Positions 1 through 37,184 of a stretch of DNA of 37,184 bases are shown piece after piece. Numbering within the stretch: position 1 is the stretch's first letter; each line of letters opens with the position of its first letter. Origin of the DNA: Candidatus Moraniibacteriota bacterium (GTDB lineage Bacteria > Patescibacteriota > Minisyncoccia > CAIUEV01); NCBI GenBank assembly GCA_016867255.1, contig VGKB01000002.1, positions 1-37,184 of the forward strand. The letters are read 5' to 3'. The notes under the pieces were generated by a model. The model searched no databases. It was not told the origin of the DNA and saw nothing but the letters and a program-made list of their open reading frames with translations. Position numbers and translations under genes: made by a program.

Positions 1-363
1 GGGGTAACGGTGGAAGCGAAAAAAACGGTAGATATGAATCGTCCCGCGCCAGAACGGTACAGGGCAAGGGTGGAAGTGCGCGACACCGGCATCGGGATCA
101 AAAAAGAAGAGCAGGCAAACCTTTTCAAGAAATTCGTGCGCGCCGGCGAGGGCAGCAAGGTAAACGTGGTGGGCACCGGACTGGGACTTTATGTGGTTCG
201 CAAAATGATTGAGGCCCATAAAGGCAGAATTTGGGCCGAGTCCGCCGGCGAGGGCCGCGGCTCAAGTTTTATTATTGAGCTGCCGCTTAATCTGCCTCAT
301 CCTCCCGAAAAGGAGTTTGTGAAAAGAGTGGTGATGGAAAAAGACTTGAGCCCTAAAACTTAA
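1..363 (+). CDS. Sensor histidine kinase, C-terminal ATPase fragment (5' end outside the window)
   Basis: Frame is open from base 1; the listed ORF 10..363 only starts at the first in-frame GTG. Translation carries HATPase_c boxes VRDTGIGI (G1), LFKKFVR (F) and GTGLGLYVV (G2) and ends GRGSSFIIELPL like classical kinases. Confidence 0.85.
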   Translation, partial: GVTVEAKKTVDMNRPAPERYRARVEVRDTGIGIKKEEQANLFKKFVRAGEGSKVNVVGTGLGLYVVRKMIEAHKGRIWAESAGEGRGSSFIIELPLNLPHPPEKEFVKRVVMEKDLSPKT

Positions 364-364
364 A

Positions 365-1000
365 ATGAAACCCAAAAACCCAAAATTAAACTCAAGTATG
401 GCCAATAAAATATTCTTCATTGTTTTCGGCTTGCTGATCGCCGGGTCAGTGGCGGTTACTTATTGGCGCATCATGGTAAAACGCGATTACATCATTTCCG
501 CCCAGCAGGAATGCGATCCGGCTCTGGAAGCCTGTTTCGTTTATGAATGCGATCCAGAGGACCCGGAAGATCCGGAATGCGCCGCTCTTCCCGAAGAAGA
601 ACGCGTAAACTACTACAAAATCATCAGGAAAAACGCCAAAAACATTCCGCCCTGCGATGCCCAGAACAACGAATGCCCCGAAGTTTTGATTTGTGAAGAA
701 GGTGAGGAAGAATGTGAATTTGAATACTGCACCGAAGAAAATGTTCCCGAGGGAGAGTCATGCAATAATCCGGAAGAATATCTGGCGGAAAACCCGCCGG
801 AGGAATGCGGTTGTGAAGGAGAAGACGCGGATTCGCCTTTGACGGAAAAAGAGACTGAAACTGACGTGGATTCAGCGGAACCTGAAACTCCTGAGGTTGA
901 AGCTGAAACTGGCGCAGGCGAAGAAACGGCTGGAGACACTGCCGGCAGCGAGGAAGAATCCGCCGAAGAATCCTCCTGCGACTGCTCCGCCGAGGAGTAA
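365..1000 (+). CDS. Membrane-anchored, very acidic Cys-rich protein, function unknown
   Basis: ATG lies 1 nt after the kinase stop. One N-terminal hydrophobic helix (IFFIVFGLLIAGSVAVTYW) is followed by about 170 residues rich in Glu/Asp/Pro with 14 Cys. No family recognised. Confidence 0.7.
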   Translation: MKPKNPKLNSSMANKIFFIVFGLLIAGSVAVTYWRIMVKRDYIISAQQECDPALEACFVYECDPEDPEDPECAALPEEERVNYYKIIRKNAKNIPPCDAQNNECPEVLICEEGEEECEFEYCTEENVPEGESCNNPEEYLAENPPEECGCEGEDADSPLTEKETETDVDSAEPETPEVEAETGAGEETAGDTAGSEEESAEESSCDCSAEE

Positions 1001-1020
1001 ACCCCTGGAAGGTACCCCCA

Positions 1021-1048
1021 AGGACATTTCTAAAAATTTGTAAGAAAA
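1021..1048. repeat. 28-nt exact repeat aggacatttctaaaaatttgtaagaaaa (second copy 3244..3271)
   Basis: Identical 28-mer at both sites, each just upstream of a promoter-like tgcttg(a)caat segment. Confidence 0.9.
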
Positions 1049-1050
1049 AT

Positions 1051-1207
1051 CCCGATTTTGCTTGACAATTTTGTATAAATGGCCAGAATTAAGAGTTGCC
1101 GTAATAGCAAGTTCTTTGAAAAAACCGAGTTTTACTCGGTCCACGCGAGAACCCGGTCTACCCGGTTAACTCGTGAACAATCTCCGTAGGAGGTGCCGCG
1201 ATGAACG
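1051..1207 (+). repeat. 157-nt promoter/leader repeat, copy A (copy B at 5155..5311)
   Basis: Manual alignment: offset exactly 4104 nt, no indels, 4 substitutions (1106, 1133, 1134, 1185). Confidence 0.95.
1062..1200 (+). promoter_or_regulatory. Promoter (TTGACA-17 nt-AGAATT) plus about 105-nt structured leader, family member A
   Basis: Perfect -35 at 1062-1067. Small stem TTGC(1096-1099)/GCAA(1107-1110) is followed by GTTCTTTGAAAAAA. Then hairpin CCGAG-N5-CTCGG (1125-1139) and CACGCGAG..CTCGTG enclosing AACCCGG..CCGGTT. SD GGAGG sits 7 nt before ATG 1201. Confidence 0.6.
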
Positions 1208-1335
1208 GCAAGCTGAGTTGGCTGAAGCGTGCCGCGAACTCCATCGCGGCGCAAACTAAGAAACCCTTAAACTTCTTATATGCTTGGCGAGTCCGCCTCG
1301 CCACCATCGGAACTTTCCACCATTATAAAAATTAA
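1201..1335 (+). CDS. Short 44-codon ORF, probable truncated paralogue of the 5305..5877 membrane protein
   Basis: Same SD and ATGAACG start as copy B. The N-terminus MNGKLSWLKRAANSIAAQTKK aligns with MNVFAEWLKRCAAFFAAHWEK of 5305..5877. Below the size cut-off of the ORF track. Confidence 0.35.
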   Translation: MNGKLSWLKRAANSIAAQTKKPLNFLYAWRVRLATIGTFHHYKN

Positions 1336-1351
1336 ATACCCCGTTGCAAGA

Positions 1352-1882
1352 TCAACAACTCCCCTTAATTCTAAAATGTCCCGTTGAGTGAGTGTGTTTA
1401 TATTTCATTTTGCCATGAGGTTTATCCCGAATAACTTTAAAATCTGGATTTGCGTGGAACTTTTCTGCTAATAATTTCAACTCCTCTTTCGTCGGGAAAA
1501 ATACTTCTGTTTTTCTCTTCTCCCTCATATTTTTTACTGTTTTGTCATCTGACATAAGCATTCTGACAATTATTTCCCCCCCTAGCCTAAGCTTCTCGTA
1601 GTATTTTTCGATGAGATCGTATGCTTCTTTTTTGGACATGAACATCAACACGTAAGAGAAAATAACCAAGTCAAATTTTATATTTAAATCAACATCCCTT
1701 ATATTTTTATTTATTAAGGTTATGCTTTTTTCTTGATGAGCTTTCTTGATGTTCCTCCTAGCCGCTTCAAAAATAGTTTTGTTTTTTTCAACTCCAAAAA
1801 CAATAAATCCCTTTTTAGCAAAATCAATTGCCTCTATAGCTTCACCGCAGCCAACATCTAAGAGTCTTTTTCTGTTCATCAT
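1352..1882 (-). CDS. Class I SAM-dependent methyltransferase
   Basis: Motif I LLDVGCGEAIEAIDFAKKG near the N-terminus and an acidic post-I residue (VFGVEKN); the size (176 aa) is typical of small Rossmann-fold methyltransferases. Confidence 0.8.
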   Translation of the reverse strand: MMNRKRLLDVGCGEAIEAIDFAKKGFIVFGVEKNKTIFEAARRNIKKAHQEKSITLINKNIRDVDLNIKFDLVIFSYVLMFMSKKEAYDLIEKYYEKLRLGGEIIVRMLMSDDKTVKNMREKRKTEVFFPTKEELKLLAEKFHANPDFKVIRDKPHGKMKYKHTHSTGHFRIKGSC

Positions 1883-1908
1883 ATTTAAAAATAGTAAATT
1901 TTGAGAAT

Positions 1909-1949
1909 GAGGCGTGACTTATTTGAATTTAAATGACGCCTCTTTTTTT
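1909..1949 (+). terminator. Hairpin plus T7 run, intrinsic-terminator-like, plus-strand orientation
   Basis: GAGGCGT (1909-1915) pairs with ACGCCTC (1936-1942), followed by TTTTTTT (1943-1949). No plus-strand CDS ends nearby, so it would end a transcript reading antisense through the methyltransferase gene. Confidence 0.4.
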
Positions 1950-2068
1950 GTCATAAACTTCTCCAACACTGAGGATCTTTTTTTCTCCAATCGCCGCTAT
2001 ATTGCCCATAAGAAACAGCTGGGCACCCTCGGCAATAAAACTTTAGTTCGCACCTAGCGCATTCCATT

Positions 2069-2095
2069 ATTTATAGCAAGGCGCTGTCCTTGAAA
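2069..2095. repeat. 27-nt perfect direct repeat atttatagcaaggcgctgtccttgaaa, copy 1
   Basis: Identical to 2958..2984. Contains the hairpin CAAGG-cgctgt-CCTTG. Lies 51 nt past the doc stop. Confidence 0.95.
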
Positions 2096-2146
2096 ATTTG
2101 TGAAATGACGACAGGGATCCCCCTCATTGGCGATCTTTCTGGAAAT

Positions 2147-2575
2147 TTACTTAATGTAGCTAATCAGGTAGGTGTCAATAAATTTCTTGATGGCCGCTAC
2201 GGTTTCGTCTTTTAATTTTGGATTGCTTTCCGCCACCCACTTGGCAAAATTGTATAATTCCCTGTTGTCGACTTTCACCCATTTCTTGTTCTTGTAGAGA
2301 AAATAAAACAAGGTGGTCATGGCTATCCGCTTGTTGCCATTTTCGAAAGGATGGTTCTTTATCATTAAATAAAACAAGATGGAAGCTTTGCCCAAAAGCC
2401 CCTGGTACAGTAATTTTTTCCCAAAAGTTTGAAATGGAACCGCCACACAGCTTTCTAATATCCCCGGAAAGCGTGAATTAAAATCGGGGATCGGTTCGTC
2501 CCAGCGCATCATTTCCCTCGCCAGAATATGGGTTACGTGTTTGATTTCAAAAATGGTTAGCGGTTTTATTTTCAT
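2147..2575 (-). CDS. doc: Doc (death-on-curing) / Fic-family toxin
   Basis: The Fic/Doc active-site motif HPFENGNKRIAM matches the Doc variant HxFx(D/E)GNKR. 142 aa; 4-nt ATGA overlap with the upstream HTH gene. Confidence 0.85.
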   Translation of the reverse strand: MKIKPLTIFEIKHVTHILAREMMRWDEPIPDFNSRFPGILESCVAVPFQTFGKKLLYQGLLGKASILFYLMIKNHPFENGNKRIAMTTLFYFLYKNKKWVKVDNRELYNFAKWVAESNPKLKDETVAAIKKFIDTYLISYIK

Positions 2576-2826
2576 TCCTTCCCTAATAAAATTAGTGTTT
2601 CTTTGTATTCTTTGACCGTTTTCCGCACCGATTTTTCAATTTCTTTTTTCTCTTTTTCGGACGGTTCCTTTTTAAAAATATCTGGAAGGTTTTTCCTCTC
2701 AATGGCATAGATCCGACCGATTTTTTCCGCCTTTAACTTGCCCGACTTTATCTTTTTAAACACGGCGATCCGGCTGATTCCCAAAATTTTCGCCATTTCG
2801 GCAGTAGTGAAATGTTTTTTTATCAT
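2572..2826 (-). CDS. Helix-turn-helix DNA-binding protein, probable antitoxin of Doc
   Basis: The N-terminal excisionase/MerR-like HTH is FTTAEMAKILGISRIAVFKKIKSGKLKAEKIGRIYAI. It has a charged C-terminal tail and is translationally coupled to doc. Confidence 0.75.
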   Translation of the reverse strand: MIKKHFTTAEMAKILGISRIAVFKKIKSGKLKAEKIGRIYAIERKNLPDIFKKEPSEKEKKEIEKSVRKTVKEYKETLILLGKE

Positions 2827-2832
2827 GGGAGT

Positions 2833-2879
2833 ATTTTAATTTATGTTAACCATTTAGTCAATAGTTAACAATCGTTAAC
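2833..2879 (-). promoter_or_regulatory. Promoter of the HTH-doc operon with three GTTAAC palindromes (candidate operators)
   Basis: On the minus strand TTGACT (2856-2861), a 17-nt spacer and TAAAAT (2833-2838) sit 6 nt before the ATG. GTTAAC occurs at 2845-2850 (inside the spacer), 2864-2869 and 2874-2879. Confidence 0.55.
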
Positions 2880-2957
2880 CAATTTTGCTTGACTATACAA
2901 AAAAAGGTTTCAAAATAAATACCAGAAAAGGTTGTTTGGCTTCTTTGCTAATACTTA

Positions 2958-2984
2958 ATTTATAGCAAGGCGCTGTCCTTGAAA
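2958..2984. repeat. 27-nt perfect direct repeat, copy 2
   Basis: Identical to 2069..2095. Lies 132 nt upstream of the HTH gene start. Confidence 0.95.
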
Positions 2985-3089
2985 GCCCGCCAATTATTTG
3001 AATTTCTAATCACTGACGTCTTCAAAACGCAAAAAGTGAAAAAGCGGGAAATGAAAAGATGAAAAATAGACCAAAACTGGCCGAAACGC

Positions 3090-3118
3090 TTGACAAAACC
3101 GTGGTTATTTAATATTAC
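3090..3118 (+). promoter_or_regulatory. Promoter-like TTGACA-17 nt-TATTAC with no adjacent CDS
   Basis: cttgacaaaaccgtggttattt (3089-3110) differs at one base from the promoter core at 14371-14392. The next plus-strand CDS starts at 3357. Confidence 0.45.
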
Positions 3119-3243
3119 TATTTCAGTAAAGTGCGATTATTTATACTTTAATGAAACAGAAAAAGTTAGTTCTCTTGGTCGTGTCCGAAACTTCCACGAT
3201 TCTCTGGAAAGAGAAATAAAGAGATACCTATGATCCTAAAAAT

Positions 3244-3271
3244 AGGACATTTCTAAAAATTTGTAAGAAAA
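3244..3271. repeat. Second copy of the 28-nt repeat at 1021..1048
   Basis: Exact 28/28 match, followed by a degenerate version of the copy-A promoter (tgcttgcaat vs tgcttgacaat). Confidence 0.9.
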
Positions 3272-3356
3272 CCTGTCAAATGCTTGCAATAAAAATTTTT
3301 TAGTGTAGAAATAATCTAAAATGATGATTATTCTTATAACATAACTTCAAAAACCC

Positions 3357-4292
3357 ATGCCGCTGATAAATAACGACTTAAAAATTGTGGAGTTTTTCCG
3401 AAAAAATTTCAAAGAAGTTGAAAATAAATTAAGGAAAAAGAGAATAGTAATAATCTACGGTGGATTTTCTGAGGAAAGGGGAACTTCAATTGAAAGTGGT
3501 AGTTCGGTTTACAAAGAGCTTAAAAAAAACGGTTTTAAAACGATCAAGATTGATCCTTCGCAAAGAAATTTTATCCCCCTTCTAAATAAAAAAGTCGACC
3601 TTGTTTTTAATTGCCTCCATGGTTCCTTTGGGGAAAGCGGTCATCTCCCAGCAATTTTAGATTATCTAAAAGTACCCTATACGTTTTCTGGGGTTTACGC
3701 TTCTGCCGTTACAATGGATAAAATTTATTTTAAATCGATTGCCAAGAAATTAGGATTTAATTGTCCTTTAGACAATCTTGATAAGGATAAATTATCCAAA
3801 AAACAAACTAGATTCATTTATAAAAAAATCAGAGGCGGTAGTAGTAAGGGCATGCGAATAGTTGACACAATTAGGCCAAAAAATGGATGTTTTGTCGAGG
3901 AGTTCGTTGACGGAAATTTTTTAACAATGGGGATTTTTGAACAAAAGGGGTCATTTTACCCTTTGGGAATAGTATCTTTTATAGCCAGGGAGAGAGAATT
4001 TTACGATGAAGCAGCTAAGTATCAAGGGCTATACAAATATAGTAAATATAGCGGAGCAAACGCGGAGAAGATTAGAGAAATATCTATAAAGGTTTCTGAT
4101 TTTTTGGATATAAAAGGCGCTGCCCGCCTTGATTTTATCGAAAAGGATAGCCAGCTTTTCCTGCTGGAAATTAACAGTGTGCCCGGCATCTACCCTAAAA
4201 GTAATTTGGCTTGTTCCGCCCGGCTCGCGAATTTTAGCTACTATGAATTACTGGTTTGGATACTAAACAACGCCGGTTATTCAAAATTATAA
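3357..4292 (+). CDS. ddl: D-alanine--D-alanine ligase family ATP-grasp enzyme
   Basis: Three Ddl-like segments: N-terminal RIVIIYGGFSEERGTSIESG, then VDLVFNCLHGSFGESGHLPAILDYLKVPYTFSG, and C-terminal ARLDFIEKDSQLFLLEINSVPG. The central domain looks shortened, so the true substrate is uncertain. Confidence 0.7.
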   Translation: MPLINNDLKIVEFFRKNFKEVENKLRKKRIVIIYGGFSEERGTSIESGSSVYKELKKNGFKTIKIDPSQRNFIPLLNKKVDLVFNCLHGSFGESGHLPAILDYLKVPYTFSGVYASAVTMDKIYFKSIAKKLGFNCPLDNLDKDKLSKKQTRFIYKKIRGGSSKGMRIVDTIRPKNGCFVEEFVDGNFLTMGIFEQKGSFYPLGIVSFIAREREFYDEAAKYQGLYKYSKYSGANAEKIREISIKVSDFLDIKGAARLDFIEKDSQLFLLEINSVPGIYPKSNLACSARLANFSYYELLVWILNNAGYSKL

Positions 4293-4298
4293 TTCTAT

Positions 4299-4952
4299 AT
4301 GGGTTACGAAAAATCAAATCTCAACGATGGAAATGAGAGAGAAAAAACAGAAAGCATTATTATTGAGAACGTTCCGTTTGTTACGCAACTATACGATACA
4401 GATAATTATCAGATTCTAGGCTTTAAAGACTTAGCTGAAGCCGAACACTGGTCAAAAAGAGACTGTGGAATAGTTTGTATTGAAATGGCAGTGAGGTTTT
4501 TTCTTCCGGATCTCAAGATAAGAACAAAGGAATTAATTAATATGGGATTGCAAATCCACGCTTATAAAGAAAATGTTGGTTGGATACACGATGGTTTAGT
4601 AGAAATTGCTACCAGGTTGGGCTTGAAAGCTAGCCGGGAAAGTATCGGAGGAGATCTAGAGAAAATTAAAAACCACTTGGAGGAAAACAGACTGGTGATA
4701 GCATCCATATCGCATGGTTTTGAGGTGGGAAAAGAATATAAAGAAGAAAATGGATCAGTTTATATTGTACCGCGAGGGGGTCACTTGGCGGTTATATTCG
4801 GGATAACCGAAAAACTAGGGAAAATTAAGAGTATTTATCTTCACCACCCTTCTCCATACAAAACATATAGCTGGAAAAACTATTCAGTTTCAGCTAACAA
4901 ATTTATGGGTTCTTTCTCCGAAAGAGGAAACATCATTTCCCTGGGTAAGTAA
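4299..4952 (+). CDS. C39-like (papain-fold) cysteine peptidase/acyltransferase domain protein
   Basis: Catalytic-Cys context RDCGIVCIEMAV and downstream His context PRGGHLAVIFG match the Peptidase_C39_2 / BtrH_N pattern. Starts 6 nt after the ATP-grasp gene. Confidence 0.6.
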   Translation: MGYEKSNLNDGNEREKTESIIIENVPFVTQLYDTDNYQILGFKDLAEAEHWSKRDCGIVCIEMAVRFFLPDLKIRTKELINMGLQIHAYKENVGWIHDGLVEIATRLGLKASRESIGGDLEKIKNHLEENRLVIASISHGFEVGKEYKEENGSVYIVPRGGHLAVIFGITEKLGKIKSIYLHHPSPYKTYSWKNYSVSANKFMGSFSERGNIISLGK

Positions 4953-5154
4953 AGATTTTGTCGTTCCAAGCCGACAGAGAAAAAATAAGGTTTATTATTG
5001 ACTATTGCGATAAAAATAACATCGATTACATCGGCCAAACTGGGTTAACCCCAACCCTGCCTGTATAAATCTCGGGTGTCTTTTATATTTTTAAAGCTAC
5101 AATGTTTTTTCGGATCATCAATAATAGAATAGAGGGGAGATTTTAGCCCGAAAC

Positions 5155-5311
5155 CCCGATTTTGCTTGACAATTTTGTATAAATGGCCAGAATTAAGAGT
5201 TGCCGTAATGGCAAGTTCTTTGAAAAAACCGAGTTTCGCTCGGTCCACGCGAGAACCCGGTCTACCCGGTTAACTCGTGAACAATCTCTGTAGGAGGTGC
5301 CGCGATGAACG
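5155..5311 (+). repeat. 157-nt promoter/leader repeat, copy B
   Basis: See copy A (1051..1207). Confidence 0.95.
5166..5304 (+). promoter_or_regulatory. Promoter plus structured leader, family member B
   Basis: Same architecture as member A. The 1106 a-to-g change lengthens the small stem to TTGCC/GGCAA, and the two changes at 5237-5238 fall in the loop of the CCGAG/CTCGG hairpin. Confidence 0.6.
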
Positions 5312-5877
5312 TTTTCGCTGAGTGGCTGAAGAGATGCGCCGCGTTCTTCGCGGCCCATTGGGAAAAACTGAAAAAGCTGGGAATTACTGTTATTGGATGG
5401 ACTAGCAATAGCGCCGTGGAGGCCGCGTTTAATTACGTGATCTACCCATTCATTATTGTGAAGTTTGGCGTTTTGCTTGGCGTTTCCATTGCGGTAATAG
5501 CTTCTTTCACAATTTGTTGCCTGACTTTTCGTTTTTACGATTGGTCTCAAAAGGACTGGTTCGGAATCGAGAAGATAAAAGAGATTCGCGAAGGAAAGGG
5601 AGATACAAAGGTTGGATGGTTCGCTTCGCGTTTTTTAAAAGGTAGCAAGTGGTTGGCTTTTGTCTACATCACATTCAAATTTGATGCTTTTATGGCAACC
5701 ATATTCATGCGGGAAGGAGCGTATCAATTCAACGAACTGAGCCGGAGAGACAAAAAAATCTTCCTGTTTAGCTTCTTCCTTAGCGCCATCACATGGTGGC
5801 CACTAGTTTGCGGGGTTCTCTATGGAGGAGAGTGGGCCTGGGAAACTTGGTTCAAAGATCTCGCAAACATTTTTTAG
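5305..5877 (+). CDS. Polytopic membrane protein (about 4-5 TM), function unknown
   Basis: Strong SD GGAGG. Hydrophobic segments include YVIYPFIIVKFGVLLGVSIAVIASFTICCL and IFLFSFFLSAITWWPLVCGVLY. Followed by a strong terminator. Confidence 0.8.
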   Translation: MNVFAEWLKRCAAFFAAHWEKLKKLGITVIGWTSNSAVEAAFNYVIYPFIIVKFGVLLGVSIAVIASFTICCLTFRFYDWSQKDWFGIEKIKEIREGKGDTKVGWFASRFLKGSKWLAFVYITFKFDAFMATIFMREGAYQFNELSRRDKKIFLFSFFLSAITWWPLVCGVLYGGEWAWETWFKDLANIF

Positions 5878-5891
5878 TAAATGACCCTGAC

Positions 5892-5921
5892 GGCGGCGTT
5901 GTTCCAACAACGCCGCCTTTT
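5892..5921 (+). terminator. Rho-independent terminator
   Basis: GGCGGCGTTGTT (5892-5903) pairs perfectly with AACAACGCCGCC (5906-5917), followed by TTTT. Confidence 0.7.
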
Positions 5922-5995
5922 AAAAAAAATCATTCCACCGTTGCGGATTTAATAAATTGGGATTATGATTTATCCGCTAGAATAATCTAAGCAAT

Positions 5996-6610
5996 GTGGC
6001 AAACAACAACGAGCAAAAAAACCTCTTGGAGAAAGAATTGGAGCTCAATCAATTTGAAGTCGAAACGATAGACAAGCCTGATGAAGAGATTTTTAGAAAA
6101 ATTATTAATCTTGAAAATTCTTGCATCCCTGAAAGTTGGAGGTTCTCGGAGGATTTCTATGAGCAAGAGTTATCCAAACCCGAAAATATAAAAATTATTC
6201 TCAGAACCAAAGACCGGGATAAAAAATTAATTGGATTGGTCCTTTTGGAACCATACAATAACAATCTCATAAATGAGATGCTGGAAGATGATCCCGAACT
6301 TAAAATAGTCGAGGGCTCCGCTTATTATATGATTACAATCGAAATAGATCCAGACTATCAAGGAATGGGACTCTCATCAACATTGTTTGATGCGATGGAA
6401 AGTGAGATGATTGTCAGAGGATCAAATAAACTAATATTGCACGCAAGAGTTAGTAATGGTTTCAGCAATTCCTTAGAAAAGAGATATGGTGATAGAATAA
6501 TTAATAAAAGGCGGATTGATAGATGGAAATATTACAAGCCAGAAGAGCCTTGTGACTATATGGAGATCCAATTAGAAAAAAAATATACTACAGATACCCC
6601 CACTCTTTAA
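5996..6610 (+). CDS. GNAT-family N-acetyltransferase
   Basis: Acetyl-CoA binding motif IEIDPDYQGMGLSSTLFDAME (Q/RxxGxG/A). GTG start, no in-frame ATG nearby. Confidence 0.75.
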   Translation: MANNNEQKNLLEKELELNQFEVETIDKPDEEIFRKIINLENSCIPESWRFSEDFYEQELSKPENIKIILRTKDRDKKLIGLVLLEPYNNNLINEMLEDDPELKIVEGSAYYMITIEIDPDYQGMGLSSTLFDAMESEMIVRGSNKLILHARVSNGFSNSLEKRYGDRIINKRRIDRWKYYKPEEPCDYMEIQLEKKYTTDTPTL

Positions 6611-7901
6611 GTTTTTTTCTATCCTCTTTGATAAATTTTAACCCGATGTCTGTTCGGTAATATTTCTTTGGTATCACTACTTTTTCGATAATCGAATAGA
6701 CTTTCTTTCTGGCTTCCTTAATTGTTTTTCCTACTCCAGAAACGTGCATAATATATCCGCTATTTGCACAAATGTAATATTCTCCGGTCCTTTTCCTTGC
6801 TACCTCTTCGAGGTGAATATGTTTTTGATCTCCGATCTTAAAATTATCTTTAAAATATATCATTAGCCCTTTTGGAGAAAAACTTGTAAACATATTCCGA
6901 TAATAAGGGAATGGTGGAGCCGCCACAAGAACAACTATTCCAAATCCCTTCTTCCACCCCAGATTAAAATTTTTCCCATCAGCAACAGCCTTGAGAAACT
7001 CTGCCCAAGAAGAATTGTGAATCTCCATTTGCAATTGAGTAGCTGGGTATCCAAATCTTGCAGTAGCCTCAAGGGGAAAAACTCCTCTTCGATTAACAAT
7101 GCAGTTTATTGCAATGTCGCCACGAAAATTAATTCTCGCAAGATACTCCTTGAGCTTTGATAAAGTTTCTGAGTATACTTTATTTTTTTCATCATTCGAG
7201 TACCACATAAGAGTACCCATCTCGTCTGTCTTCGGGCCAACTCCCCCGTTAAAAAAATCTTTGTACTCAAAACTAATTTCGATCGGTCCAACCCAATTTT
7301 TCCCGTTAAAATATCTTGCTATGCTAATCTCTACACCCTTAATTCTTTTTTGCAAATCAAATTGAGAACAATTTTTATTTGTGTAATAACTACATTTATA
7401 ATTTTCTAATAGGCTTATCAGATCTCGGTTATCCTTAAATTTGCTTACGTAATTTAAAGTTTTATTACTGTCTCCGCTTTGTTTAATTACCCATGGACCA
7501 GGGTTGCTCTTTAAAAAATCAATGCCTTCTTTTATGTCGTAAAAGGTGGTCGATGGGGAAACGTTCATACCGACAAAACTAAAAATTTTCTGCCCATATT
7601 GCCTGTCTTTTTCTAATTTATCTCCAAGCTTACAGCCTCCCACTACAGAATATCCTTCATTCCTCAATTCATCCTGAACTTTTCCCATGCCAACATCATC
7701 AAAAACAATTAGCCCTTCTTTGCCAACCCAACTAACCCCTTTGTCCAGGTCGTCAATCTTTTCAACAACACCCTCTAAGATTTTCCTAATATCCTTATTC
7801 TTATCTTTTATAAACCACTTTACGTGGTTTCGCTCCCCCTTGAGCTTACAGCAGAGACTTGCTCCGTGGGCATCGGTTGGCGAAACAAAAAGAATACGCA
7901 T
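6588..7901 (-). CDS. PurD-like (phosphoribosylamine--glycine ligase family) ATP-grasp enzyme
   Basis: Segments matching PurD: GLIVFDDVGMGKVQDELRNEGYSVVGG, GPWVIKQSGD, GPKTDEMGTLMWY and FRGDIAINCIVNRRGVFPLEATARFGYPATQ (compare GPNTGGMG and EFNCRFGDPETQ of PurD). No other pur genes in the window. Confidence 0.6.
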   Translation of the reverse strand: MRILFVSPTDAHGASLCCKLKGERNHVKWFIKDKNKDIRKILEGVVEKIDDLDKGVSWVGKEGLIVFDDVGMGKVQDELRNEGYSVVGGCKLGDKLEKDRQYGQKIFSFVGMNVSPSTTFYDIKEGIDFLKSNPGPWVIKQSGDSNKTLNYVSKFKDNRDLISLLENYKCSYYTNKNCSQFDLQKRIKGVEISIARYFNGKNWVGPIEISFEYKDFFNGGVGPKTDEMGTLMWYSNDEKNKVYSETLSKLKEYLARINFRGDIAINCIVNRRGVFPLEATARFGYPATQLQMEIHNSSWAEFLKAVADGKNFNLGWKKGFGIVVLVAAPPFPYYRNMFTSFSPKGLMIYFKDNFKIGDQKHIHLEEVARKRTGEYYICANSGYIMHVSGVGKTIKEARKKVYSIIEKVVIPKKYYRTDIGLKFIKEDRKKLKEWGYL

Positions 7902-8085
7902 AAAAGCTTAAATATATTGTGCTTACTTCTATCATACACATACCAGATTAGAACAAAATAATCTTTTTCCCTAATTTTTTGGGAAAAATTGCATTTTCTT
8001 ATCTATTATCTTTTAAATTTTTTATTCTAGGTTTAAAATATAACTAATTCTTTTGCTGATATTCTAAATACAAAAAAATATTAAA

Positions 8086-9927
8086 ATGCTTTGCCTAGAT
8101 TTTGAAACCCCACATTTTCTAGTTTTTGCGAGTACGACTCCTTCTCTTATTTATTTCTCTCATATACCTGCGATGTTGCTATCGTTATTGATGGGATTTT
8201 TTATATTCATAAAAAATAAGAAAGCATTAATTTCGCAAATTTTGTTTACTTTATCTATAACGTTCTCTTTGTCATGCTTTGTCTTACTTATTACTTGGAC
8301 TAATAATGACACCAGCATTATAATGTTTGTTTGGTCAATTTTTGGAATTTTGTATCTTCTGACATTCTTTTTCTCTTTCTATCTAGTATACCTTTTTATA
8401 AAACAGCGTGATATTAGTTTAAAAACAAAAATTTTTCTATCGTTGTTTCTTGCGCCAACCATTTTTTTCGCATCATCAAAATATAATCTAAATGTTTTTG
8501 ACTTAAAACTGTGTGGCATAACCCAAGAAGGAAGATATTTCACAAATTATTATTATATTGCAGGATTAGCGATTTTTATATGGATGTCTATTGTTTCAAT
8601 AACCAATTATTTAAAAATTAAAACTATTTTTAGAAAACAGATTTTACTCTTGCTCGGAGGCGTCAGTTTTTTCTTACTATCACTCTTTTTTACAGGTTTT
8701 TTAGCAAGTCTCTTAGTGGACTATGGGGTATTTAGTGACTATTCTGTGGAGCAATATGGACTATTCGGAATGCTGGTGTTTTTAGCTTTTCTTTCATATC
8801 TAATCATTAAATATCAAGCCTTCGATATTAAAGTTATTGCAGCTCAGTTCCTTACCGTTACGGTGTGGATTGGGGTGTTTTCCCAGTTTTTCATTGTGCA
8901 GGAGTTGAGTAATCAGATTCTTACTGGCGTGACGCTTGCCCTTGTAACGATTTTTGGGTATATGCTTTTTCGCGCCATCAAAGAAGATGTTTCCCTTACC
9001 GAACAATTGCGGCTCGCTTCCGGCAAGCTGGCAATCTTAAACACCAAACTCAAAGAAATTGACGCCGCCAAATCCGAATTCGTCTCCATTGCCTCGCACC
9101 AACTACGCACCCCCCTCACCTCGGTGAAGGGCTACGCCTCCCTCATTTTGGAAAACACCTTCGGAAAAATCCCTCTCCGCCAGCGCGAAGCGGTGGAAAA
9201 ACTCTATGTCAACAACGAAAAACTGGTGCTTTTGGTGGAAGATATGCTCAACGCTTCCCGCCTGGAAGCCGGCCGGCTGGAATACGAATTTGAAGAGGTG
9301 GACGTCCCGCCTCTCATCAAAGAGATAGTGGATAATATGCAGCTCCACGCCAAAAGCAAAAATCTCTTGCTTAAATACACCGCTCCTTCCAAAACCCGTT
9401 CGGCTTCGCTCAGGGCAAGCTCTTTAATCGCCCTTGCCGACAAGCGCAAGGTGGCCGAAATTATCGCCAATCTCATTGACAACGCCGTGAAATACTCCCC
9501 TGCCCTTCATGAAGGGCAGAACAATACGGCTGAAAAACAAACTATAACCGTCAGCGTCTCCCGCTGCGAGTTGGCAAGGCCGGTCGGTAAAGCGAAAAAC
9601 ACCAAAATTCTAAACGGCGCCGGGGTGCGCGTAAGCGTTGCCGACAACGGAATCGGCATGAGCGAAAAGGAACTGAAAGAAATATTTGAGAAGTTTAAAA
9701 AAGGAGAAACGAAAAATGAGAAACAGGAAACGGGATCGTCCTTTATAGTTAAAAGAGAGAAAGAAGGAGAAATTGATAACAAAATAGACAATATCACCGG
9801 CACCGGCCTCGGCGTCTACATCTCCCGCCAGATGGCCCGCGCCATGGGCGGCGATCTGTGCGCCACTTCGCCGGGCAAAGGCAAAGGGAGTACATTTACC
9901 CTAGAATTACCCCTGGTTAAAAAATAG
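8086..9927 (+). CDS. Multi-pass membrane sensor histidine kinase
   Basis: About 270 aa of N-terminal transmembrane helices. H box SEFVSIASHQLRTPLTSVKGY, N box NLIDNAVKYS, G1 DNGIGM and G2 GTGLGVY, with a charged insertion of about 35 aa between the F box and G2. No response regulator nearby. Confidence 0.9.
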   Translation: MLCLDFETPHFLVFASTTPSLIYFSHIPAMLLSLLMGFFIFIKNKKALISQILFTLSITFSLSCFVLLITWTNNDTSIIMFVWSIFGILYLLTFFFSFYLVYLFIKQRDISLKTKIFLSLFLAPTIFFASSKYNLNVFDLKLCGITQEGRYFTNYYYIAGLAIFIWMSIVSITNYLKIKTIFRKQILLLLGGVSFFLLSLFFTGFLASLLVDYGVFSDYSVEQYGLFGMLVFLAFLSYLIIKYQAFDIKVIAAQFLTVTVWIGVFSQFFIVQELSNQILTGVTLALVTIFGYMLFRAIKEDVSLTEQLRLASGKLAILNTKLKEIDAAKSEFVSIASHQLRTPLTSVKGYASLILENTFGKIPLRQREAVEKLYVNNEKLVLLVEDMLNASRLEAGRLEYEFEEVDVPPLIKEIVDNMQLHAKSKNLLLKYTAPSKTRSASLRASSLIALADKRKVAEIIANLIDNAVKYSPALHEGQNNTAEKQTITVSVSRCELARPVGKAKNTKILNGAGVRVSVADNGIGMSEKELKEIFEKFKKGETKNEKQETGSSFIVKREKEGEIDNKIDNITGTGLGVYISRQMARAMGGDLCATSPGKGKGSTFTLELPLVKK

Positions 9928-9933
9928 ATCAGC
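9799..9933 (+). repeat. 135-nt direct repeat, copy 1 (functional 3' end of the kinase gene)
   Basis: Recurs at 13611..13745. The first 56 nt are identical, with about a dozen substitutions after that. Confidence 0.9.
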
Positions 9934-10055
9934 ATCTTCGTCCTCCCTGCCATTCCAAAGCCTATTAGCGTAGGATGGGAATTGCCGCTGGTGAAGCAAT
10001 AGAAAAAACAGCGCCTTGGTTACAATTACACTTATAAGCATACCCATTAAACACA

Positions 10056-10086
10056 ATGCGGTGCTCTTTATAAAGAAACACCGCAT
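10056..10086 (-). terminator. Hairpin downstream of the radical SAM gene
   Basis: ATGCGGTG (10056-10063) pairs with CACCGCAT (10079-10086). On the minus strand it is followed by tgtgtttaat. Sits between convergent genes. Confidence 0.45.
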
Positions 10087-10099
10087 CCTTCATCTCTTG

Positions 10100-11389
10100 T
10101 TACAATAGGCTCCTGAGAATTCGTCCCTTTTTTGAATGGTGACCCCAAGTTGAATTAGGCACTTCCCAAAGAAACCTCTCGGCCTCCCTTTTGACCGATT
10201 CTGCGCTTAATTCACCAGTCCCCATAGTAACCGTGGAAGGATCACAATCATCAGGATCCAACAATGTGATGAGTCCTTTTTCAACAGCCATATTGTAGAG
10301 TGGCGTTCCAAAAAATGGCGTTGAAACAAACAAAGCGATATCGTCAGCTTCTAGTTCCCTTGCAAGTTTTATACTCATATCAACATCTTCACTCGTTTCA
10401 CCTGGCGTGCCCAGCTGAAAAGATACTTTTACTCTTAACCCCAGCTTTTTGGCTGCAGAAATTATTCTTTTGACTTTATCCGGATCCAGTTTCTTGCCTA
10501 GTATTTGTTGGATTTTGGGAGACCCAGACTCGACTCCGAAGAAAATTCTATCGAGTCGGTTCTTTGAGAACTCCTTTAACAACTCTTCCTCGACAACATC
10601 AATTCTTGCTTGACATTCCCAATCAATCCCTTTGGCACTTAACATCGAAGCTATCTCTAAAGAAACTCTTGGCCTCATAGGAAAAATATCATCCAGTATT
10701 CTCAAGTAATTTGCAGGGTATCTGCCCAATAGAGTATTCAATATTTGGAGTATCCTACTGACGCTTCTGAACCTAACTCTTCTTTCCCAAAAAGCCGATT
10801 GGGAGCAATAAATACAACCAAAAGAGCAGCCTCTCCCTGTTGATAATGTTGCAACGAGCTTTCCTTCTTCTTTTTGCGGATACCGCTCCAAGAAGAGAAG
10901 ATCGAAGGCTGGATCAGGCAAGAAGTCCAGATTCGGTACAGTTACTCTTTTATTAACAACGACCCCTTCTTCTCCTTTGTAGGCAATCCCCGGCACCATT
11001 CGTAAGGTTCCCTTTTGTCTTAGCAATAAGTTTGCTAATTTGAGAAAGGGCAACTCTCCTTCGCCCAATACACAAAAATCAACGTTGTCGTTGGCTAAAC
11101 ACTCTGAATAGCAGAAAGTGGGGTAGTATCCTCCAAAAACTACGCTCGCGTTCATATTCTCTTTAACATGACTTGCGAGCGCTAATCCCCTAGCCACAAG
11201 GCCGCAAGGAACTGAAATGCCAACAATTTTGGCTCCGGAATCCGTGATATCTTCTTCTGTTGTTTCAGGCCTAGAAAAATCAACAATTCCTACGGAAAAA
11301 CCATGGTTTTTGATAAAGGCTGCTAGTTCGGCAAGCCCCATCGCTGGATACGGAGACTTCTCCCCTGGGTTTACAAGCAGAATTTCCAT
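10100..11389 (-). CDS. Class B (B12-binding domain) radical SAM enzyme
   Basis: N-terminal Rossmann-like B12-binding region (ILLVNPG...IVGISV...VVFGG), then the cluster motif GRGCSFGCIYC (CxxxCxxC). Strong SD AGGAGG 9 nt before the ATG. Confidence 0.85.
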   Translation of the reverse strand: MEILLVNPGEKSPYPAMGLAELAAFIKNHGFSVGIVDFSRPETTEEDITDSGAKIVGISVPCGLVARGLALASHVKENMNASVVFGGYYPTFCYSECLANDNVDFCVLGEGELPFLKLANLLLRQKGTLRMVPGIAYKGEEGVVVNKRVTVPNLDFLPDPAFDLLFLERYPQKEEGKLVATLSTGRGCSFGCIYCSQSAFWERRVRFRSVSRILQILNTLLGRYPANYLRILDDIFPMRPRVSLEIASMLSAKGIDWECQARIDVVEEELLKEFSKNRLDRIFFGVESGSPKIQQILGKKLDPDKVKRIISAAKKLGLRVKVSFQLGTPGETSEDVDMSIKLARELEADDIALFVSTPFFGTPLYNMAVEKGLITLLDPDDCDPSTVTMGTGELSAESVKREAERFLWEVPNSTWGHHSKKGRILRSLL

Positions 11390-11520
11390 AATCCTTTGCC
11401 CTCCTTTTTTGAACTTGATAATTTTGCTTCGTCTCCTTACAGAAGTTTTACTCAGGCTTTAAAGGACTAATAATAAATAAATCACAAAGTAAAAATATGT
11501 AAAGAGGTTACTTATAAAAA

Positions 11521-12501
11521 CTAACTCACGTAACTTTTCACCCACTCTGTTAGTAAACTTTTATACCTGGTTGGGGATTCCCCAATTAAGAATCTTGCTT
11601 TTGAAATCTCGTCTTTTATCTTTTTTTCGCATTTGGTAATGACTTTATACCTATTTAAGACATGCATGACTTTTTCTGCCCGTCTTTTGCCAATGGCTTT
11701 TCCCCAATAATTATCTACAAATTCTTTTTTGTCTTTCTCTGAAGCATCGTTAAAAAAGACGGCTATCGGGTAACTAATAGTTTCTCCCTCCAAGTCTTTC
11801 ATCTTAGGTTCATAATCATTGTCATCATAATAGATTCCGAAATCATCCAAGTCATTTTTTATCTGCCCTACGATGCCCATTATCTTGATAAACCCGACTA
11901 TTTCCCGTTTCTCTTTTTCACTCAATGAGTCATCAATTATTGTTGTTGCCTCAAGAGGCCATCTCCCAAGGGCTGTTTTCCTTAGGTAATTGTTCAACAA
12001 GGAATGGGTTGATGCTTTATCAAACGAAAAGTTATTTTGCTCTATCTGTGCTTTTAACGTCATTTTTATCGCTTTATGTAGGGTTAGCTTGATTTCCTTA
12101 TGTTCGCTAAAGTTTTTTACTGCCAATTCTTCGGAAATAATAAACCCTAGAGCAGCGGCATGAACTGCTTCCAGCAAGCCAAACTTCAACCAGACAGCCT
12201 TCTTGCCTCTACGTATCCTAGTTTTATCGCCAATGTCGTCTAATATTAAAATAGCTGACCAAGATATTTCTGAAATTGCCCCCACTAAAGCTCCTCTGCT
12301 ATAGTCATTGAGAAGTAAAGACGGCAATCCTGATCTAAACCGATTTCTGCCAGATTTAATTGTGTATGATAGCGCTCTTGCTTCTTTTACTTCTCCGATA
12401 TATTCTTTTATCAGAGGCTTCGTGAATTCTTCAAAAGCTCGATTAAACTCTCGAAATAAATTCTTCTCAGGTTTTTTATGTTTATCCATTTTAATTCTCA
12501 T
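11521..12501 (-). CDS. trans-Polyprenyl diphosphate synthase (FPPS/GGPPS family)
   Basis: First Asp-rich motif LILDDIGDKTRIRRGK and second motif GQIKNDLDDF at the expected spacing. 326 aa. Confidence 0.8.
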   Translation of the reverse strand: MRIKMDKHKKPEKNLFREFNRAFEEFTKPLIKEYIGEVKEARALSYTIKSGRNRFRSGLPSLLLNDYSRGALVGAISEISWSAILILDDIGDKTRIRRGKKAVWLKFGLLEAVHAAALGFIISEELAVKNFSEHKEIKLTLHKAIKMTLKAQIEQNNFSFDKASTHSLLNNYLRKTALGRWPLEATTIIDDSLSEKEKREIVGFIKIMGIVGQIKNDLDDFGIYYDDNDYEPKMKDLEGETISYPIAVFFNDASEKDKKEFVDNYWGKAIGKRRAEKVMHVLNRYKVITKCEKKIKDEISKARFLIGESPTRYKSLLTEWVKSYVS

Positions 12502-12529
12502 TAAAAAATTATTTATTTTATAAAAAAAT

Positions 12530-13513
12530 ATGAACGCGACTTGGGAGCAAGAAAAAATAGTAATCGTTGATAAAAACGATAATGAGTTGGGAACTATGGA
12601 TAAAAATATCTGCCATAAGGTTAAGGGAATTCTTCACAGAGCCATAACAATATTTATTATAAACGATAAAAACCAGATACTGATAACCAAACGAAGCACA
12701 TACAAAAAACTTTGGCCAAAACACTGGGAGTCGTCTTGTTCTACTCACGTTCTTGAAAACGAAAGTTACGTGGAGGCCGGCGAAAGACGAATAAAGCAAG
12801 AGTTAGGGATAAGTTGTAAGCTAAACTACTTATTAAAATTCAATTATAAAGCCGCATACAAAAATATTGGCTCAGAAAATGAAATTTGCGCTTTACTGAT
12901 TGGCAAGTTTAATGGGAGTATTAACTCCAATCCCCGAGAAATTTCCGATCATCGCTGGGTTTCTTTTGACGATCTGGGATATGCTATTGAATTCGATGGT
13001 GGAAGATATGTCCCCTGGTTAGCTGTCGCTTTCAAAGAATTTATTAAGATTAAAGAGATTGTCGGCAACAAGCTTCAAGTTTGTGTCGCAGCAATTGTAG
13101 TAAAGGGTGGTAAAATACTAATCTTCAAAGAAAAAAATAATAAAGCTTACGAAAAAGCAAAAGGTTTGTGGACGGTACCCATAGGAAAGACCAGGGAGAG
13201 TGAACTACTACTAAAATCAGTCTTGAGGGAAACTAGGGAGGAAGTTGGTTACAGCATTGAAATCCTAGGATTGATTGGAGTCTATGAGTTTTTTTCGTCA
13301 AAAACGAATAACCGCATCCTGGGTCTCGCTTTCAAGGCAATCCCAATAGATAATAAAAGAAGTCGACTGCGAGAATTTAAAAAATTATATTGGGTTGATC
13401 CAAAAAAATTGCTCCAGGATAAGAAATTAAAATTTAGAAAAGGTGTAAAAGCAATTATCAAAGACTTTATCGGCGGTAAACTATTAGAAGTTAAACAAAT
13501 AAAATCTCTATAG
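12530..13513 (+). CDS. idi: Isopentenyl-diphosphate delta-isomerase (type 1) fused to a second Nudix hydrolase domain
   Basis: The N-terminal half aligns with E. coli Idi: LHRAITIFIINDKNQILITKRSTYKKLWPKHWESSCSTH vs [39 protein letters not shown], and ENEICALL vs ENEVCPVF. The C-terminal half has its own Nudix box GKTRESELLLKSVLRETREEVGY. Confidence 0.85.
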   Translation: MNATWEQEKIVIVDKNDNELGTMDKNICHKVKGILHRAITIFIINDKNQILITKRSTYKKLWPKHWESSCSTHVLENESYVEAGERRIKQELGISCKLNYLLKFNYKAAYKNIGSENEICALLIGKFNGSINSNPREISDHRWVSFDDLGYAIEFDGGRYVPWLAVAFKEFIKIKEIVGNKLQVCVAAIVVKGGKILIFKEKNNKAYEKAKGLWTVPIGKTRESELLLKSVLRETREEVGYSIEILGLIGVYEFFSSKTNNRILGLAFKAIPIDNKRSRLREFKKLYWVDPKKLLQDKKLKFRKGVKAIIKDFIGGKLLEVKQIKSL

Positions 13514-13575
13514 GCATGCACTAAAGTTCCAAAGTTTTCTCCCTTTTGGATAGAGGGGGGAGATAAAAGAGGGGG

Positions 13576-13604
13576 TTGACACCGAAAGTAGTCATGGATA
13601 AAAT
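13576..13604 (+). promoter_or_regulatory. Promoter-like TTGACA-17 nt-TAAAAT reading into the kinase remnant
   Basis: TTGACA at 13576-13581, TAAAAT at 13599-13604. Confidence 0.4.
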
Positions 13605-13610
13605 ACCAGT

Positions 13611-13745
13611 GGCACCGGCCTCGGCGTCTACATCTCCCGCCAGATGGCCCGCGCCATGGGCGGCGACCTCTACGCCACCTCCCCCGGGAAGAATAAAGGG
13701 AGTACCTTTACCCTAGAATTACCCCTGGTTAAAAAATAGATCAGC
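13611..13745 (+). pseudogene. Remnant 3' end of a histidine-kinase gene (repeat copy 2)
   Basis: Translates in frame as GTGLGVYISRQMARAMGGDLYATSPGKNKGSTFTLELPLVKK*, but an in-frame TAA lies at 13599-13601 and there is no kinase body upstream. Confidence 0.8.
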
Positions 13746-13841
13746 TGTTTATTTTGCTCTACTCCATCCAAAGCTCCTTTTCCTGTAAAATGAGGGGGCT
13801 ATATTCTGTTAAAAAAATTGCATGAACATACCCAAAAAACC

Positions 13842-13985
13842 TTGACAAAAATGAATAAAAATTGATAATTAAGGGTTGTTAAAAGGGCAAGTTCTTTAAA
13901 AAATGTTCGTAGGAACCCAAGGTGTTAAGCTATAACACTTTGGGTTCCTACGAACAAGACCAGACAAGACGAGGAGGGAAAAACC
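13842..13985 (+). promoter_or_regulatory. Promoter (TTGACA-17 nt-ATAATT) plus structured leader, family member C
   Basis: AAGGGTTGTTAAAAGGGCAAGTTCTTTAAAAAA (13871-13903) matches members A and B. Then a roughly 22-bp hairpin at 13905-13955 (gttcgtaggaacccaaggtgtt / aacactttgggttcctacgaac). SD GGAGGG precedes ATG 13986. Confidence 0.6.
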
Positions 13986-14285
13986 ATGAAAAAAATCGCG
14001 GTGTTGGGTTTCGTGTTCTTTCTTTTGTGCGTTGCTCTCACATTAGGAACGTGGTGGCTGACCAAGCCGTTGTTGCCATCCACTACGAACCTGATCACCT
14101 CTGCGCCGGCAGAGGAGGTTTTTGACAGGGTTCGCTCAGGGACATCAGACCGGGAGGTATTTGATTACCTCCGGGGTGGTGGTGGACCCAGACCAGATCC
14201 ATCCACCACAACGACAACGCCCACCGAACCCAGCAGACCCAAGCCGGGACCTAACCGTAACCGGCCGATGCCGATAAAGATCTGA
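13986..14285 (+). CDS. Small secreted or membrane-anchored Pro/Thr-rich protein
   Basis: Signal/anchor MKKIAVLGFVFFLLCVALTLGTWW, then a low-complexity tail (GGGGPRPDPSTTTTTPTEPSRPKPGPNRNRP). Good SD and its own terminator. Confidence 0.7.
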   Translation: MKKIAVLGFVFFLLCVALTLGTWWLTKPLLPSTTNLITSAPAEEVFDRVRSGTSDREVFDYLRGGGGPRPDPSTTTTTPTEPSRPKPGPNRNRPMPIKI

Positions 14286-14290
14286 CCCTT

Positions 14291-14348
14291 AGGGACAAGG
14301 TGCCAGCCGTTACTTTTTACGGCTCCCCGCCTTGTCCCTTTTTCTTTT
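14291..14348 (+). terminator. Rho-independent terminator
   Basis: AGGGACAAGG (14291-14300) pairs with CCTTGTCCCT (14330-14339), with an inner AGCCGT/ACGGCT stem, then TTTTTCTTTT. Confidence 0.8.
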
Positions 14349-14371
14349 GGACAACAAAAACTGCGTTTGTC

Positions 14372-14533
14372 TTGACAAAACCGTAGTTATTTTGATAATA
14401 AAAGGTTGCCTGATTGGAACTTGCGGCTCAAGTTCCGGGGCGACAGGTTCTTTATAAAACATATTCCTTAGCCAAAAAAGATATCCGCCCCTGGCGGAAA
14501 ACCCAACAACCCGATACCCATAAGGAGGAGTTT
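14372..14533 (+). promoter_or_regulatory. Promoter (TTGACA-17 nt-ATAATA) plus structured leader, family member D
   Basis: GTTGCC (14405-14410) pairs with GGCGAC (14439-14444) and encloses an inserted hairpin GGAACTTG-cggct-CAAGTTCC (14416-14436). Then AGGTTCTTTATAAAAC and hairpin CCGCC-cct-GGCGG. SD AAGGAGG precedes ATG 14534. Confidence 0.6.
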
Positions 14534-15328
14534 ATGAACAGATTCTGGAAAATCTACATCGTGGCGCTGATCGTCCTGATCGGCGTCTTCTGGGGAATTA
14601 TCTCCACCTGCATAGACAGGGGCTTACACCTGATAGGATCTAAGTTGAGTAGCACGGGCGAACAACAAAGAACTCCGCCAAAATCCCCGATAGAAGTTTG
14701 GGGCGGCTGGATCGGTTTGGAGACCTTAGTTGATAAGGAAGGCAATCCAGTTTGGTCGCCGGCTTACTATGTCAACCCGAAATTGTTTCAGGTTCCCGTA
14801 GATCAAGTTGGGCACTTGATTGTTCCCCTGCCTCCCATATCGGTAAACTGCGAAATAAATGTGGGGAGGAATTTCTGGCTGCACAGAGAGACAGTTATTG
14901 ACAAACTTGAGAAAGAAGGGGGCATCCCTGTTGAGAAAAAAGAGGTGACAACGGGATTTAAGTCGCCTCAGCTCAAGTTCGAACAACCCCCTGAATTCTT
15001 GTTTCCAAGAGTAATAAGGGCATACTTTGACCACCTCAAATGGCTAAACGAGCAATTCGATGAGGCCATTAAGAAATACTCAGATAAACAAGTGGCGAGG
15101 GACGCCCAAAAACACGGGAAGGAAGAAGAGCTTAAGGAAAACATCCGTAAACTCCGCCAAGACAGCGAAGAGTTGCAGAAGTACCGGAAATGGCTGGGAA
15201 AATGCGAGGACTATGTCCTTGTTTTGGCGAAGAGAAAAATATCTGACTCCCGCCTCATGAATGTCGTGTGGGAGTTCTACGTTATACGCAAGGACAGGCT
15301 TGATGAGGAATTGAATAGGGATAAGTAG
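14534..15328 (+). CDS. N-terminally anchored protein with charged coiled-coil-like C-terminus, function unknown
   Basis: Preferred start is MNRFWKIYIVALIVLIGVFWGII, which has SD AAGGAGG 6 nt upstream. The track's TTG start at 14414 would translate the conserved leader. Confidence 0.7.
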   Translation: MNRFWKIYIVALIVLIGVFWGIISTCIDRGLHLIGSKLSSTGEQQRTPPKSPIEVWGGWIGLETLVDKEGNPVWSPAYYVNPKLFQVPVDQVGHLIVPLPPISVNCEINVGRNFWLHRETVIDKLEKEGGIPVEKKEVTTGFKSPQLKFEQPPEFLFPRVIRAYFDHLKWLNEQFDEAIKKYSDKQVARDAQKHGKEEELKENIRKLRQDSEELQKYRKWLGKCEDYVLVLAKRKISDSRLMNVVWEFYVIRKDRLDEELNRDK

Positions 15329-15348
15329 GGCGCGTTGTCGGCAACTTC

Positions 15349-15387
15349 AGGCGGGATTTATCCCGCCTTCTTTATTTGTTTATTTTT
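15349..15387 (+). terminator. Rho-independent terminator
   Basis: AGGCGGGA-ttta-TCCCGCCT followed by tctttatttgtttattttt. Overlaps the 3' end of the convergent vapC. Confidence 0.75.
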
Positions 15388-15761
15388 AAACCCTTAATTA
15401 CCTTCTTAAGTTTTTCGTCAAAAGTTACTATTTGGTACTGATCGCTCAAGCACACAAGCGAAACATCCACAAATGAAAGATTCTTGCCTGAGCTTCTTTC
15501 AAAACGTCGGACCGTTTCCCAAAATAAATCTTCCGCCGAAAATAAAATCCTCACGTCTTCATTGTCAACAATTTCGGCTAGAAACATATTGGCTATTTTC
15601 TTGGAGCTCTTAGCCGAAAGCACGGTACAGGTTTCCATAATTACGTACTCTGTCACAGCAATTGGAAAAGCAATGCCCCCAAGAAGCTTTCTGGCCCTTT
15701 GATGCAGACTGTCTTTTTCGTGAAAAAACGCAATCCACACGCTCGAGTCTATTACTTTCAT
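15372..15761 (-). CDS. vapC: PIN-domain toxin (VapC family)
   Basis: N-terminal MKVIDSSVWIAFF with the first catalytic Asp, further acidic residues (MET, NEDV, FVDV), 129 aa, 4-nt overlap with the upstream antitoxin gene. Confidence 0.8.
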   Translation of the reverse strand: MKVIDSSVWIAFFHEKDSLHQRARKLLGGIAFPIAVTEYVIMETCTVLSAKSSKKIANMFLAEIVDNEDVRILFSAEDLFWETVRRFERSSGKNLSFVDVSLVCLSDQYQIVTFDEKLKKVIKGLKINK

Positions 15762-15997
15762 ACGCCGTACACTATTTTATCAATCTTTTTGCTTAGATTT
15801 CTATCTTTAGACTTAAATTTGATTTTTTCAAGATCTCTGAAGGTATATCTCGGTTTTACCAAGTTCCCTATAGGCTCAATACGGAAAACCGGTTTAGAGC
15901 TTCTAACTACAATAAAGGAGCTGCCTGCCAAAGCCTCACAGGAGATCCTTCTTAAATCCTTATGTAATTTTTTAATGCCGATTATTTGCGCTTCCAT
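15758..15997 (-). CDS. Phd/YefM-like antitoxin
   Basis: 79 aa. The N-terminal pattern IGIKKLHKDLRRISCEALAGSSFIVVRSSKPVFRIEPI resembles Phd/YefM. Coupled to the PIN gene. Confidence 0.65.
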   Translation of the reverse strand: MEAQIIGIKKLHKDLRRISCEALAGSSFIVVRSSKPVFRIEPIGNLVKPRYTFRDLEKIKFKSKDRNLSKKIDKIVYGV

Positions 15998-16011
15998 AAG
16001 ATTTAATTAAA

Positions 16012-16064
16012 AAGGTTAAACTTTAAGTTCACTTATAGTTTAACCTTCATTTTGTTTTTGTCAA
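16012..16064 (-). promoter_or_regulatory. Promoter of the antitoxin-PIN operon with a 10-bp inverted repeat (operator and/or pilD terminator)
   Basis: Minus-strand TTGACA (16059-16064), 16 nt, TAAACT (16037-16042). AAGGTTAAAC (16012-16021) pairs with GTTTAACCTT (16038-16047) and overlaps the -10. Confidence 0.5.
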
Positions 16065-16066
16065 CC

Positions 16067-17125
16067 TCACGGAAAAAGAAGTGAAAGAAACGCACCGAGA
16101 ATGAGAAACGGCCCGAACGGCAGGGCGGTTTTCATCTGGGCGCGGCCAAAAAGCATTAAAACTAAGCCAACCACCGCTCCTGTCTGGAAAGCAAAAAAGA
16201 GCGCCACCAGCGTCTTCCCAACTCCCAAAAAAAGCCCCAGTAAAAACGCCAGCTGGACATCTCCCCTGCCCATCCAAGTCTCCCGGCTTACCCAAACGAT
16301 AAAATAAAAGAAACCGGCGGCAAAAATCCCCGCGGCGAGGCCCGCAAACGTTCGGGATTCCGCCAAAAGGGATAAATACGGATACTCCGCCGGCGTAAAA
16401 AAAAGCGCCTTGAGATGAATCGCCCGCGCGTAAAAATCCGCCGGCGCGAGCCAAAAAGTCTCCAAAAAACCCGGCGGGATAACCCTTAATCCGGCAAGGC
16501 CAGCGGCGTATTCCTTTATCTTCAAGATTAAAATTTGATTTTTGGAAGCTAAAATGCCGATAAAAAGTCCAATGTCCGCGACAAAATTAAACGCCAAAGA
16601 AAAAATAATTCCCCAGATAACATAGGCATCCGGAATCAGCATATGCTTAAGATCATAGACAAAGATAGCAATTAGCGCCGCCGCCACAGCAAAAACGAAA
16701 ATCAGTTCAAAAAACTTCCATCCGGCGTCAAGGGACGCAAGTGAAACGTTTACGCCCACTTTTTCTAAAAGCGTTTTGGTCCCTAATACGCCGAAAAAAT
16801 GGCCCAGCCAATCGTTCCAATAATTATTAAGTGAGAAATAAACAATACCAAGAAACAACACGCCCGTCGCGCCTTCCACCAAAGGGTACTGCCGGCTGAT
16901 TTTACGGCGGCAAAAGCGGCAGCGGCCGCTCAATATGAGAAAACTTAAAAGTGGGATGTTATCCTGCCACGGGAGCTGCCTCCTGCAGTGAGGGCAAAAC
17001 GACCGTCCGCCAATTCCCCTTCCCTTTTCGGTGCGATAGATTACGACATTGAGAAAACTGCCGGCAATAAGGCCGAGCAAAGCGCTAAAAAAATACGGCA
17101 CGGCATTAGAAAGAATTTCTAACAT
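16067..17125 (-). CDS. pilD: Prepilin peptidase (type IV leader peptidase/N-methyltransferase, A24 family)
   Basis: Zn-binding N-terminal segment CPHCRRQLPWQDNIPLLSFLILSGRCRFCRRKISRQYPLVE and catalytic region MGRGDVQLAFLLG. Start taken at MLEILS (17125); the track's ATG at 17185 lies inside the long hairpin element. Confidence 0.9.
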   Translation of the reverse strand: MLEILSNAVPYFFSALLGLIAGSFLNVVIYRTEKGRGIGGRSFCPHCRRQLPWQDNIPLLSFLILSGRCRFCRRKISRQYPLVEGATGVLFLGIVYFSLNNYWNDWLGHFFGVLGTKTLLEKVGVNVSLASLDAGWKFFELIFVFAVAAALIAIFVYDLKHMLIPDAYVIWGIIFSLAFNFVADIGLFIGILASKNQILILKIKEYAAGLAGLRVIPPGFLETFWLAPADFYARAIHLKALFFTPAEYPYLSLLAESRTFAGLAAGIFAAGFFYFIVWVSRETWMGRGDVQLAFLLGLFLGVGKTLVALFFAFQTGAVVGLVLMLFGRAQMKTALPFGPFLILGAFLSLLFP

Positions 17126-17136
17126 TTTGATATTCT

Positions 17137-17279
17137 GATGGTTACAAAACTCAATTTTTTTAATTTTTTTGTATCTAGCTCGCATTGCAGTTAATGCCTC
17201 TCAGGCGACCTGCCCGCCGAAGCCTCGGCGCAGGCGGGCGTCCCACAAAAAAATTAAAATGGGGAGTTTTGTAACCATC
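17137..17279. repeat. 143-nt long-hairpin (inverted-repeat) element
   Basis: GATGGTTACAAAACTC (17137-17152) pairs perfectly with GAGTTTTGTAACCATC (17264-17279). Pairing continues through ttttaatttttttgt / acaaaaaaattaaaa. The apex holds GC-rich hairpins (GCATT..AATGC; GAC-ct-GCCCGCC..GGCGGGC-GTC). Confidence 0.8.
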
Positions 17280-17287
17280 TAATTCAA

Positions 17288-17584
17288 TTATATTACCACC
17301 TTTATCTCTTTCACCGTAACCCCCTTGTTTTTCAGCTCTGCCATTGTCTCTTCCTTCCGCAAATAAATTTCCTGCCTTTGCGCTGCGGAAGCAGTCTTTA
17401 TTTTCAAAATCCCGTCCCGATAGGAAACCAGCTGAACCCCTTCCAAATGTTTCCTGGCATTTCCTAACTTTTTCAAGATATTTGCGGCCTGGCCGGCCTG
17501 TACCGCCCTTAATAAATGCGGCTTCTTTATGCTTCCGCCAAGCCCCACGCCTAATTTTGGGATTCTACGCGCCTTAAAATACAT
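17288..17584 (-). CDS. DUF721 / DciA-like small protein
   Basis: 98 aa. The pattern LEGVQLVSYRDGILKIKTASAAQRQEIYLRKEETMAELKNKG resembles the DUF721 core (..dG.L.v.v.ssaw.qEL......i...l). Lies directly downstream of dnaE. Confidence 0.5.
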   Translation of the reverse strand: MYFKARRIPKLGVGLGGSIKKPHLLRAVQAGQAANILKKLGNARKHLEGVQLVSYRDGILKIKTASAAQRQEIYLRKEETMAELKNKGVTVKEIKVVI

Positions 17585-17603
17585 AAAATTAAATTACAAA
17601 ATA

Positions 17604-17660
17604 CAAAGTGTAAAGTTACAAAAAAAATACCCCTCCCATTTTTTGTAACTTTGTACTTTG
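17604..17660 (-). terminator. Long AT-rich hairpin after dnaE (terminator or attenuator)
   Basis: caaagtgtaaagttacaaaaaa pairs with ttttttgtaactttgtactttg (2 mismatches). On the minus strand it is followed by tattttgtaatttaatttt. Confidence 0.5.
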
Positions 17661-17664
17661 CGCT

Positions 17665-20600
17665 TTATTCTCCTTCCCATCTCACCCTTCCTTCCCCTAA
17701 AATATCCACCAATTGTTTCTTTAAAGTTTCGGTAAATTTTACCAAATATTGCGTCCTATAATCATTTACGACATTTTTTCCACCATTTTTAATCTTCAAA
17801 ATTACCGGGATTTTCCCTTTTGCGGAATTACCCAAGACTAAGTTTAACCGTGGAATCACTAACTCGGCGTTAAGCGACTTATCAAGATGGAGAAAAACTT
17901 CCCCTGATTTGATGATTTCCAAAAGAGAAGCACCTCCATGCCCCTTTGTTGCCACACTTTTATCTTTTTTAAAAAGATTTTTCTTTGATTTGACTGGACC
18001 AGCCGCGTTTGTTTGACTATTGGAATTTCCTTGAAACTGCCTGCCCGTCCCTGCCTCGCCGGCAGGCGGGCGGTAGGCGGGGGAATTTGGAACTTTCTTG
18101 GCTATTTGTCCCTCCTCCGCCATTTTGGCAAATTCCGCAAGCGGGTATCCCTTTTCCACTAATACTTTAATACTGTCGTCTTTAGTGCTGACTCGTCCTT
18201 CAACCACTAGTTTCGCCCCCGAAAACCACAGCGCCTGATTCTCCGCGTAAGTACGCGGAAAAACAATCACTTCCAGCCGGCCGCTCAGATCTTCAATTTC
18301 CGCAAAAACCATTAAATCATTGGCCTTTGTGTAAATTTTCTTCACTCTTCCCACCACTCCAGCCACCCGGACCGGCCTCCGATCATCCTTCATCGTAAGC
18401 GCGCTGATTCCTGCCGCGTATTTTTCCATCAACTCCCGGTACTCATCCAAGGGATGGCCGGAGACAAAAAGCCCCAGTAATTCCTTTTCCCATTTTAGCC
18501 GCTCCTCGTCACTAGCCGCTTCCCCCGGAACCAAAGTAATGTCGTGGGTCGTCTCGCCAAAAAGCCCTTGCAGCTGCGCTTTCTCAGTTTGCTGTTTGTG
18601 AAATTGCAAAAACCGGTCCAGATTGGAGAGTAAAAGCCCCCTTTCGCCAAACTCCTTCATCGCTCCCGCCCTAATCAAGCTTTCCAGTGATTTTTTGTTT
18701 AGGTCTTTGTCCTGAATCCTCTTTAGAAAATCGCCGATACCCTTGAATTCTCCGTTCCTTCGCCTCTCGCTTACAATCATTTCCACAATATGATCCCCCA
18801 CGTTTTTTACGGCCTTGAGCCCAAACCTGATTAGCTGTTTTTTTTCTTTTCCTTTTTTTTCTTCCTCATCAATTACCGTAAAGTTGCCAAAACTCTGGTT
18901 TACCGAGGGCGGTAAAACCGCAATGCCTAGCTGGCGGCACTCTTCCACTTCAATGGCAATCCGGTCAATGTCATTCTGGTCCGCCGTAAGGAGCGCCGCC
19001 ATAAATTCCGCTGGATAATTCCCTTTGAGGTAGGCCGTTTGGTAGCCAATCATGGCGTAGCAGGCCGCGTGGCTGCGATTGAATCCGTATTGGGCAAACT
19101 TTTCCATATCGGAAAAAGCTTTCTCGGCAATTCTCTTCCCCACCCCATTTTTCACACAGCCCCTGACAAAATCCTCCCGCAGTTTCAAAATTAGCTCCGG
19201 AATTTTTTTGCCCATTCCCTTTCTTAAAGTATCCGCTTCTCCGCCGGTAAATCCAGCCATATCCTTGCTAAGCTGCATTACCTGTTCCTGATAAACAATC
19301 ACGCCGTAGGTGTTCTTGAGCGCCTGTTCCATAGAAGGATGTTCATAGTGGATGCTTCTCTCTCCGTGCTTGCGGGCAATAAATTCGTCCACCATTCCCG
19401 AGTTAAGCGGACCGGGGCGGTAGAGAGCCGCCATCGCGATCAAATCTTCAAAAGAAGTGGGATGCAGTTTCCTAAGGTAGCGGCGCATGCCGGAGGACTC
19501 ATACTGGAAAAAGCCGGTAGTCTCGCCCTTTTGAAAAAGCGCGAATGCCTTGGGGTCGTTAAGCGGGATATTGCTCAGGTCAATTTCCGCGCCGTAGCGG
19601 TGTTTGATAATATTCACTGTGTTTTGTAGAAGCGTCAGGTTTTTAAGCCCCAAAAAATCCATTTTCAAAAGCCCCACTTTTTCCACTGATTTCATTTCAT
19701 ATTGGGTGATAACCGTCTTGTCTTCATTAGAAGCGTATTGGAGGGGAGCGAAATTCGTGAGCTCCTCCGGCGCGATCACTACGCCGCAGGCGTGGCGGGA
19801 GGCGTGGCGGGCCACTCCTTCCAATCGCTTGGCGTTGTCAATAAGTTTGGTAATGGCAGGATCTTTTTCGTAAATTTCCTGGAGATCGGACGCCGCGGCA
19901 AGGGCTTCCTTGAAATTCATCATCATGGGAACCATTTTGGCCACCCGGTCGCAAAGTTCGTAAGGGTAGCCCAAAACCCGGCCCACGTCGCGCACTGAGG
20001 CTCGCGCCGCCATCGTCCCAAAAGTGATAATTTGCGCCACTTTTTCCCGTCCATAATTTTCCGCCACGTAATCAATCACTTCGTCGCGGCGGTTGTCCGC
20101 GAAATCCACGTCAATATCCGGCATGCTTATCCGGTCCGGATTTAAGAAACGTTCAAAAAGGAGGTCGTATTTGATTGGGTCTATTTCAGTAATTCCCAGC
20201 AAAAAGGAAATGAGACTGCCCGCCGCCGAGCCCCGACCCGGCCCCACTACAATTCCCTGCCCCTTGGCCCAATTAACGAAGTCCTGCACAATTAAAAGAT
20301 AGGAAGCAAACCCCATGCGTTTAATTGTTTCAATTTCGTAATTAAAACGTTCGCGAATTTCCTTGTCCGCCTCTTTTAGATTTTTGCCAAAACGCCTCTG
20401 CATTCCAATGTCGCACAATTCTAAAAGGTAGGATTCCGGGGTCTTTTCCCGCGGGGTGGGAAAGGCCGGCAGAAACGACTTGCCTAAAGGGATTTCCAAA
20501 TTGCACTCCGCAGCAATTTTTTGGCTGTTCTCCACCGCTTCCGGCACATCCAAAAAATTGCTGCGGATTTCTTCGCCGGTGCGAAAATGCAAATTAAATT

Positions 20601-21315
20601 CTCTCAGCGACAGCCGGTCTGTATCTTCCACCTTCTTCCCCGACTGGACGCAAAGTAAAATATCCTGCGCCTCTTTGTCATCCGGCCGCACATAATGGAC
20701 ATCGGAAGTCGCGATTAGCGGAGCGCCGGTTTTCCGCGCCAGCGCCTTCAGCCGTTCATTTATCGTTTTATACTGCTCGTGGGGTTGGAGTTCCAGATAA
20801 AAATTCCCCTTCCCGAAAATTTCCTGATATTCCCAAACAGCTCTTTCGGCTTTCTCAATTTTTCCTAATTCCAAAAACCGCGGGACTTCCCCGGCACCGC
20901 AGGCGGAAAGGGCAATAATCCCCTCCGCGTAACTTCTAAGTATTTTTTTGTCTATTCGCGGCTTGTAGTAAAACCCTTCCAAATGGCCAATCGTCACAAT
21001 CTTCAAAAGATTGCGGTAGCCGGTCTGGTTTTTGGAAAGCAAGACTAGGTGGCGATATTTTTCCCCGTTTTTGGCTTGGTTTTTCTTTTTATGGTCTTCC
21101 GTCAAATACACTTCGCAGCCAATAATCGGTTTTATCCCCGCTTCGCGGGCTTTCTCGTAAAACTCAATCGCCCCGTACATATTGCCGTGATCGGTAAGCG
21201 CCAAAGCCGGCATGCCGAGCTCTTTGGCCCGGTTTACTAACTCTCCGATTTTCGCCATCCCGTCTAACAAAGAATAGTGGGAATGGACATGAAGATGAAC
21301 AAAGGACTTAGACAT
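17665..21315 (-). CDS. dnaE: DNA polymerase III alpha subunit
   Basis: PHP domain FVHLHVHSHYSLLDG, polymerase core (PDIDVDF, GLLKMDFLGLKNL), HhH and OB-fold regions. 1216 aa, with a low-complexity linker before the C-terminal domain. Confidence 0.97.
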   Translation of the reverse strand: MSKSFVHLHVHSHYSLLDGMAKIGELVNRAKELGMPALALTDHGNMYGAIEFYEKAREAGIKPIIGCEVYLTEDHKKKNQAKNGEKYRHLVLLSKNQTGYRNLLKIVTIGHLEGFYYKPRIDKKILRSYAEGIIALSACGAGEVPRFLELGKIEKAERAVWEYQEIFGKGNFYLELQPHEQYKTINERLKALARKTGAPLIATSDVHYVRPDDKEAQDILLCVQSGKKVEDTDRLSLREFNLHFRTGEEIRSNFLDVPEAVENSQKIAAECNLEIPLGKSFLPAFPTPREKTPESYLLELCDIGMQRRFGKNLKEADKEIRERFNYEIETIKRMGFASYLLIVQDFVNWAKGQGIVVGPGRGSAAGSLISFLLGITEIDPIKYDLLFERFLNPDRISMPDIDVDFADNRRDEVIDYVAENYGREKVAQIITFGTMAARASVRDVGRVLGYPYELCDRVAKMVPMMMNFKEALAAASDLQEIYEKDPAITKLIDNAKRLEGVARHASRHACGVVIAPEELTNFAPLQYASNEDKTVITQYEMKSVEKVGLLKMDFLGLKNLTLLQNTVNIIKHRYGAEIDLSNIPLNDPKAFALFQKGETTGFFQYESSGMRRYLRKLHPTSFEDLIAMAALYRPGPLNSGMVDEFIARKHGERSIHYEHPSMEQALKNTYGVIVYQEQVMQLSKDMAGFTGGEADTLRKGMGKKIPELILKLREDFVRGCVKNGVGKRIAEKAFSDMEKFAQYGFNRSHAACYAMIGYQTAYLKGNYPAEFMAALLTADQNDIDRIAIEVEECRQLGIAVLPPSVNQSFGNFTVIDEEEKKGKEKKQLIRFGLKAVKNVGDHIVEMIVSERRRNGEFKGIGDFLKRIQDKDLNKKSLESLIRAGAMKEFGERGLLLSNLDRFLQFHKQQTEKAQLQGLFGETTHDITLVPGEAASDEERLKWEKELLGLFVSGHPLDEYRELMEKYAAGISALTMKDDRRPVRVAGVVGRVKKIYTKANDLMVFAEIEDLSGRLEVIVFPRTYAENQALWFSGAKLVVEGRVSTKDDSIKVLVEKGYPLAEFAKMAEEGQIAKKVPNSPAYRPPAGEAGTGRQFQGNSNSQTNAAGPVKSKKNLFKKDKSVATKGHGGASLLEIIKSGEVFLHLDKSLNAELVIPRLNLVLGNSAKGKIPVILKIKNGGKNVVNDYRTQYLVKFTETLKKQLVDILGEGRVRWEGE

Positions 21316-21565
21316 AATTGTTCTTCTTGAAAATAAAATCTGATAAATCCTAAATTGAAAATGCTAAGTTCCAAAAAACTCTAAATCTCAAGCACTAATT
21401 TAGGATTTGGTGCTTAGCGCGATTTGTAGCTTAGAATTTTTAATTTAGTGCTTTGAAACCATAAGATCGGTTTCGATATTCAATATTATTAAACAAGCAA
21501 ACCGGAAGAATTAACAAATGTGTAATTTATCTATATTATTACATCAGTAAATCATAAAATAAAAA

Positions 21566-22186
21566 ATGCTGGAGCAAGCAGGTCGTTTTTTGGTTAGAGA
21601 AAAATACCTGGACCCGCGATACAAAAACCAATTAGAAGAATGGGAGAAGCAAAAAATAGCGGAGGCGGAAAAAAAAGTCGCAAACCTCGGGCGCTACCGG
21701 ACGATCAAGGCGCGGGCGGCGATGGCGAAAGAAGAAATTGAAAAATTTGAGGAAGGCATAAAATACGGGGGGAAAATTTTTTTTCCGCTCCTTTTCGCCT
21801 GCGCTTTAGCCACCGACTTTGCCGATTCGCTCCCGGTCTTTATTGACAAGCTCATAAAAATTGCCGCTCTGGCGGTCATTTGGTACAACATTCTCGTAAA
21901 AGGAAGCGCTCCGGGCTATCTGGACCCCAAATATCGGGTGGAGATTAGCTTTCGCGTCCGCCTGATTATGCGCCTCCTCGGCTTGGCCGATCTTCTTCCT
22001 TTTATTGATGTTTTACCTCTGACTACCCTTTCGGTCTTTATCGTCTGGATTCGCGTTCGCAGGCAAATCCGGGAGCGAAAAAGGGGGTTTGAAGAGCAGG
22101 AGCAGAAGGGCTCCGCCATTGCCGATTCCGGGAATCAAGCCGGGCAACAACTCCAACAGGAAGAACCCCAACGACTTGCCGCTTAA
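21566..22186 (+). CDS. Membrane protein (about 3 TM), function unknown
   Basis: Charged N-terminal helix, hydrophobic segments (IFFPLLFACALATDF, IAALAVIWYNILV, LPLTTLSVFIVWI) and a Gln/Glu-rich tail. Confidence 0.65.
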   Translation: MLEQAGRFLVREKYLDPRYKNQLEEWEKQKIAEAEKKVANLGRYRTIKARAAMAKEEIEKFEEGIKYGGKIFFPLLFACALATDFADSLPVFIDKLIKIAALAVIWYNILVKGSAPGYLDPKYRVEISFRVRLIMRLLGLADLLPFIDVLPLTTLSVFIVWIRVRRQIRERKRGFEEQEQKGSAIADSGNQAGQQLQQEEPQRLAA

Positions 22187-22229
22187 ACAGAGCAAAGACA
22201 TAAAAAACAATCAAAAACAAATTAAAACA

Positions 22230-25049
22230 ATGGCCAGCCAGACTCCAAATTCCCAAAAATCCGCCAAAAAGAAAATTATTCTCGGCCTGCTTGCCGCGCT
22301 GGCGGTTTTTGCGGCAATCTTTAGTTCCACTCAAGCCAAAATTTTAGCGGAGGTCACTTATAACTACGGAGTTGGCTCCACTCAAACCCGCCAGGTTATT
22401 TTTGACAGTCAAGGACAGATTGATTCCTTGCTTGCCAGTGGAACAGCCACGGTCAAAAAAATACGCGACATTCCTGACAATCTTTCCAAAGAAGAATACG
22501 ACAAGATTGTTAATGAAACGAATGACTACAACCAACAACAGGAACAGTTGGACACAAAAAACGCCAGCTCTTCGCTTTGGTCTATTGCCAGCTGGCTACC
22601 CGATAAAATACTCCGCGTTTTACTGGCGATTTTATACATTGTTTTATGGCTGTTTTATTCAATCGCTTACGGATTAGTTTATCTTGCGGAATCCATCCTG
22701 AAGTTGGTTATAGACCCCGCTCTAATAAAAGCACTGGGCGGCCTTTCCACCGCTGATTTCGTGAAAAGCGTGGCGCAAACGCTGGCTAATCTCTGCAATA
22801 TTTTCTACCTTATTTTCCTTCTCTACATCGCTTTTATGACCATCATCCGGAAAGCGGACACTTGGCGGCTGCTTTTTAAGCTGGTAATGGCGGCTCTACT
22901 AACCAACTTCGGCTTGGTGTTGGCGGGAGCAATTATTGATGTTTCTCAGGTGATAATGTATTCTATTTTTACTCCCGATAAGATTCAGGCCGGTTTCTCT
23001 CCAGGTACTGAAATCTTATTAAAAATTCAAGAAAAATTAAAAATCGGATCGGGGAGTCTTTCGGGACTCTATGATCTCGCCTCAAAAATTTTTGGCTGGG
23101 ACAAAACCGGAGAGCTTTTAAAAGATGTTTTAAACTTAATCTTTTTGATTTTTGTGGCTTTGGCTTTGGTAATTACCCTTCTTACCGTCGCGCTTATTTT
23201 AATGATTCGAATTATTGCCCTCTGGATTATCCTGATTCTTTCTCCCGTCGCCTTTTTGTTTTATGTCCTCCCTCAAACCGAAAAGTGGTGGAATGAGTGG
23301 CTGGAAAGTCTTTTCAAGTACGCATTCACCGGACCGATCTTGGTCTTTTTCCTCTGGCTGGCTAAGAAAATCGCCGACAATTTCAAGAATATTGAGGAAT
23401 TAAATAAGCTGGGAAATAATCTCCCCAATCAAGACGATTTGAAATACGCCTTTTACGCTTTGGTAGCCCAAAATTTCGCCAGCTTCTTCCAGATGCTGGT
23501 CCTGGTCGCCGTAATCTGGGCCGGCATCCTAATCGCCAATAAATTCGGCATCAAAGGCGCCAAAAGTCTAGATCAGCTCCTCAAAAGTACTGGCAACTTG
23601 CCTGGTAAAATTGCCCGTGGTTGGGGCCACGCCGTTAGCGCCGTGGGCAGAACGACTATGTTGGGCAAAAAAGCCTTCCAAATCCTCCGCGGCAAAAAAA
23701 TAGAAGGGCTAGAAAAGAAAAAAGCATTAGCGGGAGAAGGCACAGCCAAAGCAAAAGATCTTAGTAAAGAGATAGAATACATACAGCAAAAAATGGCAAA
23801 GAAAGACGAGAGAATGATAAAATGGCGAAAGGGTTTTGCCCTGTTTACTCCTCAGACCATCAAACAAGAGTTTGCGAAATATTGGAGTAATAGAGAGAAG
23901 GAGTATTTTGAACAATCTGGTGATTCTTTACGCGAATTTAGCCGTAACTTTCTAAATCGATTGTGGGACACTCCCCGTACAATTCGGGGACAAAAAAGAA
24001 GAGATGTTGAATTAACTAGCGATAACGCGGCTATTGGTCTTTTAGATAATAACCGAGACTTACAGAAGTTGCGAGAAAAGTTTGCTGATTTTGAAGCTAA
24101 ATATGATTGGGAAAACAGAGATAAAACCGAAAAAGAAATTGATGACTTAATCAATAATTTCACAAAAACAGTCACCGAAGACGAAGCGGAACAAAAGAGA
24201 ATTAGCGTGAAAATAAAAAAGGACGTTATGATGGGTACCCCAAATGACAATTTCCTCGGTAGATACACTCTGCAAGTTCGTGATCTTGCGGAGGAGAAGA
24301 AAAAAGGTGAAATGAAAGAAAGTTTTGAGGCAAAAGCGGAAAAGGAGAGAAGAGTAAAAGCCAAAGAAGAATACCTGGAAAAAATTCCCGACCTCACTCT
24401 TGAGCAAATGATCACTATGTTTCGGCGAGGCGATGGCGGTCCGGACATGCAAATTGCTCTGCTCCGCAAAATTGCCGTGTCCGGTAAACATTTTGGCGAT
24501 CTGATGCAAAAAATGATTGATAAATACGATAATAATGCGCTATCCCAAGAAAAGTTTGGAAAAAATTTGGATCAGTTAACCTCCAGCGAGAGAGAAAATG
24601 TTACCCAAGAGGCCAGAAGAAGGGCTTTAGAGGAAATGAAATTAATGACTTCAGGGCTAGAAGTGATTAAAGGTATGCGCGCTGCTGACAAGGAGGCTCG
24701 GACAGCTCGCAATCTTGCTCAAATCGGTTATATTACTTTTGACAAAGTCGCTGGCAAGTGGCGAATGGCCGAAGAGAAAGAAAGAATTAGCGCCATTGGA
24801 AAATTTGTTAAAGATATGCGGCCAATAGAAATCCAGCAACTGCACGTCCAGTCTTTTGAGGATCCGATAGCCAGAAGGTCCCTTGCGGAAAACATCAACT
24901 GGAAATATTTATATGACCATGACCGATTCAAAAAAGAGGTCAAAGAAACCATTAAAGACAATCTCAAAAAATATCAAGGCGAGTTCAAGAAAAATATAAT
25001 TGACTCACAGAGGAAAAAAGCTTTTGTAGATTTAATAAATTTATTTTGA
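22230..25049 (+). CDS. Large polytopic membrane protein with a roughly 470-aa charged C-terminal domain, function unknown
   Basis: Start taken at MASQTPNSQKSAKKKIILGLLAALAVFAAIFSSTQA (signal-like); the track's 22089 start overlaps the previous gene by 98 nt. At least 7 hydrophobic helices, then a Lys/Glu-rich region. The architecture is reminiscent of TrbL/VirB6-type proteins, but no motif was verified. Confidence 0.75.
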   Translation: MASQTPNSQKSAKKKIILGLLAALAVFAAIFSSTQAKILAEVTYNYGVGSTQTRQVIFDSQGQIDSLLASGTATVKKIRDIPDNLSKEEYDKIVNETNDYNQQQEQLDTKNASSSLWSIASWLPDKILRVLLAILYIVLWLFYSIAYGLVYLAESILKLVIDPALIKALGGLSTADFVKSVAQTLANLCNIFYLIFLLYIAFMTIIRKADTWRLLFKLVMAALLTNFGLVLAGAIIDVSQVIMYSIFTPDKIQAGFSPGTEILLKIQEKLKIGSGSLSGLYDLASKIFGWDKTGELLKDVLNLIFLIFVALALVITLLTVALILMIRIIALWIILILSPVAFLFYVLPQTEKWWNEWLESLFKYAFTGPILVFFLWLAKKIADNFKNIEELNKLGNNLPNQDDLKYAFYALVAQNFASFFQMLVLVAVIWAGILIANKFGIKGAKSLDQLLKSTGNLPGKIARGWGHAVSAVGRTTMLGKKAFQILRGKKIEGLEKKKALAGEGTAKAKDLSKEIEYIQQKMAKKDERMIKWRKGFALFTPQTIKQEFAKYWSNREKEYFEQSGDSLREFSRNFLNRLWDTPRTIRGQKRRDVELTSDNAAIGLLDNNRDLQKLREKFADFEAKYDWENRDKTEKEIDDLINNFTKTVTEDEAEQKRISVKIKKDVMMGTPNDNFLGRYTLQVRDLAEEKKKGEMKESFEAKAEKERRVKAKEEYLEKIPDLTLEQMITMFRRGDGGPDMQIALLRKIAVSGKHFGDLMQKMIDKYDNNALSQEKFGKNLDQLTSSERENVTQEARRRALEEMKLMTSGLEVIKGMRAADKEARTARNLAQIGYITFDKVAGKWRMAEEKERISAIGKFVKDMRPIEIQQLHVQSFEDPIARRSLAENINWKYLYDHDRFKKEVKETIKDNLKKYQGEFKKNIIDSQRKKAFVDLINLF

Positions 25050-25063
25050 GACAAAGTATAGAA

Positions 25064-25095
25064 ATTGAGTGTGGAGAATATTCCCTACACTCAAT
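25064..25095. terminator. Hairpin between convergent genes
   Basis: ATTGAGTGT (25064-25072) pairs with ACACTCAAT (25087-25095). No clear U-tract on either strand. Confidence 0.35.
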
Positions 25096-25140
25096 GAATA
25101 GGATGAATCAGCCCTTCGCCCTCAAACCTATGTGTTGGTT

Positions 25141-25386
25141 CTATAATTTTGCAATTTGATGCAAGATTAGATGGCGTACTACTATTTCCCCTGATAGTCC
25201 AATCTTTCTCATTACTGAGAATTCTGTTTCTTTCTCTTTGAATCTTTTGAGAAGTTTTTTGTGTTGTGATTCGTAAATCAATTCAATCAACTCCTCATCC
25301 CTCCCCTCTACGATATCTAACTCATAGTCCATGGGGGGTAGCTCAGGGGTACAACAAATATTCCACAAGAGTAAATATTTGTTCAT
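25141..25386 (-). CDS. Small hypothetical protein (81 aa)
   Basis: ORF with purine-rich AAGGAAG upstream. No recognisable domain. Confidence 0.5.
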   Translation of the reverse strand: MNKYLLLWNICCTPELPPMDYELDIVEGRDEELIELIYESQHKKLLKRFKEKETEFSVMRKIGLSGEIVVRHLILHQIAKL

Positions 25387-25561
25387 TTTTTGTCTTCCTT
25401 TTTACTACTTTCTCGCTAGTTTAGCTAGCTTGCCAACAAATTACCTTTCTTTCTTAAAATTGTGAAGACTAATAATTATCATTTCTTACGCATATGTGAA
25501 AAAAGTGGACAAAATTAACATAGGATACGTTGGTTAAATAAATATTATACATTTTGTGTTC

Positions 25562-26359
25562 TTATCCTTTCCCGATTATGTTATGCTCTCCGGCAACTTG
25601 TTCGCCCACGCCAAAATATAGCCGCCTGCCTTGCAAAACTTCAGTCGCGCCAACCAGTACTTCCTCTTTGTCTTTCAATAACTCATAGTTAAACGGCACG
25701 TCGGGCTTTAGCAATCTAGGCAAGTTATGCTGTGATTTAGGCCGCGCAATATCAAATATTATAGTTTCTTGGGGATTCTCCCGATTTTTTATCACGACAA
25801 AACTATGTGGTGTCGGATACTCATTGCTGTCTTTTGCATCATCCATACTAACTCCCCCAACATAGATTGACTCCAAACCAACCTTTTGGAGTAAATACTG
25901 ACCCAGCGCTGCTCGCTCCCCGCATTCAGTTTTTCCTATTAAGCTTGACAGCTTGGGTTTATTTTTGTTTTTGTTGTATACTTCTCTTCTTTCAAAAGAA
26001 CTTACATTATTTTTTGGATCAACCGCTAAAAGTTTATGCGTTTTGTTTTGGACTTGGCAGCAAACATAAAAAAGATAAGGATCAATTTGCGCTCCAACTT
26101 CTTCAAGCCAATCAAGAAAAGCTTTTTTGTTTTTTTGGAATAGAGACCTAATATTTTCCTCGTTAAAATTTTCGAGCCGATCATTAAAGCTTTCGAAATC
26201 CAATTCTAATTTTGTAGTCAGCTCACTGCTAAAAAGCGACCCTCCAAGTGGTAATTCTTGGCCGTTGCGCAGCTCTTCCGCCCATACGCCCCTATTCAGC
26301 GTTTTTAGTTCTTTTTCCCTCACTCGGTTTGCTAAAAGCTCTTCGTTTTCAAAACTCAT
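25562..26359 (-). CDS. Transglutaminase-like (papain-fold) cysteine protease domain protein
   Basis: Candidate Cys-His-Asp triad in transglutaminase-core order and spacing: GKTECGERAALGQYLLQKVGLESIYVGG ... PTPHSFVVI ... IIFDIARP. Confidence 0.5.
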   Translation of the reverse strand: MSFENEELLANRVREKELKTLNRGVWAEELRNGQELPLGGSLFSSELTTKLELDFESFNDRLENFNEENIRSLFQKNKKAFLDWLEEVGAQIDPYLFYVCCQVQNKTHKLLAVDPKNNVSSFERREVYNKNKNKPKLSSLIGKTECGERAALGQYLLQKVGLESIYVGGVSMDDAKDSNEYPTPHSFVVIKNRENPQETIIFDIARPKSQHNLPRLLKPDVPFNYELLKDKEEVLVGATEVLQGRRLYFGVGEQVAGEHNIIGKG

Positions 26360-26432
26360 ATATTAGTCAATATTACGGTTTTTTTAAATAGCGCGGGTGT
26401 CAGTTTAAGGAAGGTTATGTGTTGCAAGCTTT

Positions 26433-27824
26433 CTAGCAGGCTTCTTTGTCTCCTCGCGTTAGGCAGCGCAGGAAGACCAAGAAGGTTTTAAATAAAATAA
26501 TGGTGTCCAGGGTAAGCGACCAGTTTTCAATGTAATAGGTGTCTAAGCCCACCTCTTCCTCAAAGTTCAAATCGGAGCTGCCGGATACCTGTGCCATACC
26601 GGTAATCCCCGGCTTGATTGCCAACACCTTGCGGTGGTGGGCCTTATATCTTTTCACTTCCTCCGGTTCGTGGGGGCGCGGGCCCACTAAACTCATATCC
26701 CCCACTAAAACATTAAACAGCTGAGGAAATTCATCAAGGCGCGTGCCGCGCAGAATTTTTCCGAAGCGCGTAATCCGCGGATCGTCCGTCATCTTGAAAA
26801 GCGGCCCGTCTTTTCTTTCGTTATATTTCATCAACTCTTTCTTTTTCGCCTGAGCGTTTTTCACCATAGAACGGAATTTAAACATCCGAAAGAGTTTTCC
26901 TTGAGAAACGCGGCGCAGCCGCACAAAAACCGGCCCCGGACTGTCCAGTTTTATTATTATCCCAATCGCTAAAAACAAAGGAGAGAGCAGTGCTAGGAGT
27001 AGCAGCGACCATACCACGTCCACTCCGCGTTTCAATACCCGGCCCCAGCCATCCAGCGGAGTGCGCTTTATCTCAACCACCGGGAAACCGGCTACGCTTC
27101 TGATTTCAATGTTAGTGGCCCGGGCGGCAAATAAATTCGGCACATACTTGAAATCAATCCGGTTCAGCTCGCAAAAACGAGCTAATAGGTTAGCTTGCTG
27201 AATGGGCATTCTGGGATCGCATTGGATCACCTCATCCACTTTGCTTTTAAACTCAAGCAACTTTTCTTTGCTCACCTCTTTTATTCTTCCCACAATTTTA
27301 TAAGGCAGTTTTTTGTCTTTGCGGAAAAAAACAGCCATATTCTCACAGATGTCGTTGTCGCCCACCAGGAGCACCCGATGCAAACCAATATTTCTTCCTC
27401 GGGCCAATTTCCGCTGGACCAGACGCACCAGATATCTCTCCAAAGAAACAAAAATGATAATCAAAAACCAGCTGCCTAGCAGAATAAATCGGGAAGAAAA
27501 GAGATCCCGGTACAAAAACACGGCGATAATGAAAATTACCAGCGCCGCCGAAGTAGCCCCCAAAATTTTGATAAATTCTTTGAGTAGACTGCGGGTTACT
27601 TTCATAGAATAAAGCCCCTCAATCGCGTATACCGCCACAACGAAAATTCCCAAAAGGAGAGCCATTTTGAAATACTCGCCGAATTTGAGCTCGTAAAGTA
27701 GCGGGTAATTTTCAATTATGGGACCAAAGAAGCGCAAATAGAAAACCAAAATTGCCGCCCCTACAATAGAGAGGTAGTCTAAAGGAACCAAGATTGAGTT
27801 AAAAACCAGTTCCGATTTTTTCAT
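26433..27824 (-). CDS. Polyprenyl-phosphate hexose-1-phosphate transferase (bacterial sugar transferase, WbaP/EpsL type)
   Basis: N-terminal TM helices, and the C-terminal catalytic domain GPVFVRLRRVSQGKLFRMFKFRSM ... RLDEFPQLFNVLVGDMSLVGPRPHEPEEV. Confidence 0.9.
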   Translation of the reverse strand: MKKSELVFNSILVPLDYLSIVGAAILVFYLRFFGPIIENYPLLYELKFGEYFKMALLLGIFVVAVYAIEGLYSMKVTRSLLKEFIKILGATSAALVIFIIAVFLYRDLFSSRFILLGSWFLIIIFVSLERYLVRLVQRKLARGRNIGLHRVLLVGDNDICENMAVFFRKDKKLPYKIVGRIKEVSKEKLLEFKSKVDEVIQCDPRMPIQQANLLARFCELNRIDFKYVPNLFAARATNIEIRSVAGFPVVEIKRTPLDGWGRVLKRGVDVVWSLLLLALLSPLFLAIGIIIKLDSPGPVFVRLRRVSQGKLFRMFKFRSMVKNAQAKKKELMKYNERKDGPLFKMTDDPRITRFGKILRGTRLDEFPQLFNVLVGDMSLVGPRPHEPEEVKRYKAHHRKVLAIKPGITGMAQVSGSSDLNFEEEVGLDTYYIENWSLTLDTIILFKTFLVFLRCLTRGDKEAC

Positions 27825-27934
27825 CTTGAAAATTTTGCTATAATACTAACCGATACGAACATTCTTACCGCTAAATATGGATTTGGAAAGAGTCGGCTAT
27901 AAAGATTAGCGTTTTGGTCGCGGCGGGTTGTGTT

Positions 27935-27962
27935 GGAATTTGGAATTTAGAATTTAATTTTT
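27935..27962. repeat. 7-nt tandem repeat tract (ggaattt ggaattt agaattt aattt)
   Basis: Head-to-tail heptamers spanning the ftsQ stop. Same unit as the tracts at 29005 and 30821. Confidence 0.8.
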
Positions 27963-28904
27963 CTTCTTTTTACTGTCTTTCTTCTCGCCGGCTTTGTTGG
28001 CGTTTTGGTTTTGGCTGTCTTGGTCGCCCGGCGGATTCTCTTCCTCCGCCTTTTTAGAGTCTTCACTGTATTCCGGCTTCAGTTTATAAAAAATCCTGTC
28101 CACGATTCGCAAATCAACATACTCTAAACAGTCTGTGCTCTTCTGCTCCTCCGCCAGATTTTGGCTGATCGTCTGGTCTAAAAGCGCCAAACTTTTCTCC
28201 AAATCAAAATTAATGTCAAAATAAGCGATCCATCCTTCTTTGGTGTGCACTCGGATTTCTTCCGCCGACGGTAGCGGAACGGACAAAAAACCGACTTCTT
28301 TTCTGGTAATCTCAGTAAAATTCTTAGCGATGCCGTTGGCAAAGGCAACCAACTTCGCGCTAGTGGCCGCGCTGCCTAAAGGAATTGCCTTCCCCGAGTT
28401 ATCTTGGATGATTACCACTCCCACATTAAGATTCAGCGCTTCAGTGTAAGTACTTTTATTGTAAGCTACCCCCTCCTCGTCTACCCAGGTGCATCCCTTA
28501 TCACTGCAAAAAAGAAGCACCGCCTTCTTTTCTTTTACTGAGATGACGAGCGAATGCGGCAAGAATTTTTTTATCTCCACCGAGCTAATTCTTTTGTAAT
28601 TACCGAGCAGTTCTTTTTCTATTTGCCTAACCGGCACCAAAAAAAAATTATTGGAAGGAAAAATCCAGAAACGCTTTTTATGTAAATATGGCTCCGCTGT
28701 GCCTAATATTGTCTTTTGGTCAACAATATTGTTCCCCTCCACGGATAGGTTATGTATTTCCAGCCATTCCGAAAAAAACAGGAAATAAAAAACTCCCGCA
28801 AATAAAAGCCCAAATAAGGTATAGTAAACCAATCTGGCAAAAAAAAGCCGGACCTGGGAAACAATAACGCGCGGGGTGCGCAAATTCACCCGGGGCCTTT
28901 TCAT
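27954..28904 (-). CDS. ftsQ: FtsQ-like cell-division protein (POTRA domain)
   Basis: Basic N-terminus plus one TM (LVYYTLFGLLFAGVFYFLFF), then a POTRA-like segment LEIHNLSVEGNNIVDQKTILGTAEPYL ... ISSVEIKKFLPHSLVISVKEKKAVLL. Start taken at MKRPRVN; the track's TTG at 29057 translates the heptamer tract. Confidence 0.6.
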   Translation of the reverse strand: MKRPRVNLRTPRVIVSQVRLFFARLVYYTLFGLLFAGVFYFLFFSEWLEIHNLSVEGNNIVDQKTILGTAEPYLHKKRFWIFPSNNFFLVPVRQIEKELLGNYKRISSVEIKKFLPHSLVISVKEKKAVLLFCSDKGCTWVDEEGVAYNKSTYTEALNLNVGVVIIQDNSGKAIPLGSAATSAKLVAFANGIAKNFTEITRKEVGFLSVPLPSAEEIRVHTKEGWIAYFDINFDLEKSLALLDQTISQNLAEEQKSTDCLEYVDLRIVDRIFYKLKPEYSEDSKKAEEENPPGDQDSQNQNANKAGEKKDSKKKKN

Positions 28905-29004
28905 AAATCTCAGGCTTCTGTTCGGTGAGGAAAGTCCACGCCCCACTAATCTATATTTATACCGGTTGGAAGATTTTTTCTTAAAAAGGAACACTGGTTG
29001 TGGA

Positions 29005-29039
29005 TAAATTTGGAATTTTGAATTTAGAATCTCGGATTT
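29005..29039. repeat. 7-nt tandem repeat tract (taaattt ggaattt tgaattt agaatct cggattt)
   Basis: Five phased heptamers between the relA stop and the probable ftsQ start. Confidence 0.8.
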
Positions 29040-29070
29040 AAAACATGGAGTTCTCAATCTTAACCTTATT

Positions 29071-30768
29071 CTAGCTTTTCGGCAGTCCCCGGCGGCTGGA
29101 TTTTCGGAGCCATGTTTTTATTTTACTCCTCGCTTGGCTGGTCTTCACAAATTCCAACCATTTGCGATCCGGGTTTTTCTTGGAACGATTCGTGACAATT
29201 TCCACTACTTCCCCATTACTAATCTTATAATCCAGCGGCACTTTCTGCCCGTTTACCGCAGCGCCAATGCAAGAATGCCCCACCTCAGTATGGACCAGAT
29301 AAGCAAAATCCACCGGCGTAGCCCCTTCCGGTAAATTAATCACATCCCCTTTGGGAGTAAAAGCGAAAATGCGATCCTGAAAGAAATCAATTTTTAAGCT
29401 TTCAAAAAACTCTTTTGGGTCTCCGCCGATTTCTTTATGCCAATTTTCAAGCTGTTTTACCCATGCCAACTCCTTAAGGTTTATGTGTTTGGCCGGCTGG
29501 CTGCGTGGCAAAAAGTAGCTGTAAAAACTTCTTTGTTCGGTATAAATCCAATGGGCCGCGATGCCGAACTCCGCTTCGTAGTGCATTTGAGGGGTACGGA
29601 TCTGCACTTCAATTATCTCTTTGCCCGGCCCAAAAATAGTGGTATGAAGACTGCGATACCCATTTGGCTTGGGAAGAGAAATATAGTCTTTTATCCTTCC
29701 GATAAGCGGCTTGTAGTACTTGTGGATTATCCCCAAAACCTCGTAGCAATTGGCGACTTCCGGCACGATAATCCGAATGGCTACTAAATCATAAATTCGG
29801 GAAAGGTTCATATGATGGCGGAGTAGTTTATGATAAAGACTGTAAAGATGTTTAGCCCGCCCGTGAATGTCAATGATTTTTTGGTTTTCTTTCGCCAGAA
29901 CCTCTCTCATTTCCTCAATCGCTTGGGCTACCGCCTTTTCCTTTTGGCGAAACTTGCCCCGAGTCATTTTTTCAATTTCCCGGTATTTCCTGGGATAAAC
30001 ATAAGAAAAAGCCAGGTCTTCCAACATACTTTTTATTCCGCCAATGCCCAGCCGGTTAGCGATGGGGGCATAAATTTCCATTGTCTCTTTAGCAATGCGG
30101 TACTGTTTTTGCGGCGGGAGGACATCCAAGGTCTGCATATTATGCAGCCGGTCAGCCAGTTTTATGAGAATAATCCGAATATCCGCGGCCATTGCCAAAA
30201 TCATACGCCGTAAATTTTCCAGATAGACGTACTCTCTGTCTATCTTGTGCATTTCTTTTTCCGCTGCTGTTTTTTCTTTTTCTCTGTTTTTGTAACCATC
30301 ATCCTCTCCCTCTTCAAAATCACTTAATATTTTTTTCTTCTCTTTTTCCTCTTCTTCTGTTTCCTTTTTGGAACGCTCTTCCCCAATGTCTTGATTTTTA
30401 TCTCTCTGCCAGCTTGTTTGGGCTCTTTCTTTACTTAACCTCACATTGCCAATTTTTGTTACCCCGTTTACCAAAAAGGCGATTTCCTCGCCAAATTCCT
30501 TTTTTACCTCTTCCAGAGAGACTCCTGTGTCTTCGGCAATGTCGTGCAGAATCCCGGCCACGATCGTTTCGCTGGTCATTCCCATCTTAGCCAAAGTAAA
30601 CGCCGTGTGCAGCGGATGCTGAATATAGTCTTCTCCCGATTTCCTTTTTTGACCTTCATGGCCAATTATAGCAAACTCATGGGCCTTGCGGAGAAGTTTT
30701 ACATCCACTCTGCCCATGCGCGACTTGGCCATATTAATCACATTTTCAATGGTAATATTGTCAATCAT
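29071..30768 (-). CDS. rel: RelA/SpoT-family (p)ppGpp synthetase/hydrolase
   Basis: HD hydrolase motifs (HPLHTA, ILHDIAEDT), synthetase motifs (YRSLHTTI, EVQIRT) and a TGS domain (FTPKGDVINLPEGATPVDFAY). A roughly 60-aa Glu/Lys-rich insertion follows the HD domain. No ACT-like C-terminus. Confidence 0.93.
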   Translation of the reverse strand: MIDNITIENVINMAKSRMGRVDVKLLRKAHEFAIIGHEGQKRKSGEDYIQHPLHTAFTLAKMGMTSETIVAGILHDIAEDTGVSLEEVKKEFGEEIAFLVNGVTKIGNVRLSKERAQTSWQRDKNQDIGEERSKKETEEEEKEKKKILSDFEEGEDDGYKNREKEKTAAEKEMHKIDREYVYLENLRRMILAMAADIRIILIKLADRLHNMQTLDVLPPQKQYRIAKETMEIYAPIANRLGIGGIKSMLEDLAFSYVYPRKYREIEKMTRGKFRQKEKAVAQAIEEMREVLAKENQKIIDIHGRAKHLYSLYHKLLRHHMNLSRIYDLVAIRIIVPEVANCYEVLGIIHKYYKPLIGRIKDYISLPKPNGYRSLHTTIFGPGKEIIEVQIRTPQMHYEAEFGIAAHWIYTEQRSFYSYFLPRSQPAKHINLKELAWVKQLENWHKEIGGDPKEFFESLKIDFFQDRIFAFTPKGDVINLPEGATPVDFAYLVHTEVGHSCIGAAVNGQKVPLDYKISNGEVVEIVTNRSKKNPDRKWLEFVKTSQARSKIKTWLRKSSRRGLPKS

Positions 30769-30820
30769 GTCTTACCGGAATAATTTTTTTAGTCTAAAAT
30801 GGTCTGGTGTTGTAATAATT

Positions 30821-30862
30821 AGAATCCCGAATTTGGAATCTAGAATTTAGAATTTAGTGCTT
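30821..30862. repeat. 7-nt tandem repeat tract (agaatcc cgaattt ggaatct agaattt agaattt agtgctt)
   Basis: Six phased heptamers in the relA/lepB divergent region. The last 12 nt, aatttagtgctt, also occur at 21442-21453. Confidence 0.8.
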
Positions 30863-30889
30863 GATATTATAGTATAACAGTAAAACGCC

Positions 30890-31546
30890 ATGTTCAACCA
30901 AAAATTGCATATAAATCACAATTTTAGTTCTGCGCCACACGGCACTGGACCCCGAACCGGACAACTCAGGACGGCGGGGCGGGGCCCCGGACCAGACGGT
31001 ACCGGGCGGGGCGGGGCTATATTGGCGAGTGTTCTAGAAACCGCTCAGGTTATCCTTTTTTCGCTTGCCATTGTTCTTGTTGTGAGGGCTTATCTTATCC
31101 AGCCTTTTTTGGTAAAGGGCGCCAGCATGGAACCAAATTTCCAAGACGGCAACTATCTAATTATTGACGAGATCTCCTATCGGCTGCGTCAGCCTGAAAG
31201 AGGCGAGGTGGTGGTTTTTAAATATCCACGCGATCCAAAACAATACTTTATCAAAAGAATCGTAGGCCTGCCCAAAGAGAGGATTGAAATAAAAGACCAA
31301 AAAATCAAGATCTACAACGGCGAGTTCCCGGAAGGCAAAGAGTTGGACGAAAGCTATCTAGAAAAAGAAAGTATCACTAAAGGGAACATAACCGTTCAGC
31401 TGGGCGCCCAAGAGTATTTTGTTTTAGGAGATAACCGCCAGCAAAGCTCTGACTCGCGATTCTGGGGGCCGCTGCCAAAAGAGTTTATCATCGGCCGGAC
31501 TTGGCTGCGCGCCTGGCCATTGGATGAGATTTCAATCTTCAAATAG
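30890..31546 (+). CDS. lepB: Signal peptidase I
   Basis: Catalytic Ser box GASMEPNF, Lys box KRIVGLPKERIE, and GDNRQQSSDSRFWGP. The N-terminal 44 codons are GC-rich low complexity; an alternative TTG start lies at 31022. Confidence 0.92.
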   Translation: MFNQKLHINHNFSSAPHGTGPRTGQLRTAGRGPGPDGTGRGGAILASVLETAQVILFSLAIVLVVRAYLIQPFLVKGASMEPNFQDGNYLIIDEISYRLRQPERGEVVVFKYPRDPKQYFIKRIVGLPKERIEIKDQKIKIYNGEFPEGKELDESYLEKESITKGNITVQLGAQEYFVLGDNRQQSSDSRFWGPLPKEFIIGRTWLRAWPLDEISIFK

Positions 31547-31576
31547 GTCCAATAAGTCCTATATGATTTATTGGAC
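31547..31576. terminator. Hairpin between convergent lepB and rnj
   Basis: GTCCAATAA (31547-31555) pairs with TTATTGGAC (31568-31576). Weak U-tracts. Confidence 0.45.
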
Positions 31577-31577
31577 G

Positions 31578-33482
31578 CTACACTTCAATAATTACCGGCA
31601 AAATCATCGGTCTTCTTTGGGTCTTGTTAAACAAATACTGTCCCATATCGTCGCGAATAGAGCTGCGAACATATTCCCAGTTAATAGGATATCCCCCGCG
31701 AGTTTTCTGTTCAATGATTTTCTTAATTTCCATTCGGGCCTCTTTTAGTAATTCCTGATTGTTGCGCATATAGATAAAACCGCGGGAAATGAGGTCGGCG
31801 TTCCCAATCTGTTTGCCAGTATTGCCGTCAATTACCACAATTACGGTGAACATCCCGTCCTGAGCCAACTGCTGGCGCTCGCGCAAAACCACATTGCCCA
31901 CATCACCCACACCTAATCCGTCTACCATAACGTAATTGGCGGGAACCTTTTCGCGGGTAAGGCGGCCATTCTTTTTTTCGTCAAATTCAATAATCTGCCC
32001 ATTTTCCGCAATCAAAATATTTTCTTCCGGCATAATGCGCAAATTTCGGGCGGTTTCACCGTGTTGGCGCAACATATAGTGGTTGCCGTGTATGGGAATC
32101 AGGTATTTCGGCTTTACGATATTAAGCATAAGCTTCAACTCTTCCCTTTTAGCGTGCCCTCCCGAATGCACGTCCATCATTTGATAGTGCACCACCTTGA
32201 CTCCCATTTTAGATAAACCATCTTTTAGATACTGCACCGTCCGCTCATTGCCGGGGATCACCGAAGAAGAGAAGATAATTGTATCGCCTCTTTCCAGATG
32301 CACGTGTTTGTGCTCTCCGTTAGCAATCCGCATTAATACCGCGTTATCCTCCCCTTGTGCTCCAGTGCACATAATAATTATCTTGTTGCGCGGGTAGTGG
32401 TTTATCTCCCGAATGTCAATGAAAGTTCCTTTTTGAGCTTTAATGTAGCCCATGCGGCGAGCAATCTCAACGTTAGCTTTCATGCTAAACCCGTCCACTG
32501 CCACCTTCCGGCCGTTTCTTTCGGCAATCTCCACCATATGGCGGATTCGGGTCAGCAAGCTGGAAAAGGTTCCGGCAATCACCCTGCCTTCCGCTTTTTG
32601 AATGATTTCGGCAAAATTATCCTTCACTTCCGATTCGGAAATGGAATATCCCGGATGCCCCGCATCGGTGGAGTCAGACATTAAAACCAATACTCCCTTT
32701 TCGGAAAAGCGGGCGATTCGCCCAATGTCAGTTGGCCGGTCGCCAATAGGATTTTGGTCAAACTTAAAGTCGCCAGTGTGCATAATAAGGCCAACGGGTG
32801 TGTGGATCGCCAAGCCTAAAGAGTCAGGGATACTGTGGCAAACATGAAAAAATTCCAATCCAAAAACTCCCAGCTGCAGATAATCTTCATCGCTTACCGA
32901 TTGAATCCGCAATCTTGGCCCATCCTTGTATTCTTCCTGTCTCTTTAAGATTACGGCTTTGGTCATTGCCCCGGTGTAAATCGGCGGGTTACCTAAAACT
33001 TTTACATGGTGAGGAATGGCGCCGATGTGGTCTAGGTGGCCGTGGGTAACAATAATCCCCCGGATGTTTTCAATTTTATCGCGCAGGTAACGGGAGTTGG
33101 GAATGATATAATCAATGCCGTGCATATCTTCTTCCGGGAATTGCAAGCCCATGTCCACGATGATAATGTCCTTGCCATACTCAAAGACCGTCATATTGCG
33201 GCCCACTTCCTCCAGCCCGCCCAAGGGAATAATGCGGAGCTTTTTTTCTTTCGGTTTAATTTCGGTTTTGGGCGATGCGGGGCCAATATTTCTCCGATCG
33301 CCTCCCTGCCCATTCCCATTCCCGTTAGAAATAGAAATAATATTTAACTGAGGCCCTCTCTTCGCGTCCAACGACGCGGAACCACGCTCCAAGGGAGTTT
33401 GGGGCGAAATGGGGCGATCAGAGACTCTTCTAGATTGTTTCCTTTTTTTACTAAACCGTTTTGTTTTTTTGTTTTCAGACAT
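31578..33482 (-). CDS. rnj: Ribonuclease J
   Basis: Metallo-beta-lactamase motif VTHGHLDHIG, beta-CASP region and RNase J C-terminal domain. A roughly 80-aa basic low-complexity N-terminal extension. Confidence 0.93.
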   Translation of the reverse strand: MSENKKTKRFSKKRKQSRRVSDRPISPQTPLERGSASLDAKRGPQLNIISISNGNGNGQGGDRRNIGPASPKTEIKPKEKKLRIIPLGGLEEVGRNMTVFEYGKDIIIVDMGLQFPEEDMHGIDYIIPNSRYLRDKIENIRGIIVTHGHLDHIGAIPHHVKVLGNPPIYTGAMTKAVILKRQEEYKDGPRLRIQSVSDEDYLQLGVFGLEFFHVCHSIPDSLGLAIHTPVGLIMHTGDFKFDQNPIGDRPTDIGRIARFSEKGVLVLMSDSTDAGHPGYSISESEVKDNFAEIIQKAEGRVIAGTFSSLLTRIRHMVEIAERNGRKVAVDGFSMKANVEIARRMGYIKAQKGTFIDIREINHYPRNKIIIMCTGAQGEDNAVLMRIANGEHKHVHLERGDTIIFSSSVIPGNERTVQYLKDGLSKMGVKVVHYQMMDVHSGGHAKREELKLMLNIVKPKYLIPIHGNHYMLRQHGETARNLRIMPEENILIAENGQIIEFDEKKNGRLTREKVPANYVMVDGLGVGDVGNVVLRERQQLAQDGMFTVIVVIDGNTGKQIGNADLISRGFIYMRNNQELLKEARMEIKKIIEQKTRGGYPINWEYVRSSIRDDMGQYLFNKTQRRPMILPVIIEV

Positions 33483-33513
33483 ATAAATAATTAAAAATTT
33501 AAAAATAATAAAG

Positions 33514-33598
33514 TGCCGGAGAGGAGAGTTGAACTCCTACCACCCTAAGGGTGACAACGCCCTGAACGTTGCGTGTCTGCCAATTCCACCACTCCGGC
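33514..33598 (-). tRNA. tRNA-Leu (anticodon CAG)
   Basis: The reverse complement folds by hand. Acceptor GCCGGAG/CTCCGGC, D arm GTGG..ACAC, anticodon stem CAACG/CGTTG with loop TTCAGGG, long variable arm CACCC-tta-GGGTG, T arm AGGAG-TTCAACT-CTCCT, discriminator A. No encoded CCA. Confidence 0.9.
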
Positions 33599-33710
33599 GT
33601 CTTTCGCTAAAGCTCCAGAACGCCTAAAAGGTATTCCGTAGCCTTAGCGAAGGATACCACTCCGGCGTCTTTCGCTAAAGCTCCAGAACGCCTAAAAGGT
33701 ATTCCGTAGC
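33588..33710. repeat. 55-nt direct repeat x2 (33588-33642 and 33656-33710) covering tRNA-Leu positions 1-11 plus 44 nt of its upstream flank
   Basis: Both copies read accactccggcgtctttcgctaaagctccagaacgcctaaaaggtattccgtagc. Period 68 nt. Confidence 0.9.
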
Positions 33711-33980
33711 TTCTTGGCAAAAATGTTTTTATTTTCTGGTTTGTTGCTTGTTTTAAATTATCAGTTATTGGCCGCAAAACATACGTTCAGTAATGTATAA
33801 ACTATCTAGATATAGCAGAAGCAGAAAAATGAGCAGCTTTCATTTTTGTTATTTTGAGCGCGAAGAAAATAAATAAAAAAGAAACAATCCTAAGTGCGTT
33901 TTTAGTTTAATTAACTAATAGCATATGTTTATTTTTTTGGCAAGCCCTTTTTATGGAGCTATATTCCATAAATTAGGTAC

Positions 33981-34018
33981 AAAAGAAAACTCGCCTACGG
34001 TGTTACCCAATAGGCGAG
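33981..34018 (-). terminator. Rho-independent terminator of the 34106..34633 gene
   Basis: On the minus strand CTCGCCT-N15-AGGCGAG is followed by TTTTCTTTT. Confidence 0.7.
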
Positions 34019-34105
34019 AAATGTCGTGTGTTTACTTCGTTAAGCAAGAACTTGGAGAGCCTTAGCGAGAGAGGAACTAATTACAAAGCAAGGGTATTTG
34101 ACTTA

Positions 34106-34633
34106 TTATCGTTTCGGCCTTGGTCCTGTTGCCCCAAAATGACTCAACCAATATATGCCGGGAGATTCAATCGCTGGCATATCCAGAACTAAGGCATATT
34201 TGTCACCATCATATGTTTGCCACCCTTTGCTGTTCTCAATAAGCGAGCGCACGAATTCTTCAAGCTCGCCATAAAAGTTGACGAACCCACATCCATAGTC
34301 AACAAGGATGAAAAGTTTGTCGGGGAAAGGGGAAATGGATTTAAACCTTTTGAACAGATCGGGCGCGTTTCTCATGGTTGAGAGAAATTTGACCCATACT
34401 TCTTTGTTGCCCTTCATCAGACCGTTAAGTGTTTCTTCAAGGTTTTCCTGGAGATTTGTGATTCCACTCATGTAGCCTCCTCGGACTGAGTCGGTTTCTC
34501 TGGCCAGTTCAGCTACCCTTCGCCTGTTATTGTTAGTTGGCTCCTCCAAAAAAACCTCAATTGCATAAAGGTACTTACTCCACAACCTGCCTCTCTGTTC
34601 ATCTCTGGCAATGTCAGTTAGTGCGTCACTCAT
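34106..34633 (-). CDS. Hypothetical cytoplasmic protein (175 aa)
   Basis: Strong SD AAGGAGGG 8 nt upstream of the ATG, its own terminator, no TM segment, no recognised domain. Confidence 0.7.
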   Translation of the reverse strand: MSDALTDIARDEQRGRLWSKYLYAIEVFLEEPTNNNRRRVAELARETDSVRGGYMSGITNLQENLEETLNGLMKGNKEVWVKFLSTMRNAPDLFKRFKSISPFPDKLFILVDYGCGFVNFYGELEEFVRSLIENSKGWQTYDGDKYALVLDMPAIESPGIYWLSHFGATGPRPKR

Positions 34634-35011
34634 TGTTAAACCCTCCTTTATTTCGTGGTGCGTTAAGTGTAGAGAGCCTAATCAGTAGAGTCCTCACAAA
34701 ATATAACGGCGAAAAAATGTAGTCAAATTTTTTAGGGTTTTATGGAGAAAGATAAATTTGGGTTCAAAAGTCCGGCTTGGTAGGGGCTGGATATCCTATT
34801 GAACACCGAGTTCCTGAAGTTGTGGACACTGGCTATTTTTCGTGGAACACCTTTATTCAAAAATAGTGTTCATCCTGAGTTAAATTTAATAAAAATTTTA
34901 TCTGGATTTAACAATCGGTTTGTTAAAATAAACCATAATTGCCAAGCCAACCCAAATGTCAAAATTAAAAACTCAAAACAACAGCTCAAATCTCAAGTCT
35001 AATCTGAAATT

Positions 35012-35743
35012 ATGAGTTACAAATCCATTCTCCTCAACATCCTCTTCCCCCGCCACTGCGTCATTTGCGAAACTCCGGACAGTTATCTGTGCAAAAATTG
35101 TTTTGGCGCTATCCCAATTAGAAAAACCAATCTCTGCCCCGTCTGCCAAAACATAGAGACTTTTGCCGGAAGAGTGTGTAATGTTTGTGAAAACGAAAAG
35201 AGGAAAATTTACCTTGACGGATTGATTATCGCTTCCTACTACAAAAATCCGGTCCTACGAGAAACGCTTTTTCGTTTTAAGTATAATTTTATTCAAGGAC
35301 TGTCTTTTTCGCTCGCTAAGGTCCTGGCTAAAAAAATCCTTTCTCTTTCTGAATTTCCTTTCACTGATTTTACTCTCGTCCCCATCCCCCTCCACCCTAA
35401 ACGTCAGCTTTGGCGGGGTTTTAATCAAGCGGCACTCCTTGTAAAAAAACTGCAGCTATTGTTGGATAAAAAAGAAGTCTTTGTAGAGACATCCCCCACC
35501 TTGCTCATCCGGGAGAAAAATTCCAAACCGCAAATGAAAATAAAATCCACCCTTGTAAGAGAAAAAAACATTGTCGGCAGTTTTATTTTTAATAAGGCGT
35601 TTACAAACAATACGCCCAAAAAAATTATTCTTGTTGACGACATTGCCACCACCGGCGCCACTCTCAACGAATGCGCTAAAATTTTAAAACGTCACGGGGC
35701 GGAGAAGGTTTGGGGGTTGGTGCTGGGAAGACAAGGATATTGA
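35012..35743 (+). CDS. comF: ComF-family phosphoribosyltransferase-domain protein
   Basis: N-terminal Cys4 finger (CVICE...CKNCF...CPVCQ...CNVCE) and PRTase motif IILVDDIATTGATLNE. Confidence 0.85.
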   Translation: MSYKSILLNILFPRHCVICETPDSYLCKNCFGAIPIRKTNLCPVCQNIETFAGRVCNVCENEKRKIYLDGLIIASYYKNPVLRETLFRFKYNFIQGLSFSLAKVLAKKILSLSEFPFTDFTLVPIPLHPKRQLWRGFNQAALLVKKLQLLLDKKEVFVETSPTLLIREKNSKPQMKIKSTLVREKNIVGSFIFNKAFTNNTPKKIILVDDIATTGATLNECAKILKRHGAEKVWGLVLGRQGY

Positions 35744-35762
35744 TCAAATTGAAAATTTCAAA

Positions 35763-36491
35763 TTATAAGATATATCCTTCTGTTAATTTAATTATCATAT
35801 ACATAACCGCTATTCCAAGTACAGTGGCAATCGTTGTCCACCTCGCCGGGTGCGCGTGGTGGCTTTCCGGCAGAAGATCGCTGGCGCCGATATAGAGGAA
35901 AAAACCGCAAAAAATAGCCAAAATCAACCCTAACGTCTGCCCTGATAAAATAAAAAGGGAGGAGCTCAACACTCCTAAAACCGGCGCCGAAGAACCGACC
36001 AAAAGCCAGTTTAGAGCTTGTTCTCTGGTCCCATTATCCTTTAGCACTAAGCTGACCGTATTGATGCCGTCAGAAAATTTGTGCGCCAAAACGGCAAGCG
36101 TCACCGCAAGTCCCACGGCTAACGAAACTTGGTACGCCAAACCGATCGCCATGCCGTCTAAAAAGCTGTGTACTGACAAAGTCCCTGCCCCAAAGCCACC
36201 TCTATGTTTGGGGTTTCCGCAATTTTCCCCGTTACAATACCGCAAGAAAAATAGGCGGTCTAAAAGCAAATAAACTAAAAACCCTAACGCGGCAAAAGAA
36301 ATGATGTCACTGTGTCCGTACCGCTCTTCAGCTAATTTCAGCGCTTCGGGCAGTAAGTCAAAAAATGCCACGCCAATTACCGCGCCGGCGCTAAATCCGA
36401 GTACTAAATGCAATTTGTCTCTGAATCTGAGCGCGAACAGTCCGCCCAAGAAAGTCGCGGCTGCCGCGGCCGCTGCAAATAAAATTATCAT
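35763..36491 (-). CDS. zupT: ZIP-family divalent metal transporter (ZupT-like)
   Basis: ZIP signature helices HSFLDGMAIGLAY and HKFSDGINTV. About 8 TM helices, 242 aa. Confidence 0.8.
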   Translation of the reverse strand: MIILFAAAAAAATFLGGLFALRFRDKLHLVLGFSAGAVIGVAFFDLLPEALKLAEERYGHSDIISFAALGFLVYLLLDRLFFLRYCNGENCGNPKHRGGFGAGTLSVHSFLDGMAIGLAYQVSLAVGLAVTLAVLAHKFSDGINTVSLVLKDNGTREQALNWLLVGSSAPVLGVLSSSLFILSGQTLGLILAIFCGFFLYIGASDLLPESHHAHPARWTTIATVLGIAVMYMIIKLTEGYIL

Positions 36492-36719
36492 CTTAAACGC
36501 CGTATTTTACAAAAAAAATTTTGGCATTCGCCGCTATTTTAGACTAAATAAAAAATTTTTTCAAAAACTTTCCCACAGTTTATAGACAATATTATTTACA
36601 TCACGACCTCATATGCGGCTTTATTACGCTATAAAAAAATTATCCCAGTTTTCCCCAAAAGCGGACTTGAGCTCCTGCCTGCCGGCGAGGTCGGGATAAC
36701 CTACGCCTGCTCCTTTATG

Positions 36720-36756
36720 AGCCGATGAGAGGGATCGAACCTCCGCCCTGCGCGTT
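36720..36756 (-). pseudogene. Orphan tRNA 3' half (positions 37-73 of a tRNA different from the adjacent tRNA-Thr)
   Basis: The reverse complement reads AA CGCGC AGGGC GGAGG-TTCGATC-CCTCT CATCGGC T. That is a canonical T arm plus a 3' acceptor strand with no matching 5' half (GCCGATG...) anywhere upstream. Confidence 0.6.
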
Positions 36757-36765
36757 ATTTTCTTG

Positions 36766-36837
36766 AGCCGCCCGTCGGACTCGGACCGACAACCTACGCG
36801 TTACGAATGCGTTGCTCTACCGTTGAGCTAGGGCGGC
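36766..36837 (-). tRNA. tRNA-Thr (anticodon CGT), with an atypical T loop
   Basis: Hand fold: acceptor GCCGCCC/GGGCGGC, D arm GCTC-AACGGTA-GAGC, anticodon stem ACGCA/CGCGT (A31-C39 mismatch) with loop TTCGTAA, T arm GTCGG-TCCGAGT-CCGAC (C at position 55 instead of U), discriminator T. Confidence 0.75.
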
Positions 36838-37064
36838 AATTCCCTACTAATACATACAACCAATAACTTATAACTATTGCAAGCGATTTTAATCCCGCGT
36901 TTAGTCAAGAATGTGACCATTTATAGAATAATTGATGAAGTTAGAAATTATATTGATTTAAATATAATGATATGTAAATCTAAAAAGACTTAGGCGTTGA
37001 GAAAGGAGGGCTAAGCCCGCGGTCCTTTGAAAATAAGAACTGCTCACAAATAAGGAGGGCACGC

Positions 37065-37184
37065 ATGATTGAAATGACCGAAGGCCAGCAAGTGTTGGCG
37101 AGAATATTGATGAAAGCCGGGGTTTTCCGGCGCAAACAAGATTCTCCCGAAGGAAAGGGGTTTAAGCTCGTCCAGCACGAGATG
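37065..37184 (+). CDS. 5' part of an unidentified CDS running off the window
   Basis: SD AAGGAGGG 5 nt before the ATG. 40 codons open to the window end (MIEMTEGQQVLARILMKAGVFRRKQDSPEGKGFKLVQHEM). Confidence 0.55.
   Translation, partial: MIEMTEGQQVLARILMKAGVFRRKQDSPEGKGFKLVQHEM

Follow-up and report, generated by a model that had tools for sequence, protein, structure and literature searches.

Two near-identical promoter-leader copies at the edges of a patchwork accessory region in a Candidatus Moraniibacteriota genome

A 37,184-nt stretch of DNA from a Candidatus Moraniibacteriota genome, analyzed here as a whole and referred to as the window, contains two almost unchanged copies of a promoter and untranslated leader, the coding sequences behind which are far less alike. 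We asked what accounts for the similarity of the two leaders and what each copy represents.

The leader repeat and its copies

Comparison of the window with itself identified a direct repeat (1047-1207 and 5151-5311) in which 156 of 161 positions are identical, at a spacing of 4104 and with zero indels; at the best rival offset within the window, identity of the 161-nt unit does not exceed 67/161. This bears out the earlier note on this DNA, which had described a 157-nt promoter and leader duplicated 4104 bp apart, indel-free and with four differences: over that span (1051-1207 versus 5155-5311), 153 of 157 positions match, with mismatches at 1106 (A/G), 1133-1134 (TA/CG) and 1185 (C/T). The module comprises, in this order, a strong sigma-70-like promoter (TTGACA-16-CAGAAT), a hairpin near the transcript start, the boxA-like GTTCTTTGAAAA, two variable hairpins, and the ribosome-binding site (RBS) and start codon, with the Shine-Dalgarno (SD) sequence partly paired in a mini-hairpin. 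The two copies and the genes behind them are arranged as follows:

1047..1207, plus strand: leader copy A (probable orphan), -35 at 1062-1067, -10 at 1084-1089
1096-1100/1106-1110, plus strand: first stem of leader A (predicted fold)
1111-1122, plus strand: boxA-like GTTCTTTGAAAA of leader A
1124-1140 and 1144-1175, plus strand: hairpins between box and RBS of leader A (predicted fold)
1180-1194, plus strand: anti-SD/SD mini-hairpin of leader A; ATG at 1201
1201..1335, plus strand: 44-codon ORF; 1208-1270 is a diverged 5' fragment of the 190-aa family, 1271-1335 is unrelated
5151..5311, plus strand: leader copy B (probably functional), features of A shifted by 4104; first stem of 5 bp, U.G in the anti-SD stem
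5305..5877, plus strand: gene for a 190-aa multi-pass membrane protein of no named family
5892-5921, plus strand: terminator of the 190-aa gene, 10-bp GC stem and T-run

These coordinates confirm the contrast drawn earlier between a 44-codon ORF behind copy A and a 190-aa membrane protein with its own terminator behind copy B. Searches with Rfam covariance models yielded a tRNA as the sole window match at the gathering score, and in E-value mode on 1000-1350, no model reached E < 1.

Counted across the whole 870-kb genome, as had been proposed, the leader is present in two full copies, A and B only, and in two diverged relatives on the contig that carries A and B:

13841..13985, plus strand: leader C, diverged paralogue, box GTTCTTTAAAA (perfect GYTCTTTAANA), 5' of a 99-aa gene
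14372..14533, plus strand: leader D, diverged paralogue, box GTTCTTTATAAAA, 5' of a 264-aa gene

Every one of the two full and two diverged copies lies 5' of an ORF, which does not fit a dispersed repeat or MITE. The leader repeat, sought in 60 related genomes, had no match there. It is probably a true promoter-leader module, present twice and of a type specific to the lineage.

The source genome is a metagenome bin of 105 contigs (95% complete) with many repeat-bounded contig ends, so that the second copy might be an assembly artefact or reflect a chimera of co-existing strains, with one leader copy per genome. All four repeat junctions, however, are reproduced by independent assemblies from three other datasets, the contigs of which are 100% identical to the window:

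16-1080: Logan contig L040
1155-5184: Logan contig L038
1155-4028: Logan contig L039
5259-9828: Logan contig L036
5103-6119: JGI contig L037, spanning flank, copy B and gene

The Logan contigs, from two other runs, span the interior (1155-5184) and both outer flanks, and the JGI contig joins flank, copy B and gene in one piece. The Logan contigs (k=31) end at a distance of exactly 30 nt from the closest position at which A and B differ; a k=31 graph must break in this way at a true two-copy repeat. The copies are distinct at 4-5 sites, their flanks are unique, and copy A is 1 kb away from the contig end. The independent contigs and unique flanks largely refute an artefact or chimera, which we regard as highly improbable.

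The edge of the repeat and the fragment behind copy A

Identity between the copies had been described as ending right after ATGAACG. This holds as an approximate edge; the BLASTN match reaches 1227/5331 via two compensating indels. In register, 31 of 63 positions are identical at 1208-1270, against a null maximum of 28/63, and identity is at background level from 1271 on. The peptide-level likeness proposed for the 44-aa ORF did not stand up, being weak and missed by the family HMM of the 190-aa protein; the nucleotide identity to 1270 is nevertheless significant. Over the first 100 nt, fragment A shows gapped identity of 66-76% to B and its orthologues, the full-length genes among themselves showing 67-83%, and it is equally far from B and from orthologues of other lineages. 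No further pieces of the gene of fragment A were found elsewhere in the genome. Most probably, copy A is an orphan that consists of the module and ~21 codons of a diverged member of the 190-aa family, followed by unrelated sequence, and copy B is the working leader of the 190-aa gene, which is conserved in relatives with GNAT, PurD-like and kinase genes downstream.

Conservation of the leader in relatives

In L007, the closest leader-bearing orthologue, whose protein is 70% identical, the promoter is retained (43/49 nt), as are the first stem, the box and the ribosome-binding block AGGAGGTGCCGCGATGA; this block is exact in L007 and L010 and has one mismatch in L014. The box-to-RBS sequence of L007 is unalignable and forms entirely different hairpins. 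Distant homologues, which come from four further genera of this family and from one other family, keep the promoter-hairpin-box-SD layout with unrelated stem sequences, and the 5'-end hairpin was found in the A/B leader, L007, one L010 leader and L028-L031, again with stems unrelated in sequence. Because these distant homologues share the layout despite unrelated stem sequences, selection, judging from sequence comparison, acts on the promoter, on the boxA-like box, on the ribosome-binding block and, at the level of structure, on the first hairpin. The module is also portable, given that the same type precedes unrelated genes, namely, those behind leaders C and D and behind two L010 leaders that are 75% alike and stand before unrelated 197-aa and 220-aa genes.

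Selection cannot explain 97% identity over 161 nt, however, because the box-to-RBS hairpins are unalignable in L007, yet identical in A and B; the near-identity thus points to recent recombination, by gene conversion or by copying of a leader. Where the earlier note had offered selection or gene conversion acting on the leader, recombination best accounts for the near-identity, and selection applies to the short modules, not to the whole 161 nt.

The structural remarks made earlier on the substitutions hold in the predicted fold. The G of copy B at 1106 closes the fifth pair of the first stem and so lengthens it, 1133 lies in a loop, and 1134 turns U-A into U.G; in addition, 1185 turns C-G into U.G within the mini-hairpin in which the SD sequence is paired. 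The predicted structure thus accommodates all four A/B differences. This hints that copy A, too, may be under some constraint; a sample of four sites is too small for a test. This compatibility, together with the intact promoter, SD and ATG of copy A, would also fit two functional leaders held alike by purifying selection, with A driving a product of its own: the 44-aa peptide or, alternatively, an antisense RNA transcribed across the methyltransferase gene at 1352..1882 to a plus-strand terminator-like stem and T7 at 1909-1949, just past that gene. We consider both variants improbable: the box-SD hairpins already differ in the nearest orthologue with a leader, so that selection cannot hold 97%, and the 44-aa ORF has no homologue among 1.84 billion representatives, nor do other assemblies annotate it as a gene.

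The boxA-like box

The A/B box GTTCTTTGAAA matches the gamma-proteobacterial boxA consensus GYTCTTTAANA (Baniulyte et al. 2017, PMC5725501) at 10 of 11 positions; against the same gamma-proteobacterial consensus, the boxes of leaders C (GTTCTTTAAAA) and D (GTTCTTTATAAAA) score 11/11 and 10/11, respectively. The genome contains 10 loose boxA matches, four of which are leaders A-D. The rRNA leader of this genome carries the box GCCCTTTAACA, and those of relatives carry GTCCTTTAACA and GTTCCTTAAAA; the mRNA boxes fall within the range of the rRNA-leader boxes of the family, with only 7/11 matches to the own rRNA box. L007 and L010 carry a drifted form of the box, CCTTGAA.

The similarity to the E. 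coli rrn leader and the suhB 5' UTR boxA (PMC5725501) lies in the U-rich box with 10-11/11 matches to the consensus, in its single-stranded position just 3' of a hairpin near the transcript 5' end (the rrn order boxB-boxA) and, for suhB, in its location on an mRNA leader. As in boxA systems, NusB is encoded (PF01029 match at C5:10119-10517, E = 1.6e-33). The boxes in the rRNA leaders of the family seem closely similar, albeit with the 7/11 match noted above for this genome. The modules kept by selection, from promoter and first hairpin to box and ribosome-binding block, would probably constitute a Nus-factor (NusB/S10) loading signal. Unlike in boxA systems, the Nus-factor role here is putative, and a search of the 95%-complete genome with the Rho_RNA_bind profile found no Rho gene, which makes classic anti-Rho antitermination unlikely; any role of the box would lie elsewhere, for instance in translation control or processivity. 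Further differences are that the genes downstream encode orphan membrane or secreted proteins rather than translation factors, and that the box lies ~65 nt from the SD in the window leaders but is adjacent to it in relatives L028 and L030.

The DNA between the copies

The 3.9 kb between the copies is a patchwork of intact accessory genes, gene remnants and exact 27- and 28-nt repeat pairs, one member of which abuts leader A:

1021..1048, plus strand: D4a, 28-nt exact repeat abutting leader A, twin of D4b
1352..1882, minus strand: intact SAM-dependent methyltransferase gene (Pfam Methyltransf_25/31/11), antisense to any leader-A transcript
2069..2095, plus strand: D5a, 27-nt exact repeat; the initial 13 codons of an AdoMet decarboxylase gene come next (2105-2143)
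2147-2575, minus strand: Doc/Fic toxin (PF02661)
2572-2826, minus strand: HTH_17 antitoxin-like gene (PF12728)
2889..3059, plus strand: AdoMet decarboxylase promoter and leader, holding D5b (2958-2984), joined to the last 26 codons of the gene (2982-3059)
3113..3229, plus strand: AbiE remnants; the corresponding sequences of L010 (5977-6025, 7262-7308) border an intact AbiEi/AbiEii pair
3244..3271, plus strand: D4b, exact copy of D4a, 12 nt 5' of the -35 of the ddl-like gene promoter
3357-4292, plus strand: Ddl-like ATP-grasp gene, gene 1 of a three-gene operon that is intact elsewhere
4299-4952, plus strand: C39-like peptidase gene, gene 2 of this operon
4988..5038, plus strand: 17-codon internal remnant of operon gene 3, a second ATP-grasp (tblastn against L032 and L035, E = 1e-3 to 1e-4)

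D4a and D4b are the sole two copies in the genome, and the D5 27-mer precedes an intact AdoMet decarboxylase gene in L007. No close homologues of the methyltransferase were found. The five long ORFs in 1336-5150 encode the methyltransferase, Doc, HTH_17, Ddl-like and C39-like proteins, with no recombinase among them. HTH_17, which forms a pair with Doc in this region, is simply a DNA-binding fold of the excisionase family.

An analogous duplication, of a gene 3' end, is present on the same contig, and the leader repeat is its 5'-end counterpart:

9790..9933, plus strand: 3' end of a histidine-kinase gene, duplicated at 13602-13745 (90%)

Origin of the repeat

The step from near-identity over 161 nt to ~50-70% directly downstream marks, at the sequence level, a recombination boundary at the start codon. 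It appears that, in a recent event, one leader either replaced the other or served as the template for it. The homologous ends may have been the conserved promoter block on one side and, on the other, the invariant ribosome-binding block AGGAGGTGCCGCGATGA; the left joint shows a GAAA microhomology. A and B mark the edges of what is probably a recombination-scrambled accessory region, 5' of the conserved 190aa-GNAT-PurD-kinase backbone. On balance, we favor such overwriting or copying between A and B in a scrambled region, with the promoter, hairpin, box and RBS block under selection. Conversion from a strongly diverged state is mechanistically awkward, because a RecA-type start between L007-like diverged leaders would have just 8-18-nt exact runs, and the direction and number of recombination events cannot be reconstructed.

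An abrupt change from near-identity to saturated divergence at the border of a tract, within one genome, is also a mark of the concerted evolution of tuf or rrn copies; unlike in tuf/rrn conversion, the tract is ~160 nt long and regulatory, and one partner is a pseudogene-like stub. Similar to the orphan modules of Rhs/CDI systems ("displacement" arrays), a truncated gene copy that retains some of the conserved part remains after recombination next to an intact gene, with accessory genes between them, but here the N-terminal, promoter-proximal part is orphaned, and the 190-aa gene itself lacks toxin/immunity logic.

Alternatively, the 4.1-kb block could have been acquired by Campbell-type or homology-facilitated capture, bringing its own leader and the first codons of a foreign homologue and recombining with the resident leader, so that the copies would be attL/attR-like products and the leader a 5' homology anchor. 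The direct repeats do bracket accessory genes without a recombinase, the D4 to D1 order is colinear in both copies, the D5 27-nt pair is permuted relative to L007, an arrangement that integration of a circle at a short common site would produce, and the kinase 3'-end duplication (9790/13602) on the same contig is mirrored here. As in Campbell insertion-duplication and target-end islands (e14 at icd, tRNA-gene islands), direct repeats at a gene boundary bracket an accessory block, and one boundary copy serves the intact gene while the other is an orphan. In contrast to those islands, the 5' regulatory end is duplicated rather than the 3' end, there is no integrase, low-identity homology runs past the repeat on one side, and the block is composite, a patchwork of several events rather than a single cassette. 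Furthermore, capture requires a donor with a 97% identical leader but a ~50-70% identical coding start, which shifts the discontinuity to the donor unexplained. An empty site, with the leader between the 211-aa gene and the 190-aa gene, did not turn up in the relatives compared; each of these has different genes upstream of the 190-aa gene, and in none do the three elements directly follow one another. Both the capture of the block and the role of the copies as its junctions seem unlikely to us.

The repeats can loop out the 4.1-kb block, a loss that the enclosed Doc toxin-antitoxin pair would penalize. Of the deletion or inversion suggested earlier, deletion is possible, but inversion is not, as direct repeats cannot invert the DNA between them.

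Implications

Taken alone, the duplication is an ordinary recombination scar. Its value lies in a base-pair record, from independent assemblies, of rebuilding upstream of a conserved gene in an uncultured reduced-genome (CPR-like) bacterium, and this rebuilding, without a visible recombinase, involves nested exact repeats and gene stubs. More speculatively, and in our view doubtfully, gene boundaries might serve ultra-small bacteria as homology anchors for the recombinase-free capture and shuffling of accessory blocks, the leader being both a signal and a de facto attachment site. If so, the anchors would be the 5' promoter-leader module here and the kinase gene 3' end 8 kb away, each event would leave an orphan boundary copy, and the enclosed toxin-antitoxin pair would guard the block from loop-out. 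The hairpin and boxA-like box form a conserved leader of an uncharacterized membrane-protein family across several genera, and this leader would be a putative non-ribosomal Nus-factor target in a lineage apparently without Rho.

Copy number and reality of the duplicated leader

The duplicated promoter-leader is the trace of recombination, involving a conserved boxA-type leader, in a hot spot for accessory genes. Its two copies, A and B, form a direct repeat without indels at a spacing of 4104 nt (1047-1207 versus 5151-5311; 156 of 161 positions identical), with mismatches over 1051-1207 at 1106, 1133, 1134 and 1185; at most 67 of 161 positions matched at any other in-window offset. The host genome (G000) is an 870-kb, 95%-complete bin of 105 contigs, typical of the candidate phyla radiation; the window makes up the whole of one of them, C2 (37 kb). 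Self-BLAST and a genome-wide search recovered these two full copies only, together with two diverged relatives on the same contig (leaders C and D, at 13841 and 14372), and no DNA match to the repeat was found in the 60 related genomes searched. BLAST of the flank segments W1, W2, X1 and Z1 against the genome and all loci returned only the segments themselves and known remnants. The duplication described in the earlier note is confirmed, and its interpretation is partly supported.

Other public assemblies contain the same strain (100% identity) and bear on the possibility of an assembly artefact.

Contigs of the same strain and the part of the window that each covers
16-1080: L040, Logan SRR7052952
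1155-5184: L038, Logan SRR7052952
1155-4028: L039, Logan SRR7990334
5259-9828: L036, Logan SRR7990334
5103-6119: L037, JGI 3300020221

One contig, L037, runs from the upstream flank through copy B, which has every B-type base, into the downstream gene, and L038 joins the A-type base at 1185 to the fragment behind leader A and covers the whole interior. Exact runs shared by the copies measure 55, 26, 50 and 22 nt, and the Logan contig ends (k=31) at 1080, 1155, 5184 and 5259 each lie at a distance of exactly 30 nt from the closest position at which A and B differ. This is the behavior of a de Bruijn graph at a true two-copy repeat; together, the independent contigs and the break points show that the repeat is real. 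The linkage of the flank of the 211-aa gene, upstream of leader A, to the A-type bases at 1106 and 1133-1134 is seen in contig C2 alone.

Coding sequences downstream of the two copies

As described earlier, copy B precedes a gene for a 190-aa multi-pass membrane protein with a strong terminator at 5892-5921. The protein matches no Pfam or NCBIfam family, and its AlphaFold model, built with 4 sequences, reached a pLDDT of 42. Searches of public collections with this protein family recovered only three orthologue groups, from metagenomes (loci L007, L010 and L014; 67-73% identity), and a few distant homologues. In all three groups, a GNAT gene and a PurD-like gene lie downstream, followed also by a kinase gene in L007, the sole locus extending far enough to show one, and the upstream genes differ in every group. 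The 190-aa, GNAT and PurD-like genes are co-oriented in L007, L010 and L014; in the window, the PurD-like ATP-grasp gene (6588-7901) is inverted relative to these loci.

Copy A precedes a 44-codon open reading frame (ORF). The identity had been said to end right after ATGAACG, and the sharp drop is indeed there, but in-register identity persists at 31 of 63 positions to 1270, where the null averaged 24.5% and reached 28/63 at most; the match of A to B is at background from 1271 onwards. In gapped alignments, identity of A to B and to each of the three orthologues is 66-76% over the first 100 nt; among the full-length genes themselves (that of B and its orthologues), it is 67-83%. The 44-aa peptide keeps the family residues W7, L8, I15, A16, A17 and K21 and departs exactly at the family-invariant HWEKLK.LG. 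A conserved small gene was considered and rejected: HMMER of the ORF against 1.84 billion representatives gave no homologue and one spurious match, a family HMM run over the genome detected neither the 44-aa peptide nor any other family fragment, and the ORF is called as a gene in no assembly on record. Copy A is therefore an orphan, in which the leader is followed by some 21 codons from a diverged member of the family and then by unrelated sequence. A source of the coding fragment was sought among neighbors of the adjacent methyltransferase gene, which has no homologues.

Leader anatomy and the boxA-like signal

A promoter scan found TTGACA-16-CAGAAT in both A and B, matching 10 of 12 consensus positions. 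From the sequence, the transcript would start at about 1096 and open with the stem UUGCC/GGCAA, which has five pairs in B and in which the closing G is replaced by A in copy A. In the predicted fold, the box GUUCUUUGAAAAAA is single-stranded directly after this stem and is followed by the hairpins CCGAG...CUCGG and CGCGAG...CUCGUG, and a mini-hairpin before the AUG pairs UCUCC with GGAGG in the ribosome-binding site. None of the four A/B differences disturbs the structure: one affects a closing pair, one falls in a loop and two convert a pair to G.U, a number of sites too small to carry weight. A riboswitch reading was set aside after an Rfam search in which no family matched.

The box resembles boxA, for which the gamma-proteobacterial consensus is GYTCTTTAANA (PMC5725501): leader C matches at 11 of 11 positions and leaders A, B and D at 10 of 11. 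The rRNA leaders of the host's own family carry GCCCTTTAACA, GTCCTTTAACA or GTTCCTTAAAA. The 95%-complete bin encodes NusB and has boxA-like boxes in its rRNA leader; Rho (PF07497) was not found in it. Since Rho was not found, a suhB-like control of translation or processivity is the more likely putative role, over anti-Rho antitermination. Such control has been described for suhB.

Leaders C and D are modules of the same type that precede unrelated genes. L010 contains two promoter-leader paralogues of this type (7403-7518 and 9024-9139; 75% alike), whose downstream genes encode unrelated proteins of 197 and 220 aa, secreted or membrane-bound. The module has therefore been duplicated without its coding sequence on more than one occasion.

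Selection on leader modules and a recombination boundary

L007 keeps the promoter (43 of 49 nt), the first stem, the box GTTCCTTGAATAAA and the block AGGAGGTGCCGCGATGA, and its stretch from the box to the ribosome-binding site is unalignable; in L010 and L014, only the last 17-36 nt of the leader remain. Among distant homologues of the 190-aa gene, in four further genera within the same family and in a second family, the promoter, box (GCTCTTTAAAAA, GTTCATTAAAAA, GCACTTTTAAAA, GATCTTTGAAAT, GTTCTTACACA) and Shine-Dalgarno sequence recur, and the hairpin near the transcript start is present with a wholly different sequence. Promoter, 5' hairpin and boxA-like box are kept in L028, L029, L030, L031 and L025 (genomes G003, G002, G005, G001 and G153, respectively), and the L028 box is predicted to base-pair with the Shine-Dalgarno sequence. 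Comparison with L007 and the distant homologues points to selection on the leader modules and not on the spacer hairpins.

Selection or gene conversion had been proposed to act on the leader itself. Selection holds for the modules; it does not account for 97% identity over the entire leader, as the comparison with L007 shows. Copies A and B are the same through the spacer hairpins, and the divergence between their coding starts is as great as that from one lineage to another, so that the step from 97% to 50% at the start codon is a boundary of recombination, not of selection. The tract begins and ends at the outer limits of the conserved promoter and ribosome-binding blocks, and GAAA is common to both copies at the left joint. 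This arrangement fits a conversion or template switch in which these blocks would have served as homology; the weak point is that they give exact runs of only 8-18 nt in diverged leaders like that of L007. Candidates for the event are conversion, copying of the leader or capture through the leader.

The interval between the copies and other repeats

Rather than a single cassette, the 3.9-kb interval between the copies comprises intact genes, remnants and exact repeat pairs.

Features between and beside the two copies
1021 and 3244: exact 28-nt repeat pair (D4); the first abuts leader A, the second lies 12 nt upstream of the ddl -35
1352-1882, minus strand: methyltransferase gene, intact
2069 and 2958: exact 27-nt repeat pair (D5) flanking the toxin-antitoxin pair
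2105-2143: first 13 codons of an AdoMet decarboxylase gene (intact in L007), upstream of the Doc pair
2147-2826, minus strand: Doc/HTH_17 toxin-antitoxin pair, intact
2982-3059: last 26 codons of the AdoMet decarboxylase gene (intact in L007), downstream of the Doc pair
3113-3229: remnants of sequence found in L010 on either side of an intact AbiE pair
3357-4952: Ddl-like and C39-like genes, intact
4988-5038: 17-codon internal piece of the third ddl-operon gene, intact in L032 and L035

The placement of D4 beside both leader A and the ddl promoter means that the order D4 then leader is repeated. Compared with L007, the order of D5 around the toxin-antitoxin pair is a circular permutation. Over 2069-3059 (L007, 9343-9481), the AdoMet decarboxylase gene is in two permuted pieces, with its promoter joined to the last 26 codons; the exact 27-mer, conserved at 27 of 27 positions in L007, bounds each piece, and an intact paralogue is present on contig C32. 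GC content was discarded as an indicator of foreign origin, since the syntenic GNAT and PurD-like genes are equally AT-rich. Leader A, if active, would drive antisense transcription across the methyltransferase gene towards a stem followed by T7 (1909-1949).

Other duplications occur in the genome. The last 144 nt of the kinase gene are duplicated 3.8 kb apart on contig C2 (D2), the second copy being a stub preceded by a stop codon, and elsewhere, 127-nt and 137-nt repeats bracket small gene sets. The former is another boundary-type duplication, a direct repeat (95%) around three minus-strand genes (C4, 1105-1231 and 3968-4094). The latter, on C26 (1986-2122 and 2764-2900; 98%), are GC-rich, each hold a long internal palindrome and lie on either side of a 144-aa ORF; near 1100 there may be a third copy, suggested only by a shared 25-aa ORF end, and this copy would, with the first repeat, bracket two unannotated minus-strand ORFs (110 and 139 aa). 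This arrangement looks like a small cassette array. A MITE-like 143-nt hairpin element (window 17137-17279) has at least 8 dispersed copies at 85-98% identity, including those on contigs C1, C3, C5 (twice), C10, C13 and C27. Two unrelated sites (window 33588-33710 and C12 8808-9029) consist of perfect tandem repeats whose period is 68 nt, the window copy also matching the ends of contigs C33 and C86.

The earlier note envisaged deletion or inversion of everything between the leaders. Inversion is impossible because the repeats are direct; deletion or loop-out of the 4.1-kb block between the 161-nt repeats is possible. Loss of the block would take the Doc pair too, and, judging from established toxin-antitoxin behavior, segregants would be expected to be penalized.

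Follow-up and report, generated by a model that had tools for sequence, protein, structure and literature searches.

The stretch of DNA analyzed here, referred to below as the window, comprises 37,184 nt of contig VGKB01000002.1 from Candidatus Moraniibacteriota bacterium (Patescibacteria/CPR). The conserved backbone of the region runs from purD through a sensor histidine kinase gene and a variable region to PIN/antitoxin genes, a prepilin peptidase, DciA, and DnaE. The kinase gene, the ORF of which is intact, constitutes the head of the variable region (Table 1), and its product is composed of a multi-pass membrane N-terminal half followed by the HisKA and HATPase_c domains. The orthologues in CPR genomes are 44–62% identical to the window kinase, and a second, paralogous kinase fragment is located at positions 10–363. 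The comparison with relatives described below shows that the kinase-to-dnaE interval is a variable region within a group of Patescibacteria. Of the conserved genes that follow the cargo in the window, orf304 has a homologue in the equivalent interval of one relative (L003), and the promoter/operator-like repeat that opens the downstream backbone is related to two further copies in the window, at 1061–1123 and 5165–5227. No tRNA was found at the insertion site discussed below.

Table 1. Features of the kinase locus, in window coordinates
Feature	Position	Strand	Description
Sensor histidine kinase gene	8086–9927	+	613 aa; Pfam HisKA 1e-15, HATPase_c 6e-21; assigned from translation and orthologues
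Repeat copy A, working kinase end	9799–9933	+	Last 42 codons, stop, and 6 nt beyond
Older short kinase-end relic after copy A	9934–10002	+	F-x-L codon remains, ~34-nt hairpin-forming insert, ELPLVKQ plus stop at 9979–10002
Cargo gene 1, B12-binding radical-SAM enzyme (methyltransferase-like class)	10100–11389	-	Pfam B12-binding, Radical_SAM
Cargo gene 2, polyprenyl diphosphate synthase	11521–12501	-	Pfam polyprenyl_synt 9.5e-19
Cargo gene 3, double NUDIX protein	12530–13513	+	N-terminal half corresponds to type-1 isopentenyl-diphosphate isomerase
Putative promoter-like site	13576–13604	+	Sequence match, TTGACA-17-TAAAAT; ends at left edge of copy B
Repeat copy B, orphan kinase 3' end	13611–13745	+	42 codons, stop, and 6 nt; no kinase body upstream
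Strongly decayed counterpart of the short relic, after copy B	13746–13815	+	
Promoter/operator-like repeat opening the conserved downstream backbone	13841–13903	+	Repeat family D3
Conserved downstream gene orf99	13986–14285		
Conserved downstream gene orf304	14414–15328		

The variable region of the window contains three cargo genes. The first gives partial matches to the B12-rSAM families of NCBIfam, and its homologues elsewhere are about 60% identical. In the third, Pfam NUDIX is found in two stretches, and the NCBIfam model of IPP isomerase (NF002995) is matched with 127.7 bits at a cutoff of 127. The three genes are missing beside the kinase in all relatives examined, yet they form a unit elsewhere, being colinear in L052-54 at 54–61% amino-acid identity and rearranged in L055-60. 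In these other CPR genomes, the three-gene module is bracketed by fragments of other genes, namely, a 401-nt 5' fragment of a peptidase gene in L052 and, in L055, the 3' end of a HAD-hydrolase gene, which is repeated three times around the module. The latter repeat constitutes weaker evidence because it is A/G-rich and of low complexity. The sequence comparisons support the assignment of the cargo as an accessory and portable isoprenoid module. In terms of composition, the cargo is not an outlier (GC 0.387 vs 0.427), 22 of 102 equal-sized windows being at least as deviant. An earlier note on this DNA had named an ordinary composition together with conserved synteny of the three genes next to the kinase as a sign against insertion. 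The former is found here while the latter is absent in the relatives, and the composition is therefore uninformative rather than a refutation.

On either side of the cargo lies a direct repeat that stems from the kinase 3' end, at the positions that the earlier note had given. Copies A and B align without gaps, with 123 of the 135 bases identical (blastn E=9e-46), and a repeat search extends the pair to 144 nt (9790–9933 and 13602–13745) at 90% identity. The search returned only these two copies across the window. The alignable part of copy B starts at 13602, with an in-frame TAA ahead of it at 13599–13601, and its open frame is translated as GTGLGVYISRQMARAMGGDLYATSPGKNKGSTFTLELPLVKK up to the stop codon, as had been described. 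The description of copy B as lacking a kinase body also holds, since the similarity to the kinase body upstream of 13602 is not significant (p=0.2).

Similarity had further been claimed for about 30 nt past both stop codons. As a plain alignment (13746–13815 vs 9934–10013) it is marginal (p=0.04), and we attribute it to an older, shorter kinase-end relic that follows each of the copies. The ELPLVK-coding pattern occurs three times in the window, compared to 0.01 expected by chance, the third occurrence being at 9979–9996, and the relic after copy A aligns with the equivalent relics in L002 and L032. A homologous small hairpin is located at one codon boundary, between FIL and ELP, in the older relics of three lineages.

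The differences between copies A and B are distributed in a peculiar manner. Nucleotides 1–56 are identical, as already noted, all 12 differences (about a dozen had been counted) are found in nucleotides 57–96, and nucleotides 97–135 are again identical. The clustering of all differences into one 40-nt block has a probability of about 5e-6 for a given block. The mismatches involve all four bases in both copies and result in two amino-acid changes in total (simulation P<=2e-4), which implies that both versions derive from working kinase genes. Within the window, the A–B differences track protein constraint and not structural constraint. In the 40-nt block, copies A and B share 28 of 40 positions, compared to 24–31 of 40 shared with kinases of other genera. 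The divergence between the copies in this block is that found between genera, and hence two functional alleles met here and the copies became mosaic by recombination. Such a difference requires two functional kinase alleles, which fits the earlier proposal that the element supplied a replacement end from outside. A comparison of the divergent block with the relatives, made on the question of which copy is the resident one, gave no polarity.

We have also considered the kinase locus in the eight relatives whose sequence continues for at least 1.6 kb past the kinase gene. Orphan copies of the genome's own kinase end are found in five of them (L002, L003, L032, L033, and L046). There are one to four orphans per genome, all located downstream and in the orientation of the kinase, and they separate unrelated blocks of one to three genes. 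The orphans of each relative are 86–100% identical to the kinase end of that same genome (96–100% in L033). L033 contains three orphans plus a stub, and partial target copies also split the blocks in L032 and L002. The cargo is other than that of the window in L002, L003, L032, and L033, the cassettes within one array have no genes in common, and a cargo block of such kind is absent in L004, L047, L050, and the P0008 contig. The repeat starts at different points in different genomes, with left edges 72–152 nt ahead of the last stop-codon base, and the left edges of the three L033 orphans are within about 5 nt of each other. Behind the last of these orphans, a 3' fragment with weak resemblance to a tmRNA/tRNA is found, together with an IS3-type transposase. 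Taken over all genomes, the kinase end has been reused in at least six lineages. The empty-site comparison proposed earlier thus yielded relatives that lack the cargo block; an empty site in a close strain was not seen, as the sole near-identical contigs stop inside the repeat.

The kinase end is not the only gene fragment found in such a position. In the window, a 161-nt segment consisting of a promoter and the 5' end of orf190 is also duplicated (1047/5151). Taken together, the bracketing repeats range from about 55 to 401 nt and come from four genes (kinase 3', orf190 5', HAD 3', and peptidase 5').

In agreement with the earlier note, no integrase, transposase, or recombinase was found in the 31 ORFs of the window by Pfam, nor in the unknown ORFs by PHROGs and Pfam. 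The same holds for recombinases in about nine cassettes of five relatives, L002 and L003 being judged from precomputed gene tables. Searches of phages and plasmids with the repeat, and of viral contigs with a degenerate DNA pattern and two protein queries, gave no match. Two known kinds of element were considered and rejected. A diversity-generating retroelement has a similar layout, but a reverse transcriptase is missing from the window ORFs, and the mismatches are not confined to adenines. In the case of an integron, no intI or attI is present in the window, and the repeats, folded as single-stranded DNA on both strands, form no long hairpin (z-scores from -0.9 to -2.4).

The insertion footprint that the earlier note had proposed therefore holds: the relatives carry other cargo or none, the three genes travel together elsewhere, and the kinase ORF is intact. 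The part of that proposal that is not supported is the integrase-mediated, tRNA-island-style integration, in view of the lack of a recombinase in the cassettes and the window, the differing left edges, and the fragments of other genes that bracket segments in the same manner. We favor a homology-driven exchange of cassettes, in which the gene end serves as a portable attachment site, with a recombinase encoded elsewhere as the main rival. The variation of the left edge and the similar use of other gene fragments point to a general and probably homology-driven process rather than to an att site specific to the kinase. That the segment is an insertion scar at a clade-wide hot spot, joined through gene-end homology with no dedicated integrase, is a proposal to which we give about an even chance.

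In the window lineage, the isoprenoid module entered the kinase gene within its last ~135 nt, a stretch that is now present twice. Copy A completes the kinase, and copy B is left orphaned at the border with the conserved downstream genes. According to the proposal, the incoming DNA may have been a fragment from a related genome, carrying the kinase stop codon and the neighboring genes, or it may have been excised from another array via recombination between two repeat copies. We infer that the gene end itself would act as the portable stretch of homology, with no need for a dedicated integrase. The joining to the resident kinase end could then proceed through a single-crossover (Campbell-type) or a one-sided homology-facilitated event, and would leave behind the cargo and an orphan end next to a kinase gene that is still intact. 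Arrays would grow through unequal crossing-over among the repeat copies, whose similarity would be maintained by gene conversion. A fragment without a gene end would disrupt the resident gene, and this would account for the scars being gene ends. Several features expected for homology-driven insertion are present, namely, gene-end fragments of arbitrary length, several targets, and mosaic copies of functional alleles. Other observations count against it. Neither a recombination intermediate nor a donor molecule has come to light. The nearly shared left edges in L033 and the reuse in at least six lineages are explained equally well by a site-specific enzyme, the recurrence of the hairpin at one codon boundary is a hint of some site specificity, and the identical flanks around the divergent 40-nt patch need extra gene-conversion steps.

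The main rival is site-specific integration by an element whose attP mimics the kinase 3' end, with a tyrosine or serine recombinase that acts in trans, as for integron cassettes and mobilisable islands, or that has been lost. The architecture is exactly that of islands in gene 3' ends, and arrays of partial target copies have been described for the tycheposon islands. The reuse of one gene end in at least six lineages, the closely spaced L033 edges, the hairpin in the older relics, and the tRNA-like fragment with the transposase behind the last L033 orphan all add to this case. The visible part is 37 kb of a genome assumed to be about 1 Mb, and a recombinase could therefore be encoded elsewhere. 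Against this stand the edges that differ between genomes, the bracketing of the isoprenoid module by fragments of different genes in other genomes, the lack of a recombinase in the window and the cassettes, and the absence of the kinase end from the phage, plasmid, and viral contigs searched. We consider this explanation possible, if rather doubtful.

An alternative in which nothing foreign was inserted is a tandem duplication in place, starting from inside the kinase 3' end and followed by differential loss. Tandem duplications are common, the composition of the cargo is no different from that of the flanks, and the L033 orphans are nearly identical to the gene end. However, if the orphan had lacked a function from the start, it would not show 12 differences that are almost all synonymous, the cargo genes form a unit elsewhere while missing near the kinase of every relative, and the different cassettes of one array have no common genes. 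Such a duplication is therefore unlikely.

Less likely still is that the repeat is a functional nucleotide element embedded in the kinase end, acting as a terminator, a protein-binding site, or an RNA, and that other operons have come to use it at their downstream side. In its favor, GC3 is raised (0.65–0.75) at the 3' end of the kinase in genomes that are AT-rich, and the promoter-like site abuts copy B. However, a comparison of conserved residues in 11 kinases gave a synonymous-codon identity of 0.46–0.52 at the 3' end vs 0.465 for the whole gene, and a conserved nucleotide element in the kinase end was rejected on this basis. In addition, the repeat has no match to known RNA families in Rfam, its folding z-scores are those given above, no comparable promoter-like site is found at the L003 or L033 orphans (flanks judged by eye), and the differences in the window follow the protein.

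The reading of copy B as the remains of a tandem kinase paralogue whose body was overwritten, which the earlier note had offered as its alternative, fails. Its frame is still open and the window does contain a paralogous kinase fragment; however, the latter is about 51% identical over the repeat stretch, no relative examined has tandem kinases at this position, and what the relatives have instead is up to four short orphans, without a kinase body, that match their own kinase. Together with the lack of significant similarity upstream of 13602, this makes the paralogue highly improbable. A metagenome mis-join at a common sequence deserves hardly any weight. In two Logan assemblies, the contigs do end within the repeat (with an exact match on the right side). 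However, the sequence that the orphan adjoins at its left edge is unique, the kinase-to-cargo junction is confirmed by an independent JGI assembly (L001, 99.97% identical), and independent assemblies from JGI, ENA, and NCBI show the same layout with other cargo.

Several known systems share parts of this architecture. The target of the island GIsul2 is guaA. SGI1 is a genomic island located in the 3' end of trmE (PMC8409611), and GIsul2 is likewise of the gene-3'-end kind (PMC9376610). As in these islands and those in tRNA and tmRNA genes, direct repeats of the target 3' end flank the cargo, the gene is kept intact, and relatives vary. Unlike in them, there is no integrase or excisionase in or adjoining the element, the target is a CPR sensor kinase, the extent of the repeat varies, and the cargo is small, metabolic, and without mobility genes. 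The tycheposons of Prochlorococcus target tRNA genes, and their intact elements carry tyrosine recombinases (bioRxiv 10.1101/2020.12.28.424599). They resemble the present locus in that successive insertions push older cargo outward, partial target copies lie between the blocks, and many blocks lack mobility genes. At the kinase locus, by contrast, the end of a protein-coding gene is targeted, and no recombinase, integrase/replication module, or intact element is seen. In integron arrays, too, small units of cargo follow one another in order from a single fixed site, and a similar repeat terminates each of them, but the present locus has no IntI/attI platform, its repeats are not imperfect palindromes of the attC type, and its cassettes are of one to three genes, in either orientation and with their own promoters.

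Closer to the favored homology-driven exchange are the microcin H47 island of E. coli, which is small, recombinase-less, and flanked by direct repeats (PMC3191183, PMC5426353), homology-facilitated illegitimate or Campbell-type recombination (PMC3240628), and the mosaic outcomes of transformation (PMC13344027). In common with these, segments are gained and lost via direct repeats with no element-encoded recombinase, and the copies are donor–resident mosaics. The difference is that those cases are laboratory or single-locus ones, while here the event recurs clade-wide at an orthologous gene end and in arrays, and is read from sequence.

Behind its conserved sensor-kinase gene, the locus offers a platform for repeated insertion, in which the insertion history is legible from the orphan ends, with no integrase in view. 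A practical point is that short-read assemblies are interrupted by such repeats precisely in the variable regions. The genomes of CPR bacteria (Patescibacteria) are tiny, and the acquisition of accessory genes by these bacteria is poorly understood. As a tentative generalization, they may build integron-like cassette arrays without a dedicated recombinase, a short gene-end fragment carried along by each cassette serving as its attachment site and host homologous recombination inserting, excising, and shuffling the cassettes; the kinase–dnaE interval would then be an example of these platforms, with further gene ends acting likewise. If the process is homology-driven, orphan gene-end repeats would provide a cheap marker of flexible regions in metagenome-assembled genomes, and the locus would illustrate a simple way of gaining genes, missed by the standard tools for detecting islands and integrons because these require an integrase.

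The 3' end of the sensor histidine kinase gene recurs, in the same orientation, on the far side of the three cargo genes, the copy at the kinase (A) and the orphan copy (B) being 123/135 identical in a gap-free alignment (blastn E=9e-46), in agreement with the position and direction that the earlier note gave. The repeat extends to 144 nt at 90% in a repeat search of the whole window, which returned exactly two copies. Copy B translates as GTGLGVYISRQMARAMGGDLYATSPGKNKGSTFTLELPLVKK* and is preceded by an in-frame TAA at 13599-13601. The similarity upstream of the copies is not significant (p=0.2), so no kinase body is attached to the orphan, as had also been read from the sequence. The junction between kinase and cargo is confirmed by an independent, near-identical JGI assembly (L001; 2 mismatches in 5,992 nt), and two Logan assemblies match exactly on the right side and end inside the repeat, as expected from short-read graph branching there.

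The earlier note had counted about a dozen differences beyond an identical first 56 nt; all 12 lie within nt 57-96, the last 39 nt being identical as well. The chance of at least 11 of 12 differences falling in one given 40-nt block is ~5e-6. Eight of the changed codons are synonymous and two change the residue (C/Y, G/N). When 12 random substitutions were simulated in the block, no more than 2 of 10,000 trials ended with two or fewer altered residues and without a stop. The block is 28/40 identical between the copies, and 24-31/40 identical between either copy and the kinases of relatives (55-62% protein identity). The synonymous bias and a divergence like that between relatives indicate that the differences do not stem from decay of a dead copy. 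The repeat copies thus contain two kinase versions, both of which evolved under selection for kinase function, and they are a recombination mosaic, with a divergent block inside flanks made identical. Comparison of the block with the relatives' kinases does not distinguish the resident from the incoming copy.

Orthologous loci, with kinases 44-62% identical to that of the window, share a backbone of purD and its neighbors upstream and of PIN/antitoxin, prepilin peptidase, DciA, and DnaE genes downstream, and the sequence immediately 3' of the kinase is different in every genome compared. Of the eight relatives whose sequence continues for 1.6 kb or more downstream, five have orphan copies of their own kinase end there, always in the orientation of the gene; with the window counted, this makes 6/9 loci. 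Every orphan is far closer to its own genome's kinase than to any other. The loci L004, L047, and L050 have none, and in the P0008 contig the kinase is followed by 132 nt and then DUF4325-MerR, leaving no room for cargo. The occupancy behind the kinase thus differs among relatives, with other cargo or none, although a close-strain empty site is not among them. We have also considered that the remnant is a decayed tandem paralogue; no genome compared has two tandem kinases here. The evidence is comparative throughout, from metagenome contigs and 37 kb of the genome, and at that level it shows accessory genes inserted within the terminal 72-152 nt of the kinase gene, repeatedly and in several lineages, each insertion duplicating the gene end and leaving the kinase intact, with two functional kinase alleles involved and the copies mosaic.

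Coordinates of the features at the kinase locus and of related features (in the window unless a relative's locus or contig is named)
Feature	Position	Strand	Remarks
Sensor histidine kinase	8086-9927	plus	Multi-pass membrane N-terminal half, then HisKA and HATPase_c
Kinase end, copy A	9799-9933		Last 42 codons, stop, and 6 nt
Older relic	9934-10002		F-x-L codon remains, ~34-nt hairpin-forming insert, ELPLVKQ codons and stop
B12-binding radical-SAM enzyme (cargo)	10100-11389	minus	Pfam
Polyprenyl synthase (cargo)	11521-12501	minus	Pfam
Double NUDIX protein (cargo)	12530-13513	plus	First half reaches NCBIfam cutoff, type-1 isopentenyl-diphosphate isomerase
Kinase end, copy B (orphan)	13611-13745		
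Relic counterpart	13746-13815		Much decayed
orf190 5'-end repeat	1047-1207, 5151-5311		161 nt, 97% identical; promoter, leader, first codons
orf190, intact	5305-5877		
28-nt exact direct repeat	1021-1048, 3244-3271		Sharp edges; brackets methyltransferase-Fic pair
27-nt exact direct repeat	2069-2095, 2958-2984		Sharp edges; brackets Fic alone
TTGACA promoter-like box and near-palindrome	1061-1123, 5165-5227, 13841-13903		Common to three transcription units
Hairpin in orf99 leader	13904-13956		~22-bp, near-perfect
TrbL/VirB6-type domain protein	22089-25049		986-aa membrane protein
tRNA-Leu	33513-33598	minus	
68-nt tandem duplication	33588-33710		Exact 55-nt repeat, 13-nt spacer
L002 orphans			Two, and relic just past kinase stop; close two-gene radical-SAM block and DUF4325-MerR block
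L003 orphan			One, 132 nt, 97.7% identical to own kinase end; 8 nt past AdoHcyase/NUDIX gene
L032 orphans			Three; separate peptidase/phosphotransferase block and radical-SAM/NUDIX block
L033 orphans	regions 11856-11911, 14263-14354, 16666-16784, 18048-18161		Three, 73-80 nt, 96-100%, and stub; separate three unrelated blocks of 1.4-2.6 kb
L046 orphan			One, truncated; behind gene fragment
tmRNA/tRNA-like match, L033	18224-18240		17 nt, just past last orphan
IS3-type transposase pair and GIY-YIG gene, L033	18332-19599		
DUF4325/MerR-type pair	L002 5700-6998; L003 4927-5962; L046 12144-13172; P0008 contig		Absent from window
HAD-hydrolase 3'-end repeats	L055 7205-7279, 8828-8902, 11848-11922		A/G-rich, hence weaker evidence
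Peptidase 5'-fragment repeats	L052 4562-4962, 16179-16579		401 nt, 96% identity

Several further features accompany these loci. The three L033 orphans share ~25 nt of right flank (TTTTTTAATATTTCA..GTTGA), with a TTGACA promoter-like box in that of R1 and the stub. Between the kinase's own copy and a stub of the orphan/right-flank unit stands an insert of ~150 nt, which contains a hairpin and has an 11-nt direct repeat at its borders. The L033 match to a tmRNA/tRNA model 3' end (E=0.026) is far below the gathering score; a GIY-YIG gene also follows it. The DUF4325 (STAS-like) and 241-aa MerR-type genes, the latter with a weak excisionase-like HTH_17 match, adjoin the kinase or an orphan in several relatives and are bracketed by two orphans in L002. 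In the kinase of the window, L002, L003, L004, and L046, the membrane half has a GC3 of 0.2-0.4 and the cytoplasmic half one of 0.55-0.85; in the AT-rich L032 and L033, GC3 is ~0.2-0.45 (one isolated L033 peak), then 0.64-0.70 in the last ~44 codons, and in L047, which has no orphan copy, the rise is absent. Such a pattern may stem from biased gene conversion where recombination is frequent.

The three cargo genes together look like an isoprenoid-related module, and occur near the kinase in none of its relatives. In other CPR lineages the same genes are found colinear over 3.1 kb in a different context (L052-54; 54-61% amino-acid identity, 89-kb contig) and, with their order rearranged, in a third lineage, of which there are 24 contigs (L055-60); the module is portable. 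Its GC and tetranucleotide usage are not distinct within the window, which fits acquisition from related organisms. Composition does not mark the cargo as resident, because synteny is not conserved: of the two signs of residence named earlier, the indistinguishable composition is present but the conserved synteny beside the kinase is absent in relatives.

In L055 the module is closed by a copy of a HAD-hydrolase 3' end, which is present three times and separates two blocks, while in L052 copies of the 5' part of a C39-like peptidase gene enclose an 11-kb segment that contains the module. In each of three genomes, then, this one module has fragments of a different resident gene on either side, so that the repeats derive from the insertion site and not from a fixed att site that the cargo brings along, and the bracketing is not kinase-specific. 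The window itself has the mirror image of the kinase case: a 5'-end orphan of orf190 (a 44-codon dead-end ORF, reaching ~1253 once the more divergent first ~17 codons are included) lies upstream of the intact gene, with a 4.1-kb segment encoding a methyltransferase, Fic, Ddl, and a C39-like peptidase in between. The 28- and 27-nt repeats nested in this segment are candidates for additional insertion scars, or else for shared regulatory sites.

On the right side of the kinase orphan, the sequence continues with a promoter/operator-like repeat and two unknown ORFs, then a PIN toxin pair and the prepilin peptidase, DciA, and DnaE genes. The box and near-palindrome (AAGAGTTGCC..GGCAAGTTCTT) suggest a common regulator of the three transcription units. 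The orf99-leader hairpin, after the third box, gives spurious miRNA-precursor matches in Rfam. The TrbL/VirB6-type domain (conjugation or type IV secretion component) is, in our view, unexpected in a CPR genome; the organism belongs to the Patescibacteria (CPR), and named kinase homologues come from Moranbacteria, Taylorbacteria, and Minisyncoccota MAGs.

Pfam on the 31 window ORFs and PHROGs on the unknown ORFs detected no integrase, resolvase, reverse transcriptase, or transposase, consistent with the earlier note. The cassettes of L002, L003, L032, and L033 yielded none of these either (Pfam or precomputed tables), the IS3-type transposase of L033 lying beyond the last orphan. AttC-like folding is absent in the repeats, no Rfam family matched, and the viral, phage, and plasmid collections held nothing similar. 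A diversity-generating retroelement was rejected, as the mismatch pattern of the copies does not match.

It is about an even call that host homologous recombination, the inferred step, does the joining, with the gene-end fragment as a portable homology stretch. A single crossover with a circle would yield gene, cargo, and orphan end, and a one-sided homology-facilitated event with linear DNA would give the same product (PMC3240628). Only fragments with a start or stop codon would leave the gene intact, which would account for the scars being gene ends. A crossover between two repeat copies would free a circle that has one copy and could insert elsewhere, unequal crossing-over would produce arrays with identical edges, as in L033, and gene conversion would limit divergence between the copies and yield mosaics, of a kind reported after transformation (PMC13344027). 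The main rival, which we hold to be rather unlikely, invokes a site-specific recombinase whose gene either lies beyond the sequence examined or has disappeared from degenerate elements; tycheposon islands, with partial tRNA copies left at successive insertions, are a precedent. The earlier reading of an insertion footprint in the kinase 3' end stands, given the hot spot in relatives and the portable cargo, but integrase-mediated site-specific integration is not supported, no integrase having been found.

The weak similarity reported past both stops is explained by older kinase-end relics that follow both copies. Three matches to the ELPLVK pattern lie in the window, where 0.01 would be expected, and equivalent relics in L002 and L032 carry a homologous insert at the same codon boundary and tails matching the kinase tail of their own lineage. 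Of all the features, the relic hairpin hints most at a site-specific step. A hairpin with the motif ATTCC..AGCC..TTAGCG.AGGAT, resembling the relic hairpin at 9950-9978, forms at the junction of the 68-nt tandem duplication, which takes in the first 11 nt of tRNA-Leu.

A literature search found no kinase-gene insertion platform or orphan gene-end arrays in CPR bacteria, which is not proof of absence; recombinase-less islands with direct-repeat bounds are known from single cases (PMC3191183, PMC5426353). The kinase locus acts as would an island in a gene's 3' end, but without an integrase, and it behaves like a tycheposon array without a tRNA target and like an integron array without attC/IntI, so that it departs from each of these systems in a defining feature.

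Follow-up and report, generated by a model that had tools for sequence, protein, structure and literature searches.

What do three closely packed genes, encoding a radical SAM enzyme (rSAM), a protein with the trans-isoprenyl-diphosphate-synthase fold (PT-like) and an IDI-like protein, make together? The original prediction, drawn from the window (the whole stretch of 37,184 nucleotides analysed here), read them as a self-sufficient route from IPP to a modified polyprenyl product, with a trans-prenyl diphosphate synthase building the chain and idi as the third member. Its guess at a CPR-type host was right, as the DNA comes from the Patescibacteria (CPR), near Moranbacteria. The self-sufficient route itself is unproven.

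Layout of the locus

The three genes were confirmed as open reading frames. The features of the locus are as follows.

10100-11389, minus strand: class-B-type (B12-binding-domain) radical SAM gene, 429 aa (ORF and Pfam)
11521-12501, minus strand: PT-like gene (trans-isoprenyl-diphosphate-synthase fold), 326 aa (ORF and Pfam)
12530-13513, plus strand: IDI-like and Nudix fusion gene, 327 aa (ORF, two NUDIX stretches in Pfam)
12530-13054, plus strand: IDI-like (type 1) N-terminal domain, aa 1-175 of the fusion (NCBIfam, IDI alignment)
13055-13513, plus strand: MutT-type Nudix hydrolase C-terminal domain, aa 176-327 of the fusion (BLAST, alignment)
11390-11520, minus strand: spacer that separates the PT-like gene from the rSAM gene and carries the strong Shine-Dalgarno sequence of the latter (sequence)
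12502-12529: 28 bp, AT-rich, separating the divergent start codons of the PT-like gene and the fusion gene
9790-9933, plus strand: left direct repeat, the last ~135 nt of the histidine kinase gene plus 6 nt
13602-13745, plus strand: right direct repeat, in which the 3' end of the histidine kinase gene recurs as a partial, displaced copy
8086-9927: intact histidine kinase gene, multi-TM, abutting the cassette

The motifs CSFGCIYC, DDIGD and NDLDD are all present as predicted, and the strong Shine-Dalgarno sequence of the rSAM gene was found as AAAGGAGGG about 8 nt upstream of its ATG. In the 28-bp gap between the divergent starts no Shine-Dalgarno sequence is seen on either side. The predicted 28 bp stands for the genes as annotated, but the gap becomes 40 bp if the PT-like protein starts at Met5 (12489, 322 aa), which is the start used by the database gene call P0128. 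At the related locus L001 the same divergent arrangement has a gap of 29 bp. A small-ORF scan of the 11390-11520 spacer gave no plausible peptide ORF, and the window contains no cobalamin riboswitch. The original prediction had missed the fusion of the IDI-like domain to a Nudix domain and the 144-nt direct repeats around the trio.

As predicted, no MEP or mevalonate genes were found among the larger ORFs of the window. The view that isoprenoid capacity would be unexpected in CPR did not hold, however, as the window encodes a polyprenyl-phosphate sugar transferase (Bac_transf, 26433-27824) and a D-Ala-D-Ala-ligase-family gene (3357-4292). The organism thus needs polyprenyl phosphate, and this favours a housekeeping role in which the trio supplies short or long prenyl diphosphate or polyprenyl phosphate for the cell-wall carrier lipid, the rSAM carries out a lineage-specific lipid modification such as methylation or saturation and the Nudix enzyme converts polyprenyl-PP to polyprenyl-P. 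We consider this role improbable. A first point against it is that none of the three proteins, read by eye, has an obvious membrane-spanning segment.

The three proteins and their families

The rSAM protein has a B12-binding domain (PF02310, 53 bits with a cutoff of 32) and a Radical_SAM domain (PF04055, 81 bits). The CxxxCxxC cluster motif (C188/C192/C195) and a WGHHSxKGR motif at the C-terminus are invariant across the family alignment. The AlphaFold model (pLDDT 88) superposes on TsrM, OxsB, TokK and MgmA, including the N-terminal B12-binding Rossmann-like domain. When the nearest clade was searched for, the closest structures were AprD4, TsrM, MgmA and OxsB (TM 0.72-0.79, 14-22% identity); the class B matches as a whole had TM 0.70-0.79, and MiaB was also among the matches (TM ~0.66). 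AprD4, the best match, has a B12-binding domain but does not use cobalamin. No NCBIfam subfamily cutoff was reached: the scores against the respective cutoffs were 70/650 for HpnR, 108/578 for HpnJ, 110/481 for BchE, 140/750 for ApyD and 79/360 for a predicted ladderane lipid rSAM. We conclude from the domain architecture, in Pfam and in the structure, that the enzyme is of the class B type as predicted and lies outside the characterised subfamilies with NCBIfam cutoffs, the individual comparisons covering HpnR, HpnJ, BchE, ApyD and the ladderane lipid rSAM. With the known class B enzymes (HpnP/HpnR, BchE, MgmA/QCMT, TokK, TsrM, OxsB, AprD4) it has the B12-binding Rossmann-like domain and the CxxxCxxC barrel in common, but none of the characterised members is known to share its locus with genes for a Nudix hydrolase and an IPPS-fold enzyme. 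The clade is discrete, with a drop from 342 to 200 bits at the next homologue, and for homologues further off (<=35% identity) three loci were inspected, all of them lacking PT and Nudix genes nearby.

The best NCBIfam and PDB sequence matches of the rSAM include the peptide C-methylases ApyD (140 bits) and MgmA/QCMT (110 bits), and ComQ, which prenylates ComX, is an IPPS homologue. Both points would fit a peptide- or protein-modifying system of the RiPP or ComQ type, where one peptide would be prenylated by the IPPS-fold enzyme and C-methylated by the B12-rSAM. We regard such a system as very improbable, because the rSAM scores are far under the family cutoffs (750 and 360) and the Nudix and IDI domains would be left without a role.

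The PT-like protein was recognised by the Pfam model polyprenyl_synt (PF00348, 68 bits), whereas the curated NCBIfam IPPS models gave at best 34 bits, with equivalog cutoffs (FPPS, GGPPS, SPS and others) of 383-500. Its AlphaFold model (pLDDT 89.8) has the all-alpha isoprenoid synthase fold that is common to the trans-IPPS enzymes (FPPS, GGPPS, polyprenyl-PP synthases; PF00348). In Foldseek it matched GGPPS and polyprenyl synthases, among them the Pyrococcus horikoshii GGPPS 1wy0 and the decaprenyl-PP synthase 3mzv, as well as 3oyr, with TM 0.83-0.85 at 14-22% identity.

The motifs were compared with those of 5h9d, 1wy0 and canonical Patescibacteria and archaeal IPPS. Common to both groups are the first DDxxD motif and RRG (ILDDIGD...RRG, invariant in 17 PT-like sequences) and the KT motif. 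Three features set the PT-like family apart from these sequences. In region I the Lys is replaced by an invariant Asn, as G(K/R)N49(R/K)FR aligns to GGKRxR; a caveat is that a K/R directly precedes N49. In the second Asp-rich motif NDL(D/E)D (NDLDD here) with the invariant N212 aligns to DDVLD of 1wy0 and to DDxLD of canonical sequences. In region VI, GK is replaced by an invariant YE (Y226-E227). The family also has several Trp, Tyr and Gln residues that are new and invariant. Since the replacements K to N, D to N and GK to YE are invariant and affect diphosphate-binding positions, ordinary chain elongation by this protein appears doubtful, and with it the predicted polyprenyl synthase. They also speak against the supply of a housekeeping carrier lipid, although the first Asp-rich motif has no bulky residue at its -4/-5 positions, which would suit longer products.

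The family is small and isolated. It has about 17 sequences among 5.8 billion proteins; the members score 440-484 bits and the next match 66 bits. A canonical Patescibacteria polyprenyl synthetase (P0158) exists and reaches only 39 bits with the PT-like family profile. Both the rarity and the existence of this separate synthetase argue against a housekeeping function. A further difference to the trans-IPPS enzymes is that the cassette family is always coupled to an rSAM.

The third gene product is, from the domain alignments, a fusion of two domains. The conserved partner is the MutT-type Nudix domain, whereas the IDI-like domain, an accessory fusion, is limited to 2 of 9 lineages (L001 included) and absent in the other 7. 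The prediction of idi as the third member therefore does not hold; in addition, the catalytic Cys is out of register. The IDI-like domain agrees with type 1 IDI (E. coli Idi, human IDI1) in length and fold family, and its NCBIfam scores lie close to the cutoffs (PRK03759 127.7, cutoff 127; TIGR02150 103.7, cutoff 105.8). The His/His/His/Glu/Glu metal ligands and the diphosphate ligands align with the Salmonella and human IDI, as do the catalytic Glu (ENE; E. coli E116), the Tyr, the Trp and the RRxxxE box. However, in place of the type 1 motif xNS(V/C)C(G/S)H the cassette domain has WESSCSTH and is fused to a Nudix hydrolase. A Ser stands opposite the catalytic Cys (E. coli C67), and the Cys of the motif is one residue earlier than C67, as is human C86. 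In a motif census many of the nearest homologues lacked the catalytic Cys, and P0194 also has none. Because of the Ser at this position and the many homologues without the Cys, the domain may not be an isomerase. In its nearest relatives, P0163 and P0165, the motif WESSCSTH recurs and the fusion partner is a divergent PT-like domain with NDxxD.

In the C-terminal domain the Nudix box GKTRESELLLKSVLRETREEVGY is intact (GKTRESE...RETREEVGY) by the definition GX5EX7REUXEEXGU (PMC5389931). All 8 full-length homologues, whether stand-alone or fused, keep it, and what is left of it in the truncated L028 copy fits as well. By BLAST the domain matches the stand-alone Nudix genes of 138-153 aa at other loci. 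The PDB matches were weak and of the MutT/NudG/NudJ type, with the NudG CTPase at 30 bits.

These nearest solved relatives, weak as the matches are, are nucleotide pyrophosphatases. They would be consistent with the main rival explanation, which we take to be unlikely: a nucleotide-directed conflict or defence-type system on a mobile cassette that makes a toxic or signalling nucleotide analogue. Here, the PT-like protein would prenylate a nucleotide or merely bind its diphosphate, the rSAM would methylate the nucleotide or dehydrate it like viperin or AprD4, and the Nudix enzyme would trim the NTP or NDP to NMP. A precedent is the tRNA modification from i6A to ms2i6A by MiaA and MiaB, with which the cassette shares the logic of a DMAPP-dependent prenyl transfer followed by a radical SAM modification of a nucleotide; MiaB is, as described above, among the structural matches. 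MiaA has a P-loop fold unlike that of the PT-like protein, however, and MiaB, a methylthiotransferase, has two clusters and a TRAM domain, both absent here. To our knowledge, no IPPS-fold enzyme prenylates nucleotides.

Co-occurrence, rarity and mobility

A neighbourhood search showed that the PT-like, rSAM and Nudix genes strictly co-occur in about 9 lineages, in 3 gene orders and with overlapping or abutting ORFs. All related loci with enough flanking sequence encode the same three proteins, and in the cassette clade the rSAM was never found without the PT-like gene. The divergence of the three proteins is correlated (r = 0.75-0.93, for 21 non-independent pairs of 7 loci). No other conserved neighbour was observed across the loci compared. 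We infer that the grouping is far beyond chance and that the genes are a functional unit, as the original prediction had proposed. Its statement that the trio is not a described pathway was also borne out, as no matching pathway was found. The link to isoprenoids comes from two independent fusions, namely the IDI-like domain with Nudix in the window and at L001 and the IDI-like domain with the PT-like domain in P0163 and P0165.

In the window, the 144-nt direct repeats (9790-9933 and 13602-13745) are 90% identical by repeat search, alignment and blastn. They bracket exactly the trio, with only the three genes between them. In the right repeat the histidine kinase reading frame and its stop codon are still recognisable. 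Similar repeats were found at L004 and L001. No integrase or recombinase lies between the repeats of the window, and the larger repeat-bounded segment of L001 holds an rve-family gene. The GC3 of the trio is 0.35-0.39, compared to 0.48-0.55 in those housekeeping genes that were used as reference. No trio member was found in 185,579 GTDB species-representative genomes, which include the closest host relatives found (DnaE 66-67% identity), or in the IMG/VR viral contigs, and only about 11 loci were found among 241 M JGI metagenome records. From its repeats, base composition and distribution, the trio is a rare, horizontally acquired and mobile accessory cassette of 3.7 kb. The absence from the species representatives, the direct repeats and the foreign-looking GC3 all speak against a housekeeping role. 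The original prediction had also considered that the synthase might be the only housekeeping one of the genome, and this is contradicted by the rarity, the cassette structure and the atypical GC3.

The histidine kinase that abuts the cassette is a multi-TM protein, and at L001 a SPASM rSAM and a HExxH protein are encoded downstream; both could be read as parts of a peptide-modifying system. However, the kinase is missing from the other loci, and since its 3' end is duplicated, its adjacency is explained as an accident of the insertion site. The L001 genes are not conserved at other loci, and in none of the lineages is the trio flanked by a conserved small ORF.

The nucleotide-directed explanation gains from the surroundings of the repeat-flanked cassettes, which lie beside a PIN module in the window (15372-15761), PemK at L001 and AbiEii and DUF4258/DUF2283 at L004. 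In addition, a distant PT-like relative, P0145, shows translational coupling with a TMPK-like kinase (PADLOC PDC-M51B, 114 bits) and with a SPASM rSAM. The surroundings are those of a defence island, adjoining PDC-M70A and an integrase. This arrangement hints at nucleotide and not purely isoprenoid substrates. Weak PADLOC candidate matches were also obtained for the rSAM and Nudix proteins of the window (PDC-M51A, 48-57 bits; PDC-S07, 39-67 bits). These are, however, at the level of generic superfamilies, the PT-like protein matches no model and none of the cassette proteins specifically matches a known or candidate anti-phage system model in PADLOC. The absence from viral contigs also argues against defence. 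In the deepest lineages (L008, L014 and L017) the trio lies amid housekeeping genes (Mur ligase, sugar-nucleotide enzymes, hrcA-grpE-dnaK) without any defence genes around it. At L008 and L014 it adjoins the Mur ligase and sugar-nucleotide genes, which would suit the supply of a carrier lipid.

A proposed pathway

We tentatively prefer an accessory pathway to a small prenyl compound, and its chemical steps are all inferred from family membership. The conserved core would be three co-evolving and co-transcribed enzymes. In the sub-lineage of the window only, the IDI-like domain would bind C5 prenyl diphosphates, probably interconvert IPP and DMAPP and feed the pathway. The PT-like protein could still bind an allylic diphosphate and ionise it via Mg2+, because it keeps RRG, KT, the first Asp-rich motif and the greater part of the second one. 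It would most likely catalyse a single non-canonical coupling and not a processive elongation with IPP, because three residues are invariantly replaced, namely the Lys of region I, the Lys of region VI and, in the second Asp-rich motif, the first Asp. The coupling might be an irregular prenyl-prenyl joining, as by the NDxxD enzyme chrysanthemyl diphosphate synthase (CDS), or a prenyl transfer to a non-IPP acceptor. The B12-domain rSAM would then modify an unactivated carbon of the PT-like substrate or product. In this class C-methylation is the most frequent chemistry, and a dehydration or rearrangement would be equally allowed by the nearest structural relatives. Finally, the Nudix domain would cleave the diphosphate linkage, from prenyl-PP to prenyl-P or by trimming a nucleotide-type moiety, and so release or activate the final small molecule.

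In the pyrethrin route, a Nudix1 hydrolase acts after CDS and turns the prenyl diphosphate into a monophosphate. The likeness of the cassette to this irregular monoterpene route is an FPPS-derived NDxxD enzyme followed by a Nudix hydrolase. In CDS, NDxxD replaces the second DDxxD (bioRxiv 10.1101/169417). CDS belongs to a plant pathway without a radical SAM step, however, and is a close FPPS paralogue, whereas the PT-like family is very distant, and homology of the two NDxxD motifs is not implied.

Taken together, the explanation that we favour, at somewhat below even chances, is that the trio is an accessory cassette that would make a short prenyl (di)phosphate modified by radical chemistry, or else a prenylated metabolite. 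For the organism, such a product would be dispensable and would not be its carrier lipid.

Genes of the cassette and their host

The three open reading frames (ORFs) predicted for a B12-binding-domain radical SAM enzyme (rSAM), a prenyl synthase and an IDI region are present and supported by Pfam. We call the second product PT-like, for its trans-isoprenyl-diphosphate-synthase (IPPS) fold.

10100-11389, minus strand: rSAM, 429 aa, Pfam B12-binding and Radical_SAM
11521-12501, minus strand: PT-like protein, 326 aa, Pfam polyprenyl_synt
12530-13513, plus strand: IDI-Nudix fusion protein, 327 aa, two Pfam NUDIX stretches

The motifs CSFGCIYC, DDIGD and NDLDD were all found in these proteins, and the strong Shine-Dalgarno (SD) sequence ascribed to the rSAM gene was located as AAAGGAGGG about 8 nt upstream of its ATG. 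The divergent starts of the PT-like and Nudix genes are 28 bp apart, as had been claimed, with a spacer that is AT-rich and lacks an SD; a PT-like start at Met5, as in the database entry P0128, would widen the gap to 40 bp. An Rfam scan of the surroundings of the trio gave neither a riboswitch nor any other RNA, and the promoter and terminator scan gave a result no better than shuffled sequence.

The window also encodes DnaE, RNase J, RelA/SpoT, FtsQ, a prepilin peptidase and a large TrbL/VirB6-like protein and is therefore bacterial. Its DnaE is 66-67% identical to that of two MAGs and 54-56% identical to that of Candidatus Moranbacteria/Moraniibacteriota, Parcubacteria and other Patescibacteria, so that the assumed CPR-type host holds. 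No MEP or mevalonate genes were found among the larger ORFs of the window, in agreement with the original observation. The view that isoprenoid capacity would be unexpected in such a host did not hold up, since the window contains a D-Ala-D-Ala-ligase-family gene and the following gene, which show that the organism uses polyprenyl carriers anyway.

26433-27824: polyprenyl-phosphate sugar transferase (Bac_transf)

That the cassette simply provides the housekeeping supply of such carrier lipids is quite improbable.

Flanking repeats and conservation of the trio

The last ~135 nt of a histidine kinase gene and 6 further nt (9790-9933) are repeated at 13602-13745 with 90% identity, and the trio sits exactly between the two copies. 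In the right copy, the histidine kinase frame and its stop codon are still recognisable. The GC3 of the trio genes is 0.35-0.39, compared with 0.48-0.55 for DnaE, RNase J, RelA and Bac_transf. Among the other loci compared, L004 has 75 nt from the 3' end of a HAD gene copied directly upstream of PT and again directly downstream of the Nudix gene, and the same array holds two further cassettes, one with AbiEii and one with DUF4258/DUF2283. The trio of L001 shares a segment of 11.6 kb, delimited by 401-nt repeats, with an rve-family gene. In the deepest lineages (loci L008, L014 and L017) it is found amid housekeeping genes (for example Mur ligase, sugar-nucleotide enzymes, hrcA-grpE-dnaK, ksgA). 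We conclude that the cassette belongs to the accessory genes and that it underwent horizontal transfer in some lineages.

The copies of the HAD-hydrolase 3' end in L004 (7205-7279, 8828-8902 and 11848-11922) and of the sequence just after it (7283-7346, 12143-12206 and 12794-12857) part three successive small cassettes: a 209-aa protein with AbiEii, PT-rSAM-Nudix, and DUF4258/DUF2283. This locus looks like an array of integrase-less cassettes that share one insertion site. In the window, a second pair of direct repeats (1047-1227 and 5151-5331; 182 nt, 94% identity) encloses about 4 kb with the following genes.

1352-1882: SAM methyltransferase
2147-2575: Fic/DOC protein
3357-4292: D-Ala-D-Ala-ligase-like ATP-grasp protein
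4299-4952: C39-like peptidase

With its flanking repeats, the segment 1047-5331 seems to be a further inserted cassette. A perfect 55-nt tandem duplication (33588-33642 and 33656-33710) overlaps the 5' end of tRNA-Leu(CAG) (33513-33598, minus strand) and is possibly what is left of an att site. A hairpin (13904-13956) with near-perfect 24-nt arms and a 5-nt loop lies between the cassette's right repeat and the ORF that follows; this ORF (13986-14285) encodes a small Pro/Thr-rich protein with a hydrophobic N-terminal segment. A PIN-domain toxin gene (15372-15761), overlapping a small upstream ORF for a putative antitoxin (15758-15997), lies about 1.6 kb from the right repeat. The window has two histidine kinase genes, a mere C-terminal HATPase fragment at its edge (10-363) and one with a long, polytopic N-terminus (8086-9927); among the ORFs scanned in the window, no response regulator was seen adjacent to either.

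The rSAM clade is tiny, with about ten orthologues at 58-62% identity and a few more at 41-43%. At its edge the score falls from 342 to 200 bits, followed by generic class-B rSAMs at ≤35% identity. The search of 241 million JGI records gave only about 11 loci, and searches of the GTDB species representatives (185,579 genomes, including the closest relatives found) and of IMG/VR detected no family member. At every clade locus with enough flanking DNA, the rSAM gene is accompanied by the PT-like and Nudix genes. Three gene orders were observed: the IDI-Nudix gene divergent from PT-rSAM (window, L001), PT-rSAM-Nudix (L004, L019; the truncated contigs L023 and L028 show rSAM-Nudix) and rSAM-Nudix-PT (L008, L014, L017). 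In the latter two orders, the Nudix protein has only 138-153 aa and is homologous to the C-terminal domain of the window fusion, not to its IDI-like N-terminal domain. The conserved trio therefore consists of the PT-like protein, rSAM and a Nudix hydrolase, to which two of about nine lineages add the IDI-like domain. The suggested neighbourhood search thus found a recurring trio at related loci with enough flank, in which rSAM and the PT-like protein are partners as predicted, whereas the third conserved partner is the Nudix hydrolase and not IDI.

The trio ORFs overlap or abut at several loci, and the three proteins show correlated pairwise divergence (r = 0.75-0.93 for 21 non-independent pairs from seven loci). 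No further conserved neighbour genes were found around the trio across the loci, and more distant rSAM homologues have unrelated neighbours (three loci examined). As partners, a second rSAM and an HExxH protein of L001 as well as a SPASM rSAM and a HAD protein of L004 were dropped because they are lineage-specific. No conserved precursor-peptide ORF was found around the trio, and a ComQ/RiPP-like peptide modification is a very unlikely function. Downstream of the trio in L001 (11910-14046), a SPASM-type rSAM (457 aa, Cys-rich C-terminus) and a 233-aa HExxH protein are encoded, with a small Cys/Gly-rich ORF (...CGACASCTGGGGGKACKCTG...) just upstream of the pair at 11637-11846; the genes at 11637-14046 may be a separate RiPP-like cluster.

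Properties of the proteins

The Pfam domains and the AlphaFold model of rSAM showed a class B architecture. Its scores against curated NCBIfam families were all far below the cutoff (score/cutoff: ApyD 140/750, BchE 110/481, HpnJ 108/578, MgmA 107/360, HpnR 70/650). The nearest solved structures are AprD4, TsrM, MgmA (9CCB), OxsB, TokK and CysS (TM 0.69-0.79), whose chemistries include dehydration, methylation and ring contraction. With generic matches throughout, NCBIfam, a PDB sequence search and Foldseek gave no assignment to a characterised subfamily. The proposed structural placement thus reached the class B architecture, but no characterised clade.

The PT-like family stands apart: in a word-seeded search, which may miss distant members, its profile gave about 16 clusters at 440-484 bits and then a drop to 66 bits for the next protein. 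A canonical polyprenyl synthetase of Patescibacteria, P0158, scored just 39 bits with this profile, and the neighbourhood of the relative P0146 was uninformative. The confident AlphaFold model (pLDDT 90) matches GGPPS and polyprenyl synthases with TM 0.83-0.85, but at 14-22% identity. The motifs ILDDIGD...RRG and KT are shared with canonical IPPS, whereas three changes are invariant: the GGKRxR of region I is G(K/R)N(R/K)FR, the second Asp-rich motif is NDL(D/E)D and the GK of region VI is YE. In canonical enzymes these are substrate-diphosphate-binding positions; structural work on FPPS has shown that residues of region I, the second Asp-rich motif and region VI contact IPP and the allylic diphosphates. 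From the retained DDIGD/RRG/KT and the changed contact residues we infer that ionisation of an allylic diphosphate is probably preserved but normal processive elongation is unlikely, which speaks against the chain-building synthase originally predicted. A loss of the basic C-terminal tail was also considered and dropped, since W-x-K/R is kept near the end. Chrysanthemyl diphosphate synthase carries out irregular coupling. An NDxxD second motif is mentioned as a feature of this enzyme in a preprint (bioRxiv 10.1101/169417); the PT-like NDxxD resembles it, and no membership is claimed.

The C-terminal domain of the fusion protein has a perfect Nudix box (motif as defined in PMC5389931) and matches solved structures of the MutT/NudG/NudJ type weakly. 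The N-terminal domain aligns over its full length with type 1 IDI and preserves the metal ligands, catalytic Glu and IDI-type RRxxxE box. Where type 1 IDI has its catalytic-Cys motif, the domain has WESSCSTH, with Ser opposite E. coli C67 and a Cys one residue earlier. Curated IDI models were borderline (127.7 with a cutoff of 127; 103.7 with a cutoff of 105.8). WESSCSTH is shared by the closest relatives, P0163 (548 aa) and P0165 (498 aa), where the IDI-like domain is fused to a very divergent PT-like domain in which NDxxD is again present; the Cys is absent from many other near homologues. The two independent fusions, IDI-Nudix and IDI-PT-like, provide the best evidence for C5 prenyl diphosphates as the compounds that the cassette handles. 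P0163, P0165 and P0194 (542 aa), which join an IDI-like domain (WESSCSTH or WESSYSTH) to a highly divergent polyprenyl_synt-like domain, appear to be an unstudied fusion family; the second Asp motif is degenerate in P0194, in contrast to the NDxxD of the other two.

Possible functions of the cassette

The best explanation, which we hold tentatively, is a short specialised pathway of IDI-like, PT-like, rSAM and Nudix steps. The IDI-like domain would supply or equilibrate C5 units, the PT-like enzyme would perform one non-canonical prenyl coupling or transfer, rSAM would modify an unactivated carbon and the Nudix domain would cleave a diphosphate.

The main rival, a nucleotide-directed conflict system, is unlikely, though several observations fit it. 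The Nudix domain is MutT-like, and toxin-antitoxin and Abi genes are near the cassette. In addition, a defence-island context is seen for the distant PT-like relative P0145 (112 bits against the profile; common motifs GRNRFRS, ILDDIAD..RRG, KKTALGRW, KNDLEN), whose gene shows translational coupling with those of a TMPK-like kinase and a SPASM rSAM. In PADLOC, the trio itself gave only weak generic matches and none specific to a defence system. At the locus of P0145 (L015, 787-3198), its gene overlaps the SPASM-type rSAM gene, and the thymidylate-kinase-like gene just upstream is a PADLOC candidate (PDC-M51B, 114 bits). Next to this group are genes for a DUF294 nucleotidyltransferase (PDC-M70A), an HD-CE protein and an integrase. 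L015 787-3198 may be a related, also uncharacterised, rSAM and PT-like system.

All parts of the cassette are from known superfamilies, and two of the clades form discrete groups with no assigned function. Our literature search found no description of the PT-like, rSAM and Nudix combination, which agrees with the earlier claim that no such pathway is described, nor of PDC-M51. Returning to the specialised pathway, a wider reading is possible but rather doubtful: a previously unknown biosynthetic logic, in which a non-elongating IPPS-fold family obligately works with a B12-type rSAM and a Nudix diphosphatase on a new class of radical-modified prenyl or prenyl-nucleotide metabolites, mobile among ultra-small symbiotic bacteria and possibly with a role in host interaction or conflict.

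The cassette defines two directly testable enzyme clades, an isolated IPPS-fold family with an invariantly rewired active site and an unassigned class-B rSAM clade, and three small soluble, co-expressible proteins offer an experimental handle for both. If the PT-like enzyme catalyses irregular coupling or prenyl transfer to an acceptor other than IPP, and rSAM acts on a prenyl diphosphate, these reactions would be new to both families. The repeat-flanked structure illustrates how small integrase-less cassettes insert at the 3' ends of genes in CPR genomes. Patescibacteria are thought to have minimal biosynthetic capacity, and a conserved, mobile cassette of three enzymes for a specialised product derived from isoprenoids would therefore be an unusual metabolic trait.

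Follow-up and report, generated by a model that had tools for sequence, protein, structure and literature searches.

Four Promoter-Leader Units Resembling rRNA boxA Antitermination Leaders Precede Small Protein Genes in an Uncultured, Probable CPR Bacterium

Introduction

BoxA has long been viewed as a signal of rRNA operons and of phages. To our knowledge, the boxA cases that have been tested in mRNA or CRISPR leaders are few, and all of them come from Proteobacteria. In rrn operons, boxB, boxA, and boxC follow one another in the 5′ to 3′ direction just past promoter P2 (PMC10250234). The consensus GYTCTTTAANA was derived from the boxA elements of gamma-proteobacterial rRNA and suhB, and many boxA sites in non-rRNA leaders have been predicted in diverse species (Baniulyte et al.; PMC5725501). 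[quoted passage not shown] When the boxA of the Legionella pneumophila Lens CRISPR leader was added to a leader, pre-crRNA rose ∼10-fold (PMC7862264).

Results

Promoters and layout of the four units

Four units with one common layout (A to D; positions 1062-1200, 5166-5304, 13842-13985, and 14372-14533) had been described in a first-pass annotation of the window, by which is meant the whole stretch of DNA analyzed here (37,184 nucleotides; 37 kb). All four were confirmed at these positions, and their layout proved to be non-random relative to shuffled sequences. The string RGTTCTTTRWAAAA has exactly four perfect matches within the 37-kb window, all on the + strand and within the four units. 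A joint pattern of promoter and box, TTGACA-N15-17-NANAAT-N10-40-GTTCTTT, was found three times in the window versus 0.00 times in 100 shuffles; unit D, with 47 nt between −10 and box, lies just outside the N10-40 gap of this pattern. The box pattern GYTCTTTRWNA occurs nine times in the window versus 1.5 expected, a count that none of 100 shuffles reached. The box is present at 4 of the 7 TTGAC[AT] promoter-like sites on the + strand of the window and at 0 of 7 on the − strand.

The perfect TTGACA assigned to each unit was upheld, whereas the 17-nt spacer and the AGAATT or ATAATT hexamers proposed with it were not. A better reading is a 16-nt spacer followed by CAGAAT in unit A (1062..1089, +; TTGACA at 1062-1067 and CAGAAT at 1084-1089) and unit B (5166..5193, +) and by GATAAT in unit C (13842..13869, +) and unit D (14372..14399, +). 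These near-consensus promoters match at 10-11 of 12 hexamer positions and have the box 21-47 nt to their 3′ side on the gene strand. The distance from −10 to box is 21 nt in units A to C, 47 nt in unit D, and ∼12 nt in an orthologous leader of unit D (L058), despite which the gap between hairpin and box stays at 0-2 nt in the window units. The variable −10 distance and the fixed adjacency to the hairpin, together with G-U pairs that form on the sense strand only, argue for a cis-acting signal in the leader RNA rather than in promoter DNA, and so support the earlier placement of the element in RNA transcribed from a strong promoter.

Sequence match of the box to boxA

The motif had not been recognized as any known leader; the box, however, corresponds to boxA, at which NusB/NusE (S10) binds in rRNA leaders and in the nut sites of lambda. 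Against GYTCTTTAANA, the box of unit C (GTTCTTTAAAA; 13891..13901, +) matches at 11 of 11 positions, and those of unit A (GTTCTTTGAAA; 1111..1121, +; followed by an A-run), unit B (GTTCTTTGAAA; 5215..5225, +), and unit D (GTTCTTTATAA; 14447..14457, +) match at 10 of 11. Units A, B, and D depart from the 11-mer at positions 8-9, one of which is the position of the tolerated purine (position 9 in the numbering of Stagno); G2, C5, U6, and U8 (numbering of PMC3177189) are all present in the window boxes. The unit C box is identical to the functional boxA of the L. pneumophila Lens CRISPR leader. As an 11-nt AT-rich motif, boxA carries little information. When the full leaders of units A and B and of L058 were folded, the 5′ half of the box paired with a downstream segment in the minimum free energy structure, which could occlude the box. 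A TTCnnnGAA palindrome is found in the boxes of A and B and is missing from those of C and D. A mini-ORF or leader peptide at the box region was rejected because frames and stops differ among the units.

No rRNA genes were found in the 37-kb window, and no 16S signature was found in the fetched loci. No rRNA operon of the host or of a close relative was recovered, and the host's own rrn boxA may have a different sequence. Likewise, nusB, nusA, nusG, rpsJ, and rho were not found in the 37-kb window. Nus factors are near-universal in bacteria, and their presence in the host is expected on that ground alone. Literature searches brought up no usable account of the boxA string of Gram-positive bacteria or of Nus factors in the CPR.

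Judged on sequence, the units are probably strong sigma-70-type promoters joined to an rRNA-operon-style antitermination leader, with a boxB hairpin and boxA, placed before small ORFs; most likely they are new members of a known signal and not a new RNA class. Transcription is predicted from the consensus to start ∼7 nt 3′ of the −10 hexamer, and the first 15-45 nt of the RNA would form an optional boxB-like hairpin, with boxA, (A/G)GUUCUUU(G/A)(A/U)AAAA, directly on its 3′ side. From the identity of the box with boxA, a NusB-S10 (NusE) heterodimer would be expected to bind it as it leaves RNA polymerase and, together with NusA and NusG, to give an elongation complex that resists pausing and termination. 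A polymerase modified in this way could cross the 65-70-nt untranslated leader, which is hairpin-rich and partly C-rich and G-poor, and enter the small ORF; lacking the complex, a polymerase on the untranslated leader would be liable to termination by Rho or at hairpins. The box would be the functional core and the hairpin dispensable, like boxB in rrn operons.

Leaders and downstream ORFs

Each leader runs to a strong GGAGG Shine-Dalgarno sequence (SD), as previously annotated, with ∼65-70 nt between box and SD in the four units. The leader of unit A (1124..1203, +) contains hairpins, an SD (AGGAGG) at 1188-1193, and an ATG at 1201, which opens ORF A (1201-1335, +; 44 aa). Unit B (5228..5877, +) comprises a leader with its SD at 5292-5297 and ORF B (5305-5877; 190 aa), which is hydrophobic and belongs to no known family. 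The leader of unit C, whose fold as a whole has a z score of −7.5, includes a hairpin (13904..13956, +) in which 24 contiguous bp, counting G-U pairs, close a 5-nt loop and which lacks a U-tract; it is followed (13971..14285, +) by the SD GAGGAGGG at 13971-13978 and by ORF C (13986-14285; 99 aa), which has a hydrophobic N-terminal segment and a Pro/Thr-rich tail. Between ORF C and unit D lies a hairpin resembling an intrinsic terminator (14292..14348, +; GGGACAAGG...CCTTGTCCC and a T-run), and units C and D therefore appear to be separate transcription units. Unit D (14460..15328, +) consists of a leader with an SD (AGGAGG) at 14523-14528 and ORF D, read from an ATG (14534-15328; 264 aa) and carrying an N-terminal hydrophobic segment. 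This version is preferred to a 304-aa gene call for the same ORF, the TTG start of which (14414) makes it overrun the leader. With a C/G ratio of 2.75, the leader of unit D is rich in C and poor in G, a composition that resembles, as weak evidence, a Rho loading (rut) site.

The description of the products as small membrane or secreted proteins lacking a domain fits ORFs B, C, and D, which start with hydrophobic segments, and not ORF A, which at 44 aa has no obvious membrane segment. No match to Pfam, PHROG, or NCBIfam was obtained with ORFs B, C, and D. Three protein homologues were found for ORF B and one for ORF D, and none for ORF C among 5.8 billion proteins. ORF A was considered as a paralogue of B and showed no significant similarity; a 91-aa gene of L058 was not supported as an orthologue of ORF C.

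The spacing of box and SD bears on a reading in which boxA represses its gene, as in Escherichia coli suhB; Nus assembly on the leader would block the initiation of translation and then permit Rho termination, and the genes would be coupled negatively to the level of free NusB/S10. A boxA in an mRNA leader can indeed repress rather than antiterminate (Baniulyte et al.; PMC5725501), and in three look-alike loci from the wider scans described below (L006, L010, and L015) the box is 2-15 nt from the SD. The window boxes, however, lie 65-70 nt 5′ of the SD, beyond the 50-nt window of that study, although longer distances can work (PMC5725501), and repression appears unlikely here.

Cassette duplication, orthologous leaders, and look-alikes

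A 161-nt stretch at 1047-1207 recurs at 5151-5311 with 97% identity, and the copy extends 7 nt into the ORF. The four-member family thus stands as four units with three independent members, since A and B are one duplicated cassette. Unit C has spacer bases in common with A/B (73% over 63 nt). In the promoter of unit D, CTTGACAAAACCGTAG is identical in L058, and a copy with −35 and spacer but no box lies at 3089-3110. Other repeated fragments are also present in the region.

The leader of an ORF B orthologue (L049; 70% aa identity) has kept promoter and box (GTTCCTTGAAT) along with the two arms of the stem, with a loop 12 nt longer than that of unit B (17 versus 5 nt) and a remaining leader that has diverged. 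At an ORF D orthologue (L058-L062; 43% aa identity), the promoter and box (GTCCTTTAAAA) are kept and the hairpin is absent. These two boxes, from related metagenome contigs, carry one pyrimidine change each (U6C and U4C), of which U6C is documented as tolerated in boxA and U4C is not so documented (PMC3177189). Two further orthologues (L052 and L055) lack the whole promoter-leader module. Its copying to a second ORF (A/B) and its presence or absence among orthologues hint that promoter and leader travel together as a portable cassette.

The leaders could also be inherited promoter DNA, a cassette duplicated and recombined with the box as a functionless passenger; the identity of A and B, the likeness of C to both, the recurrence of the −35 and spacer of unit D without a box, and the further repeats of the region all fit such a history. 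Against it, C and D have little in common with A/B apart from the −35 and −10 hexamers, AAGRGTTG, and the box, and the boxes of the orthologues persist while loop, hairpin, and downstream leader change. A passenger would, moreover, need to match exactly an independently defined 11-mer consensus, and this history is quite unlikely to account for the box.

Whole-collection scans with a stem-free pattern gave 12 matches in genomes, 32 in metagenomes, and 6 in viral sequences. Several of those in genomes and metagenomes are coding (MFFKK) or low-complexity chance matches; the set is useful as a source of look-alikes but too small and mixed for enrichment, and it does not prove a wide family. On contigs of Shapirobacteria type, the same start of promoter, hairpin, and box stands on a predicted transcript of ∼620 nt that is free of ORFs and ends in a terminator, which would be the classical setting of a boxA in a further CPR lineage. 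About one-third of the look-alikes have a hairpin 5′ of the box, and about two-thirds do not.

The hairpin 5′ of the box

The helices next to the window boxes are 4-6 bp long, those of A and C being no better than shuffles and those of B and D being real; L049 also has a good hairpin there. Unit A has a boxB-like hairpin (1096..1110, +; UUGC/GCAA, 7-nt loop) that is marginal (−3.2 kcal/mol, z −0.7), and unit B has one of UUGCC/GGCAA with a 5-nt loop (5200..5214, +; −7.3 kcal/mol, z −2.3). The hairpin of unit C (13876..13890, +), in which two of the pairs between UUGUU and GGCAA are G-U, is weak (−1.8 kcal/mol, z −0.2). In unit D, an outer GUUGCC/GGCGAC helix surrounds an inner hairpin (14405..14444, +; −21 kcal/mol, z −3.3), and the perfect 8-bp hairpin annotated there was confirmed at 14416-14436.

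A hairpin followed by the U-rich GUUCUUU could also be a promoter-proximal pause or weak intrinsic attenuator from which short transcripts are released. A terminator scan flags unit B, where TTGCCGTAATGGCAA is followed by GTTCTTTGAA, and the stable hairpin of unit D ends 2 nt 5′ of the U-rich box. The U-tract is, however, interrupted and followed by an A-run, and only B passes even a lenient terminator scan; moreover, the shuffle-like hairpins of A and C, the box of L058, which has no hairpin, and the look-alikes that lack one all speak against an attenuator, which is very unlikely.

The first-pass annotation proposed a candidate new cis-regulatory RNA, which as a structured RNA could be riboswitch-like, speculated that the UCUUU of the box acts as an anti-SD, and held that the helix is kept by different base pairs in each member. 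In the window, the changes are one-sided or wobble, and none is compensatory. An alignment of 11 hairpin and box instances with MAFFT aligned only the box, the stems of the look-alikes, which belong to other lineages, having no sequence in common; because the stems could not be aligned, base pairs were tabulated by hand and no covariance model was built. Covariation among true relatives is essentially none. A Saccharibacteria look-alike (L006) has UUAG/CUAA in place of UUGC/GCAA, that is, two two-sided changes. Rfam searches, run at the gathering threshold on the window and 18 loci and in E-value mode on the units, returned no family for the module, the only matches being tRNAs and miRNA-like sub-threshold matches to the long hairpin of unit C. 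Neither a conserved multi-helix fold with covariation nor a curated family was thus found, the structure being a single short helix.

The absence of an Rfam family, the G-U pairing possible between UCUUU and GGAGG, and the two-sided changes of L006 can be cited for a new RNA. A single helix of 4-6 bp, shuffle-like in two units and absent from L058, gives no ligand pocket, however, and the box has the sequence of a site known to bind protein. Pairing of box and SD would be all wobble over 65 nt, and in the predicted folds of A and B the SD has a local partner, UCUCC/UCUCU, a feature that the orthologues lack. A new RNA of either kind is highly improbable. The same holds for a DNA operator bound by a repressor over the transcription start region, for which unit D offers a perfect inverted repeat (GGAACTTG-N5-CAAGTTCC) and units A to C a recurring CAAGTTC, since A to C contain a single half-site each, alignment of the left "half" requires an indel, the distance to the promoter differs among units by 35 nt, and the element is strictly strand-specific.

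Discussion

If the reading of the units as boxA antitermination leaders is true, Nus factor control of ordinary genes would extend to a very different lineage (uncultured and probably CPR), and what had been a candidate new riboswitch is reassigned to a known mechanism. A simple 11-mer could then be used to screen CPR genomes for Nus-dependent transcripts, including the unannotated RNA of ∼620 nt. A bolder proposal, conceivable though doubtful, is a regulon specific to a CPR-like lineage, in which a portable hairpin-boxA cassette would place orphan genes for small membrane or secreted proteins, and the Shapirobacteria noncoding RNA, under Nus control. Expression would in that case depend on free NusB/S10 and hence on the status of ribosome synthesis, and sites would be much denser than in gamma-proteobacteria, for which 0-7 per genome have been reported.

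Of the known systems, the E. coli rrn leader has the same succession of −10, short hairpin, 0-3 nt, and boxA within ∼50 nt of the start; read directly, rrnB has TATTAT, a hairpin, 3 nt, and then UGCUCUUUAACAA. The boxA core, G-Y-U-C-U-U-U-purine-A, is also shared. In contrast to the rrn leader, the units precede small protein ORFs and not rRNA, their hairpin sequence is unrelated, their boxes have U at position 3 (GUU versus GCU) and an A-run, and they lack a leader-trailer helix. No GU-rich element like the boxC UCUGUGUGGG was found 3′ of the boxes, where the A-run and unit-specific hairpins stand instead.

With the boxA elements of mRNA and CRISPR leaders (suhB of E. coli and Salmonella, a ParE-like toxin gene of Citrobacter koseri, and L. 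pneumophila Lens), the units share a place in a non-rRNA 5′ leader. Those cases are proteobacterial, with 0-7 sites per genome, whereas here four units (three independent) lie within 37 kb of what is probably a CPR genome, with boxes that are preceded by a hairpin and separated from the SD by 65-70 nt.

In lambda nut sites (boxA, spacer, boxB), boxA likewise adjoins a stem-loop on the nascent RNA, and the lambda order is matched in units A, B, and C and in L049 and L058, where a second hairpin starts 6-8 nt 3′ of the box. Unlike lambda, no N-like protein is known here, the downstream hairpins vary in sequence and size, and the boxes of the window are better matches than the boxA of lambda, CGCUCUUA. 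A widely used Mycoplasma PCR primer, GTTCTTTGAAAACTGAAT, which presumably targets the 16S-23S spacer, contains the boxA string of Firmicute/Mollicute type. That rRNA boxA, which we take to be GUUCUUUGAAAAC, has GUU and a G at position 9, as in units A and B.

Promoter-box units in the window

Four promoter-leader units, A (1062-1200), B (5166-5304), C (13842-13985) and D (14372-14533), lie on the + strand of the window at the positions assigned in the first-pass annotation, as was confirmed from the sequence. Perfect matches to RGTTCTTTRWAAAA number four in the window, every one on the + strand and inside these units. TTGACA-N15-17-NANAAT-N10-40-GTTCTTT occurs three times compared with 0.00 in shuffles; the gap of unit D, at 47 nt, is beyond the 10-40 nt of this pattern. 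Promoter-like TTGAC[AT] sites are accompanied by the box in 4 of 7 cases on the + strand and 0 of 7 on the - strand. The promoters had been described as TTGACA, a 17-nt spacer and an A/T-rich -10; TTGACA stands, but the spacer is better set at 16 nt, followed by CAGAAT or GATAAT, with 10-11 of 12 hexamer positions matched. The promoter-box units are real.

The layout is shared by all four units, but they do not make a family of four independent members, because 1047-1207 and 5151-5311 (units A and B) are 97% identical. This copy ends 7 nt inside the downstream ORFs, and ORF A and ORF B are unrelated beyond the copied start. A repeat finder placed unit C in one group with the A/B pair (73% over 63 nt) and linked unit D to C (74% over 38 nt). 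Unit A is probably a decaying duplicate, since the ORF driven by its copy has only 44 aa and extends into a methyltransferase gene in convergent orientation.

Identity of the box

The boxes were compared with the boxA consensus GYTCTTTAANA (PMC5725501), which is gamma-proteobacterial and may not be the host's: unit C (GTTCTTTAAAA) matches at 11/11 positions, and units A and B (GTTCTTTGAAA) and unit D (GTTCTTTATAA) at 10/11. The related pattern GYTCTTTRWNA, which is short and AT-rich, was observed 9 times in the window compared with 1.5 expected, and at least 9 times in 0 of 100 shuffles. In the NusB-NusE-boxA structure the key bases are G2, C5, U6 (C tolerated) and U8, with a tolerated purine at position 9 (PMC3177189), and all four units conform at each of these positions. 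On balance, we favor reading the units as mRNA leaders carrying an rrn-type boxB-like hairpin and boxA, in place of the earlier proposal of a new cis-regulatory RNA with an anti-SD box.

That the element is an RNA signal rather than promoter or operator DNA, as first suggested, is argued for by three features. The -10-to-box distance varies (~12, 21 or 47 nt) with the box constantly beside the 3' arm of the hairpin, the element is strand-specific, and its wobble pairs are possible in the sense transcript only, taken from a predicted transcription start.

The upstream stem and orthologous leaders

When the RNA between the predicted start and the last base of the box was folded, stems of -3.2 kcal/mol (z -0.7), -7.3 kcal/mol (z -2.3), -1.8 kcal/mol (z -0.2) and -21 kcal/mol (z -3.3) were obtained for units A, B, C and D, respectively. 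In a hand-set register the pairs are an invariant U-A, U-A/U-G, G-C, C-G/U-G and C-G/U-G/C-A mismatch, with one extra G-C pair in unit D. The differences among the window units and L049, an ORF B orthologue locus, are therefore all one-sided or wobble, and the differing base pairs pointed out in the first-pass annotation are not compensatory. Two-sided changes were seen only in a Saccharibacteria look-alike of uncertain homology (L006, UUAG/CUAA). MAFFT failed to align look-alike stems drawn from other lineages, and covariation does not support the stem. Across 25 promoter-box instances outside the window, the hairpin beats 95% of shuffles in 5, and any hairpin is present in about one-third. 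The stem is genuine in some members and optional overall.

Three ORF B homologues were found. L049 (70% amino acid identity) retains the promoter, AGTTGCC, GGCAA and the box GTTCCTTGAAT, with a loop 12 nt longer than in unit B and the leader 3' of the box replaced; in L052 and L055 the homologue lies directly behind another gene, and the entire promoter-leader module is absent. The single ORF D homologue (43% identity) lies in a syntenic block with A24 peptidase, DciA, DnaE and TrbL, and its leader (L058) retains CTTGACAAAACCGTAG, AAAGGGTT and the box GTCCTTTAAAAAAA; no hairpin was found in this leader, the sequence of which is the same in five assemblies. ORF C is an orphan without detected homologues. 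From these orthologous leaders, the box appears to be the conserved core and the hairpin dispensable, the whole module being gained or lost together.

The collection gene call for ORF D (14414-15328, 304 aa) starts at a TTG within the leader hairpin; an SD at 14523-14528 and the orthologue N terminus, MEKLWRIYIVAL..., place the true start at ATG 14534 (264 aa). Separately, a TTGACT-16-CAAAAT promoter followed by AAGGTTGTTTGGCTTCTTTGCTAATA and TTTATAGCAAGGCGCTGTCCTTGAAA was noted at 2889-2990. This leader is conserved at L049:9343-9440, 5' of an AdoMet decarboxylase gene that is absent from the window, and 27 nt of the leader are exactly repeated at 2069-2095. This could be a fifth unit in degenerate form, with the box CTTCTTTGCTA that lacks G2, or else a distinct leader motif.

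Proposed mechanism

Nascent boxA would be bound by NusB-S10, which together with NusA and NusG would make RNA polymerase resistant to termination and pausing, allowing it to traverse the 65-70-nt untranslated leaders. Strong hairpins occur in these leaders, with one of 24 bp in unit C (whole-leader fold z -7.5), and the unit D leader has a C-rich, G-poor stretch (C/G 2.75). Also in unit D, CCGCCCCTGGCGG (14484-14498, - strand) is a hairpin with a T-run, terminator-like on the opposite strand, which could stop antisense transcription arriving from the ORF D side. The main variant of the boxA mechanism is suhB-type repression, which is more plausible for look-alikes in which the box abuts the SD (L006, L010 and L015). 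In full-leader minimum-free-energy folds of A, B and L058, a segment just past the first hairpin 3' of the box is base-paired with the 5' half of the box (GUUCUU/GAGAAC at 1111-1151 and 5215-5255; GUCCU/AGGAU at L058:7325-7368), a possible box-occluding alternative structure or a chance pairing.

Similar leaders in other lineages

Collection scans returned few matches, including coding MFFKK and low-complexity sequence, and these are therefore treated as look-alikes, not enrichment. The nearest, among species genomes, are mostly from Patescibacteria/CPR (Saccharibacteria, Shapirobacteria, Parcubacteria and Moraniibacteriota), and a hairpin with the box is also present in a phage contig (L033/L072).

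The classical setting of boxA is a long untranslated RNA. In Shapirobacteria-type contigs, a TTGACA-17-GATAAT promoter with a 6-bp hairpin and boxA, the same type of start as in the window, precedes ~620 ORF-free nt that end in a clear intrinsic terminator (L007:1400-2540, - strand; also L019, L023, L024, L027, L032, L042 and L044). This region was seen in two variants, 96% identical to each other, with differences that resemble compensatory changes. No Rfam or tmRNA match was found for the region, which is thus probably an unannotated large non-coding RNA; no hammerhead was called in it despite CUGAUGAG...CGAA strings. Sediment metagenome contigs (L017, L026, L039, L040, L047 and L048) have a common leader of promoter, TAAGGTG..., boxA, ATATGGGGGAG and a long hairpin, with CACCUC in its 5' arm and the SD GAGGUGAAAC, immediately 5' of ATG, in its 3' arm; the arrangement suggests a family of leaders that sequester the SD.

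Window setting

The window is an apparent fragment of a small, low-GC bacterial chromosome, probably that of a CPR member, and contigs identical to it originate from freshwater metagenomes. Its genes include DnaE, RNase J, RelA/SpoT, signal peptidase, prepilin peptidase, TrbL/VirB6-like, ComF-like, two tRNAs and several of toxin-antitoxin type (among them Fic with an HTH partner, and PIN). Compared with L049, L052 and L058, the first 16 kb seem to have undergone extensive rearrangement. The histidine-kinase gene region ends in 144 nt (9790-9933) that recur with 90% identity at 13602-13745, immediately 5' of unit C and behind a further TTGACA-17-TAAAAT site at 13576, and a 28-nt exact repeat (1021-1048 and 3244-3271) flanks unit A and a D-Ala ligase gene. 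At tRNA-Leu (33513-33598, - strand), two perfect 55-nt copies lie 68 nt apart within 33588-33710, each comprising the first 11 nt of the tRNA and 44 nt upstream of it; here the 5' end of the tRNA and its promoter region are partially duplicated in tandem. AT-rich intergenic short repeats of the GGAATTTAGAATTTA type (21422-21453, 27926-27956, 28996-29026 and 30826-30862) adjoin DnaE, an FtsQ-like gene and RelA, and similar TTTCAAATT repeats occur upstream of the syntenic DnaE (L058:13375-13625).

Comparison with known boxA leaders

The Gram-positive rrn boxA is GUUCUUUGAAAAC, a string included in the classic Mycoplasma PCR primer GTTCTTTGAAAACTGAAT, the target of which we take to be the 16S-23S spacer. 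In rrn operons, boxB, boxA and boxC follow P2 directly in 5' to 3' order, boxA being both required and sufficient and boxB having an unclear role (PMC10250234). Escherichia coli rrnB reads TTGACT, TATTAT, hairpin GCCGCUGAGAAAAAGCGAAGCGGC, AC and UGCUCUUUAACAA, an order shared by the window units, in which the -10 is followed by 6-7 nt, a hairpin, 0-2 nt and the box. As in lambda nut, a second hairpin also follows the box in A, B, C, L049 and L058, starting 6-8 nt 3' of it. The Legionella pneumophila Lens CRISPR-leader boxA, which raised pre-crRNA ~10-fold when put into a leader (PMC7862264), is letter for letter the unit C box.
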